64,000 bases of DNA from Haplodiscus bocki (lineage: Eukaryota): assembly GCA_965655095.1 (NCBI GenBank), contig OZ296654.1, positions 70,122,001 to 70,186,000 on the forward strand. The letters are read 5' to 3'. The first letter of the stretch is position 1, and each line of letters begins with the position of its first letter. Below, in pieces: positions 1 to 64,000 of the stretch. The notes beneath the pieces were generated by a model. The model made no database searches. It was not told the DNA's origin and saw only the letters and a list, made by a program, of their open reading frames with translations. Both the position numbers and the translations under genes were made by a program.

Positions 1-705
1 TGTTTCTTGGCATGGTCGTCATGATTCATGGCATGATCATGGTATGATTACCATGTTTTCCATGATTCATACCAAGATCATGGTATGATCATCATGTTTT
101 GCATGCCTTTTTTGTGAAAAAATGATGGATTGTTTGTCAATTTTTTCTCAAATAGTTGCTGCCATATACCATTATATGGCACAGTTGACTGGCTTTAGAG
201 GAACTTACGCCTCCAGAGTGGCGAGTCAGCAAAATTAAACGAAGATTACTCCAGAAAAACTTAGTTTTTTCGGTTTCCTCCGGTAATAACCAAACATCAA
301 GTTCTTATTAAACAACAATTTCAATATAGAATACATATTAAAGCCTTTTGTTATTTTTGGTAATTTCCAAATCTTTGGAGAGAGATCCATTCCAATAAAT
401 GTCTTTCGGGTAGTTTCGGAAAAGTTAGTTCAACATATTCAGCATGAAAAAATAGCGGACTACCACCTGGTTACTAATCAACAAAGTTGGCTGGATAATT
501 TGCATCCTGACTACGTTATAATAATGACCATGGTCATCATGGCAAAATCAAGCTATTTTCCATGAAGGACATGCCATGATCATGCTATATTTCATGATGA
601 CCATGACATGATTTTACCGTGATTATACCATGGCGAGTATGAATCACCATGATCATACCATGTCATAGCATGATCGTCATGTTTGACCATGGCTGTCAAC
701 CCGGG
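1..705. mobile_element. Right part of a non-autonomous DNA transposon (MITE) with CATG-rich subterminal repeats and a ...CAACCCGGG terminus
   Basis: Dense CATG/CCATG/CATGAT arrays at 1-110 and 520-695. Ends in CCCGGG like the complete element at 63113-63404. Left end lies outside the window. Confidence 0.55.
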
Positions 706-1368
706 CTATGTGTCTCAAAAACCACATTCCGTTCAAATCCAAAAACAAACAGGTCTTAAATTCATTTGTTACAAGAAAGGTGGCAAATTTGAAGGCACTA
801 GAAAAGAATACATGTTTCAATAGTGTGACGGTTCAGGGAGAAAGCACATCTGCACATGTCAATGTTTGAAATATTAGCTCTAACGTAAAAATATTCTAAA
901 TGTGAATGCTCAGTCTCAATTTTCTGACGGATGTTTATCATGTTCTCGTTTCTTTGAAACATTTTCGCAAAAAGTGTTACAGGTGTGATAGCAAGAACAA
1001 GCCTGAATCTTTAACTTTTTGAATAAATTACAATGGCTGCTATAATATCCAATTTCTGCTCCACACCTTAAGTTGCTGCGTTCATGTCATATTCCGCTTT
1101 TCGCATAATTCTTTCCTCCAAATATACAGCAAGCAGCAAAGCTTGCTCTGAGCTTATCTTTGGCTCGATTTATGCCTGATTGTTGACAAACAAAACGCAC
1201 ATTTCCAAAAAAAAATTATCCTCGACAAGACTGACCATATGCGGAGCCGTTTCGCACGTCGCTTTGAGACCATGAAAAAATTTGAATTTCTGTATAATCT
1301 CTTTCATGGCTTGTTCTGTTTGAACTTTTTTATATGATCTAAATTTCTCATTTATTTCATGATGAAAT

Positions 1369-1444
1369 TGTCGCGTACGCAAATTAAATCAAGTAAACGG
1401 TCACGCACGCGGATTAAACCGTCGCGTGTGTCTATTTAGCGAAC
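1369..1444 (+). repeat. Truncated variant 5' LTR start
   Basis: TGTCGCGTACGCAAATTAAATC...TTTAGCGAAC matches the first 76 bp of the LTRs at 2112 and 10875 with 2 substitutions, then diverges. Confidence 0.85.
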
Positions 1445-1500
1445 TCGTAATCGTCGTTACCGTAGCAACAGTGGCGCAACGGTATGCGTCCGGGACTCGT

Positions 1501-2111
1501 CTTAAATGGAAATTCAACCCGCCGTCAGCACCCCATCACGGAGGGGTTTGGAAGCGCCTTGTTCAGAGCTGTAAGCGTCTCTTCTACAAAATACTGGGAA
1601 ACCGAAGGCTTACGGACGAAGTGCTGAGAACTACGTTTTGTTTGGTTGAGCAGTTTCTGAATTCAAGGCCCCTAACGGCGGCTAGCTCCGATCCAAAGGA
1701 TCTCGATGCGCTTACCCCAAATCACTTTTTCTTTGGTGGTCCGAACGCTGCATCAATGTTTCATGTGCCAGAAAAAACTCAACCTGACAATCACCGGCAA
1801 CGGTATCGAAAGTCAATCGCATACGCCAATGCAATTTGGCATCGGTGGTTGACAGAGTATGCCCCAACCCTTAATGTTCGATCGAAGTGGAACCGGCAAG
1901 ACCCTACCACATTGAAGACTGGAGACTTAGTTTGCATCGTTTAACCAACGAGTCCCCGCGGGTTCTACCCGCTCGCTCGAGTTAAAGAACTCCATTACGG
2001 ATGCGACGGCATTGCTCGTTCAGCTGTCATCCGATCTTCGGCCGGCGTATTCACTCGACCGACCACAAAACTTGTTTCTGTTTTCGACTCGTCTTCGCCC
2101 AGGCGGGAGGA
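1501..2111 (+). pseudogene. Duplicated C-terminal integrase segment of the BEL/Pao element
   Basis: Matches 10264-10874, with the same KWKFNPPSAPHHGGVWKRLV...GDLVCIV* translation and the same lesions. Confidence 0.92.
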
Positions 2112-2599
2112 TGTCGCTTACGCGAATTAAATCAAGTAAACGGTCACGCACGCGGATTAAACCGTCGCGTGTGTCTATTTAGCGAACCTGTAACCGACCT
2201 TGTAAGCGAAAGGTCCGGCGATCGATTCCCGACCGGACCGAACCTTTTTCACTCCAGTTTTTTTGAACTTCGAAGTTGTTAATTGGCTGAAATTTGCATA
2301 TGAAAGTTTGTTTGGCCAATCAGAGCCGATTATGCAAATTTCTTCCGAAAGCATGAAAAGACGCCCTCTAGGGGATGAAATTGAAATCGGCTAAACTAAG
2401 AAAAACTGAACATTGGGGCTTGTTTCATCGACACCGAACAGACGGTTCAAAGAAATACGTTCGGACAAAGTGTTAATTTGTTAATAATTCTGCTCAATTC
2501 AAGCCATTTCTGTTAGAATAAACTCTCTGTTGGTGATTCAAACTTGGAAATAACAGCTTTATTTCCACGGATTTAACCGGTTTATCGGGCCACGCCACA
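2112..2599 (+). repeat. LTR (488 bp) acting as 5' LTR of the gag-pol unit
   Basis: TGT...ACA termini, preceded by purine tract AGGCGGGAGGA, followed by PBS, AATAAA near 2517. Differs from 10875-11362 by one visible substitution near the end. Confidence 0.95.
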
Positions 2600-2602
2600 T
2601 TT

Positions 2603-2620
2603 TGGCGCCCCACAAGGGAC
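2603..2620 (+). promoter_or_regulatory. Primer-binding site, tRNA-Lys type
   Basis: TGGCGCCCCACAAGGGAC, 3 nt after the LTR; 15/18 identical to the tRNA-Lys3 PBS TGGCGCCCGAACAGGGAC. Confidence 0.8.
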
Positions 2621-3398
2621 GTGATTACCTTGTTTCTCCGATTATCGGCGTTTGCTCAGCCGTCAACTCAAACTTTTCGCCAGCTAACCGGAAGATTCAG
2701 CGGCTCATCGACAGGTCGAGAGAGTTATTCGACAGATCAACCCGCAGAAGCAACTTCATCGGTAACTTGTTAATCACGATCGGTGATAACTTGGACAGAT
2801 TTTCGGCAAACCTGAAAGCAGAGACAGTGCATCGGACAGGCCGGACGAAATAACGCGGAACGACCCCAGTTTGCAAAACACCTTCGCGGAACGTGCAGTG
2901 CAACCCGGATAGTCAGAGTCGTGACTTCGAGGCGTGCGAGCAGTTGCGTCTGAGAGGTCACCGGTGCTGTCTGCGGCTGTGTGATCGGTTGGGTAGCTTT
3001 CTGGGCGCGGGTCAACAGCGCTGGGTGCTGTAGTGCAAGCTGTTGTGTGCGGCGACGTTGGTGTTTGCTGTAGTGGAGCAAGACGTTCGGCATCCCATCG
3101 GCAGTCACCAGTTAGGCATGGACGACACAACCGGTTAGAGAGGCGAATCGGGGTTGCATAGCCAACTCAGAAAGGACATCGGCTTGAGAGTGAACTACAC
3201 TTACAAACTCAAACTGAACTCTTGTATCGATTAATTGATGTCAACATTTTGCCCGTAGGATTTTTGGCCTTAGCCGATTGTGTATTAGCGAGTAACCGTA
3301 CACTGATTTTTGGGAACGGGTCCTTAGAAAATTTCGCAACTGTTTGCTCGCTAGAAAGCGTAAATTGAAAGTGGGCTAGCAAAACTCACGAAAGTCCT

Positions 3399-4019
3399 AT
3401 GGTCTACGTAATCGGCGCTAGTTCACTTCGGTACGCAGTTGACGTTTAACCGTTTAGGCTTCGGCGGAGGTTGCTTGCGAGAACTTTTGCCACTCTCGGG
3501 TTAAGTTTCAACCCGAACGCGTGAAACTACTTGAAAAATCTAGGCAATTTGCTAAGCACCGGTTCCTTGCGGCATCGAGCCGATATCGTGATTTGGCACG
3601 ATCTGATTAATAACACGCTTTCAAATCACCATAGCAACAACTATAGCGCGTGTTCCGTTCAGCAGCTCTTGCACATACTAGCAAGACAAAGACACCGGAT
3701 AGCCGCCATTGTCTATATTCAGCGTGAAAAAACTCCATACGTGTTTCGGCAGCTGTGCTCATCGGGCATTTTGATCTTACCGGTGGAAAAACTACTGTCA
3801 CCGAAGAAACGCCGTAACTTTGCTCTTCGGAGTGACCTCACGACCGTTCATTCTCGTACCGATACCGAACGAAGTTTGTTACGGACCGTACTCCGGAACG
3901 AAACTGATCTGCGAAAGCTGTTGAATCGACGTTCACAGACTAAACGGTCGTCGCAGGACCAACGTCTTGCAGAACGGATTGCCCGGAGTAACATTACCGT
4001 TACTGTTACTTTCAATTAA
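3399..4019 (+). pseudogene. Extra ORF upstream of gag, SGNH/GDSL hydrolase-like (about 206 codons, two internal stops)
   Basis: One frame reads MVYVIGASSLR...ATLGLSFN...DIVIWHDLINN...IAAIVYIQR...GILILPV...DLTTVH, in the order of SGNH blocks I, II, III and V. Stops at 3447 and 3522. Confidence 0.6.
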
Positions 4020-4452
4020 ATTTTCTTTCACTGTGTTTTCTTTAGTTTTCAGTCGTTTGGTTCTAACGGAACTTGAAGAGCCTATAGAACTTTCAGTAGT
4101 TCGTGGCACGGAAAGTTTCCGGTTCAGGCCAATAGAGTGAAGGTAAACGGATACGCAGTCGATCGCTAAATCATATTGATTTGAGTGAACCGTTCGGTCC
4201 GGTGTCACTACAGAAACAGCCGAAGATAGCGTGTTACCGCAATCAAATCATCGAGTGTGAACTCCTGTTTGAGGAGTTGCATCCTAGACATCCTCCAATA
4301 CCCGTCCCTTAGTCTAGACCGGAGCTGAAAGAGCCTCTAGAACTTTGAGTAGTTCGTGGCATGGAGAGTTTCGGAACAGACCAATTCCCTGGGGGTGCGC
4401 GACATTAGAACTTTCAGTAGTTCCTGACGCAAAACCCAATCCCCAACTCGCC

Positions 4453-7400
4453 ATGGAGGAAAAGTTGCAGAAGCTCTATGCTAGCAGAACAAAACTGCAG
4501 AAGGAGCTCAAAATCTGTCATGAATTGATAGATGAAGCGATTAATCGAAAGGATAGGCGCGTCAAAGTGGAAAAGCTCCTCAACGACTTGAAGTCTACAT
4601 TCCAGGCTGCGTTTGAGAAAAATGAAGACCTTCTCAAATTGGCAGCGAAAAGCGAAAACCCGACGGACCTTCTCGAGAAGTGGTCGGAAGGCTTAATTGC
4701 TCTAAACGATGAGTACTTGAGTAAAGCACGAGCCTATATCAATTCAATCGGCGAAACTGAAGAGGGAAGATCCCGGCATTCGGATTCGCAAGGCACAACG
4801 AAGCGATCCAACAAACATTCAAGGAGCAAGGCAACCAGCAAGAGCCAAGTTTCTGTTTCCTCTTGCCAACGACGTCTTCAAGAAAAAATTGCCAGGTTAA
4901 AGCGCGAGGAAGTAAAACGTCAAAACGCAGCTGAACTACGAATTGCTCAGGAAAAAGCAGAAAAAGAAACATTGGAGGCCGAACACCATGCGAGGCGGAC
5001 CGAACAGCAAGCTGAGCAAGCTCGACAACAAGCTGAGCAGGAAGTTTTGGGAACTCACCGGCGAGCGCAACAAGAAGCTTCCCTGGCGCGTCAAAAAGCC
5101 GAGCATGACGCTGAGTTTGCCAAGCGAAAGGCTATGCTCGCAGTGTTAGAGCTGAAGGAGAAAAATCGGCGACGACTTGAGCAAGCAAAGTTGGATGAAG
5201 TTGATGTAGAAGATCTGGAGAGCTCCGACGATGAAGAAGAGGCCGACGGTGATCTGTTTGAAGGACTTTTCGACAATGCGACAAATGGCTCCGAACGAAC
5301 GGAAGCTTGGGTTAATAGCGCTGGTGCCACTGGGGCCGTTGGCTTGAAAGCCGGTTCAGATGTCGCTGTTGCTGAGACCCTCAACGACGATGCTCTCCCG
5401 AGACCTTTCGAGAACGTACTTATTGCGAACTCGATTTCATCACTAGGTCCTGCCGCACCTGATCAATTTCCCAAGACCGTTGAATTCGATAACCAACCTG
5501 ATTTTCTTGAAGATCCACTGCCGAATGTTCGCTTCCATGTTCGGAACCGAAACCAGCCCAAACCAAATTTGGCTTCAGCACTTGCTCCATCATCAGTTGT
5601 GGTTCCCAAGGCTTCGAAGAATTTGGACGAACTCTTTTATAACTTTCTTAAAACACCTGCTTCCTCCAAGAACCTAACAACTGTTGTCACCGATAACGCG
5701 CTTCAATCACAAAACACCCAGCCGCACTACTCATGTAGTATCGGAGGCACTACGTACTACCACAAGACCCCTTACATGACATCCTCGGTTTTTCCGACCT
5801 ATCAACCTTCAACGACGGCTGAAAATACTTGCAGTTACGCACCGGCTACATCGATTGCACTCGGAGTTGAGAACACGGAGTCTCAACGGCAGGTACAATA
5901 TTTGTCTTCGTCGAACGCCACTTTGACAATGATTGATCTTGCCAAACTTCTAACCGTTTCGCGGAAAGATCCACTGCCCGAGTGGACAATTTCAACCTTC
6001 GATGGCAACCCACTTCAGTGGCATGAGTGGTACGGACAATTCAAGAGTGCAGTCGACCAAGCAGCGGTAACTGACGAGGTAAAGATGACGTATTTGAAGA
6101 TGTTAGTCTCCGGAAAGGCGAAGATTGCCGTTGAGGGATTTGCGTATAGTGGTGCGCTGTACCGTGACGCTCTGAAGGCGCTTGAACGAAAGTTCGGGCA
6201 GCCCCAAGCAGTTGTCACCGCTCATCTGGAAAAGTTGAGCAACTATCCCGCTGTAAAGATCCACAATTCAGAAAGCATAATCAATTGTGCTTGTGCGATC
6301 TCCAGCCTTACTGCAGTTTTCCAGTCTCTGAAGTATGATGCTGATCTCTTCAGTTCTGCGCTCTTGAACCAGGCTGTTCAAAAGCTTCCACCGAACCTCA
6401 AAGAGTCTTGGTCGCTTCACACGGTCAAAAAGGGATGGCTACGTCCAAGCCTCCTCGGTTTCAATTTTTGATTGCAGGAGAAAGCCGAAGCACATGATCG
6501 GATTCAATTTGGCTCTGCAAAAAAACCAAAAGGAGAACCAAATTCAACGACAACAAAAGTGAAGACCGCGACAAAGACTTTCGCTTCCGCATCCGAATCG
6601 ACAACGCCGTCAGCCGGGACCAATGAATTGTGTCCTGTCTGCAAGGGAAAACACCCTCTCCTCAAATGTAAAGTGTTTCGCAAAAAGACTCTCAATCAAA
6701 GAGCAAAGATTGTTGCCGACAACAAGTTTTGCTTCTCCTGCTTCGGAAAGGGTCATAATGCACGTAATTGTTCCCGTGCTCGAACTTGCGGCAAAGACAA
6801 TTGCAAATTGACTCACAATAGACTCCTTCACGGCGCTGATCGCGTGTTCCCGTCAAAAGGATTGGAACAAAACTCTCCCATTACCACGTCGCAGCAGACC
6901 AATCAAGATACATCAGCTGCAAAACCGAAAAGTGCTTCGACAGCTCACAACAGCACCTCAAGTAGAAAGACGTCTACAACGGGTGTGAAAGGCCTGCTAC
7001 AAATCGTCGAACTCGAAGTTTTCTTGCCTACTAAAGCAGTCAATGTTTTCGCTCTTTGTGACTCCGGATGTAGTCACACGTGGATCTCAGACGACTTGGC
7101 GCAGAAGCTGTCCCTAGATGGAAAAGTGACTTCCATCACCGTAAACGGGATCAATTGCCAAGAAGTGGTCCAAACCCGAACGGTTGAGGTGAACTTTTGC
7201 TCGATCTTAACCGACGAAGGATGAGAGGTTTTCACAGTCAACGCGTTCACAAAATCTTCGATTAATGTTGGCAGAGACTTCATCAACGTTGCAGCCTTGA
7301 AATCCAAATATCCTCACCTGGATCTAGTGCGAGGTACGCAAATCGACTACTCCAGCGTGAGTATGATACTTGGGCAGGATGCATACGAAGCCATCCGTCC

Positions 7401-10400
7401 AATCGAGTACTTCGTATCAAATACTGACAAATCGTCACCCGTAGCAGTACGACTGCCAATTGGATGGGTCCTCAGTGGTCCCTTGCCTTCAACATCGAAC
7501 TTGTCGGCTTCTTGCTTCGAGACGAGAAGCGAAGAAGACTCAACTCTTGCTCAAGAAGTTAAACTTTGGTACGATATGGAAACCTTCGGAGCTGTGAAAA
7601 ACGTAGATCCCAGTTCGGCGGGGGAATCACGTGCCAAGGAAATCCTGCACTCAATCACGTTCCATGATGGAAAAAAGTACGTGGTGGGAATGTTGTGGCG
7701 ATAACCCAACAACGAGTTGCCGAACAACTACTATGCCGCTCTCGCTCAACTGAAGTCCCTCAAAAACCGCCTGGGCAAGGACGCAGACCTGCGGGAAAGG
7801 TACGCTCAGACGATCAAAGATGATTTTGAGAGGGGATATGTGAAAACAGTCGAACCTAGTGAGTCGCAGAAGCGTTCAAAACGTGAGTGGTACTTGCCTC
7901 ACCACCCGGTGCTCAACCCGAACAAGCCCGGGAAAGTCCGGAGAGTCCTTAACGGTGCTGCATTGTTTCACAAACAGTCCCTGAACTCTGCATTGATGGC
8001 TGGACCGGACCTACTGCAAAACCTGCTGTACATCATCTTGAAGTTTCGCCAACACCGATACGGATTCTCGGCGGACATCGAAGGGATATTCCTGGAGGTA
8101 GGCGTGCCAGACAAGGACCAAACTTCACTTCTTTTTTGTGGCGGGAGGACCCCACACAATAAGTGGTTGTGCACCAATATACCCGTCATATATTCGGTGC
8201 CAAAGACTCCCCGACCTGCGCAAACTTTGCGCTACAAAGAACCGCAGACGACAATTGCAAGGAGTTCCCTCGAGCAGCCGGAATGTTTGCAATAATTTCT
8301 ACATGGACGACTACTTGGAATCCTTTGCTACGTCCGAAGAAGCAACGGAAAGCTGCCAAGACCTTATGACTCTGCTGAAGCGAGGTGGCTTCAAGCTGAC
8401 GAAGTTTGTTAGCAACTTCAATCTCCCACCAAGTCTACCACCGTTACAAGATCAGTCACCAGGCACACCGGAAGTTTGTGAACTGTCTTCACACGTTCCT
8501 GGATTGAAATGGAATCAACGCAGCCACACATTAGTAGTAAGCCGTGGAGTAAACAGATCGGTTACTGAACCAGTTACACAGCGGTTAATGTTGAGTCGCG
8601 TGGCCAGTATTTTCGATCCCATTGGTTTAGTTGCACCTCACACAATTAAAGTTCGACTTATGCTCAAGGAAGTGTTGCGATTGCATGGCCAGAAGTGGGA
8701 TGAAGTCCTCTCAGAAGAACTGAACGAAGAATTCCTGCATTGGAGCAAAGCATTACCAGAACTCAGTACGCTAGAACTGCAAAGATTCTACTTCAGTGAA
8801 CCTGTGGATACCCTTGAGCTTCATGTTTTTGGTGACAGTTCAAAGGAAATGTTTGGAGCGGTCGCATTTCTTCGTGCCCGGCAAAAAAACGATGGCTCAA
8901 CGCAACTGGCATTTGTGATCGGAAAAAGACGCGTTGCGTCAATGAAGTCTTTGACAATCGCCAAGTTAGAGCTGCAAGCTGCACTGCTAGCTTCCCACTT
9001 GAAACGCAACGTCGAGGCAGCGCTTACGCTTGCGATTGAAAAAGTTTACATGTGGTCCGATAGCAGCACGGTCCTCCAGTGGCTTCACTCGCCCGAAAAG
9101 CAACCGGTCTTTGTCGCGAACCGCACATCGGAGATTTTAGATGCATCAACCGTGGATGAATGGGCTCCTATGTCTTCAACGAACAACCCCGCCGATGTGG
9201 TCACGAGGGGAATGTCGATTGATGAACTGAAAAGCAGTGCGTGGTTAAATGGTCCCGAGTTTCTTCGTACTGAAGATTGGCCATTCCAACCGCCAACTCA
9301 ACGCGTCCCAGTGAAGTCACCGAACTTGATACAGGATCCGCCGGTTGCACAGCAGACGACGATGTCAACTGCATCTAAATGCGTCGAGCCATTCATCGTA
9401 TGGACTAACTACAACTCGTACGCGAAATTAGTGCGCACGGTTGCCTACATGCTGCGAGTCAACCCCAAGTTTCGAGATTAGGTCAAAACCTCAACAATCG
9501 ATCCCGGAGAATTTCGTCGAGCTGAAGCAAAGCTACTGTTGTTGGCACAAAGTGAGATGTTCCCAAAAGAACAAAAGGCGCTCGCAAAAAGAGAATACGT
9601 TGCTTCCAACAGCATCATAGCTGCGTTCGTTCCTTTTGTGGGACAAAATGGATTGATTCGAGCAGCAGGACGACTGAAATGGCTATCTGCTGTTCCGTAT
9701 GAAACAAAACATCCGGTAGTTATTGATGGTCATCAGCCGCTTGCTCGGCTCTACTTGAAGCACGTTCATGACAGCAACCACCACCAAGGTGTTGATTTCC
9801 TGCGTGCTCATGTACAGAAAACGTTCGCAGTGCTAAAACTCCGTTCAACTCTGCGCCCATCAGCTCGTGTTGTGTCACTTGTCGAAAACATCGCGCAACG
9901 CCAGTGACGCCTTTGATGGCCGATCTCCCAAAAGAGCGTTTAGGGTACCAGGAACGCCCATTCACGTATACGGGGGTGGACTATTTTAGTCCCTTCCAGG
10001 TCTCCGTTAGACGAAGTACCGAAAAACGTTGAGGGTTCCTATGTACCTGCATGACGACGCGCGCCGTTCACATAGAGATTGTGCCTACAATGGACACCAG
10101 CTCATGTGTCATGGGCATTGAGCGGTTTGCTGCGCGTCGGGGACATCCACATACGATCTGGTCTGACAACGGCACCAACTTTGTTGGTGCTGACAAAGAG
10201 TTGGCTCTGTGTTTCGCGAACCTTGATCCCGACAAGGTAGCGCAAACGTCTGCGTCCAAAGGCCTTAAATGGAAATTCAACCCGCCGTCAGCACCCCATC
10301 ACGGAGGGGTTTGGAAGCGCCTTGTTCAGAGCTGTAAGCGTCTCTTCTACAAAATACTGGGAAACCGAAGGCTTACGGACGAAGTGCTGAGAACTACGTT

Positions 10401-10893
10401 TTGTTTGGTTGAGCAGTTTCTGAATTCAAGGCCCCTAACGGCGGCTAGCTCCGATCCAAAGGATCTCGATGCGCTTACCCCAAATCACTTTTTCTTTGGT
10501 GGTCCGAACGCTGCATCAATGTTTCATGTGCCAGAAAAAACTCAACCTGACAATCACCGGCAACGGTATCGAAAGTCAATCGCATACGCCAATGCAATTT
10601 GGCATCGGTGGTTGACAGAGTATGCCCCAACCCTTAATGTTCGATCGAAGTGGAACCGGCAAGACCCTACCACATTGAAGACTGGAGACTTAGTTTGCAT
10701 CGTTTAACCAACGAGTCCCCGCGGGTTCTACCCGCTCGCTCGAGTTAAAGAACTCCATTACGGATGCGACGGCATTGCTCGTTCAGCTGTCATCCGATCT
10801 TCGGCCGGCGTATTCACTCGACCGACCACAAAACTTGTTTCTGTTTTCGACTCGTCTTCGCCCAGGCGGGAGGATGTCGCTTACGCGAATTAA
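4453..10893 (+). pseudogene. gag-pol: BEL/Pao gag-pol polyprotein with several nonsense and frameshift lesions
   Basis: Coiled-coil N-terminus; Pao gag motif FDGNPLQWHEW; three Cys/His knuckles (CPVC..H..C, CFSC..H..C, C..C..H..H); protease ALCDSGCS; RT WYLPHHPV and FYMDD; RNase H VFGDSS, KLELQAA, WSDS, NPAD; integrase SDNGTNF. Stops at 6469, 7222, 7702, 9479, 10705; frameshifts near 8135, 8290 and 9860. Confidence 0.95.
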
Positions 10894-11362
10894 ATCAAGT
10901 AAACGGTCACGCACGCGGATTAAACCGTCGCGTGTGTCTATTTAGCGAACCTGTAACCGACCTTGTAAGCGAAAGGTCCGGCGATCGATTCCCGACCGGA
11001 CCGAACCTTTTTCACTCCAGTTTTTTTGAACTTCGAAGTTGTTAATTGGCTGAAATTTGCATATGAAAGTTTGTTTGGCCAATCAGAGCCGATTATGCAA
11101 ATTTCTTCCGAAAGCATGAAAAGACGCCCTCTAGGGGATGAAATTGAAATCGGCTAAACTAAGAAAAACTGAACATTGGGGCTTGTTTCATCGACACCGA
11201 ACAGACGGTTCAAAGAAATACGTTCGGACAAAGTGTTAATTTGTTAATAATTCTGCTCAATTCAAGCCATTTCTGTTAGAATAAACTCTCTGTTGGTGAT
11301 TCAAACTTGGAAATAACAGCTTTATTTCCACGGATTTAACCGGTTTATCGGGCCACGTCACA
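10875..11362 (+). repeat. 3' LTR (488 bp)
   Basis: Direct repeat of 2112-2599, preceded by PPT AGGCGGGAGGA (10864-10874). Confidence 0.95.
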
Positions 11363-11623
11363 AACTTGTGGACAAAATTCATTATTTGCGAAAAAGTAAT
11401 TATATAGGATGTTGATGTGGGAGTAGTTTGCAGTTCTGCTGAGTGTAGTGCTTGTCTGTTCATCTCTTTCATGGCTTGTTCTGTTTGAACTTCTTTATAG
11501 GATCTGAAGTTCTCCTTTATTTCATGATGAACTTGTGGACAAAATTCATTATTTGCGAAAAAGTAATTATATAGAATGTTGATGTGGGAGTAGTTTGCAG
11601 TTCTGCTTAGTGTAGTGCTTGTC
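11363..11623. repeat. About 166-bp tandem duplication whose first copy is split by the BEL element (other half at about 1298-1368)
   Basis: AACTTGTGGACAAAATTCATT...GTGCTTGTC occurs at 11363 and about 11530; ATCTCTTTCATGGCTTGTTCTGTTTGAAC occurs at about 1297 and 11462. Confidence 0.85.
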
Positions 11624-12959
11624 CAATTGGTAGGAGTAAAACATTGATCTCTCTTGTTGCTGATTCTCTGTACCGTGTTTTCAGTCGTTCCTTTTGCTTG
11701 TGCAATTGCCATCATCGAATTCATTGCAAGCATCGCAGAAAGGTAAGTTGTTTTGATTCGGATTGGAATTCAGCTATTGAACTTTATGATCGGAATTTTG
11801 AATGTTTCCAAACGACAGGAAATGAAACTAAAACTTTCGGAAGTGATTTGGTGAACTTTCCAGCCATGTTGGATTCTTCAAAACTTCAAGTGTCTCGATT
11901 GAAAGCTAACTCAACGTTATCTAACTCTTTTCACTGATGAGCTATCAAACAAGGTCATCATTTTAAATATTTCGCTCCTCCAACGGACAACAGCACAAGA
12001 ACATCAGCACAGACTGATCGGGAAAAACGCAAAAACCCTATCTCTTTTCCTTTTTTTTCCAGAAAATCTCTTCGACTTTCTGATCAAGCTGGGAAAAAAT
12101 TACTATTGAACGTGCCCAAGAAAGGAACCAATAACGAAACTCTTTCCCCTCAGTATCGAATTACATGGTGTTCAATCGCCTTACCACTTTCACTCAATTT
12201 CTAAAGTCGATGACAACTTCTATTGGGACTTGTTACTGTTCAATCCATTTTCGATTATTTTTTCCTTGCCTAATTTAGCGTTTAGGTGTTCGTTTTGATA
12301 CCGAAAAAGTCTTTTTTATGTGATCTCTTTTTAATTTCAGTCCAGGAAATTGTCTGTTCCACCCACTTCCGAACAAGCAATGTACTATCAAAATCTAATG
12401 GACACACACTTCACAATGAAACACTCTATTCAATGTTGATTCCAACACAGTAGTTCAAAAATCATGCCTGGTAAAAGCACTCCATATCAAACCACTATTG
12501 TTAAACGTTTTTTCACCTTGTAAAGGCAAATTGTTCGCCCAAAATGAGAAGAAAATCGTCTCTGGTTAAATAGTTGCCTTTGACATTCCGAAAATTCAAA
12601 GACAGATTGCAAGAAGTATGCAAGTTATCGAAAGTTTGACCCGTAATCTCCTTGATCAGTTGCCTGACGGGACAGCTGCCAATAAACCAATTGATGTTTT
12701 CAATGCAATGCTAAAAAATGAAGATCCTTTCAGAAAGTTTTCGACAGAAGGAAGAAAAACAACAACAAGATGTAACCACTGTCTGTAGCATAGTGAACAA
12801 TACCTAAAATCACACTGAAAATCCCAGTTACTGATGTCGATCCTGATGTTACTCAAACGCATATTCAGATCTGCTAGCCATCTTCAGCAACTCGACAAAG
12901 ATGACACATTAACTCGACCGTGACTTGAGTCAGAACCTAAGCTGAGTTAGAAATGTCTC

Positions 12960-14520
12960 TTTCAGCTCGCTCAAAGAGCAAAATGCAACAATTAGAGGTG
13001 ACCCGATTGAATGGTACCTGTGGTTTGACCAATCAATTTCATAAGCAATCCACATCCAATGCCGGAAAGATGACTCATTGACAGACTCTGACCTGTGGAT
13101 CAGCTAATCAAGCATTTTTAGACATTCTAGAGAAAACCACAAGTATTCTGCTGCCCTCGCAACACTCGAAGGATGATTTCAAAGATTGTTTGACCCATTC
13201 TCCGATGTCTTTACGAGCCTTCCATTTATCAACGCAACAGTTCCATGGAATTTTCCACATTCATAACAAACTTGATTGAAAATTTTCAGTCTCAGGGTTT
13301 CTCCAATGACCCCAAGTCTACGATATTAGTGCAGTTTGCAGTAGACAAACTGCCCCTGAATTGGAAACTAAAAAGGACATATTACACTGTAAGGAAGTAT
13401 TTTTCGCCTCCAAATCTGGTACACCTCAATCGTTGCCTTCACCAATTCGGTCTATATGGTGGAACGTTGCCTATCAACGGTCGAACCGACCTGTCCGATA
13501 AGCACAACAAATAGTTCCAATCCCTGATTTCATCTTGAACCAACTTACGTGCAACCAGGACACAACAGCGACCTATAAGTCCTTTCGACGACGCTAATCA
13601 TCTCTCTCCTCCTTCTCCTTATTCCCATTACAAAAACGCAGCATTCTCTGAGCAAAAACACCATCTCATATTTGACAAAACTCTCTGTCTCAGTTGCCTC
13701 AGATCCTATCTTTTCCTCGATTTTCCATCAGAAAAACACACCAAACTTACACGATGTTTCTTAATGATAACCTTCGGAAGCCACACCCGTTAAAGAAAGC
13801 ACCCGAAGATCGTCTTTTGCAAACCCAAGACGCATCCGGTCAATTTCCCAAAATGTCTGAAAAACCGATCTACCCCTTTCATGTTAAAAACTTTTTCTAT
13901 TCCTGCAAAAAAGTCTGGCTGTTTCTCGACATTTCCCATTCAACGCTATCTTGGAAATTTGCATGAAAAGAAGTGAAATGAATACCATTTTTGTGAGAAC
14001 GCGTACATTTAAATAATTATGCACTGACATCTCATCTGATGCCACAATTATTGCACTGTCGTTTTTCGCGCCATGGACAGCCTCATTTACTGAGGTCCAA
14101 TAAAGGAACAAATTGGCAGATATTTACTATCATTGACATACAAGATCTTTTCTTCAATCACACAAAAGACTGAAAAACTAACCACCCTCGCGCACTGCTT
14201 TTCGGTGGGGTTTGGAAGAGGCTGATCCGCTTATGCAAAGATTTTTATATGCCTTTTCGAAGTCTTGTCACGGTTTTTGTAATATTATGGGCATTCAACG
14301 TAGAGTGTAAACTGAATTTCTACAACGGATTCAATCTTATGCCCGTCCTTGTTTTGTCCTACATTGAAATAGCAAAACCAGATTCTAGAAAATTGAAGGA
14401 CTGTATCTTCCAACTGATTGGAAATAACTCCACTAGATAACTATTGCTAACTTTAGGAAATTCAATCTCCAAAATGTCTTTGGACTGGAAAATCTTGGTG
14501 AAAATAGTCCACTACTATGA
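12960..14520 (+). mobile_element. Old, internally deleted BEL/Pao relic (gag followed almost directly by integrase)
   Basis: RGDPIEWYLWF and FQSQGFSNDPKSTILVQFAVDKLP (Pao gag) at 12990-13450; RFSRHGQPHLLRSNKGTNW and FGGVWKRLIRLCK (integrase) at 14060-14250; many stops and frameshifts. Confidence 0.7.
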
Positions 14521-16129
14521 CTATCTTCTGTCTTTTGCGCTAGACTATGAAAATAAAATTGCTATATAAATCACAAGTTAACTATCAACCGCTCGCTAGC
14601 ATTATTCAAAAATGGTCTAACTAAGTATTAGAACACACTGTTTACATAGCAAACAACAATATTCGAATTTTCTAAAGTCATAAAGCGTGAACAAAAGGTG
14701 TAATGGTGGTAACCAAGATCCAAATTAACATTTCGCTCCCAAAAAGAGTTAGCTGGGGGTTGAATATCTCAGTGTGAACATTTTCAAAGTATGGTATGAT
14801 CCAACTCATTAATCGTTAAAGATATCTATATATGTCATTTAACTGAATACCAAAAAGGGGTATGTGGCATCCCAACAAGCACAGGGAAAGCCAAAACACA
14901 TAATTTCCGAAGGTGCAGCGTGAATGATCGTTCGAGAAGGGTAAAATTTGAAGGAAACAAGTAATCACGACACAAAACACCAATTTTGCTAGATAATTCT
15001 CAAAAAAACTACAAATTTTTTTCATTGTAAAATGTCAAACACGAGTCAAATGGGTCAGAAAGATAAACATCATCAAACGTTGAAGCACCAATGAAAAGAG
15101 ATAAGCATTTTCAAACGAATGATGCAATAGAACGATAGAAAAGATGATGAAATCCGTCAAAAGCTTGGCAAAAGAGCTACTTCTCAGAAAAGCGGCGTTG
15201 GGCGGGATGAGAAATTTTTGGTCTCCGATTTGGCTCAAAAATATGTTTGGGGGGTTAAGGGCCTAAAAGATTCTTAACAACTGAAACATAGCTCACAAGC
15301 TCTTGCTGAGTAAATTTTAGAGCACTTTAAAGTTGGGCTCTGAGCGCTAGGTGAAAAGGAACTTTTTCCAGTTCTATTTAAGGAGCAAAGTCGCCAATCT
15401 TCAAAAGATGGATTGTTGCAGTGGTAGCACTCATCCAGGCAATGCATAGGTTTTAACCTCATCCAAAATAAACAAATAATGTTTTTTCGTAAAAATGAAA
15501 AATAAGCAGAATTTATGATTTTTTTTCAAATCTCTGGCGTCTCTGGCGCCAGCTGAGGGGATAATCGAGTGACGGATAATTGAAGGATAGCTTTTATAAT
15601 TTTATGCGGTGTTTCCGAAAACTTGTCATAAATTCAGTAAGTTGAAACAAGACGTCAGTAAACGCTCGATTATACGTTGCTCAATATTTTGCCAACAATC
15701 ACTCGTTGGCAGACCTAATTGATGGGAGTGGATGGTATTCAACCAAAACCAAGTACTACAACCATAGTTTTTGTTTTGGAAGAGAACTCTGTATCCCAAA
15801 GTTCAGTAATCCCTCGATTGTCCGCCAAGAGTTGTGCAGCATATTGTTGGTGGATAAACGATTGTATTTTGCAGGCAGAAAATGAGCATTCTGTTGTTGA
15901 TAGAAATTTTACCGAAAAATGAAAGTGAGAAGAGCGTCTTGCGAAAAAAGTCTCTGTATTGGTCGGCACTGATTTCCAAAGAGCCGACTACAAATATTAA
16001 AGTTACACCTTTTCTATTTCACAGATATATACAAAGACGACTGGGACATTAAAATCACAACAAATGTTGAGCTAAAAAAGAAATGGTTTACTGTAATAGT
16101 TTCTCCTTCAAGAATAAGAAAACTCTAAC

Positions 16130-16785
16130 CCTCAAATAGTGATAAGTGTCTTGATCCAGAGATGAGTCGAATGTCCGAAGCACTTTGATGACCCCAGCAT
16201 GGTTTCCAGTCAGCAGAAGATATCTGGGACTCTCTGGCACCAAAGCAGCTACGAAGAAGCAAGAAACGAGGACAATTATTGAAGTTATAATCACATACCA
16301 CTTCCAGCCATCTGGACTGGGAAGGGTAAACATTGCAATAGTAGACGCTAAAATAGTTCCCAGAAAAGCTGCAAAAAATATAATCAGTGTGGCAAACGAT
16401 CTACTTTTTGCATTGACCATTTCAGTTGCATACGTCACGGGAAGATACGCACCTCCTATTCCTACACCTGTGACGAGTCGTAGGATAGCATATGGAGTCA
16501 AGGCGTTGGCAAAACTTGTGGAAAACCCAAAGACTCCAATCCATAATAAAACTATAATCAAGGTAACTTTGCGTCCATATTTATCGGCGATAGTGCCCCA
16601 AATAAGAGAACCGGCCAGTGCGCCAACGTAGAGGGATGATGTGCTCATCGCTTCCTGGAGACCTGAAAGTTTCCACTCGCATAAAAGGACAGGGCCCAGA
16701 AGGATTCCTACTTCGGTTTCCATGACGTCACCGACAGTTACTATTGACAGGACCAGAATGACGACATAGTGGTAACAGGTGAATC
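16130..16785 (-). CDS. Exon of an SVOP/SV2-related MFS transporter (N-terminal half, TM1-6)
   Basis: GFTCYHYVVILVLSIVTVGDVMETEVGILLGPVLLCEW; motif A GTIADKYGRK; LRLVTGVGIGG; TYATEM; GWKW; PESPRYLL. Putative acceptor TTAAG| at 16786 and donor GTTAGA at 16129. Confidence 0.85.
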
Positions 16786-17080
16786 CTTAAACTTTCCAAG
16801 TCTATCTTGCATCTTGCAAAAATTTCTGATTAGTTTCTTTAATGTGTGAACAAAAAAAGTAAACGTCCGTTGAAGGAATCGATTTAAAAATTGTTTCCTT
16901 AAACATTTCTTCCGTTGAAAAATATATCTTTTTCTCGCTTTTTTATCAAAAGTGAAATTGCACACACTCATCAAATGTATGTTTGCGAGGATCATAGGAG
17001 CAAAAAATTGCTTTTCAAAACAATTATGAAGATCCCGGTTTGAATTTAAAATAAATTCAACAATGAACAGCTCTGAATCA

Positions 17081-18669
17081 TGTCGCGTTATAGCTAACGC
17101 TTGAACAATTGCACAGAGGAAAGAAAAGGAAAATTTCTAAACGCGTTGGAATGTCGTTCAACACGATTGGCCCAACGCACAAAGTAAAGACACGCGCGCG
17201 TTAGCTACATTTTGTAGCTGGTAGAGGAAAGCGGCTCGAATATAACTTACTTACTCGCTTACCGGACGGCAGCCTTACTTCTTTCCCTTTTACTTTACCT
17301 TACTCTCCTCTTCCCTTTTACTTTACTCCCTTTCCTTTTAACGTTACTTTCCTTCCATTCTTGCTTGCTTAAAATTATTCTAAATTCTCTTCCTGTTTCT
17401 CTTCGGACAAAAATATTCCAAGTCCCATTTTCATTCTAACTTAGAAAAATTTCCGCTTTCCGTCTACAAATTCTATATTCTTGCCATCGGAGTATAAACG
17501 GTGTCCACTAACGCTAGCTTCGGTATTAGCGTGTGCGGATTCCGCTGTCGAGCTCCGGTTCTGAAGCATGAGTGGATCTTAAACTGCACGGCCCCCACGA
17601 GGTTGCTAGGAAAGAGAATTGACGTTACTCATAGATCAAATCTCACCTCGTCTGCGTCCGTGGAATTTAGAATTCATTCTAAATTTCGAGATACGGATTA
17701 AATATGCAGAACCCGTCCCTTTTTCAAAATTCAAGATATTCCTTCTTCATTGAAATTGTTATTTGCGGCGCTCTCCTATTGGTCAATTACTCGATTGCTA
17801 TATAACAGGGTATAAATACCCCGTTTTCTCTCATTCTTTTCATTCGCTTTCCTACCGTCAACTAGCCTAATTCCCCGAAGCGAAACTCTCTCCCACTTTC
17901 TTTTCATTATATTTATAGAGCTTATATCTTGCTCTGAAAGAATTCTAAGACAATTTTGAAGTTTGTCTTAGCCAAATGTCTTCATCGCTTCTTCGAAATA
18001 TTCTAAGACAGTTTCAGAACTTGTCATAGCCAAATTTCCTCATCGCCTCTTCGAAATAATCTAATTCAATTTTAAAACTTGTCTTAGCCAATTGTCTTCA
18101 TCGCCTCTTCGAAATATTCTAAGACAATTTTAAAACTTGTCTCAGCCAAATTTCTTCTTCGCCTCTTCGAAAATATTCAAAGACTTTTTTGCCTGCAAAA
18201 TTGTCTTAGCCGCAAATCATCAACACTCCGAAAATATTCAAAGACTTTTCTGCCTACAAGCAGTATCCCAGCCGCAACCAGCAATCATCCAGCAACCAGT
18301 AGCAACCATCAGCAATCAGCAGTAATCAACAACAGCCAACATCAACACGACCAATGCTAGCTTCTAACGTAAAAGACCATATGAGTAATTCCCCTTTCCC
18401 ATACGCGCAGTTATTTTTCCTCCATGGTTCATTATTTTCGAATTGTCACTGTTTATAATATAAATTTTCTTTTGTATTCTTCTTTATATCTTTATAGCTC
18501 ACAAGTCCTTGCTTGAATTCACGCAATCCCTTTGTTCGCACGTTAAGCGAGGCACCCTAATGAGACTTATAAATAATAACCGTCGCTATAGCATAGTAGT
18601 GCTGACTGAGTCAAATGCCAGCACAACTGAGTAAAAATTAAACTTACAATACCCCTACTACGTGCGACA
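17081..18669 (+). mobile_element. Solo LTR (1589 bp), probably Gypsy-type
   Basis: TGTCGC...GCGACA inverted termini, 4-bp TSD ATCA on both sides, ATTGG at about 17778, TATAAATA at about 17811, AATAAA near 18459, no internal coding. Confidence 0.85.
17935..18260 (+). repeat. About 59-bp tandem repeat (about 5 copies) inside the solo LTR
   Basis: Recurring GAAATATTCTAAGACAATTTT...TTGTCTTAGCCAAAT...ATCGCCTCTTC. Confidence 0.85.
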
Positions 18670-20739
18670 ATCACAAAACGTCAACACTGATAGTCTCTGT
18701 TACATTTGTTCTCTGAAAGATCGAAAAACTCTGGATCAGCGCTGTTTAGCCCAGTAGTCTCTGACAACTCAATCGGAGATGCTATCTAACTAATCTGGTA
18801 GTCCTAATTTCTTGATATCCTCATCTATTATTTTTGAAAAATTCCCTGAAAATAATTTAATTCTCATACAATCAAAGTGAAAAAAAGTTAAGATTTGCTG
18901 CAGTCAGTTCCATTCACAAACCCGACTCCCCAGGTTCTACGTCCTAAAAGTGGGATTCGCGGTCAGGTCAGTAGACTTGGAAGTTTCCTTTACCAGTGGA
19001 ATCTAACAACTCATCCAGCGTTATCTCTTTCAAGGGTGGGCTGCAAAGATGAAAGGAACAAGTCAAAGATTTTTATAGACAGCTAATTGAGTCAAAAATA
19101 TTGTATACCGATCAACGTGCCGTAAAATATTTTATTACTAAAGTGATAAAAATTCCAAGCAATGTCAAAATACAAATGCAAAATTCGGCTCAGTGAAATT
19201 GGGGTGTAAATTGACGATAAGGTCTTTTGAGAAAAACGTCATCAAAGTTAACAGCAATGATATCGATCAAATGTTTGCGAGAGAAATCGTCATTCATGAA
19301 ACAAGAACTTTTCTTTCTTTATGAAAAAGAAAAGAAACAGAAACATCAATTCGACTTTCAGATGGCTTAAAAAAGGTACTAACATTTCTGATGGGTTGAT
19401 AGCACCGTACCCATCAGGGGGTAATTCTTCTCCGCCTGTTGTGCTTCCTATCACCTCCTCCAGTCCTGGGCGAGCTGTCGCTTTCTTCCTGCAAACAAAA
19501 AGAGGGTACTTACGAGAGTTCTATCTCTGTAAGTTAGCAATGGGTGTTTTATTTTCCGCCCCTATTAAAATATGGAAGGAAAGTCATCCAATCAAAGCGT
19601 TTTTTTTCAACGTTTACTTGCCAAGTGAATGAGTGAGATTTTGAGGGCATGAGTTTGAAAAGTTTGAATGCGAATGAAACTGTAGGACTTCTTCAATACG
19701 TACAAAAATAGGATTTTTTAGTCAAAAAAATTGGATTTGGAATTTTTTGTTAAATTAGTGAAAAGCAAGAAATTTGATGCAGAATGCCGTTTAAATGGTA
19801 GTATTTACTGGAAAGGCCTTTTTGCTACCAAAATATAGGATTTTTTTCAAAAAATTTTAAAAAAAACTCCAAAGTTTTTCAAACTCGTGAAAAAATAGCA
19901 AAACTGAAATAGAACGCAAACAGAAGGGTATTCTCCTCAAAGTGCATTTTCAACAAAGTTGCCGAGAAGAAAATATCCCTGTGCTAGCCAGGGTGTCATT
20001 TTTTGCATGTGTTTCTTGACGTTTTGTAGCTGCCGGTGTTCCACTGTGTATATGTTGCTGATACATTCTATGTCACTCAGAGTCGGATTAGAATGCTTTG
20101 TTGAAACTTCGCTCCGAAAAGTCAAATCTTTCGAAGTGTTGTCGCTCACAGTAAAATCAAAATGCTTTGCTGAAAATTGTTTCTGAAAAATTACCTCATT
20201 TTGATTCAACAACTGTTCATTTTGCAAAAAACCAGCTTTGTCTCCAAAACTAGAAAGTTGTCAATCTTGGTCCAATATTGCACAATCCATCTGTCCGAGA
20301 AAATCGGAAACCAAAACTTTATACCCATGCTACCACCCAAAGTCTTGACTGTTCTCAGAAAACAACAACTTCAAAGCCTGCTCAATGGAAACCATACTGC
20401 CAAAAGGAGCAAAAATTACACAATGTTGTTGTTAATACAATTGAAGAAAACAATGAAGAACTTTCTTGCTTAATCACAGAATTATGCCATGACGTCCAAC
20501 TTGAAATGAAAGTTGTAGCCTATTGGTCTCAAATTTTCACTTAACTTGATGGTATCTGCTGCCATGCGAGCTAAAAAAAAGCTCTGACTTCTGTTGACGA
20601 TCAAAAGTACAATACTAGTATTCCTATGATCAACACTGGTAAACAATTCACCTAATCAGGGGTATATTTGTAATACAAATTTGAGCAATCAGATAGCCGT
20701 GGATGCATATGACAATTCCATTTTGGCTGAATAGTTTTC

Positions 20740-23700
20740 CGTTGATGATCGATGAGATCAAGAATTTTGCCGGTGAATATGTTTGCAAGCATCCATGGAA
20801 GCGAATTTTCGAAGGACTTTTTCTACTCTTCTAGAGAAACGTTCTCCGAACATTATATCCCAGCAATTTGTTGAGAACTAAAGTGGTGCTCAATTGAAAT
20901 TCATTTTTTTCAGCAGTTCCAGCAAACAAACTGTCAATGTGTTCATCGTCCCAGGGGCAAACCTCTAAAAATAGCTCGAAAGAAACAGAAAAGTAATCAT
21001 TATCTTATTCATGAGCAATGATTGGCATTTTGATGAAATTGTCATCCAGATGGAGAAAATCTTCAAAAGGCTTTGTTTGGGAGCTTTTTTGCGCAAGAAA
21101 GAACAATCGGACATGTTCCAACAGTTGAAAAGAGCGCAAGTTCAATGGCTAGAAAAATAGAATACCACAGAATATGCGACCAAACACTTTTACCCAATAT
21201 TGTTTTGATTAGATTTTGTTTTTAACTTACGTTCCATTCTAAACTTTTTTGCCCGCAGTGAGCTTACAGCAGCTCCACAGAATGGGAAAACTCTAAAAAA
21301 ATGGTCCCAAGAAACAGATTGTTAAAATTCAGATTCAAAGCTGAGAAATTAATTGGCCTCCACAAAGTTCTGAGGAGATGTTAATTCAAAATTCAAAATT
21401 TTGGACTCCATCTTTTTTTCTTGCAATAAAAACATCAACAAAATACAGGCCAGTTGATGTGTAAACTAGGGCAGAAAGAATGAAATTCCTGCATAGGGAA
21501 TTTTGGAAGAAAAAATGATAAACGGCTCATTCTACAACTTTCTGTCAGTTTCATGGTGCAATTTTGAATAAAACGGAAGTTTGGGGAGAAGAAACGTAGA
21601 ATAGGAAGTCAATCAAAGCATCCACGGAAGAATATTCCGGTTTTAGGATTCTTGAAGTTTTCAATCGGAAGCTCAATATTCCAAACCCACATAACCCGTT
21701 GTGATCTGGGTTCAAAATTTCTGCGAATTTGTTCAGTCTCCTTACAAAACTCTGCGATCATTTCTCACATGTTTTGACAGTTTTTTTGGGTGTGAAGCGG
21801 TACGTCGAATCGCCTAAAAGTTTCTGGAAAGCTTGGAATTGCCAGCATTACCAAATATATGGTTCGTGAAATGAATGGAGTTTCAGAAGAAGGTTAAAAA
21901 TCCCTTTACAGTTGTCTATTCCGGACGAAATTGAATATACTCATATTACAATTGGAAGAAATATGAGTTTCATTGGTTTCAATTGTAATTTAGACTATCA
22001 ACTTATCGCCGGCTCAAGCAGAAATTACAATGTCAGGCGACAGCCATGTTGTGAAATTGAAAAACTTTGAAGATTTTTAACCTCTCAAAAAGCTCGGAGT
22101 TCCAGGCGTACGTGCAATGGCACTGCACCGCAACATTATACAGTTCAAGACATTCACTGCGTCAACTGTGTTTGCTATCTTTGTAGACGGAAATTCTACA
22201 GTCACCGTCACCCTTTTAAGTTCAGAGTTTTCTTCAGAGCTCGATAGGAGATTAATTTTGAAAACACGAAAAAAAGTAGAAACTGTTCAGTCCTTTCAAA
22301 AAGTGCGTTTACTTTTGAAAAGTCTTCTGCTCTCTGAATGCCTAAAACTGGATGAAAGCGTTCTTATATTACGCTACATTTTTTACTTCTCAACATTCTT
22401 ACAGTTCTTTGATGTTCGAATACATCAGTCAACTGGCTGAGTGGATAACTAGAAGAAGGCAAGTAAAATGGCAAAAATTTCAATTACCAAACGAATTGTA
22501 CAAAAGATATTGTATATTTTATATCATATTCCGAAACTAGCTTGTGGTTTAAATTTTGATGTCGTGGATGAGCTCACTGGAGGTTGATAGAAAGGAGGAA
22601 AGGTAGCTGATTTGATTTTAAAAGGATCAATTTGTACAATATTTGCATTCGGGCTGGAAAATTTTCCGTTAGTGATCGACGAGATCAAGAACTTTTGCGG
22701 TGATAATGTTTGCAGGCATCCGTGGAAACGAACTTTTGAAGGGTTGTTTCCACTCTTCTAGAGAAACGTTGTGCGAACATTAGATTCCAGTCATTTCTTG
22801 AAAACTGAATTGTTGCTCAAAAACTTTCATTTTTTAAGCACTTCCAACAACTAAACTGTCAATGTACTCATCGTCCAAGGAGCAAACCTCTAAAAATAGC
22901 TCGAAAGAACAGAAAAGTAATCAATATCTGATTCATAGGCAATGATTGGCATTTTGATGAAAGTTTCGTCCAGATGGAAAAAAGTTTTGAAAGGCTTTGT
23001 TTGGGAGCTTTTTTTGCGCAAAAAAGAACAATCCGACATGTTCCAACAGTTGAAAAGAGCGCAAGTTCAATGGCTAGAAAAATAGAATACCACAGAATCT
23101 GCGACCAAACAATTTTACCCAATATTGTTTTGATTAGATTTTGTTTTCAACTTACGTTCCATTCAAGTTTTCTTGACCACCTCAAGCTTGTAGCAGCTCC
23201 ACAGAACGGGAAAACTCTAGTAAAGTGGTCCAAAAAAAAACAAAACATATTTTTAAAATTAATATTCAATATCTGAGAAATCAAACACCCTCAACAAAGT
23301 TTTACTGAGATGTTAATTCAAAATTCAAAAATTAGGACTCAATGTTTAACTCTTGCTTGGAGAACATAAGGAAACACAGGCCAGCTGATGTGTAAACACG
23401 GGCAGAATGAATGAAGTTCTGCCTAGGGAATTTTTTGTAGAATAAAATGGATTTCTCAGAGGCAACTTCCTACATATTACTCGAAAGGTATCGAAAACTA
23501 TAACATCTGACTCCTATGCAATGTTATGCAAATCGATGAAATTGTCGTCCAGATGGAAAAAGAATTCGAAAGAAAACAAACAAAAGGTTTTATTTGGGAG
23601 CGTGTTTTGCGCAGGGGAATACATTCCACCGTCTCCAATAGTTTAAAAAAGCAACAGGTCAATCGCTATTTATACAGGAAACCACTGAAACTGCGACCCA

Positions 23701-26700
23701 ATAATTTTAGCCTTTATAATTTTAAATAGTTTCTGTTTCTACTTTACCTTCCATTAAAGGTTCATGGACCACACTTAGCATAGAGCAGTTCCTCAGAGTG
23801 AGTGGGAGATTCTAATAAATTCGCTGAAAAAACATCGAATTTTTTAACGGAGCAAAGTTATGGCCTCCACAAGCTTTTACTGAGATGATAACTCAGACTC
23901 TTCAAAATAGGACTCCATGTTTAACTCTTGCAAAGAAAACGTAAGAAAAAGCACATGCCTATTGAACTGAAAACATGGACACAGTGAATGAAACTCCTGC
24001 CTAGGGAACTTTTTCGTAGGAAAAAAGTTGATGAGCGGCTCATTATATAATTTCTGACAGTTTCAATGGTGCTATTTTGACTAAAACGGAAATTTGTGGA
24101 GAAGAAACGTGGAATAGGAAGTCAATCAAAGCTTCTACAAAAGATTATTCCGGTTTTGCGTTTCTGAAAATTTTCTTTGTGAAGCTCAAATTTCCAAACC
24201 CATATAACTTGTTTTGATCTTGGTTCAAAATTTTCGCGACGTCATTCAGTCTCGTTACGAAACTCCGAGATCATATCACAAACGATTTAACAGTTTTTTT
24301 GGGTGTGAAGCGCTACGTAGGTTTGCTTAAACGTTTCTGTAAAGCTTGGAATTTCCAGCAAAACGAAAGTTTTGGTTCCTCAATTGCAATAATTATCAAA
24401 AGAAGGTTAAAAATTGACTTACAGTTGTCTATTCCGGACAAATTAGAATATACTCATATTACAATTGGAAGAAATATGAGTTTCATTGGTTTCAATTGTA
24501 ATTTAGACTATCAACTTATCGCCGGCTCAAGCAGAAATTACAATGTCAGGCGACAGCCATGTTGTGAAATTGAAAAACTTTGAAGATTTTTAACCTCTCA
24601 AAAAGCTCGGAGTTCCAGGCGTACGTGCAATGGCACTGCACCGCAACATTATACAGTTCAAGACATTCACTGCGTCAACTGTGTTTGCTATCTTTGTAGA
24701 CGGAAATTCTACAGTCACCGTCACCCTTTTAAGTTCAGAGTTTTCTTCAGAGCTCGATAGGAGATTAATTTTGAAAACACGAAAAAAAGTAGAAACTGTT
24801 CAGTCCTTTCAAAAAGTGCGTTTACTTTTGAAAAGTCTTCTGCTCTCTGAATGCCTAAAACTGGATGAAAGCGTTCTTATATTACGCTACATTTTTTACT
24901 TCTCAACATTCTTACAGTTCTTTGATGTTCGAATACATCAGTCAACTGGCTGAGTGGATAACTAGAAGAAGGCAAGTAAAATGGCAAAAATTTCAATTAC
25001 CAAACGAATTGTACAAAAGATATTGTATATTTTATATCATATTCCGAAACTAGCTTGTGGTTTAAATTTTGATGTCGTGGATGAGCTCACTGGAGGTTGA
25101 TAGAAAGGAGGAAAGGTAGCTGATTTGATTTTAAAAGGATCAATTTGTACAATATTTGCATTCGGGCTGGAAAATTTTCCGTTAGTGATCGACGAGATCA
25201 AGAACTTTTGCGGTGATAATGTTTGCAGGCATCCGTGGAAACGAACTTTTGAAGGGTTGTTTCCACTCTTCTAGAGAAACGTTGTGCGAACATTAGATTC
25301 CAGTCATTTCTTGAAAACTGAATTGTTGCTCAAAAACTTTCATTTTTTAAGCACTTCCAACAACTAAACTGTCAATGTACTCATCGTCCAAGGAGCAAAC
25401 CTCTAAAAATAGCTCGAAAGAACAGAAAAGTAATCAATATCTGATTCATAGGCAATGATTGGCATTTTGATGAAAGTTTCGTCCAGATGGAAAAAAGTTT
25501 TGAAAGGCTTTGTTTGGGAGCTTTTTTTGCGCAAAAAAGAACAATCCGACATGTTCCAACAGTTGAAAAGAGCGCAAGTTCAATGGCTAGAAAAATAGAA
25601 TACCACAGAATCTGCGACCAAACAATTTTACCCAATATTGTTTTGATTAGATTTTGTTTTCAACTTACGTTCCATTCAAGTTTTCTTGACCACCTCAAGC
25701 TTGTAGCAGCTCCACAGAACGGGAAAACTCTAGTAAAGTGGTCCAAAAAAAAACAAAACATATTTTTAAAATTAATATTCAATATCTGAGAAATCAAACA
25801 CCCTCAACAAAGTTTTACTGAGATGTTAATTCAAAATTCAAAAATTAGGACTCAATGTTTAACTCTTGCTTGGAGAACATAAGGAAACACAGGCCAGCTG
25901 ATGTGTAAACACGGGCAGAATGAATGAAGTTCTGCCTAGGGAATTTTTTGTAGAATAAAATGGATTTCTCAGAGGCAACTTCCTACATATTACTCGAAAG
26001 GTATCGAAAACTATAACATCTGACTCCTATGCAATGTTATGCAAATCGATGAAATTGTCGTCCAGATGGAAAAAGAATTCGAAAGAAAACAAACAAAAGG
26101 TTTTATTTGGGAGCGTGTTTTGCGCAGGGGAATACATTCCACCGTCTCCAATAGTTTAAAAAAGCAACAGGTCAATCGCTATTTATACAGGAAACCACTG
26201 AAACTGCGACCCAATAATTTTAGCCTTTATAATTTTAAATAGTTTCTGTTTCTACTTTACCTTCCATTAAAGGTTCATGGACCACACTTAGCATAGAGCA
26301 GTTCCTCAGAGTGAGTGGGAGATTCTAATAAATTCGCTGAAAAAACATCGAATTTTTTAACGGAGCAAAGTTATGGCCTCCACAAGCTTTTACTGAGATG
26401 ATAACTCAGACTCTTCAAAATAGGACTCCATGTTTAACTCTTGCAAAGAAAACGTAAGAAAAAGCACATGCCTATTGAACTGAAAACATGGACACAGTGA
26501 ATGAAACTCCTGCCTAGGGAACTTTTTCGTAGGAAAAAAGTTGATGAGCGGCTCATTATATAATTTCTGACAGTTTCAATGGTGCTATTTTGACTAAAAC
26601 GGAAATTTGTGGAGAAGAAACGTGGAATAGGAAGTCAATCAAAGCTTCTACAAAAGATTATTCCGGTTTTGCGTTTCTGAAAATTTTCTTTGTGAAGCTC

Positions 26701-28150
26701 AAATTTCCAAACCCATATAACTTGTTTTGATCTTGGTTCAAAATTTTCGCGACGTCATTCAGTCTCGTTACGAAACTCCGAGATCATATCACAAACGATT
26801 TAACAGTTTTTTTGGGTGTGAAGCGCTACGTAGGTTTGCTTAAACGTTTCTGTAAAGCTTGGAATTTCCAGCAAAACGAAAGTTTTGGTTCCTCAATTGC
26901 AATAATTATCAAAAGAAGGTTAAAAATTGACTTACAGTTGTCTATTCCGGACAAATTAGAATATACTCATATTACAATTGGAAGAAATATGAGTTTCATT
27001 GGTTTCAATTGTAATTTAGACTATCAACTTATCGCCGGCTCAAGCAGAAATTACAATGTCAGGCGACAGCCATGTTGTGAAATTGAAAAACTTTGAAGAT
27101 TTTTAACCTCTCAAAAAGCTCGGAGTTCCAGGCGTACGTGCAATGGCACTGCACCGCAACATTATACAGTTCAAGACATTCACTGCGTCAACTGTGTTTG
27201 CTATCTTTGTAGACGGAAATTCTACAGTCACCGTCACCCTTTTAAGTTCAGAGTTTTCTTCAGAGCTCGATAGGAGATTAATTTTGAAAACACGAAAAAA
27301 AGTAGAAACTGTTCAGTCCTTTCAAAAAGTGCGTTTACTTTTGAAAAGTCTTCTGCTCTCTGAATGCCTAAAACTGGATGAAAGCGTTCTTATATTACGC
27401 TACATTTTTTACTTCTCAACATTCTTACAGTTCTTTGATGTTCGAATACATCAGTCAACTGGCTGAGTGGATAACTAGAAGAAGGCAAGTAAAATGGCAA
27501 AAATTTCAATTACCAAACGAATTGTACAAAAGATATTGTATATTTTATATCATATTCCGAAACTAGCTTGTGGTTTAAATTTTGATGTCGTGGATGAGCT
27601 CACTGGAGGTTGATAGAAAGGAGGAAAGGTAGCTGATTTGATTTTAAAAGGATCAATTTGTACAATATTTGCATTCGGGCTGGAAAATTTTCCGTTAGTG
27701 ATCGACGAGATCAAGAACTTTTGCGGTGATAATGTTTGCAGGCATCCGTGGAAACGAACTTTTGAAGGGTTGTTTCCACTCTTCTAGAGAAACGTTGTGC
27801 GAACATTAGATTCCAGTCATTTCTTGAAAACTGAATTGTTGCTCAAAAACTTTCATTTTTTCAGCAGTTCCAGCAACTGAACTGTCAATGTCTTCATCGT
27901 CTCATGGGCAATTTCCTACAAATTACTCGCAAGATACAGAAGGCTACAATAATCTGACTCATATGCAATGATATCCAATTCGATGAAATTGTCGTCCAAA
28001 TGGAAAAAGAATTCGAAAGAAAACAAACAAAATGTTTTGTTTGGGAGCGTGTTTTGCGCAGGAAAAATCAATCAACCATTGCCAATAGTTTAAAAAAGCA
28101 AACGTTTAATCGCAGAAATACAGAAAACTACCGAGCTAGCGATCAATTAA
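20740..28150. repeat. Wider higher-order array built on an approximately 0.6-kb diverged monomer
   Basis: GATGAAA..GTCCAGATGGA.AAA motif recurs at about 21030, 22955, 23535, 25470, 26050 and 27980; diverged flanking copies at 20740-21930 and 27860-28150. Confidence 0.8.
21933..27861. repeat. Tandem duplication of a 2513-bp unit, about 2.36 apparently identical copies
   Basis: Identical ORFs at 22117, 24630 and 27143, and at 22974 and 25487; offset 2513 throughout. Confidence 0.95.
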
Positions 28151-30439
28151 TTTTAACAAGGATTGGATAATCGTTGAGATATAGATTGCTGGTGGCCATG
28201 ATAGTTGCGCTTACTCAAATTCAATACTGGCTCTAGATCCGCTAGGTTCACTACCACTGGTTTCTGTATTGTTCGGTCCATGGTTTTTTGTAAGAGCTGG
28301 GTTAACGAAATTTTTGATCCCGTCTATAGCGTTGGTTAGTCTATCCTCAAGAATAATTAAGAACTTTTTGAGTCCACTCGCAATAGCGCTATCAGCCCGT
28401 TTGAAAGCACTTGAAAATCACTTTCTGTTTGGTTAGGCTCAACTAGGACAATGGAACCTGCGCCGCTACTGTCGGCTCTTCGTTTTTTTTCAGAACCAAT
28501 CCTTTGATTTTGGTGGGCTTCTTCACTAATTCTACCTCCCTTCCAAGACGTAACTTCTAATCTAAAATGCGAAAATAAATCAAACTGCATGACTAATCCG
28601 AAATCAAATTCGTGAACGTTATTTAAGCCCATGATCAATCAAGTCTAAATTACAATTATTGCTATGGAACAAAAAGCTTTGTTTCTTACAATTTCAGGGA
28701 ATCAAACAAAAACTTCTTATTTGATTCTCAAAACATTGTTGAAAAAACAAAAATTACATGACATTCACGAGAGAAAAGTGAGTCCTACTGATCTCAAGGT
28801 TGAGTTTTAAAATGTCTCTGTGCTGTCATCTACTGTAGGAGTTGCACAGCATTTCCCATACAGGCCATCCCCTGCGACACTTGTTTAAATCTAAGTTTTG
28901 TTTTTTCGCCATGTTTTTTTGTTTTTTCCAGTAGTTTACACTGGTGAAATGAAATAACTCAATTGAAAATTTGACGAAGTTTCCAAAATCAAGAAACGAG
29001 AAGAGAGGTTTGCTTTGCGATTAGGTTTTATGCCGAAATCGGATATAAAAATATTTTCAAATCCTTCAATGTTCAAAAATTTGTTCTGCTTTATTTTTTT
29101 GTGAAGTGAACAAGATTTTGTGAAAAAATTTCCGCTTTTCTGGATTCAAGTTCTGCTTTGATATAAAATCTGTGGAAAAAAGTAAAGTTCCTCGGTTTGG
29201 ATCGGAAATGTTTCATTCATCACGGAAACAAAATCAAGATTAAAAAGTCTGCTTTCGGACTACGGAGCAGACTACGGAGAGCCGATATCCGTTGCCATTT
29301 TTCCAAGCAACAGCGGTATCTGCCACTCTTCTGCAACGAAAAAAATAGTTTCTTTTTTTGTTTCTTGTCCGCCTGTGCTCATTCGTCGTAAATAAGTTTG
29401 GGGAAAATTTCGATCCGGGAAAGTTTTTTGTCACCAGAGACTACACTGAATCTATGTAGACTCGATATGCACAAATAGATCATTTATTTAAATTCCCTAT
29501 TCTCAACGACTCTCTTGTTCTCACATGTTGTCAAAGTGGACCAGGATGTAATTGTGGACAATAGATTCTATGTGAGCTCCTTCCTGACATTTCAGCTCTT
29601 TGGAGGATCTTTGTGTCCTTAGGTATGATCAGCTCACCGTGGACAAACCAATTTGAGACAAACTCCTACTTGCAGGAAAAGTGCAAATATTTCCAGAGAA
29701 GAAGACCGGAAGAATTTCAGAAATTCCAAAAAAAATTGCAGCAAAATAAATGGAGCTGGGCTTCTTGTTGACTGTTTGCATTTTACGAACTTTTTGCATT
29801 TTTTTCTGAAAATATTTCCGGGCAAACTTTCCTGTTCCAGCATACCTCTTAGAGAAAGAATTCTTCAGTTGAACGAAAATGACACCGACATTAAAAGGTG
29901 TCTTAAGGGCTACGAAAGTTCACTACCCACCGCTCTTTTGCAACAACTAATTGAGCACGCTCCTCTTTTCCTTCACCTACTATGCGCCTTCATGAAAGAA
30001 TTTCGGACAGAATTTCAACCCGTGTAATTTGTGATATTTTCAACAACACTCATAACACAAAGTGAAGCTAAGGTTAGTATGAAAGTGAAATTTTGGAGAG
30101 TTTATTTGTCTTTGAGGGGTATATATATTTTTTGCAGTAGTTTGGGGGAGATATTGGAGGAAGCCTAATTCCTCAACAGTCCTGAAATTGCATTAAAAAT
30201 TACCACAGCTGTTCCAATAACTCAATGTCGAATCTCAAATTCCAAAGCCAGTAGTATATCAGCTTTCAGGGCCAGCTATTCCTTGTATTCAGTTTTCCTT
30301 GTATCTCTTGGGTCGTACGAAGATCTTTCTGTTATTTTGTCTCATAAAGTGTAGTGGAAAGCTTCTGTTGCCTGATCTGAGATCGTAAATCATGCAAAAT
30401 TTCAAAATCTTGTCTGAGCTAATTAATGGACATGCTTGG

Positions 30440-31150
30440 TAGCCAAATGCACATGAGCAACCATGTGGAACCCCAACATAAAATCCAATGAGCCAAGGCT
30501 AGAGCTTGCGTTTTGCAGAAGACTTGTTCTATTGAGATTTTTCACACTTTTTTCATTCATCAAACTTTCAATCTTCACTGAAGTTGTGTGAGACAATGAA
30601 AATCAGAATTGCTGGATTTTTTCTCAATTTCTCCAACCGCTAGAACTGTTTGTTATTGGAAGCCCTGTTACAGCTGAAATTAGTTTTTGCCCACAACTTC
30701 TGATACAATTTCATAGTATTCTGAAACTTCTGAACTTGTCTCAAAACAAAATTGGCCGGCAAACAACCACTCTTAACACGACACACATCCTTTTTATGAA
30801 ACCTGCAAGCTAATTGAAGTGCTATAGAGACCAAAGCTCTAAAGCGTCATCGTATGGACATCAAATCTAAAGAAGTAGAAGTGCAAGTGTAAAAATCATA
30901 TTTCAATTGACTTTGTTTCTAGAACGATGTTGAATCCTGTCGCCGGGTTCACTCTTTTTTTATCTTCAATAGTTTCGACATATCGCTCTTTTTCATCGCA
31001 GATAGTGGAAATCCTTCGGCATTGCAGCTTAACCCAAGGGCCTATCGGCCCTGGAAGCTGGGCTCTAATGCCCTCGGGTTGTTCAAATATTCTTTTGACA
31101 AAGGAATAAAGGAAATGCCTCCTTTGAATTTGTTTTGGCATGCATTCCTC
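30440..31150 (-). repeat. Dispersed decayed sequence, inverted paralogue of 58170-58920
   Basis: Shared blocks include GATGACGCTTTAGA, CTCTATAGCACTTCAATTAG, AACAGGGCTTCCAA, TGAAGATTGAAA and GTTCCACATGGTTGCT. Confidence 0.8.
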
Positions 31151-33989
31151 AATAGTAGAGACGTTAGTTTTAGAGCCACCAAAGAAGGACGCGAACTTTT
31201 ATTAGTCGACGTCTAATAAGTCTGAGCTCTGAGTTTGCATGCTTCGACTCGGGCGATTTTTCATGCGAGTCCACAATAACATCTTCTTTACTCCTTCAAA
31301 ACCTTACAAAAATATAGCGGACTTAAAATGTCCGGTCAAAAATAATTTTCGTTGTTTGCGTGGCTGGCTCCGTAATGCCCCACTCATCGTAATGAGCGTC
31401 GCTCAAAGGATTCTGTTGCACAAAATGCTAAGGTACATCTCTATGACAGCAACCGGGGTACATTTAAAAAGTTTGTCGAAAGTTTCCGATTTCTGTGGTT
31501 GTCTCATTTTTTTTTCACCAGCATATTAGAGATCAGTTATTGGTTTTTCGATATAGGTGTTAGTTATAACTAACCCGGATTCCTCACTGGATAAACGCTC
31601 ATCGGAAATCGGCTGGGCGGAAGCTGCTTCTTCTGCTGCTGATGCGGTGCCTACTTCTTCCACGGATTTGTGCTCCGGCATTTTCTCCGTGTCAGAATCT
31701 TCTCCTCGTTCCACTTCATTCCTCTCCGAGTGTTCTTCTCCAGCTGCAGTCATTCTTCTGGATAATTTTTCTTCTGAACTCTGAATGGAAGACAGTTTCG
31801 ATGTCTTTGAAAAAGAAATCGACTGTAAATGAATTGATTAGGTTTGAACCTATCAAGTGGCTTTGGGACCTATTTAAATTATTTTCCGAAATTGTGAATT
31901 TTGAATAGTCTCCACTCTATAAAAAGATTCCATTAATTGCAATTATTCCAATTGTTGAAATTAATGGAATCTTTCAGAACTCAGTATCGATGTAAAAATA
32001 GAAATTTATAATTCTCAGTTCAAACTTTTAAAGGGGTCAAGATTTAAAGAACATGCCTCAAAACCAATGCTAGGGATTCATTGCGTTTATTTTTTTCTAA
32101 TCACTGTTATAATTTTGAGAAAATGGTTACATTGTTAGAAAACGAAGGTCTCAAGTGTTTTCGATTTTCATTGAAAAATCTTTTTTGAAAGTTTTCTAAA
32201 CCTCTTTCGCAGTTTCAGGAAGTAATTTGCTTTCAGTTACTCAAACTGAGATAATGAAAATTTTCCCGCCGAAGCGATCTCATTTTCCGTCAATTTTTCA
32301 GGAAGTGATCGATCCGAAGCAGCATGACAAAATGGTGAAGAAAAATCTTAGGTAATCGTGGTAGCTCGTGAAATATTTTCAGAAAGCAAATTACGTCACA
32401 ATCAAAACTCCAAACCGCGTGAATGAATTGCTTTTGAAATTGATTTGATTTTGATTTCTGAAAAATGAATGACATCAAATTTTGCATTAAAAGACTCAGA
32501 ACCAACCGCACAGAGCTGAAATTGAAAATTCAGAGGTTTTTGTTTACTCCCTACAGCTAAACTTCTTGAATAAAATTTCATTAGTGGTTCAAAAGTATGA
32601 GGTTTTTTTTCATTTTGCCCCTAATGAACTACGGTGCAAAAACGGCGGTAAATATACAATGAAAAGTTGAAAAGCAAGCACTTTCATCAGCGAAGCACAC
32701 GAGATCACGAGATTTCTGATATGTTTGCATGCGGTTGTAAATTTGCCGATTGAGTATAGGCAATGTTTACGGCTAGCAAAGCAGGCAAAATTATCAATCG
32801 TAGACATGTAAATCCACCCGGGCTTGAGTCCTAAATTCCCACTACATTGCGGGTTATTTCAACAGACTGTGCAGAAAAGCACTCGTACGACGAAGTCAAG
32901 TGTGCCTACAAAGTGCTTGTAATTTTTTTGATTGATTCGATGTTTTTTGTCGATAGTTCTGAGAGTTTTAGGCGATTCATCTTTTTGATAGCTTTGCATT
33001 GCTATTATTTTTGCAGGCGATTTCAGCAAATAACAAAAATTGAAAATCAGTTTCGCCAAAATTATCCGCTGTCCCTACTGTGTGCCCCCATCCCCTCAAA
33101 TTCAATTGACTTGAAGGTTTGAAAAGATAATAAGAGGCGCAGCGGCTTAGTTGATCGAAAATTTATTGAGCACTTTTGAAAATAAAACCGTGAATTTTGG
33201 CCAAAAAGTAAGTTGGAAGTAGGATCATCCAATGCCAATTGCATTTTAGCAATTTCAGATTGTCAGGTTTCCAATGCAACTAAAAGTACCGAATGTACTC
33301 TCAAGTGTTAACGTTGTACAAACAGCCATTGATAAAGACCTTGTAAGAAAAAGCCAAAGATTAGGTTTGCAGATCATGAGTTTAGACACCGAGAAAAATA
33401 GTTATTGAAAGCACTTCCTGGCAAGTTTTGCCTACCAGCCGTCCGATGCCAGGTACAGAACCAAAAATGACAGTATAAATTTCACGGAGGAAGGGCATAC
33501 TGTTCTTGTGGATATGTTTGAAAATTACTTTCTTTTGCAACTGTAAATTTTGAGAAAATAAATCTTCTTTGTTCTTTTTGGATTCGACAGATAACATTTT
33601 CCAAGCAAGTAAAAAAAATCAAAGAATATTGGAAGACAATCTACATAAGAGAACTTGAGAAAAAATCCAAATGATAGATTTTGGAGGGGAAAATGTTCAA
33701 ATATCTAGATCACTGGTTACAAAAAGTATTTTGGGTTTTTCCTAGTAAATCCCCAGCCTACTGCAAAAAACCTATCCCCGAAAAAAGTACGTTGACAAAA
33801 AAGATCGTCACTTTCAAACTCTTCCTCGAAGACACTTTATGTTATAAGTTAAGCTAAGATATCACAAATTAGTTCATGTGAGCGTAATGAGTGAAGTATA
33901 CCATCGTAAAGAAGCGACTACTCACTCGCGTTATTCATTCAGAAAGTTATGACTTCATTTCTTCGTTTCATTCCTTCGTTACTGAAAAG

Positions 33990-34730
33990 TGTTCTGATGC
34001 TTTTTAGAAAAATATGACAACAATATGGATTTTATGGTAGTCGGAAGTTATATTTTTTTTAAGGAAACGGTTGGAAAAATGTCGGAAGGTTCCGTTTTTT
34101 TATATGTCATTGGTAATTTCATCAAATTTGGACGGAGGCTTCCAGTAAAGTGCAGGAAGACAGAAACAATAACCTAACCTTATTTCTGGTGGTCAAACAA
34201 ATTGCAAGGAGCCTAAAAAAATAAAATTTGATAATGGAGCACAATTTGTAGAAAATGATTGCAGGTGAAAAGAAATCAAAAGATATAGCCGATATTACTC
34301 AAACAATACTGCAATTGCTCAACAATTCAACGGAACGATTCGCGGAAATCTCAACAAACGAGTTTCTGAAAACATAGGTGCTAAATGGAATGGTAATTTG
34401 TCTGTTTTAGTCAAAGCGTATAACAATCCAGTTTATGGGGTCACAAAAATGAATCACGTTAACGCTGCATCCAAAAAGAAGGAAAAAAGGTTCAAAAGAA
34501 TGTAAAAGACAAACGCCAAAAACAAAAACCTCAGTGGAAAGTTGGCAATCTGGTTACAGCTGCTAAAAAGGAAACATAAGTTCGCTAAAGACGACACAAC
34601 TATTTGGTCTTTTATAATACACATAAGTACTGAAAACAATAGTGATACGGTTCTTGCTAATCAATCAGCAGACTGTTGAAGAAAAATGTATAATGAAGCC
34701 CTTTTGAAAAAAAACAACCTTGAAGAAAAA
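33990..34730 (+). pseudogene. Polinton-type rve integrase remnant
   Basis: LYVIGNFIKFG, KFDNGAQF, AIAQQFNGTIR, VKAYNNPVY, KPQWKVGNLV, FAKDDTTIWS and YNEALLKK, in the order of Polinton integrase motifs. Confidence 0.75.
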
Positions 34731-34761
34731 AAAACGAGAGAGCTAGGATTAGTTTGGCGCG

Positions 34762-35950
34762 AAATTAGGTCAAAATGTCTTCGTCCATTACTCCCTAAAA
34801 ACCAACTTCTTTCTCAACACTATTGAATAACCAATTACACAGCGGGAACGGCTGCAGAGACTTAAAAATGTTTTTTTAATAGTTGTGCAGAGAAAAATCA
34901 TTCTGATACGGTCTATCAAAAACGTATATCTTTTAAATGACGTCTTCTTTGTAACTACTATCAAGAAAACGCTTAATGGATCTAAATTATGAGACGATTC
35001 ATAGTGTTGAAGTTTGGCATCGTTAGTTAAAAGTCAAAAACATCCCAAGATTTCACCATAACTCTGTGAAGAATCATCATCGTTGCAGCTAAAAGTTCTA
35101 TGAGCAACAATATGTTCCTCCGTTCTGATAACGGAGTGTGCACCTGAGACAGGTGGTCTGTTGAAGGAAACAATGTTCAGCATATGACTTTCTGGTAAAC
35201 TTCGTTGTTGGAAGGCAAAATTGACGTGAATAGAAACAACAATTCCACTTCCGTTCCTTAAATCAGAATCCTTTTTCTCTGTGTAGTTATATCAATCATA
35301 GAACAGATCTTTCTATGTACATAAACTCAGTGGGTGCTTCAGATAAATCACGCTTCGATAACACAGTTTCCAACTTCATATTGGTTATGTATAGTGTTAC
35401 AGAGAAACAAATACTTCTGTTTGAGAATTTTGAATCAGCCCGTCTGAACGGTCTTACTTCAGCATCAACAAGATTTCTTTCCATTGTTAATTGTTACCTC
35501 TTCTTGTTCTTCGACGGAACCAAAAACATGCTTCAACATAATTTCTAATTGATATTTTCTTTTCATTTTTCTTTTTCTCTTGGTAGTTGACTCTCCTTAC
35601 GTCCTATTCCGATTGCGGTCAAATCCATTATATGAGTCCTCTCCACCGTTAATAGAATATGGCAGTTTATACAATAAGCATGCAACATGAGCAGGATCGA
35701 TTTCTTCTAAAACTTTTCCATTACTATTTTCTATAAATTATGTTAAAGGAAGCCATGCGATCTAAAAAATTCAATCGTAAATCAGCTCCATCTGCGAATC
35801 TAAAATCGCTATCAATGATTGGGAATTCAATGTAATTACGAGATCTGTATCGGGTGGTGTATACCCTAGATCATCACATGTGAAAATCGATCGATTCAAA
35901 TTATACTTCTCATGTAGCTGAATTATTACAAAGAATGCATGATGATCTGA
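34762..35950 (-). pseudogene. Putative Polinton major capsid protein remnant
   Basis: Fragments LHEKYNLNRSIFTCDDLGYTP, GKVLEEIDPAHVACLLYKL, GFDRNR, PTEFMYIERSV, FNRPPV, SQSYGEI, YVFD and NGRRHFDLI resemble Polinton capsid-type proteins (from recall, not searched). Confidence 0.55.
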
Positions 35951-35979
35951 TAAAAAATAGCGATTGCTTTCCAAACCTT

Positions 35980-37930
35980 TATCTGTTTTGGCAAAAATGT
36001 CTTCTTTTATCATCTTAAAATGAGTTTTTCAGTCTTTTTCCTGCAACAAAAACAGCATATTATCACAAAGATCTTCAGGATCAGCAACAATTGAAGCAGG
36101 TCTTTCAAGCAAAGTTAAGGCAACCCTATCTCCAGTACTTTTTTTTACATCTACAGACAGCATCAAATCTCAGTTCTCCGAAAAAAGCGACAAAAAAATT
36201 TCGACCCCAACTCTTGGAGTGTCCGCTGAAACTATTGTGTTAATCCGCCCTATATTTAAGATGGGAGGAAAATTTTCCGCGCGACGACAAAGTTTTTTAA
36301 AATCATTTTTGTCAATTGCGTTCACATTTTTAACCGATCTTTGCCAATTGTGATCACGTTTGGAAAAACAATTTTGAAAACCCTGCAGAATTCAACTCGT
36401 CACGTGGATGAAATTTTGACATCCTTGCAGAAAGATTTTCGCCAAAAACCCGAAACTTTTCGCTGATTTATGAATTTGATTGTCAAAGATTTTTAAACTT
36501 TTCCAAAGAAATTGTTTCTCCTGGAGCTGTTCCTTCGGACAGGTACAATGCTTCATTAATTACCAAACTGAAAAATTTTTGCCAGTCTCCGAAAGTTTCC
36601 TTCACTGGGAAAAAGAACAACTTTAAAAATCTTCACAAAAATTTTTTTCTGAAAGTTTACTCCACAGAAGTTTCCCTGAAATTCCTTTAAAGAAAAGTGA
36701 ATATTCCTTTGGAAAACTAGATTGCAGGTTAGACAACCCTGTAAAACTTTTCCCAAGAGTCCGATAGATTTTTGCTCAAAGTTCTAAAAACAACTAAGTT
36801 TTTCCAAAGAAAAAAATTGTTCTCGCAAGGTTCCAATCGGCACGCAGAATGCAGTTTTGACAATCTTGCTGCACATTTGTCTGTAAAAGTTTTAAGCTTT
36901 CAAGGTTTCCAGAATTAAACGCTGAAAACTTTCGTCTGAACACGTTGAAAGTAGTGTTAAAAAATTCCTTTTTAACATCTCTTTGCATTTAGTGTGCTAC
37001 GAGACGGCATTCTCGCACCCTAATCCATTTTTGTTTATCTTGAATTTTTCAGCCATTTCGTTCCAGAGTAACCCACTGTTGAGGAATAGGACGCACCAAT
37101 GGTGTGCCTCCTGTAGCACGTTTGCCAAAAAATAGACTGGGAAGAGAACAAGTCTCGAAACGTTCAGAAAGTTGTTCCTTTGAAAAACAACAAGAGTTTT
37201 TCGAAATGAAATTTGACTGTTTTTTAGAACCGCTAAAGTGACGGATTTTCTGTAGAACATGTATCAAATGATATCACTTCATAAGAAAAGCTTTCCCACC
37301 TGAAATTGTAACGATTGAAAAACGAAAATCTAGAAAACTTCAGAACTGAGGAAGCTACAAGTTAGGATTAACAAAAAGAGTGTTCTCAAATGTACGCTTC
37401 TGTTTTTTCAGAAGCATCTCTACCACAATGAGAAGCAGAAATCATGCCAGAAGCAGCCGGCCGTCTAGTTAATTGTCATGTCCAGAAGGTCTCCATTCAA
37501 CTAATAAACCTTATCAATGTAATCAAAAGTTAACGAACAACCGAATTTCGTAACAGGCACCATAACGTTTATGAGGAAATCGTTCCGTTTATCTGACTTA
37601 GGATAATTGAAATTGATTTGTTTTTCAGGCTTAATAAGATTAATTAAATTTTGCACTAAAAAAATGCCACTAAACCCGCTGAATACCTTAACTCTTTTGC
37701 AGTTCCTTTCAAATTTTAAACTGTTTTATTTGTGAAACGACATTTACCATAAAGTTTTCTTTATGTTTCTTTAACTTTTCTAGCCTTTGCTTCGTTTGTT
37801 TTAGTAACAAGTTCGAAAGTTTTTCTTAAATCATAAAAAAGTTTCTGCTTACCCAATTTCTGTTTCACGTGTTGATCTTTCAATGAGGCTACGAATTTTT
37901 TCAATGTAGCTAATTCATCTTTAATTTAAT
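35980..37930 (-). pseudogene. Conserved Polinton hypothetical gene remnant, split by a Helitron
   Basis: N-part KQKLGKQKLFYDLRKTFELVTK...LNGDLLDMTIN (37930-37470); C-part KSTGDR...DPEDLCDNMLFLLQEK (36240-35980). Confidence 0.5.
36244..37468 (+). mobile_element. Non-autonomous Helitron (1225 bp)
   Basis: Starts A|TCCGCCCTATATTTAAGA; ends with GC-rich GCC...CGGC hairpin then CTAG|T. Inserted between A and T, interrupting a Polinton gene. Confidence 0.7.
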
Positions 37931-37989
37931 CTGTAAAGGTCGTTGACCAATGTCACCTAAATCGATAAGTCTTTAGACATTTTTGTAGG

Positions 37990-38560
37990 CATTCGGTCAG
38001 AAAAGCTTTTTTGGTTAAGCATTCTATAAAACTCGCCTTTTCTTCCTTACATATAGTATTTTTCCCTGACAGCTTTTTCTTGAAATCTATCCATACAAAT
38101 ATAATCAAATTATTCTTTCCAGGCTTCTCGACAAAGTCCCTTGGATTGATCATAAGACAAGCCAAATCAGGCAAATCAACTATATAGATTTTCAGCATGC
38201 CTTCCTAAGGGTTTGTTGAGAGCTTAAAACAAGATTATTATGCTTCTTTTGGTTCTAATTGTTGGGTTGGGGAAACTGAAAATTAATTTAGTTAAATAGA
38301 AAACGTCTAAAAATTTTTGTATTCTTCTGATAGAAAAAGGTTCGAATAGTTTCTGGGAGCAATCTACCACATCGTCAAAAACTACAATCCTACCTTCAAA
38401 AAATCAAATGAAGAGAACCCGAAAGTTTTGTCTCCGATCGCTGGCTAATCTGTGTTACTTTTCTCACACGAATAACTTGGATCTTACATTTTGTACCGAA
38501 AATCTAAATGCTTGATATTGCCAAAAAGGACCATTAGTTTTGGCATGGCGTTGATTGTCA
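37990..38560 (-). pseudogene. Polinton packaging ATPase (A32/FtsK-HerA family) remnant
   Basis: Walker B IVVFDD (38371-38388), then LDVFYLTK, TIRTKRSIIILF, SYDQSKGLCREAWKE and DYICMD. Confidence 0.7.
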
Positions 38561-39499
38561 AACTCCCTTTTCTCCAAAACTAGCGTCCTCAATTCTTCAA
38601 GTGGCCATTCAACCGAGTTCTTGTTTTTTTTTCAATACAAAAAGAAAAAGCTTTCAATTTTTAACTTTTAATTATTGCATTGGAATCCTGAGAGTCTGTA
38701 CAAGGTAAAAAGTGCCGTTAATGTTGCCTGTATATGATTTTCAAGATATCACTTCCTCCAAAAGTACTGCTTTGATTCTAGTCGTTCAAGACCTCAATCG
38801 ACAGCTTGTAAAATTCAGTATGGAAATAAACATAGAAAACAAGGAATTTGATAGATGAATATTTCTTCCTTCAGGATCACCCTCAAAATTGTTTTGATTG
38901 TGGAAGATAGTCAATCAAAAAATTCTGCTTCATTTTGATCTCCTGATAGCTCCATCAGTGCAAATGCAGTAGTTAGTTGTGACAACTACTTTCTAACAAA
39001 TCGGTTGAGATTCTTCCACTAATTTCTTCAAAGTCAACTGTTTGTAAAAGTCAGCAAGATGGTTCAAATTAGTTTGATGCCTTGATAAGTTAAAACGGCC
39101 GGAAAATGCAATCGCCCTTTTTCAGAAGCGTCAAGAAAAATTGATGTAATTTCGATACATCGGGGCCCAATGACAAAAAATTTACAAAGCTTCTTCATTT
39201 TTTTCATTCTTTTCGCCCAACTGTAAAATATGAAAGAAGAATCATCCGTTCAACGCAAATGTTTTTTTGCCCTATGTCTGCCAATTCATATCGTCTAATT
39301 TCCGACGACTAATTGGAAATTTTGTGACCGTGAAAAAATTTTATCACCAATTTTACCGTAGAAAGAGACTTATATAGCAAGATTCCTAGACAGGTTAAAA
39401 GAATTAATTTTTTTCCGAAAAAGTGGCTTTTTATTTAAAAAACTAAGCCTATGTCAAAAAAGTTAATATTGGCAAATTCACTTTGGAATGCCTTTCTTT

Positions 39500-39667
39500 G
39501 GATTTTACTTCCTAACAATGTGTTTCCTACCAACAGCGCCAGGTTTTTTCGGAGAGTAGGAGAACAAATAAAAATGAGGAAATTACAAGTGAAGACGAAA
39601 AAAATATTTCGACGAAGAAACGCTTGATCGAGAGCGGCAATTACGCCGTTGGTAGCCGGCCGTCTTG
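39500..39667 (+). mobile_element. 3' end of a second, related Helitron
   Basis: GCCGTTGGTAGCCGGCCGTCTTG|T resembles the 37468 terminus; shared upstream GAGGAA..TACAAGT. Confidence 0.45.
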
Positions 39668-40759
39668 TTACAGCAGTTTTCAGAAAATTAATAACTGTAC
39701 GAAAAAATTTTTGCACCTGAACAACAATTCAACTGAATAAAAAATCGTTTTGAAGCCATTTATCATATTCGCAACAATATCAGAAAACTAGAGAAGAAAC
39801 ATTGTCTGAAAATCTACCAGGAAAAAATCTAGAGAAGAATATCTCAAATTTATTTCACTCCAGATTTAAGCTATTTTTCTCTCATTCCAATCGATTTGAC
39901 TCGTGTCAGGTCGTATTTTGGTCGAGGAAGGTCATTTGTTTAAGTTTTACATATGTTTAAGAAGATAAAAGATGTACTTTTTACTCAGGTGAAACTTTAG
40001 ATGTTAACCAACCCCAGCTAAGAAAGACGTCAAAAATCGCCTCACGGATTGTCATATGAACTTTTCACTCCGCACTTTTAAGGTTACCACCGGTGACCAG
40101 GGATGTTCTGCCGGTACAGCACCGAGGCTCATGACTGGACATCGAATATCTTGCCACCAGAAGTTTTCCCATTGGTGGAAAGTAGTTAACATAAAAAACA
40201 TTGCTGGGCTCAATGGACTTCACCTGCCCAACGTTAACATGCCGTGATAAGTTCGTGCCTGCCTTCTTCTTTTGGTACCGACAAATCACCGACCTCAAGG
40301 GCAACATCACCGCTAGTCAAGTTTATCTTGATCCGCGTTTGAGCTTAACCTGCTTGAAGCTGTCATTCCGCGCCTTTCCTAATTTTCTGAGAAATCTTCC
40401 AACTCTGCGCCAGTTACACCACTAGCAGAGTCCTGTCCAAAGGACGCCATGGGTTGTCTTCTAGCAGAAACAACTTCCGGCATACTAGTCTTGACCGTCA
40501 AAACAACGTTGTCCTTTTCACAACACAATCAATCAGAGATACTTTTTTCTGCATTGGTTGAATATTCACTTGAAAATACATTTTGTTCAACGTTTCCAGC
40601 GCATCCATTTGCCTTGTTCTTATTCTGAGTGTCTTCGCTGTCAATCTTTACAATCAAGTCAAACATAATTTAGTGTTATTGGCTGCGAAGCTTCTTGTTT
40701 TGTTTCCTTTTTCAGCGAGTTGAAACCATACCGTTTAACTATGTGCAGTTAGCCAAAAA

Positions 40760-41800
40760 AAACACAGCTGAAACAGTACTTTAGGCGAACGATTGTGGTA
40801 CGAACGACTGCAACGAAACAAAATATCCTTTCGACAAGAAAAACTGCTTTTCAGATTACCAAGTTATCGTATGAACAGGTGGTCGCGTTTCCTTTTGTAA
40901 CCTTCAGTATGGTTTCCACTGACAACAAATCGTTTTGCGACATCACAACTGCAACCCTAACCAAAACTAAAATCAAACTAGCATCAGAAAGTGATTGCCG
41001 CAATTTGAATGTTTTCAATTAACGATTGCTACAGACAGAAACAAAATGGGATGAAATACAAGTTTTATACGGACATATTTTGGTCCAGAATAAACATCAA
41101 CCTCCATTACACATAGTTTTAGGCTTAGTTAACTGTACGTTGGTTTAAGAGTGGTCAAACGTGCATGAGCACTTCAGTCTAAACTCTGGATTGATAGTCA
41201 TGATATAAATTTAGTTAGTCGTGCAGGAATTGTGTTTATCCTTTCGTTAGATCAAACACCGTAGTGGAGTGTGTTTTGACCGTTGTTTTCAAGTGGTGCC
41301 AAAATAACGGGCTAGCACCAAATTCTCAATCTATTGACAACATTGGTGTGTATTCATGAAACTATGATGTAACACTGTTCGTTAAAGCCACTTTTTTGCT
41401 TCAACTAGATATGTGTAATACAAGTTTGAATAGCACAAATGGGTAGAACTCTGTTTATCTTCCAAAAAAAAGAACTCATGTTGACTGAAAGAGACTTTTT
41501 GGCCACGTCAGAAGCAGTTTTCGCAAATGCTAGTGGAGCGTTTTTGTCTTGCCAAAATCTATGTCAACGTTGTCAGGATGTCTCGGTCATGAAAAAGTAA
41601 AATACTGTTTTTTGACGAAAAAGGTCTTGAGTGTGGTCAATTTAGATCAAGTTTGACTTTCAACATGAAAAGTGTGCTTTGGGATACTGAAATATAAATA
41701 AGCGTCATTACGATAAATTTATTGCTTTCAAAAACGATTGCAGCATCAATGTCAATCAATTCTTATACTAAACCAACATCCGGTCACAGGACCGAATTCT
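40760..41800 (+). pseudogene. Possible decayed DDE transposase (Transib/Chapaev/Sola-like)
   Basis: PPLHIVLGLVN at about 41100 and FDEKGLECG at about 41612 resemble the LHxxLG and EQxxE motifs; heavily disrupted. Confidence 0.3.
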
Positions 41801-42002
41801 GACTAAACTCAATACACCGCGTTACCTTGGCCGTTCGAAATGCATTCGAAACAAAAAAGTCAAAAAAGGTCAACCAGATTAAAAGCAACCACCACTGCCA
41901 TTAAAGATCAGACTGACCTAAATCCAAAATAGGAGCATTTAAGAATGAAGTAGCTTGGATAACCAACCTTTATAAATTCTTTTTATTTAGAAAATGTAAA
42001 AT

Positions 42003-42005
<3 letters not shown>

Positions 42006-42043
<38 letters not shown>
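42006..42043. repeat. (TA)19 microsatellite
   Basis: Direct inspection. Confidence 0.97.
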
Positions 42044-42048
<5 letters not shown>

Positions 42049-42099
42049 TTTTAATATAACCAAATATTCCTATGTGTATATTCAGATTTATAAATACTT

Positions 42100-43230
42100 A
42101 AATAATTGCTGTCAGAAGGTGATAATTGCTGATTTGACACTATCCTAAAAAACATTGGTTACTTGCTTTTGCACATTCCTTAACACTTTGTTGACAACGC
42201 TAAACTAGTCTGGAATCCATTGCTAAGGCCTCATTTATAATTTGCACTATGATTGACCTCATGTCAATGTCTCTTCTTCGTGCTGGCGCTAATTGTTCAA
42301 TTTTAGCATTGATTAATGATAAATTGCTTCCAGAACATATTTGACGGCTCAATTTGGCGCTCTAATACTGATATGAATTTATGGCTGTATAACACGAATG
42401 ACGCACCTCGTTAGACAACGTTCAGTGATGAAGCTCAGCTTAGTAGTGAAATAATTACTCCTAGCGCGAAAATGAAAGCTCGGTATAGTAACTTGATTAT
42501 ACTGCAGTGGTTGGATGGCGTTTAATGATGTGGCTGTGCAATGTCACAAGTGCAATGTCAAATAAAACAATGATGGCGCATTATAGTGCACAGTGATGTC
42601 AATGTGGCTCCTTAAAACACATATAACACATACTCACGTTCATGACCCTTTGGAGGGAAATATTAGTACAATGATGCATTCATATCCTGTTGTGATTATT
42701 AAACTGTATATATTGCTGATGTAATAGGTCATATTAAATTCATAAGGGCTTCATACTTATAATATAGGCTACCCGCATAATCATATCACAGAGTTCATAT
42801 TTCTATTATGCGAGGGCATGACATAAGAGATCATTTTTATGTCATATTCGTCTTGGATTAGCAAACGTCCTTACTTTAGTCCATTATTCGGGTTTCGGTT
42901 AGCAATCTCACAAAACTGTCCGTCACAGGCGGCAGCTTGCAACAATTGCAATAGAGTTTCAGTTCGAGAGAGATTAAAACATGAATCTTTGTTGTCAATT
43001 CTTGTCAATTTTTGCTGGTTTTATCATTACAAGCATAAGTTAAAACGGGTTAAGGTAAGTATGCCAGCTCTGCCATGAGCAAAAGGTTCGATAAAGACTG
43101 GTTGAGTATGCTCTGTGCCTGTACCCAGGGATTCATCTCAGTCAAAACGTACAGGGTCATAATTATAATACCAAGTCAACGGGGGTGGGCACATTGGTAA
43201 AATAGAAAGTCCCACGGATGCTCCGTGGTG
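42100..43230 (-). pseudogene. Possible highly decayed Penelope-like reverse transcriptase remnant
   Basis: FTNVP at about 43190, P*PVLT at about 43050 and YVMPSH at about 42825 follow Penelope RT motif order; abuts (TA)n; catalytic YxDD not preserved. Confidence 0.3.
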
Positions 43231-43507
43231 TGGTAACTCTGATCACAGGGGCATGCCCCGGCTCGAATTAAAAAGTCCCTGCTTCCTTTGTGTGCTACCA
43301 GTGTCTTACTTAGAATACCATGTTTCATTCCTGAGTTGTATATTCGAGATTTAGAGAAACAAGATATGCAAAAAATATGGCAAAGGTTTCAACCAAAATA
43401 TTTGTATGCACGGCCAGAATGCCAGAAGACTTTCTTGTACATTTGTTCATGAAACGAATTTGATTCCATTCGTAAAGTGTCTCCAAGCTCAACTGAACTT
43501 TTCTTGA

Positions 43508-44079
43508 TATTATAGCGACCAGCCTTGGGAGCTATGATTATTTCATAAGTTTTTTTCAGACGTAAAATTTTTTTTTAATTTGCAACAAATAAACTAATTT
43601 ATTAGGTTAGTTATTACAGGTTCTAAACGCTTATGAAAAGGTTTACAAAAATTAAATTACAAGTAAAAAAAAATAGAACACCAACATTTGTCTTGTCTTC
43701 GTGATGTAGGGAGGTAGAGAGAGAAGAATAGAAGAAATTCCGGATTATTTTTTATTACGATGAGAAAAGTTTATACAAAAAGATTGTTCAGATTGTTAAT
43801 AGAGCCAAGGGAGAAATGCATGATGGTAAAACAAATCGCTAGATGACGGCTGTTACGAAAATGTGTACTGATATACTTCATCACTCGTATTCTACAACGA
43901 ACAGACACCAAGAAAGAATTATTTACGAATTACTTTTACTACGATAACGAGAGGTTGAGTAATAACGAACTAGAGAGCCTGGAGAAAATGAAGTAAAAAT
44001 TGAGTACACTTTTCAACAACGTCACGTAGTAAAATAAAAATTATCTAGATCACTTATAGTTTTGTGGGTTTTTTTAACG
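43508..44079 (-). repeat. 3' LTR of the Gypsy element
   Basis: Collinear with 55197-55839 (TCTTCGTGATGTAG, TTGTTAATAGAGCC.AGGGAGAAATGC, TATAGTTTTGTGGG); purine tract AAAAAGAAGAAC on the minus strand just inside. Confidence 0.85.
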
Positions 44080-44132
44080 GTTCTTCTTTTTAAAAAATAT
44101 TCGTCCCGCATTTCTATTTATCTTAGATTTTT

Positions 44133-45031
44133 TTAATTCCAGCATGTGGAAGTGTCAACATCGCTAAAAGGGCAGCAGAAACTACACAGGTGAGAATTCT
44201 AATTTCGGACTCCACGAAGGCCACAACAGTCCAAAATTCTTCTGTTTTTCAATGTGGACAAAATGTCACAGATATCCGTTAACGCTTCCGATATATTCAT
44301 GGGGCAAGTTGGGTTCTGATCTGGGTGAGTGAGGGGTCGGAGTCGTAATTATAGTTTACCAATTTCCTTCGGGGTAGCAGTTTCCGGAACCCCAAGAAAC
44401 GTGTAGCAGTCAGCAGCGGCGAGGCGTTCAAAGTTTGTTTCAGCAAAAGATTGAAGTATTGCATAGAAACACTGAATGGCTCGTTCATTTGCTCTGGTCA
44501 CTTGCTTGACTTCTTGTAGTTCTTTTGAGCCAGTTGTGTTTTGGCGGATGTCGCGAGTCAAGACTTCATTATCCTTTAACAGTTGCTCATAATTATTTCA
44601 AAACAAGTTTACAGACTTTCCAAAGCGGGAGAGTTCAACTTCTTTCTCTTTGACTTGTGCTTCTAATTTTTCAATTACATCTGCTTCACAAAGTAGAACA
44701 GCGAGTTCTTTCAATTCATCAGGATCTATATTGCAGACAAAGTGTGAATAATTGGAGGCGAAAATGAAGTTTAAATGTCCATGGTGTCCGGGAGGACAAG
44801 AGGAGCAATAGGTGAGCAAAGGTTACATTCTACGATGGAGTTTCTGTTGACAGCAAGGGTGGTAATTGGTTTCGGAGGAGCCCAAAGCGCCGAAAAACCA
44901 ACAAAAAAAGACCGCCGGCGGCTGTCGAAAGCGGGGTGAACCATGACGCATTTTGTTGAAAGTATGACGTGAGTCAAATGATATGGAGTTGGGTCCAAAT
45001 TTTACACGGTGTCACCACAAGCTACATCCAT
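44133..45031 (-). pseudogene. Accessory ORF after env: coiled coil plus C-terminal DnaJ (J) domain
   Basis: ORFs 44598-44819 and 44349-44561 share a frame. Reading through the TAA at 44349 gives DCYTFLGVPETATPKEIGKL*LRLRPLTHPDQNPTCPMNISEALTDICDILSTLKNRRILDCCG. Confidence 0.8.
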
Positions 45032-45279
45032 AATCTGACCACTGGCGGTGAGAGCTAAGGATCGGGACTGAGACCTGATATAAAAAAAGGTTGAAAAGTT
45101 TCAATAAAATGCACAGAAAGGAAAACAAAGGCTATAAGTTTCTTACGCATAGGCGTAGGCAAAAGCCTCTTGAGTTATCTCAAGGACACGGTGAGAACGT
45201 TTTGCCCTAGAGCCAGGACCTTCGACTAAGCGTTGAGAAAAAAAAATCAGTGTCAAACACTGGTCAGTGAAAAGCCTTC

Positions 45280-47950
45280 ACAAGGTGGAAGTTAGATACG
45301 ACATAAGGAGGGGTATGAAATAGTGATCCTCACGGTACATACTCGTAGAAGAAAGAGCTCTCGGTGAAAACCTGAGGAAAGTAGCATGATTCAACATTAG
45401 TGAATTAACACTGGACGGGAGTAGATCGGAATACATAAAATATTTTTTAAGTAAGACGTAACATTGGACGGGAATAGGTTTACTGTGGTCAAGCATGAGG
45501 TGTTGAGTACGTGTGAGCAACATCGGGGTAGAGGAGGGGTTGTTTTGAGGATGTGTTGCTAGTGGGACAAGTGTCAACTTTGCGGCGTGCGAGTGATTCT
45601 GTGGCAAATTCGGATAACGCTGAAAGTTCGTCTTCGGTTCAATAAAAAAAACGCAGTTGTCGCTTGCGTGTCATCTGCAGCAAGCTCGTTAACGATGTGT
45701 ATAAATTGCGAAAGAGGCGTTGCAGATGAGTGATGAACTACTTCCATTGACGTTTGAACAATATGAAAGTGAAGCTGAAAGAAATCAAAGAAATGGTCAT
45801 GGACAAGAGAGCTAAACACAAAGCGCCCTCAGTCTGCATATATCCTTCGAGTGTTTTCCTCGTGGCAAGCTGAATGGAGGCCTAGTAGTGAGAGATGGGC
45901 TCAGCCACCGCTTTGAGTTTATCAAAATCCTTTGTGTGCACGTCGGGTACCTCCGCTAGTTCCATGCGGACACTGGTCAAGATACAGACTTGCGTATATC
46001 GCTGTGAGAACACATATTGAACTCGGCACTAGGCGGTGGTAGGGACTCAAAGACTTTTTGCAACGATGGAATTAGTTAAACTCTGGCGACAAACGGCTCC
46101 GGACGAGTTTCACAGTAACTCATGTCCGGGTTCAAAACAAGACCTCCATGGTTAAGCGTTATTTTAAATGAGCAACCTGGGCGAATGACACTTGCATGAC
46201 AGTCAATAGAGGATATTCTAGTGCCATGAGAATCGGTATCGTTCATCATTGGAACGTGGCAATTTCGTGGGATGACTTGATAAAGGCCATCTGCAAGGTA
46301 TGAAGCTTGCGGGGCATTAGGTAACAGAACTTATTCAAACGTGATAATTTTGGAAAGCGGGAACATTAAAGTTTTAAAACAGAGACGTTAAACACAACAA
46401 ACTCATATCTGTGGTAGTGCAAAATCCTTTACGGCAAGATTGATTCTGTTGGAGCCAAAACACTGTTGCAACGTGGCAACACCAAAGTCGGCGTGCTGGG
46501 ATTTGTCAGTCGCAGTTGATAAACAGTCATGACGGAACTGATACAAAGAAACAATAAAACCATCCTTATTGGGCTGATAAATTGGAATTGCACGGTTAAT
46601 ATTGACAGTAACAGATTATGAACTCATAGGTTTCCCAAGTACAACAGAGATATCAGAAGCTAGGATGGGAACTTCTAAGACAGTTTGAACTGCGTAGTAC
46701 GTTGTTTCGTAACCAACTTGCATGACTGGTGATAGCTTAGTATCGCGCTGAAAATATTCTTTTGAGAGTTCAGGAACAATCTCGGCTAAACAATTGGGTG
46801 TTGACAAAACAAAAGCAACATAGCTGGACGATATTGAAAATACTGCTGAATAAAGGTTACTTCTGCAAAAAACAAAAGCTGATTGGTAAAATCTAAGATG
46901 AGTGTACACAACATCCAAATACAAAGTTCGATTTTCCACTTTGAAGACGAGATTGCTAAAGTGTTTGGTATGGACTGCACAATGAGCAAAATAGTTCAAA
47001 GAATGAAAAAGTTGATCTATAACTTCGGACGTGGCGGTCAAATGGTTTTTGACTACATCCCCAAATGCGTTGACATTTTTCTGCGTCATTGATGTCTCTG
47101 AACCAAGGAGAACAAATTTTCTGTCGTTGACGGTTTGAACCATTTTCATTGATTCAGCAAAACGTTCTGTTGGGCCATAGGGTTGAAATGTCGTTCTTCA
47201 AATCTGTTCTATCGCTGCACAGTTTGAAGATAGGGAAAGCACTGCATGCTGCGTCCTTTATTGAGTTACCATGAACTAAGATAGCTGCTGCAGATACGGC
47301 CATCAATGCAGGAATAAAGCAACGTTGCCAAGAACGTCCCGTCTGTCTTTTGTCTCCGTTCGGTTTCGTGGACGGCGGTGCGAAAGACTCGGTAACTCGA
47401 AGGAGTTGAAGGTGTTCGTCTGCAATGGCATTTTTTCTTTCAGGAGAAGATTCACGCGATTTTCGACTAACTCAGCTAAACCTGCCAACTTTGCTAACAT
47501 AATATTGGTGTTGACGACGCAATACATGTGTGTAGATTAGAATTGGCCTCTAGTCAGATCCATATTATCTTGGTATCTGTGACCGGTATTGGAAAGTTTT
47601 TGACGCGCCTCTAAGACAATCTGGCGCAACTGGAATGCTCCAGCTGGGTCAAATGCTGGTGGCTGTGGAAATGGTGAAAAGAGTCTAACGTTACTCACAT
47701 TTTGAGATGTGACGGCTTGATAAGCTTAGGTAAATACTGCGCCTCGTTGTATATCCTGGTCTTCTTTCTTGGAGTCCACACTTGTTTGGAAAGAAACCTC
47801 GTAGCTGATCATAGGAAACCAAGAGTTCAGGAAGATATGGGAAGTTAGCCAAGGACACGTTCCGGAGCGTTGGTACTAAACAAAAAGAGGAAAACTAGGA
47901 AACGACAAAGAAGAGTAAGAAACTGGAGAGAAGTTAGACAGGTGAAAATA
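45280..47950 (-). pseudogene. env: Envelope/fusion glycoprotein (class I, errantivirus/baculovirus-F-like), disrupted
   Basis: Hydrophobic N-terminus at about 47900; basic site RRPRNRTETKDRR followed by hydrophobic DVLGNVALF; long helical region 47149-46616; Cys-rich 46600-46000; TM ALCLALLSMTISLISFSFTFILF at about 45755-45825. Confidence 0.75.
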
Positions 47951-48649
47951 GTAGCAAAAAATGCAAACTACTTTTTCTCATCATGATTCGATTTATGGGA
48001 ACTATGTTCCTATTTACTTCTTTTTAGATTTTCTAATTTCGAGTTGCTACGTTAATGCTTTTCTAATTGATGATGCGGTTGTGCATGCGCCAACGGTGTA
48101 GAACGTAACTGACGTTGACACGTGGGCAAGCTACCAAGTTTGGCAGACGTTTGCGAGGTAGTTGAGTGGTCTAACTTTTCTGCGGCCTCAGAAATGAGAC
48201 TCTCAATGGAAAAAGATGAAGATGAGTCTCGTGGTACAATGCTAATCCTTGGGAAACTTGAAATATCAAAAACGTCTTTAATTACTGTTGGAGAAAGTTC
48301 CTACGGTGAAATCTCAAAAAAATCTCGAGGTGGATTAAAAAGGGTGGTTTTACTGGGGACAGAAGAAGCTCGTTTCAGATATGCAGCAGCAGAAGATCCT
48401 TGGCCGGGGCTTCATGGACAAAGACTGCAGGAAATGGGTTTGTAGAAGCAGTTCGAGACCGGGGGTCTACTGGAATGTTTTCAACCAAAATTTGGGAACA
48501 GTTACAATGTTGGTGAGTAGCGGAGTGCGGTTTTTGAAACTATTTACTTGTCGGTTCCTTAGAGATATTTGATGCAGGCCGCGCGAGCTGTGGTCTTTTT
48601 GTGCGTTGAATGAAGGGTTTTAAAGGGTCATAATAGACGATGGACTCCT

Positions 48650-51600
48650 TTTGGATCGCTGTGTTTTTGATTTTTTATATAAAGTCGCTAAGACATTCTA
48701 CAATTGTGTATGGACCTTTACAAGGGGATGAGAGTTTGGGACTCAGTTCTTTGGGGGTGACAGAGTTATGTAACCAAACTTTGTCACCTGGTTTGTATCG
48801 GGGGCCGTGCGTTTTAGAATTATACACAGCACTGCGTCGCATTTGAGAAACTTGAAGATGAAGGTGTGCTGTATCGCGGGCTCTTTGCATGTTGGCACTT
48901 TTTTGCTGAATAAACTGATGCACGTCGGTTTTGTTCCTTTGTTCTTCCGAAGGATACTGGATATCCCCTGGGAGGTTAATTTCTTCGCCCGAAACAAGAA
49001 ACTGAGGTGTGTAACCTGTTGACTCATGGACTGAAGTTCGGAATGCCACCATTACATACGGAAAATGCTGGGCCCAGTTGCTTTGGAAGTCATCGACAGT
49101 TTTGGCCAACATGTTCAGTAAAGTTTTGTTCATTTGTTCGATTACGGCATTTGATTATAGATGGAATGTTGTAGTCCGCGTTTTATCAATCTTAACCGAC
49201 TATATGAGACTTTGGAAGAGTTCAGACACAAAGTTTCGACCTTGTTTGTATGAATGCTCATGGGAACGCCAAAACGACTACTCCAGTGTTGAAGTAGTGC
49301 GGTAGCAGTCAATTCAGCTGTCTGATCTGACAATGGGACTGCTTCATACCGCTTTGTGAAGTGATCACCAAATATTGCTTTGTATGAGTTACCATTTGAA
49401 ACCGGGAGTGGTACAAGGAAATCAATACCAATGTCAGCAAAAAACACCGGGAAACCAACTGACAAGGCTGTGTCTATGTTTCTGCTTGGAGCTGTTACGT
49501 TGTTGACAAACAAGACAACTTGAGACAAACACACTTGAATCTTTCTTGTGTCCTGGCCAATAGAATCTAGTTCGAAGCTTTTCTAAAGCTTTTTTAACTA
49601 CTAGGTGGGCAGCTGGTTCTCAACTGGGAATTGATTCTAAAATATTGGGTCACAATGTTGTTGGAACGACTTGTTGTAAAAGACTTTGGCTTGTGCTGGA
49701 ATCCTCAAAACTTCGCAAAAGTTATCATTTACAACATTGAGGGAGGTAAAGTTGTTCCAGAGAACCGAAATGTCTCTGGACTGGCCTTGTATGACTCAGC
49801 GATGGGGTTGTTTCCCGTTTTTAACCCAAGAAAGAACGGTTGCAATACTCTGATCGTCTTCTTGTGCTTGTTGCATGTAATTCTCTGTTCCTTATTCTTT
49901 TCGAGTCCCGCTATGACTAAAATTCTGCTGTTGCGGCCGTCTATAAACCGTGACTTTCAAGGAAGAGTTGTGGAAAACATCCGTGGTGGTTTTTTTCACT
50001 TTCAATCAATCTAGCTTATCTAGTCCGGTCGACAGTTGTGGTATGCTTATCTTTTTATTTTTGTGTTTCTGCACGGATTGCAAAATGGCTTCCAATGCTA
50101 CACGTAGGGAAAAATACGTTGGTTGGCTACAAAATCTGGACTCCACTATCAAGTCACAAAGGAATCTATTCGGAGAAATTTGTTGTGGGTAAACTTTTCC
50201 TTTCGACGCTTTCGACACAAACTCGGGGTATCCGGTTGGGAAATCTTTACTAACCTGCTTAGCAAAACCTGCTGCTAGCTTAAAAAAAGCTGAAATGCTA
50301 TGCGCTATTGAATCTGTCGAATCAAATAGATTTCCACTCAGTTCTAATACTTCAAATTTCTCAGAAGTTTTTGTTTGGCAGACTGTGTGCACGAGGTTAA
50401 AACTTTGTTGACTTCTCTCATCTTCAACATTTTAGGTATAAGATGCTATTGTTGCTCTTTTGACACCGTGTGCCCTTTTTGCCGAGTGACTGGTGCTTTT
50501 CCTTTGTCCGTGCGGGGACGATAACGCCATTCTGTGTCACTTGTTTCATCGTTGAATTGCGTTGGATGCTTTGCTTCAGCACTACTCGTAGATGCATGAG
50601 CCTGATCCACGGTGCCGTCTTGACTAGGAATCATGGACGTAGAGTCCGCGTGCCCGATACTTTTTGTACTGCGATGGATATTTTCATATTCAAAAGACCC
50701 TATTATTTGTAGCCAACGTGCCGTTAGACCATAGGGTCTTTGAAACTTTGAAGCCACTGCAAAGCTCTGTGATCAGTGACAATTTGGAACGTTCTTCCTA
50801 ACAAGTAATGCTTGAAATGTCTAGCGAATTTCACAATAGCCAAAAAGCTACGTTTCGTGGTGAAATGTCGGCTCTGAGTTTTGCTAAAGGATTTGGATGC
50901 TTAACAAATGACGCGTTCCGAACGATTTTGAAATTGAGTGAGAAGTGCGCCCATTGCATGCTGGCTAGCATCAGTATACAATATGAAAGTTTCGTTCTTG
51001 CTCGGGAAAACCAAAGTTTGGGCGAAGGTGAGCCTCAACGTCAGAACATCAAATGCTTTCTGGGCTTCAGAATTCTAGAGGAAATCTTTTAATTTCTCAG
51101 TCAGTTGATTCAAAGGACGGGCTGGTTTTGAAAAGTCTTGCACACCTCTTCTAAAGTATGAACAGAGACCTAAAAAAAATTTTAATTTCGGTACCCTTCT
51201 TTTGTACCGTGTATTTTTTAACAGCGGAAGTTTTCTCAGGATCGGCTTGGATGCCTACAGGGCCTTGATTTTGAGATTGGCCATTTTGAACCTTTGAAAA
51301 ATTTCACGAAGGTGGTCAAGGTGTTCTTCGATTGTGCGGGAAAGAATGATGCAATCATCAGAATAAAGAACTGTCAATTTCCAAGTTATGCTTACGAGTA
51401 CCTTTCTCATGAGACTTTGAAAGTGTTTGGACTGCCGGTGAGTCCCATTGGCATTCGCAGTTATATAAAAGATTCAAATGGTGTACTGAACGCTGTATAG
51501 TCCTCAGTGGCTTCTTCCATCCAGATTTGATAAACTTTCCAAGACCTGTCAATGATAGAGAAGTAACAACTACCTTCCAAAGTGTCAAAGGTTTCCCCGA

Positions 51601-52730
51601 TGGATCGTATTGGCCAACAGGACATAGTGGTATGCTTGTTAAACTGCTGATAGTCAATGACAAGTCTCAGTTTACCATTTTTTTGGAACTAACATAACAG
51701 GTGCACAGTATTGGCTATGGCACAGCTCAATGAGTTCATGCTCAAGGAATTGGTCCATTTTTTTCCCGAAGGTCTGATTTGAAATGCATTAGTATCAGTC
51801 AGTTCGGAAAATTGATCGGAGTACAACCTGGGTAAACTTGAATTTTATCTTTCACGAGATCGCATTTTCCGATGTCTTTTTCATCTTTAGAGAAAACAAC
51901 CGAAAAATCACGGAACAACTGCGCAAATTTCGCATGGGAACTTCCCATCAGAAGTAGTTTTGCCTGGTTGGAGGTCAGACTTGTTGATTGCGGTGTGTTT
52001 CTGTTTTGGTAGAAAAGTTACACTGTTCTGGGAGAACGTTTCGTCTTGCAGCATAGTGATTGTTCTTCGCGTTAAACCTTTGTAGATCATTCGATCTGCT
52101 CCGGGATTAATGATACGTGCCGGGATAGCATCCTCTTGAAATTTGGAAAACTTTCTGAAAGCTGAGACATTCTGCTTCTCACAGAAAGATTGTGAAGGTT
52201 CGAAAATTCATTGATTTGTCAGTAAGGTATGATCATCATGGCCAATTTTACCTAGAATATTCGCTTCATGACCGGACGTTTTGAGGGATGTTTCTCTGGC
52301 AACAACTCTCATGACTGGGCAGTGTCAGGATTGAAACGGTACTGTTCGATGGAAAAGGTTTGCGGAGGTACCACGGTTCAAACGTAACTTCGTTTCAAAA
52401 AACATGAGATCACACTTGTGTGTCTCACGAATATCGAGACCTAACAAACACTCATCTTCAGAAGCTTCAAGGACAAAAAAATGTGTCGAAAAGTCATTGA
52501 TTCTCTTTTAATTTCAACTGCATGTTCACCTTTTACTTTAATCTCGCTTGGATTGGCGGCTAGGAGTCGTTTAAAACATGGTTCCAGAGATGACTGCACC
52601 TTTGGAGGAAGACGAACGAACACTTTTGGGCTCAGACAAAAAACACTTGCGCCTGTGTCCCAAACGGCGTCTGACGGAATTTTAAAGACCGTAACTCGTA
52701 CAAAAACACTTCTGTCATCCACCACTGAAT
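48650..52730 (-). pseudogene. pol: Gypsy pol (protease, RT, RNase H, macrodomain, integrase with GPY/F module), disrupted
   Basis: Protease AVWDTGAS; RT remnants 52000-51150; RNase H ending TARWLQII...SIGHAD; integrase RFYWPG, IGIDF, IEQMNKTLLNML, HESTGYTP, KGPY. Confidence 0.9.
49940..50350 (-). other. TARG1/OARD1 (Poa1p-like) macrodomain embedded in pol
   Basis: GNLFDSTDSIAHSISA..LAAGFAKQV...QPTYFSLRVALEAI...ISIPQLSTGLDKLD*(W)..DVFHNSSLKVTVY. Confidence 0.85.
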
Positions 52731-52779
52731 TTACGCATTCCGTCTACTGAAGGCTTTTTGATTTGGCTGCGCAGTTGCC

Positions 52780-53720
52780 TCGTTGATAAGCAGGTGCTTT
52801 AAGTTTAACTTCTGGCGTCGGGTGCGGCATTTTTGCTTGAAGATGCCAATTTTGCCACAATTAAAACATGTTTTGCGGTCACGGCTGGGATCCTTGGTTC
52901 GGCCACATTGTTTGCATTTTTCTTCATCGCTACGGTGCGGACTCGAACTTCGGTCTCATTTGTTGTTTTTGGAGGTATCTGAGAAGCTAATTTTAGATTA
53001 AATCTGCTGATTGTTGCTGTTTAGGGCGGTTTTTTGCTCGTTGGGCTGGTTAGGTTCTTCAGAGATAGAAACGTTGTTATTGCGTCTCGATCCTGTTAAG
53101 GGAGACCGATATTGGTTACTATCTCGACTATCCGAGCGATTTTTTTGTTCTACGAGGCACTTCTGTTGGTACATGGTGACCTAGCCAAAGTGTCTTAAAT
53201 TTCTGTGCGGAGACTACGAACTAACTCAGTAAAAGTTTCGAGAGGGGTCTCAGTGCTGATATCGTTAACACCAGAACTTTGCATTTTTAAATCGTCGAAT
53301 TCAAGAAAAGACTGGGTTTCCAATGCTGTTTGCAGTGCAGCGTCAGCATCTGCGGTTTTCGCTTTGCGAACCTCCCTGCGAACAGTGGGGTTCGACAAAC
53401 TGGCAATGAAACTGGTCAGCAGGATTTCATTGCGGACAGCCTCAACAGGATAGCCATTGCGGGATAAATCTCGCAACTACCAGAAAAAAAATGGGGATGG
53501 TTTGTCCTGATTGTTGATGGGTAGCTTTAACTTTAGCCTTATGCATATCTTGATTAGGAGTTTACTGAGTTCAAAAAGCGTCAAGAAATCGATTTATGTT
53601 AACTACAAGTGGGGTATATGGAAGCACAGAAATCAAATCAACGTTTAAATGCTTGTTTGAGGCCAACAAAAGTTGAAAATTGGAACCATCGGTACGACAG
53701 CGGGTTTCAGTAACACAAAC
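52780..53720 (-). pseudogene. gag: Gypsy gag, disrupted
   Basis: QQSGQTI...RDLSRNGYPVEAVRNEILLTSFIASL capsid motif; zinc-knuckle remnants CKQCGR and CFNCGKIG. Confidence 0.75.
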
Positions 53721-55180
53721 AGGGCATGGAGGACATAGATGAATCCACGGAAAAGAAAATGGAACAACATGAGTTCCAACCGTGAAGCAGATAGACTAAG
53801 AATCAAAAAACAAAACAAAATAGAGAACGAAAGCCGTTTAGAGACAACAAAAAAAGAATAAACAAACAAATGAGAAGAATCAGGAGCCGGTGGATGGATT
53901 TTAAGAGAGCCAAAGTAAGAGAAATAGTGTCAGGGGCAATTGCAAGGCGCTTTCGTAGCTCGGGTGAGAAGTGGCTTGAGCCTGTTTTGTTGGATTTTCA
54001 GGATCTTGATGCTTCTGAGACATTTGAGGTGCCAGAAGTAACTGTGGAAGAAGAAGACGTGACAACGGCGACGCTGGTCGAAAGCAATGCAGATAAGCGT
54101 GGGGTTGAGGCAACTGGTTGGCTGTTAGGTTGTCAGGGTTATTATGCGCGTACACTTCCAAGTAAAGGAGTCAAAGATTTCCGAGGAGGTAGAAAGTTAG
54201 AGCGTAGTGGAAAAAAGTGTTATTAGTGTCAGTCAAATAGGACCGAGTCGAAGTGCGCGAAATATATGAATGGTAGTGCTGATTTAAGAGGACACTGTGA
54301 AGAGGTTGGAGTCAAGGAGGGAACGGGCGACCGTAACCAAGAATACAAGGGTATGGAACTCTAGCGCATAGATATTGACAAAAATAACAAGGGAAAGCAA
54401 TGACAAAGGGGCCGGAGCTAATGTTAACAGTGTGGTAGACGGACATACAAACTAGTTAACAAGTTTATGTGTTTTTTTGCAGCGAGGCGAAGAGAAATGT
54501 TAAAGAACACGGCAGCACGCGACGTGACGAACGTACGGCAAGGAAAGAACGTAGCGGAAATGACGGCGACAAAAGAACGTTGCAGAACGACGAGGACAAA
54601 ATCGGGGCGTCGTGGAAAACTAAAATCTTAGAGGTGGGGGTAGAAGGTACTGCCGCTAATCCTACACCAATCAGTCTCAGTGTTCCACACTGGAGGGACA
54701 CCTAACTTAGTCTAGTTGGTCACATATGCGGAAGAAACCAACTGGATTGAAACTCTGGATCAATTAAAACTCATCAAACGTGTTGATGGACAAGCAATAG
54801 TATTCTCAGTGAAATTTCAAGCCATGACCAACTGATTGAATAAGTGCCTTGGCATGGGATTCGTACTCCAAGAAGAAAAAAATGAAAGAAACGAACGCAA
54901 GGATTGGCGCGGGTTAGCAAAAAACGGAAAACGGATGGAAGCGCTAAAAGAAAAGCAAAAGGTAGTTCGATAAGCGAACTGTTAAAATTAAGTCACTTCA
55001 AATGACAAACAACGGAAAAAAGGAACCAAAATGTGAAAATTGTAAAAATTGAAAAACGTCAGCGCTGATGCAGTTTAAGAAAAGAACGCAAAAACCAAAA
55101 CAAAGCAAGGGAGGAAAATGTGTTAGAGACCAAACGAAAAGTTTAGAGGATGCTTGTGGGTGACATTTAAAAGTCTAGAA

Positions 55181-55194
55181 AGTTCCTGTCACCA
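55181..55194 (-). promoter_or_regulatory. Primer-binding site of the Gypsy element
   Basis: TGGTGACAGGAACT immediately after the 5' LTR; tRNA not assigned. Confidence 0.6.
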
Positions 55195-55196
55195 TT

Positions 55197-55839
55197 TTAT
55201 ATAGCAATATTGCTTTGGGTGCTATAAGTTTTGTATGTTTTTCCTCAGAAACAAAAATCTTTTTGCACTTTGCAATAAATAAAAATAAAATATTAGGTTA
55301 GTTTTTTACAGGGTTAAAACGTTTACGAATAAATTGAAATAATTATAAACAAACAGTAAAACTTATAGAACACTAACATTTTTCTTTTCTTCGTGATGTA
55401 GAGAGATAGAAAGAGACGAAGAGAAGAATTTCCAGATTATTTTTCTTTACGATGAGAAAAGTTTACTTTTGCTATATAGATGAGCTGTTGTTTACTGCAC
55501 AAAAAGATTGTTGGGATTGTTAATAGAGCCGAGGGAGAAATGCGTGATGGGAAAACAAATCGCTAGTTGGCGGCTGTTACGAAAATGTCTACTTCACTAA
55601 TCGTAGCTGTTAACGAGTAATGACTGATGATATACTTCATGACTCGTATTCTACAACAAACAGATACGAAGAATGAATTACTTGCGAATTACTTTGACTT
55701 TAATAACGAGAGGTTGAGTAATAAGGGCCTAGAGATCCTGGAGAAATTGAAGTAAAAATTGAGAACAATTTTTACAAAGGTCACGTACTAAAAGCAAAAA
55801 ATATTTAAATCAGTTATAGTTTTGTGGGTCTTTATAATA
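55197..55839 (-). repeat. 5' LTR of the Gypsy element
   Basis: Diverged repeat of 43508-44079 with two extra insertions; termini decayed. Confidence 0.85.
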
Positions 55840-55949
55840 TGAAATGCTTTTTTGTCAACGCCGCTTCGAAACAAAAGTAAACAACTGACTTCCATGAATT
55901 ATCAGACGCTTGAACGAGAAGACTATATGTATATAAAAGGCACACAAGT

Positions 55950-56113
55950 AACCTTTTACTGCTCGGAGATGGAAATTCGTAAGTTATCCCTGGTCCCAGA
56001 TGTCTATATCTCGCACCTACTAAGATATCTTTGTTACTTCTGACCCCTGGACCCATCTCTGTCTTGTTAGGAATGGAAAGTTTCATGTCTGGTAGTCTGG
56101 TCTGGATATTTAT
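55950..56113 (-). CDS. Possible further exon of the lectin-domain gene
   Basis: TTTCCAG| acceptor then open frame INIQTRLPDMKLSIPNKTEMGPGV...; phase 0 is compatible with a GTCATT donor in the 57412-57623 exon. Confidence 0.25.
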
Positions 56114-56443
56114 CTGGAAACTCTAAAATCTCTGAGTTAGCACCGAATGAGTTTTAACTGGGTTTGGAATTAAACATGCAAAAACCTCTTTTTACAAGAA
56201 ACACAGCATCGCCCTATTCAGCTAAATCCACCAACTTGGCTTATGAAGTAGAAACAAGTGTTTATTAATTGTTTAGTCTGATGAAACGTTTCTTAGGTCA
56301 ACAAAATTTGAAACAAAATACAAACCAATCAAGAATAAACTTTTTATTAACAAAGTGTTAAAATAATCGTGACTTTACAATATTGAGTGCTTCGAAATGA
56401 GTGGCTAATAAAAACTAATGAAATGTTTTTGAGTTATTAAAAG

Positions 56444-57396
56444 CCCTCGCTGAGACTTCATCTGGGACCATTGATGGTCAGGGCAACCCATGGTTTTGTT
56501 CGTGGCCAGTCTTAAACCATTGCTGGCCCAGGGCTGGCATAGTTGCCGCATAGCATTTTTTCTTCCTGGGCTTTGCTGGTTTGGCGATAGTCTGATATGA
56601 CATCCTGATCCTAGGAACGGGTTAACATTCCTTTTAGGGTTGTTTTTTCAATATTTTAAGGCTAACAAGGTTGCGAATAACAACCTTCAGCCAACAGGAG
56701 TCACTCAGGGCCTAATTTTCTGGAAAATTTCAACTCACTAAAGTCTGCTATTTTTCACTGGTATTATTTCCTCCACATTTTCTATCCTACTCCTATCCGG
56801 ACAAAAAATCTTTAAATTTGTCAGACATAATGAACGTGTTGAAAGAATTTTCAGTCAATAAACAAATTTTTCACCCAACATACAGCTAGCTGTCTTCAGG
56901 TATACTCCTGCAGAAACTACGGCAAAATATCCGATTTTTCATACACTTCGAAAGAAACATAGTTTCAAAATATTTCCAGAAAATGATCATCACTCGTCCG
57001 TTCATGAAGCTTTATTACAAAATCATCAATTTCATCTTCTGAACACGGATAATTCCACAGAATTTTTAATACTTTCCGACAAAAATAAATTCATAAGACG
57101 CCTGGATAGACATGATCAGTCATGTGGGCTACAAAAATCAAAATCGTATAAAAAAAAATTTATCCATTTTAATTTCCATTTCCCAGTTTCTTGCACAGAA
57201 AAAAAACAAAATTTCCATTATTTTAGATATTCTCCACCTGTGCATATAAATTTTTAACAACTTGAACGAATATTCCTGTGACCATCGAAGGACCATCACT
57301 GGCCAGGGATGGTTGCCATGGGATCACCAAGGCGATCGACGGGCGCCCTGGGACTGTAATGACCATTGATCACCTGCACTGAAGCTCAGTACGGGG
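56444..57396. mobile_element. MITE with degenerate CCC...GGG TIRs and CCA/TGG-rich subterminal repeats
   Basis: Left end CCCTCGCTGAGACTTCA versus reverse complement of right end CCCCGTACTGAGCTTCA; TSD not clear. Confidence 0.55.
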
Positions 57397-57411
57397 TTTT
57401 TCTGTATTCAG

Positions 57412-57623
57412 TCAATTTGGAAAGTAAATGACAGTTATGTCGATCTCACAAAACATCAAATAGCCTCCGTTGTGCTCCAGGAACATCCGGTTGCCTCTCA
57501 ACACCCCTCCACATTCAAAAGTGGCCCATGAATCAGATGAAGTGAAAACCGCGCGGTCCCCACATTGAACACAGCCAACACCGTTCTCGCATACTTGAAC
57601 GACTGTCTGCTCCAGAAAACTCG
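57412..57623 (-). CDS. Exon 4 of F-type lectin-like gene (C-half of domain 2)
   Basis: Acceptor ATTAG|, phase 1; CENGVGCVQCG...WATFECGGVLRGNRMFL...YLMFCEIDI; in-frame TGA at 57412. Confidence 0.75.
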
Positions 57624-58169
57624 CTAATTGAAATAAACATGAACTAAAAATGTGTGCACACATTGAGTCGACTGTTTGCAGTGACTTCGAAAAGACTTCG
57701 AAAAATTATGCTTTTCTGTATCATTTTTGTTCTGAGAGATATTAATAGTCTAATTGAATATGAGAAAAAATCTAATAGATTACATTTTGAAAACATACGT
57801 TGCTCCAGGTCAATGGTTTTATTAATTATTTCATACAAGTTATTTTTGGATGGCTTAATTGAAGGTTTTCGTTAATTAGTTTCGCAATTTAATATCTCAA
57901 TTTAAGTTACATTAAATTTGGCAAATGCTCTGAATTAGGTCCTAAGAATGCTAAAATTTTGCTTGTTTGTCTTCAATACACAACTTCTTGCTGTCGCAAA
58001 TATTTTATGACAGCAAGAGATTTAGTATTGACGACAGAAAGGCAAAAATTTACACAAAAGTTTTGCGACAAACTCAAAACTCGACTCTTAAATTTTGACT
58101 TCACTCTTATACTTCACATTTTATCATCCCTTTTGGTCAATTTTCCCTCAATTTTACTGATGTATTCTG

Positions 58170-58920
58170 CGAACTGATGCCAAAGAAATGAAACTGATTC
58201 TTAGTATATGTTTGAACATGGGTAATGGAGGCGTGATGGCATTGGAGCCAGTGTCGAGAGCCAATAGGCCCGACATCTACGTTGCAATGCCATAGGGCTT
58301 CTGAAGCCATGTTCAATTTTTTTAGCAAGCATGTTAAACAAAAATATGTCAAATATGTCGGAGCTATATGTCGAAACATTTGAAGATGAAATTGAGCCAA
58401 CCCGGCATCATTTTAGAAAAACATCAATTTTGAAAAGTTTTTATTACTTGCTCTTTCATTTCTCTACATATTATTTCTATATGATGACGCTTTAGATCTG
58501 CTTTAATCTCTATAGCACTTCAATTAGTTTTCAGGTTCCTTAAAAAGAATGTGCGTCGTCAAACTTTTAGTTGAGACTGGTTTTTTCAATGACTTGCTTT
58601 TGAGGACTAGCTCAGAAGTTTCAAAATATTATAAAATTGTATCAAATCGTGTAGGTAAAAACTGCTTTCAGCTTTAACAGGGCTTCCAAATAGAAACAGG
58701 GCAAGCGATTGGAGAAATTGGTAGTACGATTGAAAAATGGAAGCCTGGCAACATTTCTTATTGACAAACATTTTTGAGCAATTCTAAACTAGCCTGCCAA
58801 TGAAGATTGAAATTTTGATCAATGAAACAGGAGTGAAAGATCAAACCTCCTGTAAAATTCAACTTTTAGCCCTGCTGACTCATTGGAGTTTTTCATAAGA
58901 GTTCCACATGGTTGCTTTTG
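58170..58920 (+). repeat. Intronic decayed paralogue of 30440-31150
   Basis: Collinear shared blocks in inverted orientation. Confidence 0.8.
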
Positions 58921-59193
58921 AGAGTTGAGGATTTATCTTGTACTTCCAAAAGATGGTGTATGAAAACAAGCCAATCTTTATTCCGTTTTTCCTGTTTAGA
59001 AACTTTTATGTACAACTTTTTGACTTGAGATCTCAATCTTGAAATCATTTTCAAAAATCAAAAGTTGAGCTCCTAATTCTTGATAGTTTCTTTTTTGAGG
59101 TCAACACAGTGTGTCGTTCTTCGAACAATGTCACTCTGTTGAACTTAAAAGGGAAGCTAAAAAAATGAAAAATATTAAAACAAGCTTCCGTAC

Positions 59194-59406
59194 ACCAATA
59201 GCTTTCTGAATAGGTGAGGAGCTTCACAGTGGTGACATAAGACAGAGGCATATCTAAATGTGCGGCGCCATGTGCTACACCTAGTTCCGAAAAATAGCAA
59301 GTATTAGGTGACGCTTCTCCTCCTTTTAAGGTAAATCCGTCGGTCAAAACATAATCAGCGCTATAAGGTGTCGATGCATTGCCTCCTGTCACATATTCTT
59401 TCCCGG
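59194..59406 (-). CDS. Exon 3 of F-type lectin-like gene (N-half of domain 2)
   Basis: TTTCAG| acceptor, |GTACGG donor, 213 bp, phase 1-1; ADYVLTDG...TCYFS...HLDMPLSYVTTVKLL. Confidence 0.75.
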
Positions 59407-59459
59407 CTGAAACAAACATCTTATTTAATATTCTTTATTTGAAGTTTTTTGAAAAAATA

Positions 59460-60270
59460 CCCGAATCGAGCTTGCATAGAAGTTTTACACGTTTTTGTAA
59501 GTTGCCCGACACTTTTTACAAGTTTTTACAAGATGCATGTAAAAATTTATCTGTGTGAAATTTTGACTGCTGCAGGAAACTTTTACAATTTTTTTTCATG
59601 CAACATGCTAAATCTGAATGCAAGAGACATATTTCAATTTTTACAAAACTTTTCACGCAGCATGTAAAAATTTGCATGCACATTTCCAAATATTGAATGC
59701 CATTAAAATTTTGTCATCTTGATAACTTATTCAGTTCACGGTTTTTCTATTGTGCCCCCTGAAAAGTTTCATATGCAGGAGATGTTACTCATTAAATAAA
59801 AATAGGATATTGGATATTCTAGCAATCTCTCAGCGAATTTTTGATCGCAAAACAGAAATTTCACTGATAAACACTCAATGAAAATGTTGGAGGCTTAAAC
59901 CTATTATTATCTAATTTACATCATACATATACACCATAGTCACAAACTTTTGTCAGAATTTAGACCGTAGTCTGTTCAAACTTCTAACTGTTTGTGGAGA
60001 GGTGACAAATAACTATTATTATTTCACTTAGGTAAACTAGCGTATAAAAAAATTGCTTAAGTAATTTTCGAAAAGTTCCGTCAAGATTTTGCATGAAAAG
60101 TTTGGGAGAATTTTTCATGCTGCGTGGAATTTTTGTAAAAGTTTTCTTGTTGCAGGCTAATTTTGTAGGAGTTCTCCATGCAAGATCTCTGAATTTACTA
60201 TATTTTTCAAAAAATTTTCCCTGTATGCATTCATCCAACATACAAAATGTTCACGCTGGCTCGACTAGGG
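59460..60270. mobile_element. MITE with CCC...GGG termini and 2-bp TSD TA
   Basis: TIRs CCCGAATCGAGC / CCCTAGTCGAGC (10/12 match), TA on both sides, TGCA/CATG subterminal arrays. Confidence 0.75.
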
Positions 60271-60769
60271 TAGATAAAGATTTTAGTGGTTCAAAAAATT
60301 TTCGTTACGCAGATGAATTGCTCCCACTGAAACCAATTTTTTTGCGATTCAGTCATCAAAAACCCGGATTGACGTTTTAACTACTTACAACAATAATCTT
60401 AGAAACTCTAGATTGATTCAAGGTTTCAAATAGATTTTTTAGAATGTTTCAGAACTTCAATGGAAAACGCTATTGCTCCAATTTCCAAGAAACCCCTCCA
60501 AAAAGGAAATTATAGGAAAATAGTGCTTGAAATTGCGTATGAATAGCTAGGGAGAAACATATATTTTCTAGTTTAGATTTTCTGTTTCATTTTTGGTGTG
60601 AAAATTGACAGAAATTAACTCTTGCATTCTGAAAATTCTGCAAACTGCAGGAAACGGAGTCAAAGAATGACTCTCAGTTCTACTTCAACTTGAAAAGTAT
60701 TTATAACCTAAGTTATATGTTTAAAAAGAACTGTGAGTTTTTTTTCTGATTTCAAATGGCATCGTTTTG

Positions 60770-60960
60770 GATTTTTCGCAAAATCTTGATTTTTCTTGGA
60801 TTTATTGGCCAGATTAATTGCCAAGATCTTAACGAGAAATCCAAGAAATCCAAGATCTTGGCAAGAAATGAAAAAAATCCAAGATCTTGGCAAGAAATTC
60901 AAGATCATCCAAGATTATCCAAGATCTTGACAAGAAACCCGAGACGTCAAGCACTGCGAG
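60770..60960. repeat. CCAAGATCTTGG palindromic repeat array, probable MITE end
   Basis: Multiple CAAGATCTTG / CCAAGA units; partner terminus not found. Confidence 0.55.
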
Positions 60961-61978
60961 AGCAAAAAAAAAGCCAAGATTAGTATTTCTCCATAGTAAG
61001 AATCCAGCGGTTCTCAGAGCTGAAACAGGTATTGAAAGAACTGCAATTTTCTGGTCTTCATTGAAAATGTCTGAGCATTGCGGAAACTTCTTGAAAATGT
61101 TTGTCATGACTGAAAATGTCTGAATATCACTGAAAACTTTCGAAAAGTACTTTTTCAACTCTGTCTATCTGTGAAACTGTCTGAAAAGTTCTGAAAAATA
61201 CCGTTGGCGCTATTTATATCCTAAAAGTTTTCTGCCTATTCATCGAATTTTTACGAACTACAACTTTCAAAAGATTTATAAAACTTTTATTTATGAAAAA
61301 TCAAAAAACCTATAGGTATATGTGATAATTATTTTTCTTTGAGCACATCTTTTCTTTATCGTCATCAAGTTTTCGAATATATCGACTAGAAAAATTTTCC
61401 CAAGAAAGATTCAAAGAGTTTTTTCAGTGGAATGTTGAAGAAAAGTACTTCTAAACGTCTTATTTTGTAATAAGCATTATTTCTCAACAAAATCAAAAAA
61501 CGTCATTAGCATCTTCGATTAGACTGAATATGGAACAAAAATTTTTTCACCAAAATATCAAATTCAGGCCGTTTAGTGTTTGAAGATTGACCAATTCAGT
61601 AAACTACGGAAAATCGCTCAAATAGTTGAAGCATGTATTGTAAAAATGGAAGTTTTTTTGCTTTGCATTGTCTGTTTGGATACAAACTTCCGTGGATGCA
61701 ACTATCTAGATATTGATCGCTCGGTGGTTCTGTATATTGCAGACTACCCAAGTTGTCCATGATTCATCCATGACCCATGAATTGTCATGATATGGATCAT
61801 TCTATTATTTATCCTCCTTTTGCAAATTCTCATGCTTGATTCAAGAATGTTGACCCATAAATTTCAGAAAAGTCATAGATGAATTGGACTACATTGACAG
61901 CTGAAAATCACTGGAACGTACTACCATCCTGAGGAAAAGACATTGCGCCATTCTAAAACTGAAAAATACATGAATGAC

Positions 61979-62197
61979 CTTGTCCCAGGCGGCCAAAGAA
62001 TTGAACTTCACAGAAATTCAAGTAGTTGTTGGTATTGAGCAAATGCACTTGGTTTCCTCTCAAATCCAATCCAGGCCCACATAGCACTGTGATCCATTGT
62101 GTCATGTCCTGCCCTTCGGGAATCTCGACAACTCCACATCGCTGGCAGTTGGAGCCTTTGAAGCAGAAGTCAATTAATGTTCCCGCGATACGTTGAG
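61979..62197 (-). CDS. Exon 2 of F-type lectin-like gene (C-half of domain 1)
   Basis: TTTTAG| acceptor, 219 bp, phase 1-1; QRIAGTLI..CQRCG...VLCGPGLDLRGNQVHL..YLNFCEVQFFG. Confidence 0.8.
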
Positions 62198-63112
62198 CTA
62201 AAACATCAGTCGACAATATTACATTTCTATGACTTTCATATTTATAGAGAATACCACATTTGACTTTCTATGATTTCCATTTTTGTTCTATGCAGGTCAA
62301 CCAGGCATCCAGTAATTGAATGGAAGCATTTAGGTCTTGAAAGACATCATCTATGAAATGATATTGACCTAAAACATATATCGCATGATAAATTTTGCTT
62401 TGGCAGGTTTTATAATATACAAGGGGCGGACTATAGCTAAAATAAAAAAAACTCAAAATAATTACTAGTTTAGGAGCTACAACTAAAATCCGCCCCTGAT
62501 AATGAATTAGTGAATAAATTGTTCTTGCAATACATTGTCTCGTTCACAAATACCAATCGTAACTGGCCTAATTTTTGCAGATTAAATTTCCAAGCAGTTT
62601 CAGAGCTTTTCTGCTGGAGTTTGACAGAGTTTTATGAAGTCCAGTTCAGCAATTTGAATTCATATTTTTTCTCCCTCTTATGAGTTCAAAAATAGTAAAT
62701 TCCCTGAAATAGATAAAAAGACCAATCCTACAAAATTACAAATGATTACTAGCGCACTGAAAAACAAAAATGATTACTATATGATATTATGAAAAACAGG
62801 AAAGAATTAAAATATGCCTCTGCGTTTTCCAGTGTTGGGAACAAAAGATGCTTCGCTCCACTTTCGCTGCGCTCGCCTACACAAGATGCACACTCGGAAA
62901 AAAATTTAAGTTCCTTCACAGACTCGAACATGCAACCTTTGAGATGCCACCCACAAAAGTTGCATTTACACCTATGCTCATCTTCCTTCAGGGGTTTCAC
63001 GTATATTGTATCGTGCTATTGGCAAATTTGATGAGAAAAAAATCTGATTGTTGAATGATTTTCTTTCGGGCAGAAAACAACGAATGATTTGTGGGTACTG
63101 CGTTTTGGGCAG

Positions 63113-63404
63113 CCCGGGTCGAACTTTTTTTGGAAAACGCCGTTTTTTCCGGTACAGTGGCGTAAACGCCACTAACGCCGCTAACGCCGCTTGCTTACTA
63201 ACAAAACGCCGTTAACGCCTTTATACCGACAAGGACTGCCGTTAAAGGATTCAGCATTCCGGTTGAACGCCGTTAACGCTGTTATTTTCCGGTTAAAAGC
63301 CGTCAGCACCGCTATTTATCCGGTAAATAACTGCTTTTGTGGCTAATTTTGACCGCCGTTAACGCCCTTATACCGGAAAATTTCGGCCAATATTTGGACC
63401 CGGG
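63113..63404. mobile_element. MITE (292 bp) with CCCGGGTC TIRs and 2-bp TSD AG
   Basis: AG|CCCGGGTCGAA ... TTGGACCCGGG|AG; internal AACGCCG(TT) repeats. Confidence 0.85.
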
Positions 63405-63415
63405 AGGATACTTAC

Positions 63416-63646
63416 ATAACTCAGAAGAATCTGCCCGATTGATTATTTTCAAGTATTTCAGCTCCGAAATGGGTACCGTAAAAGTTGCCCAGCTGTCAAC
63501 AGGAGTTGATGAGACATAGCAGTTGTCCATGTTGGTGGAGTTATAGTTACCATCAAAGGTGTCCTCAATGGATGATCCAGAATGACTAGGCAATGTATTT
63601 TGCGCAACTGCACTCAGTATTGGAAGTTGCTCTGAGTCTTCAGCCG
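63416..63646 (-). CDS. Exon 1 (first in window) of F-type lectin-like gene (N-half of domain 1)
   Basis: TTGCAG| acceptor, |GTAAGT donor, 231 bp, phase 1-1; TFDGNYN...NCYVS...SWATF...LKIINRAD. Confidence 0.8.
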
Positions 63647-64000
63647 CTGCAATTTCAAAGTGAACATTTTATCAGGCACATATTTTTGTGAACTCGAAAG
63701 TGATCGAAAGTTTGGATTGATTAAGACACCCTCATACAAACCTTGAGAGTTTCATCATTTCTGGCAAAACGGTATTTCCAAAAATATTTCAGGAACAAAA
63801 TTTTCATGAAATTTTACGATGCATATCAGGATGTCTTCATTTTTGAAATCTTTTTGTTACTGTGTAGTTTTTTCGCAACCTCCGTTTTTATCATTTTGGC
63901 CCAATTTTGAAATTAAACAGAGGAAAATTCATCATAATTAGACATATTGGGCAAAGAATATCTTAATTTCAAAGATTCATGTATTCTCAAGTTTTTTTCC

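What the first reader, a model, noticed from the sequence alone, without database searches (positions are those of the whole stretch)
43508..55839. A complex invertebrate endogenous retrovirus-like architecture: gag, pol(macro), env, J-protein
Seen: one 12.3-kb LTR-bounded unit combines a fusion glycoprotein, an ADP-ribose eraser and an Hsp70 co-chaperone domain. Inference: a potentially infectious Metaviridae lineage with accessory genes, analogous to complex vertebrate retroviruses. The diverged LTRs and many lesions show this copy is old, so the organisation should be sought in younger copies.
Basis: inference. Interest (0 to 1): 0.8.

Follow-up and report, generated by a model that had tools for sequence, protein, structure and literature searches.

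The report
Seven-gene envelope-bearing gypsy retroelement clade
This is an old, broken copy of a large and recently active family of retrovirus-like elements that carry, besides the usual genes, an ADP-ribose-removing domain, an Hsp70 co-chaperone gene and small extra genes, a level of complexity like that of vertebrate retroviruses with accessory genes.

Summary
A 12,326-bp Ty3/gypsy element lies on the minus strand at 43511-55836. It has matching 4-bp target-site duplications, LTRs about 80% identical, a primer-binding site and broken gag, pol, env and J-domain genes.

The layout is not a nested accident. Of 39 other copies picked by their J-gene, 27 show RT, macrodomain, env and J-gene in order. 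Six have env partly or wholly deleted, four lack RT in the stretch fetched, and two are tandem arrays. Young families have 98-100% identical LTRs and open frames.

The macrodomain is TARG1-like (E 4e-26); its catalytic lysine is kept in 26 of 28 copies. Env resembles F-type fusion proteins. HPD is intact in 34 of 39 J-domains.

An env-J pair also occurs on an unrelated metagenome contig.

Env-bearing invertebrate gypsy elements are published, and a second lineage here carries a macrodomain without env. I found no report of the J-gene or of this combination. Expression, activities and infectivity are untested.

The parts
55837..55840 (.). Target-site duplication (4 bp), 5' side of the element
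   Evidence: ATAT on both sides; 4-bp duplications also flank 5 of 5 young copies inspected
55200..55836 (-). 5' LTR (637 bp), non-TG..CA ends (TATAA.. / ..GCTATA)
   Evidence: same end type in young families
55184..55194 (-). Primer-binding site, 5 nt inside the LTR; 11 nt complementary to the 3' end of a host tRNA-like gene (Leu-CAA-like by my reading)
   Evidence: distant families carry an 18-nt match; host gene found (Rfam tRNA 36.9 bits); ARAGORN did not call it
54120..54446 (-). Small ORF a (148 aa in the young family), Cys/His-containing, no known family; matched part only
   Evidence: 75% identical to family B; homologues in 5 of 6 families; no Pfam or PDB match
53887..54023 (-). Small ORF b (74-89 aa): one hydrophobic segment preceded by a [P/L]PxY motif; matched part only, frameshifted here
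   Evidence: a hydrophobic ORF in 6 of 6 families, the motif in 5 of 6
53610..53780 (-). Small ORF c (97-99 aa), in frame with gag but ended by a stop; matched part only
   Evidence: 44% identical between families B and C; not found in families E-H
52803..53603 (-). gag (Retrotrans_gag plus CCHC knuckle), broken and 5'-shortened
47971..52836 (-). pol: PR 52731-52403, RT 51858-51261, RNase H 51104-50671, macrodomain, integrase 49679-48603, C-terminal tail; broken
49943..50362 (-). TARG1/OARD1-like macrodomain in frame between RNase H and integrase; catalytic pair incomplete in this copy
   Evidence: young relative vs human TARG1 E 4e-26, Pfam Macro over cut-off
47876..47877 (-). Predicted splice acceptor before env
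   Evidence: pyrimidine tract plus TTTAG at the same place in the window, family B and family C; prediction only
45492..47869 (-). env, F-type fusion glycoprotein-like; broken
45075..45076 (-). Predicted splice acceptor before the J-gene
   Evidence: TCAG after a pyrimidine tract in the window and families A-D and E-H; not kept in one old copy (L074); prediction only
44136..45031 (-). ORF4: small beta domain, Pro-rich linker, long coiled coil, J-domain (44423-44136, HPD intact), Cys cluster; broken
44078..44091 (-). Purine-rich tract before the 3' LTR
   Evidence: read from sequence
43511..44077 (-). 3' LTR (about 567 bp, two internal deletions relative to the 5' LTR; inner end decayed, so approximate)
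43507..43510 (.). Target-site duplication (4 bp), 3' side

Best explanation
[quoted passage not shown] SHOWN: the layout, its conservation across families, recent multiplication, and selection on each protein. INFERRED working model: (1) full-length RNA gives Gag and, by a -1 frameshift at a conserved TTTAAAC, Gag-Pol, primed by a tRNA-Leu. (2) The macrodomain travels with Pol in the particle and removes ADP-ribose that host PARPs put on cDNA ends, RNA or element proteins, helping reverse transcription and integration finish. (3) Env and the J-protein come from spliced RNAs. (4) The J-protein uses its coiled coil and N-terminal domain to bring host Hsp70 to a client: most likely the element's own particle (assembly or uncoating), otherwise a host restriction complex. 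(5) The small membrane protein with a PPxY-like motif helps budding, and Env lets particles enter neighbouring cells, probably soma to germline as in fly errantiviruses.
For: Layout: 27 of 39 J-anchored copies carry RT, macro, env (75% or more covered) and the J-gene in order; in all 33 with RT in the stretch, the macro lies between RNase H and integrase. From the other side, 14 of 14 open 797-aa env frames of family B have a macro match upstream and a J-gene match downstream (tables, compared by eye). Youth: LTR pairs are 99.8-100% identical in 4 family-B copies, 99.0% in one family-C copy and 98.3-99.9% in 4 distant copies. Selection: between families synonymous sites are saturated (pS 0.71-0.87) while pN is 0.10 (RT), 0.29 (env), 0.38 (macro) and 0.31-0.54 (J-gene); within-family omega is 0.13-0.14 (env), 0.19 (pol), 0.37 and 0.43 (J-gene). 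Leader ORFs: pS 0.66-0.67, pN 0.39-0.44. Macro: the human TARG1 dyad is Lys84/Asp125 (PMC8120803, passage); both positions are invariant in 10 of 10 aligned copies, K in 26 of 28 and D in 23 of 28. TARG1 removes ADP-ribose from DNA and RNA ends (PMC11088682, passage). J-domain: Pfam over cut-off in families A, B, C, E, G and L107; the model matches solved J-domains (target TM-score up to 0.83-0.85); HPD intact in 34 of 39. Env: RxxR site, hydrophobic peptide and TM segment in the 9-row alignment; a solved 'fusion protein' matches at E 2e-4; Atlas neighbours are Baculo_F and Fusion_gly clusters at 0.95-0.96. Acceptors are conserved and in the same phase; family D has no start codon right after its acceptor. 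The slippery heptamer is present at the gag end in 3 of 3 families checked.
Against: No expression or activity data exist for any part; splicing and frameshifting are predictions. Copies were chosen by their J-gene or env, so clade members that lack both were not sampled. Six of 39 copies lack part or all of env yet keep the J-gene, one with 99.8% identical LTRs, so the J-protein need not serve entry. A second gypsy lineage (RT about 32% identical) has a macro between PR and RT and no env or J-gene in 20 of 20 stretches, so the macro does not imply an extracellular phase. Env has no Pfam fusion-protein hit, no single-sequence PDB hit, an Atlas recognition score below the tool's threshold and an unusable model (pLDDT 41). 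No J-model match reached E 0.001, and family H's J-domain is under Pfam's cut-off. No splice donor common to families B and C was found. Family E lacks the PxY motif and ORF a. PPxY as a budding motif and the role of viral J-domains are recalled, not tested.
Confidence: 0.6

Rival explanations
1. Same genes, but the extras are counter-silencing or targeting tools of an intracellular retrotransposon. The macrodomain mainly binds ADP-ribosylated chromatin to steer integration, as chromodomains do in chromoviruses. The J-protein acts in the nucleus or as a decoy on host silencing complexes. Env plays little part in spread.
For: The macro sits next to integrase and recurs in an env-less lineage. 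The J-gene survives env deletion (6 of 39 copies) and is amplified without pol or env in two tandem arrays. The J-gene plus 3' LTR is exchanged between families, as expected of a fast-changing host-interaction module. A host J-protein, SILENZIO, acts in plant transposon silencing (PMC8616336, passage), and SIRT6 ADP-ribosylation silences L1 (PMC4695847, passage).
Against: The catalytic dyad is kept, which binding alone would not need. Env is open in young copies and under stronger constraint than the J-gene. A membrane ORF with a PxY motif fits particle release.
Confidence: 0.3
2. Some of the extra frames are passengers: the J-gene and leader ORFs are captured host fragments or overlapping regulatory sequence carried along without benefit.
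For: Leader ORFs have no known relatives; their pS is lower (0.66) and some frames overlap. Within-family omega for the J-gene is the highest measured, about 0.4. ORF c is limited to the A/B and C/D groups.
Against: The J-gene stays open with HPD across proteins only 20-35% identical and on an unrelated contig. ORFs a and b keep start, stop and motifs across 5-6 families while their order changes.
Confidence: 0.08
3. The window's unit is a chance chimera of nested insertions or an assembly artefact.
For: The copy is heavily decayed, and the first DNA search of the genome returned only one relative, which lacked env.
Against: Young copies align with the window at about 81% across the element without breaks at module borders. 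One target-site duplication encloses everything. The same order is seen in families with pol 55-62% identical.
Confidence: 0.01

Closest known systems
'Ancient errantiviruses' with F-type env (Chary and Hayashi, eLife 2026, PMC13524379)
   Same: Ty3/gypsy pol with integrase last; gag-pol-env order; F-type env with furin site, fusion peptide and TM; multicopy young elements; tRNA-Leu among reported primers (section 5).
   Different: Neither the main text nor the seven supplementary files name a macro or DnaJ domain ('macro' occurs only in species names among the rows shown). The bridge region here holds a macrodomain; their bridge classes include unnamed 'pseudo' and 'Other' types that I could not compare (figures not visible). 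They annotate three ORFs; this clade has up to seven.
Bdelloid rotifer LTR retrotransposons with extra ORF3s (Rodriguez et al. 2017, PMC5408684)
   Same: Invertebrate LTR elements that capture enzymes and small TM ORFs; one lineage has a paramyxovirus-like F env (passages).
   Different: The captured genes are GDSL, DEDDy, dUTPase, coiled-coil or TM ORFs; 'macro', 'DnaJ' and 'chaperone' occur 0 times in the text.
Teleost epsilon-like endogenous retroviruses with macro-domain ORFs (Basta et al. 2009, as cited in PMC4977317)
   Same: A reverse-transcribing, env-bearing element that carries a macrodomain (review passage).
   Different: True retroviruses; described as additional ORFs that occur occasionally, whereas here the domain is fixed inside Pol across a clade. 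The original paper is not held.
Human TARG1/OARD1 (ALC1-like macrodomain hydrolase)
   Same: Full-length match at E 4e-26 with both dyad positions aligned.
   Different: Embedded in a polyprotein; activity untested; dyad incomplete in the window's copy.
Viral J-domain proteins such as polyomavirus T antigens (recalled, no call)
   Same: A virus-encoded HPD J-domain that could recruit host Hsp70.
   Different: DNA viruses with an N-terminal J-domain; here it is C-terminal, after a beta domain and a coiled coil. A functional analogy only; no sequence test was made.
Lokiretroviruses and Odin retrotransposons (PMC9040795)
   Same: Lokiretrovirus env resembles Mononegavirales fusion proteins (passage).
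   Different: They have a dual RNase H; Pfam finds one RNase H region here, and the space before integrase is taken by the macrodomain.

Membership tests
Ty3/gypsy (Metaviridae) | LTRs, primer-binding site, purine tract, target-site duplication | tested here: met
   LTR ends are not TG..CA in most families
Ty3/gypsy (Metaviridae) | gag, then pol in the order PR-RT-RNase H-IN | tested here: met
   Pfam on young copies; window order
Ty3/gypsy (Metaviridae) | RT groups with reference Ty3/gypsy elements in a phylogeny | not testable with these tools
   No named reference set was on hand; the quick tree holds only this genome's copies and unnamed proteins. Pfam models and Atlas neighbours (0.78-0.81, leads only) are gypsy-type.
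F-type errantiviruses (sensu Chary and Hayashi) | env after pol with signal peptide, furin site, fusion peptide, TM anchor | tested here: met
   read from the alignment; signal peptide judged by eye and unclear in distant families
F-type errantiviruses (sensu Chary and Hayashi) | Homology or fold of glycoprotein F | tested here: inconclusive
   profile hit to PDB 9w4c/9w4d 'fusion protein', E 2e-4 and 5e-4; Atlas 0.95-0.96; no Pfam hit; model unusable
F-type errantiviruses (sensu Chary and Hayashi) | Multiple near-identical copies with open frames | tested here: met
   14 open env frames at 99-100% identity among 61 matches; LTR pairs 98.3-100%
F-type errantiviruses (sensu Chary and Hayashi) | Bridge of RNase H plus 'mini' domain (ancient group) or pseudo-RNase H (insect group) | tested here: inconclusive
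   A macrodomain follows RNase H; about 90 residues before the integrase zinc finger could be the mini domain but were not folded
F-type errantiviruses (sensu Chary and Hayashi) | Env-dependent cell-to-cell infection | not testable with these tools
   no data
TARG1/OARD1-like macrodomain hydrolases | Minimal macro fold homologous to TARG1 with Lys/Asp dyad | tested here: met
   (K 26 of 28, D 23 of 28; the window's copy keeps only one of the two)
TARG1/OARD1-like macrodomain hydrolases | ADP-ribose hydrolase activity | not testable with these tools
   needs an assay
J-domain proteins (class C) | J-domain fold with HPD between helices II and III | tested here: met
   (HPD 34 of 39)
J-domain proteins (class C) | Stimulates Hsp70 ATPase | not testable with these tools
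   needs an assay
Lokiretroviruses/Odin/Retroviridae | Dual RNase H (tether plus new RNase H) | tested here: not met
   one RNase H region by Pfam; definition from PMC9040795

The most novel reading that the evidence does not exclude
An undescribed, genus-level lineage of enveloped Metaviridae that evolved a complex-retrovirus design on its own: up to seven genes, subgenomic splicing, its own Hsp70 co-chaperone, a particle-borne anti-PARP enzyme and a dedicated PPxY budding protein separate from Gag. It would still be spreading between cells in this host and in at least one other, implying PARP-based and chaperone-linked defences against retroelements in an invertebrate germline.
Probability: 0.3. 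Interest if true: 0.85.

Novelty: new variant of a known kind. Interest (0 to 1): 0.66.

Why it matters
Accessory genes are the mark of complex vertebrate retroviruses; invertebrate env-bearing gypsy elements are described with three ORFs. A clade that has kept a J-domain gene, a TARG1-like hydrolase and small leader proteins through deep divergence points to host processes that limit retroelements. Two separate macrodomain placements in one genome suggest that ADP-ribosylation is such a barrier. Whether PARP marks on nucleic acids restrict retrotransposons is raised as a possibility in a review (PMC7050489, passage). It becomes testable here with single small domains. The J-gene offers a mobile-element handle on Hsp70's part in capsid assembly or silencing.

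Tried and rejected
No RNA holder was listed, so expression and splicing were not tested. The two runs laid are contigs of unknown kind and say nothing on transcripts.

Protein search 2 used pol residues 780-915, mostly linker, and returned 1 protein: a wasted search. One search used the same off-target stretch; one search corrected it. The macro profile search listed 120 of 229 hits, all unnamed ENA proteins, so the spread of macro-bearing gypsy Pol across animals is unanswered. The Atlas query of RNase H-macro-IN gave only generic clusters under 0.9.

Viral-contig scans found no relatives. The env model had pLDDT 41, so no fold search was run on it. The N-terminal beta domain of ORF4 and ORF a match nothing in PDB; my guess of an SH3/KOW-like fold is unsupported (pLDDT 42-55).

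The careful RT tree did not finish; the quick tree has long branches for decayed rows. The macro tree separates the second lineage on a long branch but has no host TARG1 row, so one capture or two is undecided. A host TARG1 gene was not identified. No complex prediction was run.

The idea that the tandem array L069 is a reverse-transcribed spliced message was not supported: 317 unmatched bases separate leader and ORF4 parts, and the join lies upstream of the predicted acceptor.

Four look-ups in earlier findings were empty. Sharifi 2013 and Basta 2009 are not held. The host organism was not determined.
Full report
OBSERVATION. Direct repeats 11.7 kb apart bound the region. They are 80.4% identical over 565 sites, K2P 0.228. 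In element sense (minus strand) the 5' LTR is 55200-55836 and the 3' LTR 43511 to about 44077. The same 4 bases flank both ends, so the unit is one insertion of 12,326 bp. A primer-binding site lies 5 nt inside the 5' LTR, and a purine tract precedes the 3' LTR. Pfam on the six frames gives RT, RNase H, integrase and DnaJ. The macrodomain, env and gag are too decayed for Pfam and were placed by tblastn from a young relative. Every large frame is broken.

IS THE LAYOUT REAL? The window's J-domain stretch has 151 matches in the genome, a lower bound; queries from more distant families give 123, 127 and 132 matches, partly overlapping. I fetched DNA around 39 copies chosen from these lists, favouring open frames and spread across families. 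Of these, 27 show RT, RNase H, macro, integrase, env (75% or more covered) and the J-gene in order. Six have RT, macro and J-gene with env partly or wholly deleted. Four have env and J-gene but no RT in the stretch. Two are tandem arrays with the J-gene but no pol or env. In all 33 copies with RT, the macro sits between RNase H and integrase.

The nearest young family (B) aligns with the window at about 81% across the element. It has frames of 367 (gag), 1646-1660 (pol), 797 (env) and 321 (ORF4) codons and LTR pairs 99.8-100% identical. Read from the env side, 14 of 14 open family-B env frames have macro and J-gene matches at the expected distances (tables, compared by eye). Family C has pol 55% identical to B. 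Families E-H have ORF4 only 20-35% identical, yet 11 of 11 copies keep the layout, with LTR pairs 98.3-99.9% identical in the 4 checked. Four-base duplications flank 5 of 5 young copies inspected. A quick RT-RNase H tree joins all these families in one group, far from a second lineage, with the window beside B (the careful search did not finish). The sample is anchored on the J-gene or env, so clade members lacking both are not counted.

THE PARTS. Macro: the best PDB matches are human TARG1/OARD1 at E 4e-26 over the whole domain. The human dyad is Lys84/Asp125 (PMC8120803, passage; PMC7050489 writes Glu125). Both columns are invariant in 10 aligned copies. In a wider count K is kept in 26 of 28 and D in 23 of 28, against 3 and 5 of 6 older copies; the window keeps one of the two.

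Env: an RxxR site, a hydrophobic peptide, a long helical region, conserved cysteines and a TM segment are visible in the alignment. A profile hits a solved 'fusion protein' at E 2e-4, and Atlas neighbours are Baculo_F and paramyxovirus-F clusters. Pfam, a single-sequence PDB search and AlphaFold gave no support. F-type is likely, not proven.

ORF4: a small beta domain, a Pro-rich linker, a coiled coil of about 90 residues, a J-domain and a Cys cluster. The J-domain passes Pfam's cut-off in most families. The model's top matches are solved J-domains, though none reaches E 0.001. HPD is intact in 34 of 39 sequences, the window and L107 included.

Selection: synonymous sites between families are saturated while amino-acid change is restrained in RT, env, macro and ORF4; within-family omega is 0.13-0.43 (Nei-Gojobori on a few pairs).

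Primer: families E, G and H carry an 18-nt site complementary to a host tRNA-like gene present in tandem arrays (746 pattern matches; Rfam tRNA 36.9 bits). I read it as Leu-CAA with an intron; ARAGORN did not call it. The window keeps 11 nt of the match.

(1) Small ORFs between the primer site and gag. B and C share three (a 148/143 aa, b 76/74 aa, c 99/97 aa; 38-44% identical), and all three have remains in the window. A short hydrophobic ORF is present in 6 of 6 families, with a [P/L]PxY motif in 5. ORF a homologues occur in 5 of 6, and ORF c only in the A/B and C/D groups. None matches Pfam, and ORF a matches nothing in PDB. (2) A pyrimidine tract and CAG before ORF4 in families A-H, in the same phase where checked; family D has no start codon at that point. 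A similar site precedes env. No shared donor was found. (3) A TTTAAAC heptamer at the gag end in 3 of 3 families. (4) Module exchange: L067 and L055 are 99-100% identical up to the ORF4 acceptor and only 37-73% beyond it. (5) A second gypsy lineage, RT about 32% identical, with a TARG1-like macro between protease and RT. It accounts for 20 of 20 stretches picked from 93 Pfam Macro matches for long frames, and none shows env or a J-gene in about 3 kb after pol.

BEYOND THIS GENOME. One metagenome contig (L107) carries an env 47% identical followed by an ORF4 homologue (hhalign 99.5%, DnaJ E 1e-9). It has no match in this genome at E 1e-12, so it probably comes from another host. L108 resembles family H. 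Several unnamed Pol and ORF4 proteins are 38-67% identical to my nearest fetched copy, and P0113 is at most 42% identical to any scored place in the genome. They may be other hosts or unsampled families. No named protein appeared in any search, so the taxonomic range is open. The host is probably an animal (a BEL/Pao element lies at the window's start; its restriction to animals is recalled).

MECHANISM. Shown: layout, conservation, recent copying, intact motifs. Inferred: frameshifted Gag-Pol carries a hydrolase into the particle that strips ADP-ribose from cDNA ends, RNA or proteins. TARG1 does this on DNA and RNA ends (PMC11088682, passage). Spliced messages give Env and a J-protein that docks Hsp70 on a client through its coiled coil and N-terminal domain. 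A small PY-motif membrane protein aids budding. I give this 0.6. The main rival (0.3) makes the extras targeting or counter-silencing tools of a mostly intracellular element; the env-less macro lineage and the survival of ORF4 after env loss support it.

COMPARISON WITH WHAT IS KNOWN. Env-bearing Ty3/gypsy elements across invertebrates are published (PMC13524379). I read its abstract, sections 7, 8 and 14, the first parts of sections 5 and 6, term searches of the text and seven supplements, and part 1 of 3 of one table; figures were not visible. It names no macro or DnaJ domain, but some of its unnamed bridge classes could hide one. Extra ORFs are known in rotifer LTR elements (PMC5408684, passages) and an AlkB-like domain in orchid gypsy elements (PMC9289625, passages). 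Macro ORFs are known in fish endogenous retroviruses (PMC4977317, passage). I also recall macro domains annotated in some other animal retrotransposons, which no call confirmed.

Ten literature searches and term look-ups in further papers (passages only) gave no report of a J-domain gene in an LTR element or of this combination. The library lacks most subscription journals and Repbase reports, so this is limited evidence.

VERDICT. A real and stable complex architecture, a new variant of the env-bearing Ty3/gypsy kind. The env and probably the macro have precedents. The clade-wide J-gene, the leader ORFs and the whole combination appear undescribed. Function and infectivity are untested. Interest 0.66.

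Noticed in passing
window about 1400-11150 (+): A BEL/Pao LTR element (DUF1759, Peptidase_A17, DUF5641) at 45-51% GC. An integrase-end plus LTR-like segment is repeated exactly 8763 bp apart, suggesting a tandem or recombined recent copy.
   Followed up: partly
window 16088-16786 (-): A 232-codon frame of a major-facilitator transporter (Sugar_tr E 1e-24), probably a host exon.
   Followed up: partly
window about 20700-28100: A 2513-bp unit repeated about three times, with identical short frames.
   Followed up: no
L122-L141 (e.g. L123 1415-6991): A second, unrelated gypsy lineage with a TARG1-like macrodomain between protease and RT; the dyad lysine is kept in 20 of 20. It also has a long unexplained stretch of about 320 residues between RNase H and the integrase zinc finger.
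   Followed up: partly
L069 (G000:C10, about 69.55-69.59 Mb) and L071 (G000:C2, about 29.73 Mb): Tandem arrays of J-gene units without pol or env: about 14 units of 2.73 kb (LTR, leader, J-gene; 98% alike, mostly open 267-codon frames) and units of about 2.08 kb. Possibly amplified or co-opted J-genes.
   Followed up: partly
L067 vs L055, from about position 8500: Exchange of the J-gene plus 3' LTR between families, with the breakpoint at the predicted splice acceptor.
   Followed up: partly
L051 5500-8600 (-): A family-C copy with a duplicated block of leader ORFs and partial gag.
   Followed up: no
L142 85-186; G000:C1 about 161.07-161.15 Mb: A tRNA-like gene (Leu-CAA-like, with an insert) in a 424-bp tandem array; 746 matches of its 3' pattern genome-wide.
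   Followed up: partly
L110 and L111: Two strong Pfam Macro matches (E 1e-38, 5e-22) that are probably host macrodomain genes.
   Followed up: no
window 57952-58052: A 49-bp inverted repeat with a 3-nt loop, 78% complementary.
   Followed up: no

Follow-up and report, generated by a model that had tools for sequence, protein, structure and literature searches.

A J-domain gene downstream of env in a clade of complex Gypsy elements of the Haplodiscus bocki genome

The window (the whole stretch of 64,000 nucleotides analysed here, positions 70,122,001 to 70,186,000 of Haplodiscus bocki contig OZ296654.1) contains a Gypsy element with an F-type env and, downstream of env and before the 3' LTR, a real fourth gene, ORF4, which encodes a J-domain and is present here as an old copy that is broken. 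Comparison with its relatives left practically no doubt on our side that ORF4 is a genuine accessory gene shared by a clade of complex Gypsy elements with env. A broader reading, to which we give even chances, is that these elements are complex Gypsy retroviruses with at least five accessory genes and form a clade that has not been described. In them, a single LTR donor would provide the start codon of a swappable 3' host-proteostasis cassette, consisting of an Hsp70-recruiting J protein in most lineages and of RING ubiquitin ligases in another, and a shared barrel and zinc-tail targeting module would act on element RNA or on host silencing factors. If so, a working Hsp70 co-chaperone would for the first time be known from a reverse-transcribing element. 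Complex retroviruses are marked by their accessory genes, which in Gypsy elements are rare and for the most part unassigned. ORF4 offers a biochemical handle in its HPD J-domain and dozens of natural open-frame variants at 19–65% identity, along with a lineage carrying a natural deletion and a splice junction that can be predicted. The use of Hsp70 by an LTR element thereby becomes directly testable, as does the possible evolution of Rev-like regulation or of counter-silencing among the env elements of invertebrates; module swaps and RING replacement show the turnover of such cassettes.

The element in the window and its ORF4 relic

The element spans 12.3 kb on the minus strand, has a Ty3/Gypsy organization (protease, RT, RNase H and integrase in that order, LTRs, a primer binding site, a polypurine tract and a 4 bp TSD, ATAT), and is broken in every gene. 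Its two LTRs share ∼84% ungapped identity (464 matches, 89 mismatches). Its parts, from the 5' end, are as follows.

55840-55837 (5' LTR side) and 43510-43507 (3' LTR side), TSD ATAT, read at both element ends
55200..55836, minus strand, 5' LTR with TATA...TATA ends (LTR comparison)
55371..55383, minus strand, predicted splice donor within the 5' LTR (exon end AT at 55379, intron start GTTAGT at 55378)
55177..55194, minus strand, primer binding site, TGGTGACAGG...
53610..54455, minus strand, three small upstream ORFs, broken (tblastn)
54455-54120, minus strand, upstream ORF with CxxC/His (tblastn)
54119-53881, minus strand, upstream ORF with PPxY plus transmembrane segment (tblastn)
53795-53610, minus strand, third upstream ORF (tblastn)
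52803..53603, minus strand, gag with CCHC knuckle, broken
47971..52800, minus strand, pol with protease, RT, RNase H, Macro domain and integrase with GPY/F, broken (Pfam on relatives L031/L037)
45492..47857, minus strand, F-type env, broken, 60–65% to homolog P0005
45140..45270, minus strand, four hairpins (short inverted repeats) between env and ORF4
45074..45090, minus strand, predicted splice acceptor (T-rich tract, CAG at 45077-45075, first exon base G at 45074)
44133..45074, minus strand, ORF4 relic with SH3-like barrel, Pro-rich linker, coiled coil, J-domain and Cys tail
44205..44415, minus strand, J-domain part and the subsequent YDxYG-like motif (HPD at 44327-44319)
44078..44110, minus strand, TGCG-N-GACGCA-type palindrome (44110-44100) and polypurine tract
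43511..44077, minus strand, 3' LTR (LTR comparison)

The initial annotation had proposed a hidden J-domain gene in this place, and the peptides that it quoted are present at 44133-45031 on the minus strand. A translation of 44136-44780 with X placed at the stops scored 29.9 bits against PF00226 (cut-off 27.8, E 6e-7), which bears out the J-domain identity. The best PDB relative of the relic was DNAJB6 (E 6e-5), and 32 of the 38 PDB matches listed at E ≤ 10 were J-domain proteins by name. Likewise, the location claimed for the gene held, with env (47857-45492) upstream and the polypurine tract and 3' LTR (44077-43511) downstream, and the stop said to replace the conserved Tyr is the one at 44351, in helix II. 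The single frameshift reported near 44790 exists, its exact point being bounded by the overlap of two tblastn frames to 44807-44729; besides the four stops counted before (45004, 44600, 44351 and 44201), a fifth at 44773 has to be added if the frameshift is downstream of 44773. The upstream limit of the gene needed revision, as 45031 corresponds to an internal Met and the exon probably starts at 45074, behind the predicted splice acceptor. The N-terminal SH3-like barrel and the C-terminal Cys motif had gone unnamed; the architecture given here for the relic was taken from open-frame relatives.

The palindrome just 5' of the polypurine tract is kept in 30 of 32 relatives. In the pol of L031 the Macro domain occupies residues 659-721, between RNase H and integrase (about 50400-50000 on the minus strand of the window); it scored 27 bits, above the Pfam cut-off, in one of the ORF4-bearing families, which are labelled A–G below (family A), and weakly in family B. 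Among relatives L083-L096 the first upstream ORF, PCYFCQ/His-rich, recurred in 11 of 14, the late-domain-like PPxY plus transmembrane ORF in 13 of 14 and the third, of 100–130 aa, in 8 of 14; their order in families A–C is unlike that in D–G, and a Pfam scan of the three gave no match.

ORF4 as a gene of the element lineage

Using the relic as query, at least 151 matches were found in the genome, and three more queries revealed further families, so that ORF4 is carried by at least seven families (A–G), many copies having open frames. Of 40 ten-kb loci picked by ORF4, 37 had env directly upstream on the same strand, and the other three comprised two internal deletions and one tandem array; starting from env in families A–C, a set overlapping the former, the J core was found downstream of env in 28 of 30 loci. 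LTR pairs were 98.6–100% identical over the aligned part in all 14 elements compared, three of which are clipped by the locus end, and 4 bp TSDs were read in eight of these 14. Trees of RT and ORF4 (20 loci) showed the same main groups, and the phylogeny of ORF4 also follows that of env, judged for the env set by a quick tree. The dN/dS ratio of ORF4 was 0.05–0.41 in the 11 unsaturated of 20 pairs (Nei-Gojobori; eight pairs were saturated in dS and one nearly so), which indicates that selection keeps ORF4. Thirty-two open frames were compared, and HPD was kept in 29 of them, as well as in the relic and in L101 (see below); the [C/H]CG..CxxC tail was likewise kept in 29 of the 32. Overall ORF4 identity between families across the deepest split is just 19–35%.

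These results agree with the initial annotation in taking ORF4 for a gene of the lineage. Nothing that it had named as speaking against this (lack of a DnaJ match, family copies devoid of the segment, a TSD or poly-A proper to it) was seen in families A–G. We give virtually no chance to a passively carried host retrocopy or chance frame: the window copy is itself broken, as such a sequence might be, but purifying selection, the fixed position after env, splice signals of its own and the congruence of the trees all stand against it, and the 4 bp TSD flanks the whole element, with none separate for ORF4. The env-ORF4-LTR order is, moreover, shared by L101, a public contig from outside this genome, on which env is followed by an ORF4 that has both HPD and Cys tail, and then by the start of an LTR. 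The representative of the L101 cluster had no match in this genome at 1e-12, and both its env and its ORF4 branch beside families A and B. A second public env cluster together with an ORF4 cluster hints at another source with the same pairing. A search of IMG/VR gave no env relative, and the best ESM Atlas values, 0.82 for whole ORF4 and 0.88 (DnaJ) for its C-terminal part, serve as leads only.

As to env, kinship with baculovirus F, a furin site and a membrane span were all found, in keeping with the F type. Family B env matched Baculo_F above the Pfam cut-off (E 1.8e-7); those of A, D, E and G gave no Baculo_F match, yet are homologs at 45–60% identity.

Several structural variants were also observed. 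A tandem array of ORF4 fragments with a period of about 2.7 kb occupies 69.55–69.59 Mb of contig C10 (L024, L029, L030 and L048); its frames, of 267 codons, are mostly open, and pol and env are absent from it. Four internally deleted copies (L035, L044, L045 and L080) have lost all or part of env and retained ORF4, L080 in part. In part of family G (L072-L076, oriented positions 8930-9600) a fifth ORF, ORF5, lies 3' of ORF4; it is about 205 aa long, has a basic C-terminus and, by eye, SGNH-like motifs, and gave no Pfam or PDB match.

The ORF4 protein and its predicted message

An AF2 model based on an alignment of 14 sequences (pLDDT 81, pTM 0.41) placed, in this order, a five-strand barrel (residues 1-55), a disordered Pro-rich linker, a 90-residue helix, the J-domain and a short tail. 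Pfam DnaJ scores were above the cut-off in families A (33.2 bits) and B (53.3 bits), and of nine frames from C–G four scored above it, three scored below and two gave no match. The top PDB rows obtained with Foldseek for the model were J-domains, the four-helix fold superposing at an rmsd of 1.3–2.6 Å over 60–75 columns (prob 1.0, E 2e-3 or weaker), and HPD lies between helices II and III. Helix II contains three to four K/R residues in A–C and L101, two to three in D and one to two in E–G, being degenerate in several families; the scarcity of basic residues in E–G, together with the five of nine C–G frames under the Pfam cut-off, disfavours a uniform co-chaperone role. The motif after helix IV aligns with YDxYG..G of DNAJB6 and reads IYDHCGYEG in L101, which suggests, from sequence comparison, that the J part was captured from a class A/B J gene whose YDxYG..G motif was then turned into a zinc site.

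Of all domains the barrel is kept best between swapped modules, and it superposes on Spt5/NusG KOW and Tudor folds (Z 7.5–8.4, rmsd about 2, 51–54 aligned). A model match at Z near 8 reflects a common fold, from which neither RNA binding nor any other function follows. Derivation from the GPY/F domain of the element's own integrase was not supported (hhalign probability 2.3%; the score was 15.0, and 30 shuffles reached 13.3 at most). No signal peptide or membrane span was found in the ORF4 protein. Taken together, the product is likely to be a soluble coiled-coil oligomer, in which a basic SH3/KOW-like barrel and a Cys/His zinc site would contact the target and the HPD J-domain would recruit host Hsc70.

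In 10 of 11 open frames of families C–F the first Met lies within or past the barrel. A T-rich acceptor was found 5' of the barrel in 31 of 32 copies, in phase and stop-free in 29 of the 31, and the base after it is G in 27 and A in the four family B copies, each of which has its own ATG right behind. The first 750 nt of the 5' LTR region contain exactly one AT|GTNAG in 14 of 14 elements, representing about seven independent families, and in the window as well (at 55378), the chance of a single occurrence in shuffled sequence being 0.04–0.17 per LTR region. As the LTR donor ends in AT and the acceptor exon starts with G, joining the two creates an ATG start codon. ORF4 is thus very probably made from a fully spliced subgenomic RNA, as predicted from these signals. 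The two sites also covary in family H, a sister family described below: its donor reads ATGTC|GTGAGT in four of four, and the acceptors of three ORF classes (48 of 48) share one phase and begin with C or T; in a fourth ORF class, 7 of 11 fit the acceptor pattern. L101 has a likely acceptor followed by TG at 2510-2519, where the start may arise as A|TG, its donor being outside the contig.

Four runs over L044, a copy that has no 5' LTR, gave DNA-like contigs, and none of the 15 joints listed, out of 57, was of the GT-AG type. A search for spliced retrocopies of family A found none, and four pattern matches taken as family E candidates turned out to be an unrelated repeat. Minimum free energy folding of the 105 nt 5' of the acceptor in 12 loci gave z values from −3.4 to +1.2, without a uniform signal.

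According to the available part of the text on Drosophila springer-subclade elements (PMC12992720), their main exon, that of env, is likewise spliced from an AU dinucleotide. The device is therefore already known, but for env, whereas here it is predicted to serve ORF4; and unlike in the springer subclade as described there, at least 11 of the 14 elements have their donor within the LTR.

Module exchange, candidate roles and known systems

In four families env is about 90–100% identical and identity then drops to 52–69% from the start of ORF4 through the LTR; L037 and L064, for example, are 99–100% identical in RT and env and only 56% in ORF4, where dS is saturated. These alignments show ORF4 plus LTR to be swapped between elements as one module, and ORF4 diverges far faster than RT.

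Family H, whose env has open frames and is 45% identical to that of A, lacks the J core in all 30 loci, of which 13 reach the LTR within the stretch read and four more were followed to it. Its post-env ORFs (L104-L133, L164-L167) comprise RING-like ORFs in an array of variable make-up (Pfam E 1e-4 to 4e-4, under the cut-off), a further ORF of 125–148 aa and, last, a J-less barrel-tail ORF, each behind a same-phase acceptor. The last ORF, of 122 residues, joins the barrel directly to helix IV and the Cys tail, and is under selection (pN 0.015–0.077 versus pS 0.20–0.34 in non-identical pairs). Since helix IV derives from the J-domain, this state represents J-domain loss; the barrel and tail, retained throughout, thus form the constant core, with the J-domain as an optional effector.

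As a tentative proposal, the one we favour although it is well short of probable, ORF4 might be a regulator of the element's own RNA, similar to HIV Rev or to CERV of the Caenorhabditis elegans element Cer1, that also recruits Hsp70 (Hsc70). Since the predicted donor sits in the LTR, all gag, pol and env RNAs would contain an intron, and as this donor is strong, unspliced and env RNAs would need help. The hairpin array in the intron just 5' of the ORF4 acceptor would be a candidate binding place, as the RRE is for Rev, and like the RRE it would be missing from the spliced message; ORF4 bound there might promote export or block splicing, and Hsc70 might remodel or recycle the complex. Hairpins with a TTTC-type loop occur two to four per spacer in 12 of 15 loci, with stems that differ in sequence while pairing is kept. 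The motif G[TTTC/TATC/TTCC]C, picked after inspection, was found 36 times in 8,010 nt of 15 spacers and 0 times in 99,000 nt of pol/env; spacers of A–C have different hairpins (0 of 3 match it), as does that of the window. Against the model counts that family H replicated without a J-domain and with a spacer devoid of TTTC hairpins. CERV, in the available part of its description (PMC10309623), exports gRNA and is made from a spliced mRNA, as Rev is and as predicted for ORF4; it shares with ORF4 a coiled coil, a Cys-rich putative zinc site and the logic of unspliced-RNA export, the likeness drawn here being one of features, and no J-domain is mentioned there.

Polyomavirus T antigen uses Hsc70 to take apart Rb-E2F. 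ORF4 could similarly be a counter-defence adaptor, its barrel and zinc tail binding a host silencing or restriction factor that Hsc70, brought by the J-domain, would dismantle, with the RING ligases of family H serving the same end. This we hold to be rather unlikely. The divergence of ORF4 and LTR beside near-identical env in four families, with saturated dS, the pace of ORF4 change relative to RT, the variable RING arrays in the same slot of family H and the Tudor/PWWP folds among the barrel matches would suit it; but dN/dS exceeded 1 in no pair, one 3' crossover would shift ORF4 and LTR jointly with no need for selection on ORF4, family H encodes its RING and its barrel as separate proteins, and, measured against the aromatic cage layout of Tudor methyl readers, the barrel shows no clear methyl-reading cage, only Y17 and F42 being invariant or nearly so. 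A role as particle chaperone, with ORF4 recruiting Hsc70 to Gag during assembly or uncoating of the capsid, seems unlikely. An intact HPD under selection, the existence of viral J proteins (PMC3486835) and the PPxY-membrane ORF, which points to a budding particle, are in its favour, but family H lacks the J-domain and ORF4 variants only 56–67% identical function on near-identical backbones. The initial annotation had thought of capsid functions and of Env folding. An essential capsid role is weakened by family H, which has an open env and no J-domain in any of its 30 loci while its barrel-plus-tail is still selected. Env folding in the ER lumen is a poor fit for a protein devoid of signal peptide and membrane span, which makes it unlikely, and the env-deleted L035, L044 and L045 keep an open ORF4.

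Distinctly unlikely, in our view, is a Tat/Tas-like transactivator of the element's own LTR whose KOW-like barrel would act in transcription elongation. ORF4 does travel with its own LTR, the best barrel matches are Spt5 and NusG KOW, and the product is predicted to be early and fully spliced; but the linkage of ORF4 to the LTR is expected from reverse transcription alone, and the barrel fold is generic. The least probable of the functional alternatives, which we would be surprised to see borne out, makes the J fold a structural scaffold for the zinc tail that no longer works with Hsp70, at least in E–G. That E–G have lost basic residues of helix II as well as Pfam score, and that helix IV and tail survive alone in family H, agrees with this, but all families and L101 retain HPD at 19–35% overall identity.

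J-domain proteins are also present among polyomavirus T antigens and as the baculovirus BJDP. Phage RB43 057w is a further virus-encoded example (PMC3486835). These proteins and the giant-virus DnaJs resemble ORF4 in placing an HPD J-domain in a mobile genome; they all come, however, from DNA viruses, whereas the J-domain of ORF4 resides in an LTR element and is C-terminal, behind barrel and coiled coil and with a Cys motif at its end. BFVD matches to ORF4, including BJDP and giant-virus DnaJs, all had E > 0.001 and covered the J part only. The cellular class A/B proteins (DNAJA/DNAJB), the likely origin, share the J-domain followed by a YDxYG..G-like motif; in contrast to them ORF4 has its J-domain at the C-terminus, no G/F region and no client-binding C-terminal domains (Pfam), being class C-like by architecture.

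Compared with the env-carrying, errantivirus-like Ty3/Gypsy elements of Chary and Hayashi (PMC13524379), as far as the available part of that survey describes them, the elements here have the same LTR-gag-pol-env order, F-type env, 4 bp TSD and many young copies, but add ORF4 after env, three ORFs before gag and a Macro domain in pol, and their env has its own ATG. The word 'dnaj' occurs 0 times in the main text and seven supplements of the survey, counted outside the figures and, for cells over 400 characters, in part of the cell. Rotifer LTR elements with captured ORFs (GDSL, DEDDy) likewise have family-wide extra ORFs near the 3' end, but there these replace env, whereas ORF4 accompanies it, and 'dnaj' occurs 0 times in the available text (PMC5408684). 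No LTR element with a J-domain gene was found in the portion of the full-text literature covered, subscription journals, Repbase, Dfam and GyDB being beyond this scope, and such a gene may have been annotated in one of these databases. Both J-domains encoded by DNA viruses and additional ORFs carried by LTR elements are known already, and a complex env-bearing Gypsy element with a J-domain gene is a new variant.

Elsewhere in the window, a BEL/Pao LTR element with DUF1759, Peptidase_A17 and DUF5641 was observed at about 1300-11000 on the plus strand (8,763 bp repeat spacing), a tandem repeat with a 2,513 bp period and internal sub-repeats at 20700-28100, and a host MFS/sugar-transporter-like exon at 16091-16786 on the minus strand.

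Follow-up and report, generated by a model that had tools for sequence, protein, structure and literature searches.

A macrodomain of the TARG1/OARD1 class lies inside the Pol polyprotein of a family of Ty3/gypsy retrotransposons, and a decayed member of that family carries it in the stretch of Haplodiscus bocki DNA analyzed here (64,000 nucleotides, hereafter the window). We consider the chances evenly balanced that this domain is a captured TARG1-class ADP-ribosylhydrolase, integral to Pol, acting as a putative eraser that protects the element from host ADP-ribosylation. Sequence comparison establishes what the domain is, that intact Pol contains it in frame, that distant elements retain its catalytic dyad, and that the domain is conserved where the flanking linkers diverge.

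The host element is a decayed Ty3/gypsy retrotransposon on the minus strand, from ~53,500 to 45,700. Its pol, from 52722 to 47971, aligns colinearly with the intact relative P0002 (1608 aa), at 55 to 77% identity per piece and with ~12 frame changes, and the order protease, reverse transcriptase (RT), RNase H, integrase is that of the Ty3/gypsy LTR retrotransposons (Metaviridae). Its parts, and the key positions of the macrodomain, are as follows:

55212..55837, no strand: possible 5' LTR, a direct repeat that precedes gag (three pieces match 43522-44077 at 78-92% identity)
52734..53476, minus: gag remnant with zinc knuckle, weak (Pfam zf-CCHC E 0.13; sequence anatomy)
52465..52722, minus: aspartic protease remnant, start of pol (tblastn of P0002 1-86, 76% identity)
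51261..51685, minus: reverse transcriptase core remnant (Pfam RVT_1)
50692..50993, minus: RNase H remnant (tblastn of P0002 598-700, 77% identity; Pfam RT_RNaseH on P0002)
50363..50676, minus: linker of ~105 aa from RNase H to macrodomain, one frame change, poorly conserved between families
49943..50362, minus: TARG1/OARD1-class macrodomain inside pol, pseudogenized in this copy
50141..50143, minus: equivalent of TARG1 catalytic Lys84, Glu in this copy (alignment to TARG1)
50018..50020, minus: equivalent of TARG1 catalytic Asp125, Asp kept (alignment to TARG1)
50006..50008, minus: in-frame stop codon within the macrodomain
49674..49876, minus: small conserved bridge domain preceding integrase (25-28 identities of 68 in sister families)
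48600..49670, minus: integrase remnant with H2C2, core and C-terminal part, ends approximate (Pfam Integrase_H2C2 E 2.7e-12, rve E 1.6e-5)
45740..47600, minus: broken env-like frame after pol (anatomy alone)
43522..44077, no strand: possible 3' LTR, a direct repeat that follows the env-like frame and pairs with 55212..55837

The diverged direct repeats flanking the element are possible LTRs; clear TG..CA ends or a target duplication were not seen at their aligned ends. The env-like frame has two hydrophobic stretches, one near 47321 that follows a basic site and a C-terminal one near 45815; this anatomy would fit a class I fusogen or envelope protein, and searches of Pfam and PDB with this frame gave no match. 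Between it and the left repeat lies a short, broken, coiled-coil-like frame (44352-44822, minus strand), whose end matches the beginning of a DnaJ domain (Pfam E 0.064) and which is either an accessory gene or an unrelated insertion.

Elsewhere in the window, a BEL/Pao LTR retrotransposon (1369-10964, plus strand; DUF1759, Peptidase_A17, DUF5641) has near-identical terminal repeats 8763 bp apart, yet its ORFs contain several stops. Tandemly repeated units, with periods of ~1925 and 2513 bp and some of them identical to each other, lie at ~20700-28100 and gave no match in an Rfam search. A dispersed repeat is present in two copies of opposite orientation, 71-87% alike and 27 kb apart, at 30536-30988 and 58361-58842. 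An exon-like ORF of the MFS/sugar-transporter family is found at 16091-16786 on the minus strand (Pfam E 1.7e-24); together with the BEL/Pao element, it would be in keeping with an invertebrate genome.

What identifies the macrodomain? The initial annotation, made from the letters of the window, had proposed a TARG1-like macrodomain at 49940-50350 between RNase H and integrase. The place holds, and the computed span is a few codons wider; the motifs it quoted are all real and fall within one minus-strand frame, with RNase H (50692-50993) on one side and the integrase core (49017-49441) on the other. The likeness to macrodomains goes well beyond chance. In a PDB sequence search with the 140-aa window domain, five of the eight matches at E≤10 were human C6orf130/TARG1 (E 1.9e-13 to 2.6e-13), as the proposed class assignment would have it, and the best match to anything else had E 0.16. 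The window copy is 29% identical to human TARG1 and 69% identical to P0002 (tblastn, E 1e-60). Pfam Macro is weak on the decayed copy (E 0.034), and the NCBIfam DarG model (NF048014) falls below its cut-off (E 1.6e-4; 21 bits vs. 250). Sequence and predicted fold are closest to TARG1, a minimal macrodomain, the fold prediction having used an alignment of TARG1-like homologs and so not being independent of the sequence match. The catalytic pair of TARG1 is Lys84/Asp125 (PMC8120803). As first noted, the aspartate of the GLD motif is kept and the lysine position reads Glu; with this Glu and the in-frame stop, the window copy is a pseudogene, a functionless fossil.

Intact relatives tell a different story from the fossil. 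A macrodomain search, which would miss members without the domain and carriers of a decayed one, gave 1137 candidates; 15 of them proved to be related proteins, each from an ENA contig. P0002, which represents 61 member sequences, has Pfam matches to protease, RT, RNase H, Macro (872-933, E 1.6e-6, above cut-off) and integrase; in both P0002 and P0005 the macrodomain sits in frame between RNase H and integrase. A macrodomain match and continuity with pol, two of the checks proposed at the outset, were both obtained. The Lys84 equivalent is Lys in all 13 of the 15 relatives that span it and the Asp125 equivalent is Asp in 10 of the 11 that span that position; Glu and stop are therefore decay in the window copy, as the early reading of the Glu had suspected. 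Basic residues occupy the equivalents of TARG1 Arg86 and 126 in 11/11 family rows. At the equivalent of Lys50, in the RNA-binding patch, the residue is basic in 3/11 and Glu in 8/11, and its neighbor 49 is basic in 7/11. The element domain differs from human TARG1, its closest known counterpart, by frequent Glu at the Lys50 position and by Val instead of Thr before the catalytic Lys, as well as by sitting in a retroelement polyprotein. Between P0002 and its sister families the macrodomain can be aligned end to end, whereas the linkers cannot: identities between P0002 and P0030 are 72/88 in RNase H, 65/133 in the macrodomain and 23/105 in the linker, and those between P0002 and P0126 are 54/139 in the macrodomain, 3/18 in the linker that follows and 30/59 in the integrase H2C2 zinc finger. 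Purifying selection would give such a pattern of conserved domain and diverged linkers in a protein-level comparison.

Is the domain confined to this family? Most Ty3/gypsy elements, to our knowledge, lack a macrodomain. With the P0002 domain as query, a full phmmer scan matched 2455 proteins at E≤0.001, and we examined the best 150 of these. A Pol segment, identified by comparison with P0002, lies beside the macrodomain in 26 of the 150, 12 in the window's family and 14 outside it; Pfam adds P0037, P0111 and P0112, bringing the nonfamily carriers to 17. Among these 17, the macrodomain is between RNase H and integrase in nine (P0030, P0081, P0113, P0130, P0165, P0099, P0126, P0158, P0151), after integrase in six (P0084, P0095, P0112, P0120, P0142, P0147) and beside the protease in two (P0037, P0111). 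Some of these proteins may be gene-model chimeras. The Lys/Asp dyad is complete in 17/17, a figure for carriers picked from the best 150 of 2455 matches by likeness to an intact domain, and the equivalents of His32, Ser35, Asp37, Lys84, Gly123 and Asp125 are kept across all groups. RT identities among four long carrier Pol proteins are 27-48%, so the carriers represent distant lineages. The window family and its sister families form one 99* clade; because the protease-adjacent P0034/P0037 fall inside it, the macrodomain has moved within pol. The AU test does not reject a single origin for the whole set of element-borne domains (p-AU 0.29), and the family domain is 42% identical to vertebrate-type TARG1 vs. 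34-43% to other element-borne domains. The other matches in the best 150 have the TARG1-like domain either on its own or fused to DNA ligase III, PNKP, NADAR and others; P0051, P0055, P0060, P0073, P0121, P0135 and P0146 join the domain to DNA ligase III (one 96* clade) or to a PNKP-like protein. TARG1-like domains also occur in phages (11 records) and insect RNA viruses.

What might a retroelement gain from such an enzyme? Domains of Ty3/gypsy Pol are packaged with the genomic RNA. The macrodomain would travel in the particle beside genomic RNA, RT and integrase, either cleaved off or still joined to RNase H or integrase, and would remove host-added ADP-ribose through a covalent Lys intermediate. 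Its substrates could be uracil, guanine or thymine bases, phosphate ends, or acidic residues of element proteins. Because ADP-ribose adducts would block translation and templated synthesis, the eraser would protect reverse transcription and integration. Several properties reported for the cellular enzyme bear on this proposal. TARG1 works through a covalent Lys intermediate and frees both acidic residues and phosphate ends of ADP-ribose (PMC7050489); it reverses thymine ADP-ribosylation on single-stranded DNA, which its K84A mutant does not (PMC8501950). Uracil ADP-ribosylation is reversed by TARG1 and also by Drosophila Targ1/3 (PMC13036486), and TARG1 removes the uracil and N1-guanine adducts from RNA (PMC13036486, 10.64898/2026.03.31.715305). 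Base ADP-ribosylation lowers translation, and RNA binding by TARG1 is tied to three basic residues, K50, R86 and R126 (10.64898/2026.03.31.715305). The dyad is no proof of a role in conflict, because cellular TARG1 keeps the same dyad for housekeeping. The initial interpretation is partly supported: class, place and decay of the lysine stand as annotated, and the counter-defense or cDNA-protecting role proposed with them keeps its conditional form; the active site of the intact relatives hints that hosts may fight such elements with ADP-ribose tags.

Other readings of the domain deserve weighing. It could assist repair, clearing PARP1-type ADP-ribose at integration nicks and gaps or on single-stranded cDNA intermediates and so speeding gap repair. 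TARG1 removes PARP1-made DNA ADP-ribosylation at telomeres (PMC11102865) and moves to the nucleoplasm after damage (PMC7050489), related domains are fused to DNA ligase III and PNKP-like proteins (P0051, P0121, P0146), and the element domain is close to integrase or RT in all positions seen. However, nuclear TARG1-type enzymes already exist in the host, and a private copy would make most sense in the particle, beyond the reach of host erasers; we consider this reading unlikely. Rather unlikely, too, is a reader that, by binding poly(ADP-ribose), would anchor integrase on PARylated, open chromatin, much as chromodomains serve chromoviruses. The ALC1-like class includes readers (PMC7050489), and 6/17 nonfamily carriers have the domain after integrase, where chromodomains sit (10.1101/2021.11.30.470311), but 11/17 have it before integrase, two of those beside the protease, and the dyad that a pure reader would not need is kept in all 17. 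Quite improbable is a passenger, a captured fold kept merely as a connector between RNase H and integrase: the macrodomain does evolve faster than RNase H (49% vs. 82% identity, P0002 vs. P0030), P0165 has a degenerate second macrodomain, and the bridge region carries variable domains in many elements (PMC13524379), yet active-site residues are kept across all groups and the domain is also found outside the bridge. An artefact, in which a host TARG1 gene or retrocopy landed in a single copy, is barely credible even with the domain about equally close to vertebrate-type TARG1 (42%) and other element-borne domains (34-43%), and is rejected for the window family by the 15 relatives with the domain at the same place on other contigs and by the in-frame P0002 domain, which groups with sister families in the 99* clade.

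How does an eraser inside Pol relate to known systems? RNA viruses offer a parallel: alphavirus nsP3 and coronavirus Mac1 are also polyprotein-borne macrodomains, and their role against host PARPs is established. Among retroelements, macrodomains had been said to occur already, and a review that cites Basta et al. 2009 describes them as additional ORFs in epsilon-like ERVs of fish (PMC4977317); like the window family, these are LTR elements that captured a macrodomain, but by the review's description they are Retroviridae, whereas ours has a TARG1-class domain inside Ty3/gypsy Pol. The nearest concept is the AlkB m6A demethylase of orchid Gypsy elements, a host eraser of nucleic-acid modification fixed in a Gypsy lineage and proposed to counter surveillance (PMC9289625). 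That enzyme, whose activity has been shown, is a separate ORF in a plant and has other chemistry, whereas the window domain is inside Pol; the word "macro" does not occur in the orchid paper. DarG, a thymine-ADP-ribose glycohydrolase described as lacking the acidic partner (PMC7050489), is the antitoxin of a bacterial toxin-antitoxin operon, and no DarT-like partner was seen at the window element. The literature we searched, which left out most subscription journals and Repbase reports, contained no description of a TARG1-like domain inside Ty3/gypsy Pol; P0002 already bears an automatic PF01661 label, so others may have noticed the domain before.

Could the same module underlie a known feature of errantiviruses? 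Relative to RNase H, the macrodomain core has its second and third strands swapped. Almost all insect errantiviruses have a "pseudo RNase H" in the slot that the window macrodomain also occupies, after RNase H and before integrase; it has five strands with the same two swapped, and was read by its describers as a duplicated RNase H (PMC13524379). Errantiviruses in their sense are Ty3/gypsy elements with an F- or gB-type env after pol, and term searches of the text and seven supplements of that study gave no mention of macrodomains. Its table of 178 rows has two with a pseudo plus a mini domain and nine with two pseudo domains (PMC13524379). The former would parallel the order RNase H, macrodomain, mini in P0002, where the bridge domain seen at 49674..49876 in the window is, from its position, probably the "mini" domain; the latter parallel RNase H, macrodomain, second macrodomain in P0165. 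This gypsy-like Pol, noted at residues 667-787 (locus L001, match 928-3288), combines RNase H with an intact TARG1-like domain and a degenerate second macrodomain, and is labeled a Brevinema MAG protein, probably through host contamination. The second macrodomain reaches 21.6 bits on a macro profile from which it had been left out (best of 1000 shuffles, 9.5) and keeps Lys and Asp in the two catalytic columns. The case that the errantivirus "pseudo RNase H" is a macrodomain is circumstantial. We propose, tentatively and at well below even likelihood, that animal Ty3/gypsy Pol has long included a TARG1-class hydrolase as a mobile module, moved among three positions, that the "pseudo RNase H" derives from this module, and that the module erases base-linked ADP-ribose from element RNA and cDNA in the particle.

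If the "pseudo RNase H" is a macrodomain, the structural marker that splits insect from ancient errantiviruses needs rereading. For ADP-ribose on thymine, uracil and N1-guanine, enzymes of the TARG1 class are the sole erasers reported in humans (PMC8501950, PMC13036486, 10.64898/2026.03.31.715305). Selfish elements with such an eraser, its active site intact, in a protein that travels with their RNA and cDNA would point to a purpose for these base marks, defense against retroelements, and the element-borne domains are small and open to direct assay. If our proposal is true, animals use nucleic-acid ADP-ribosylation as a retroelement defense, a eukaryotic counterpart of DarT.
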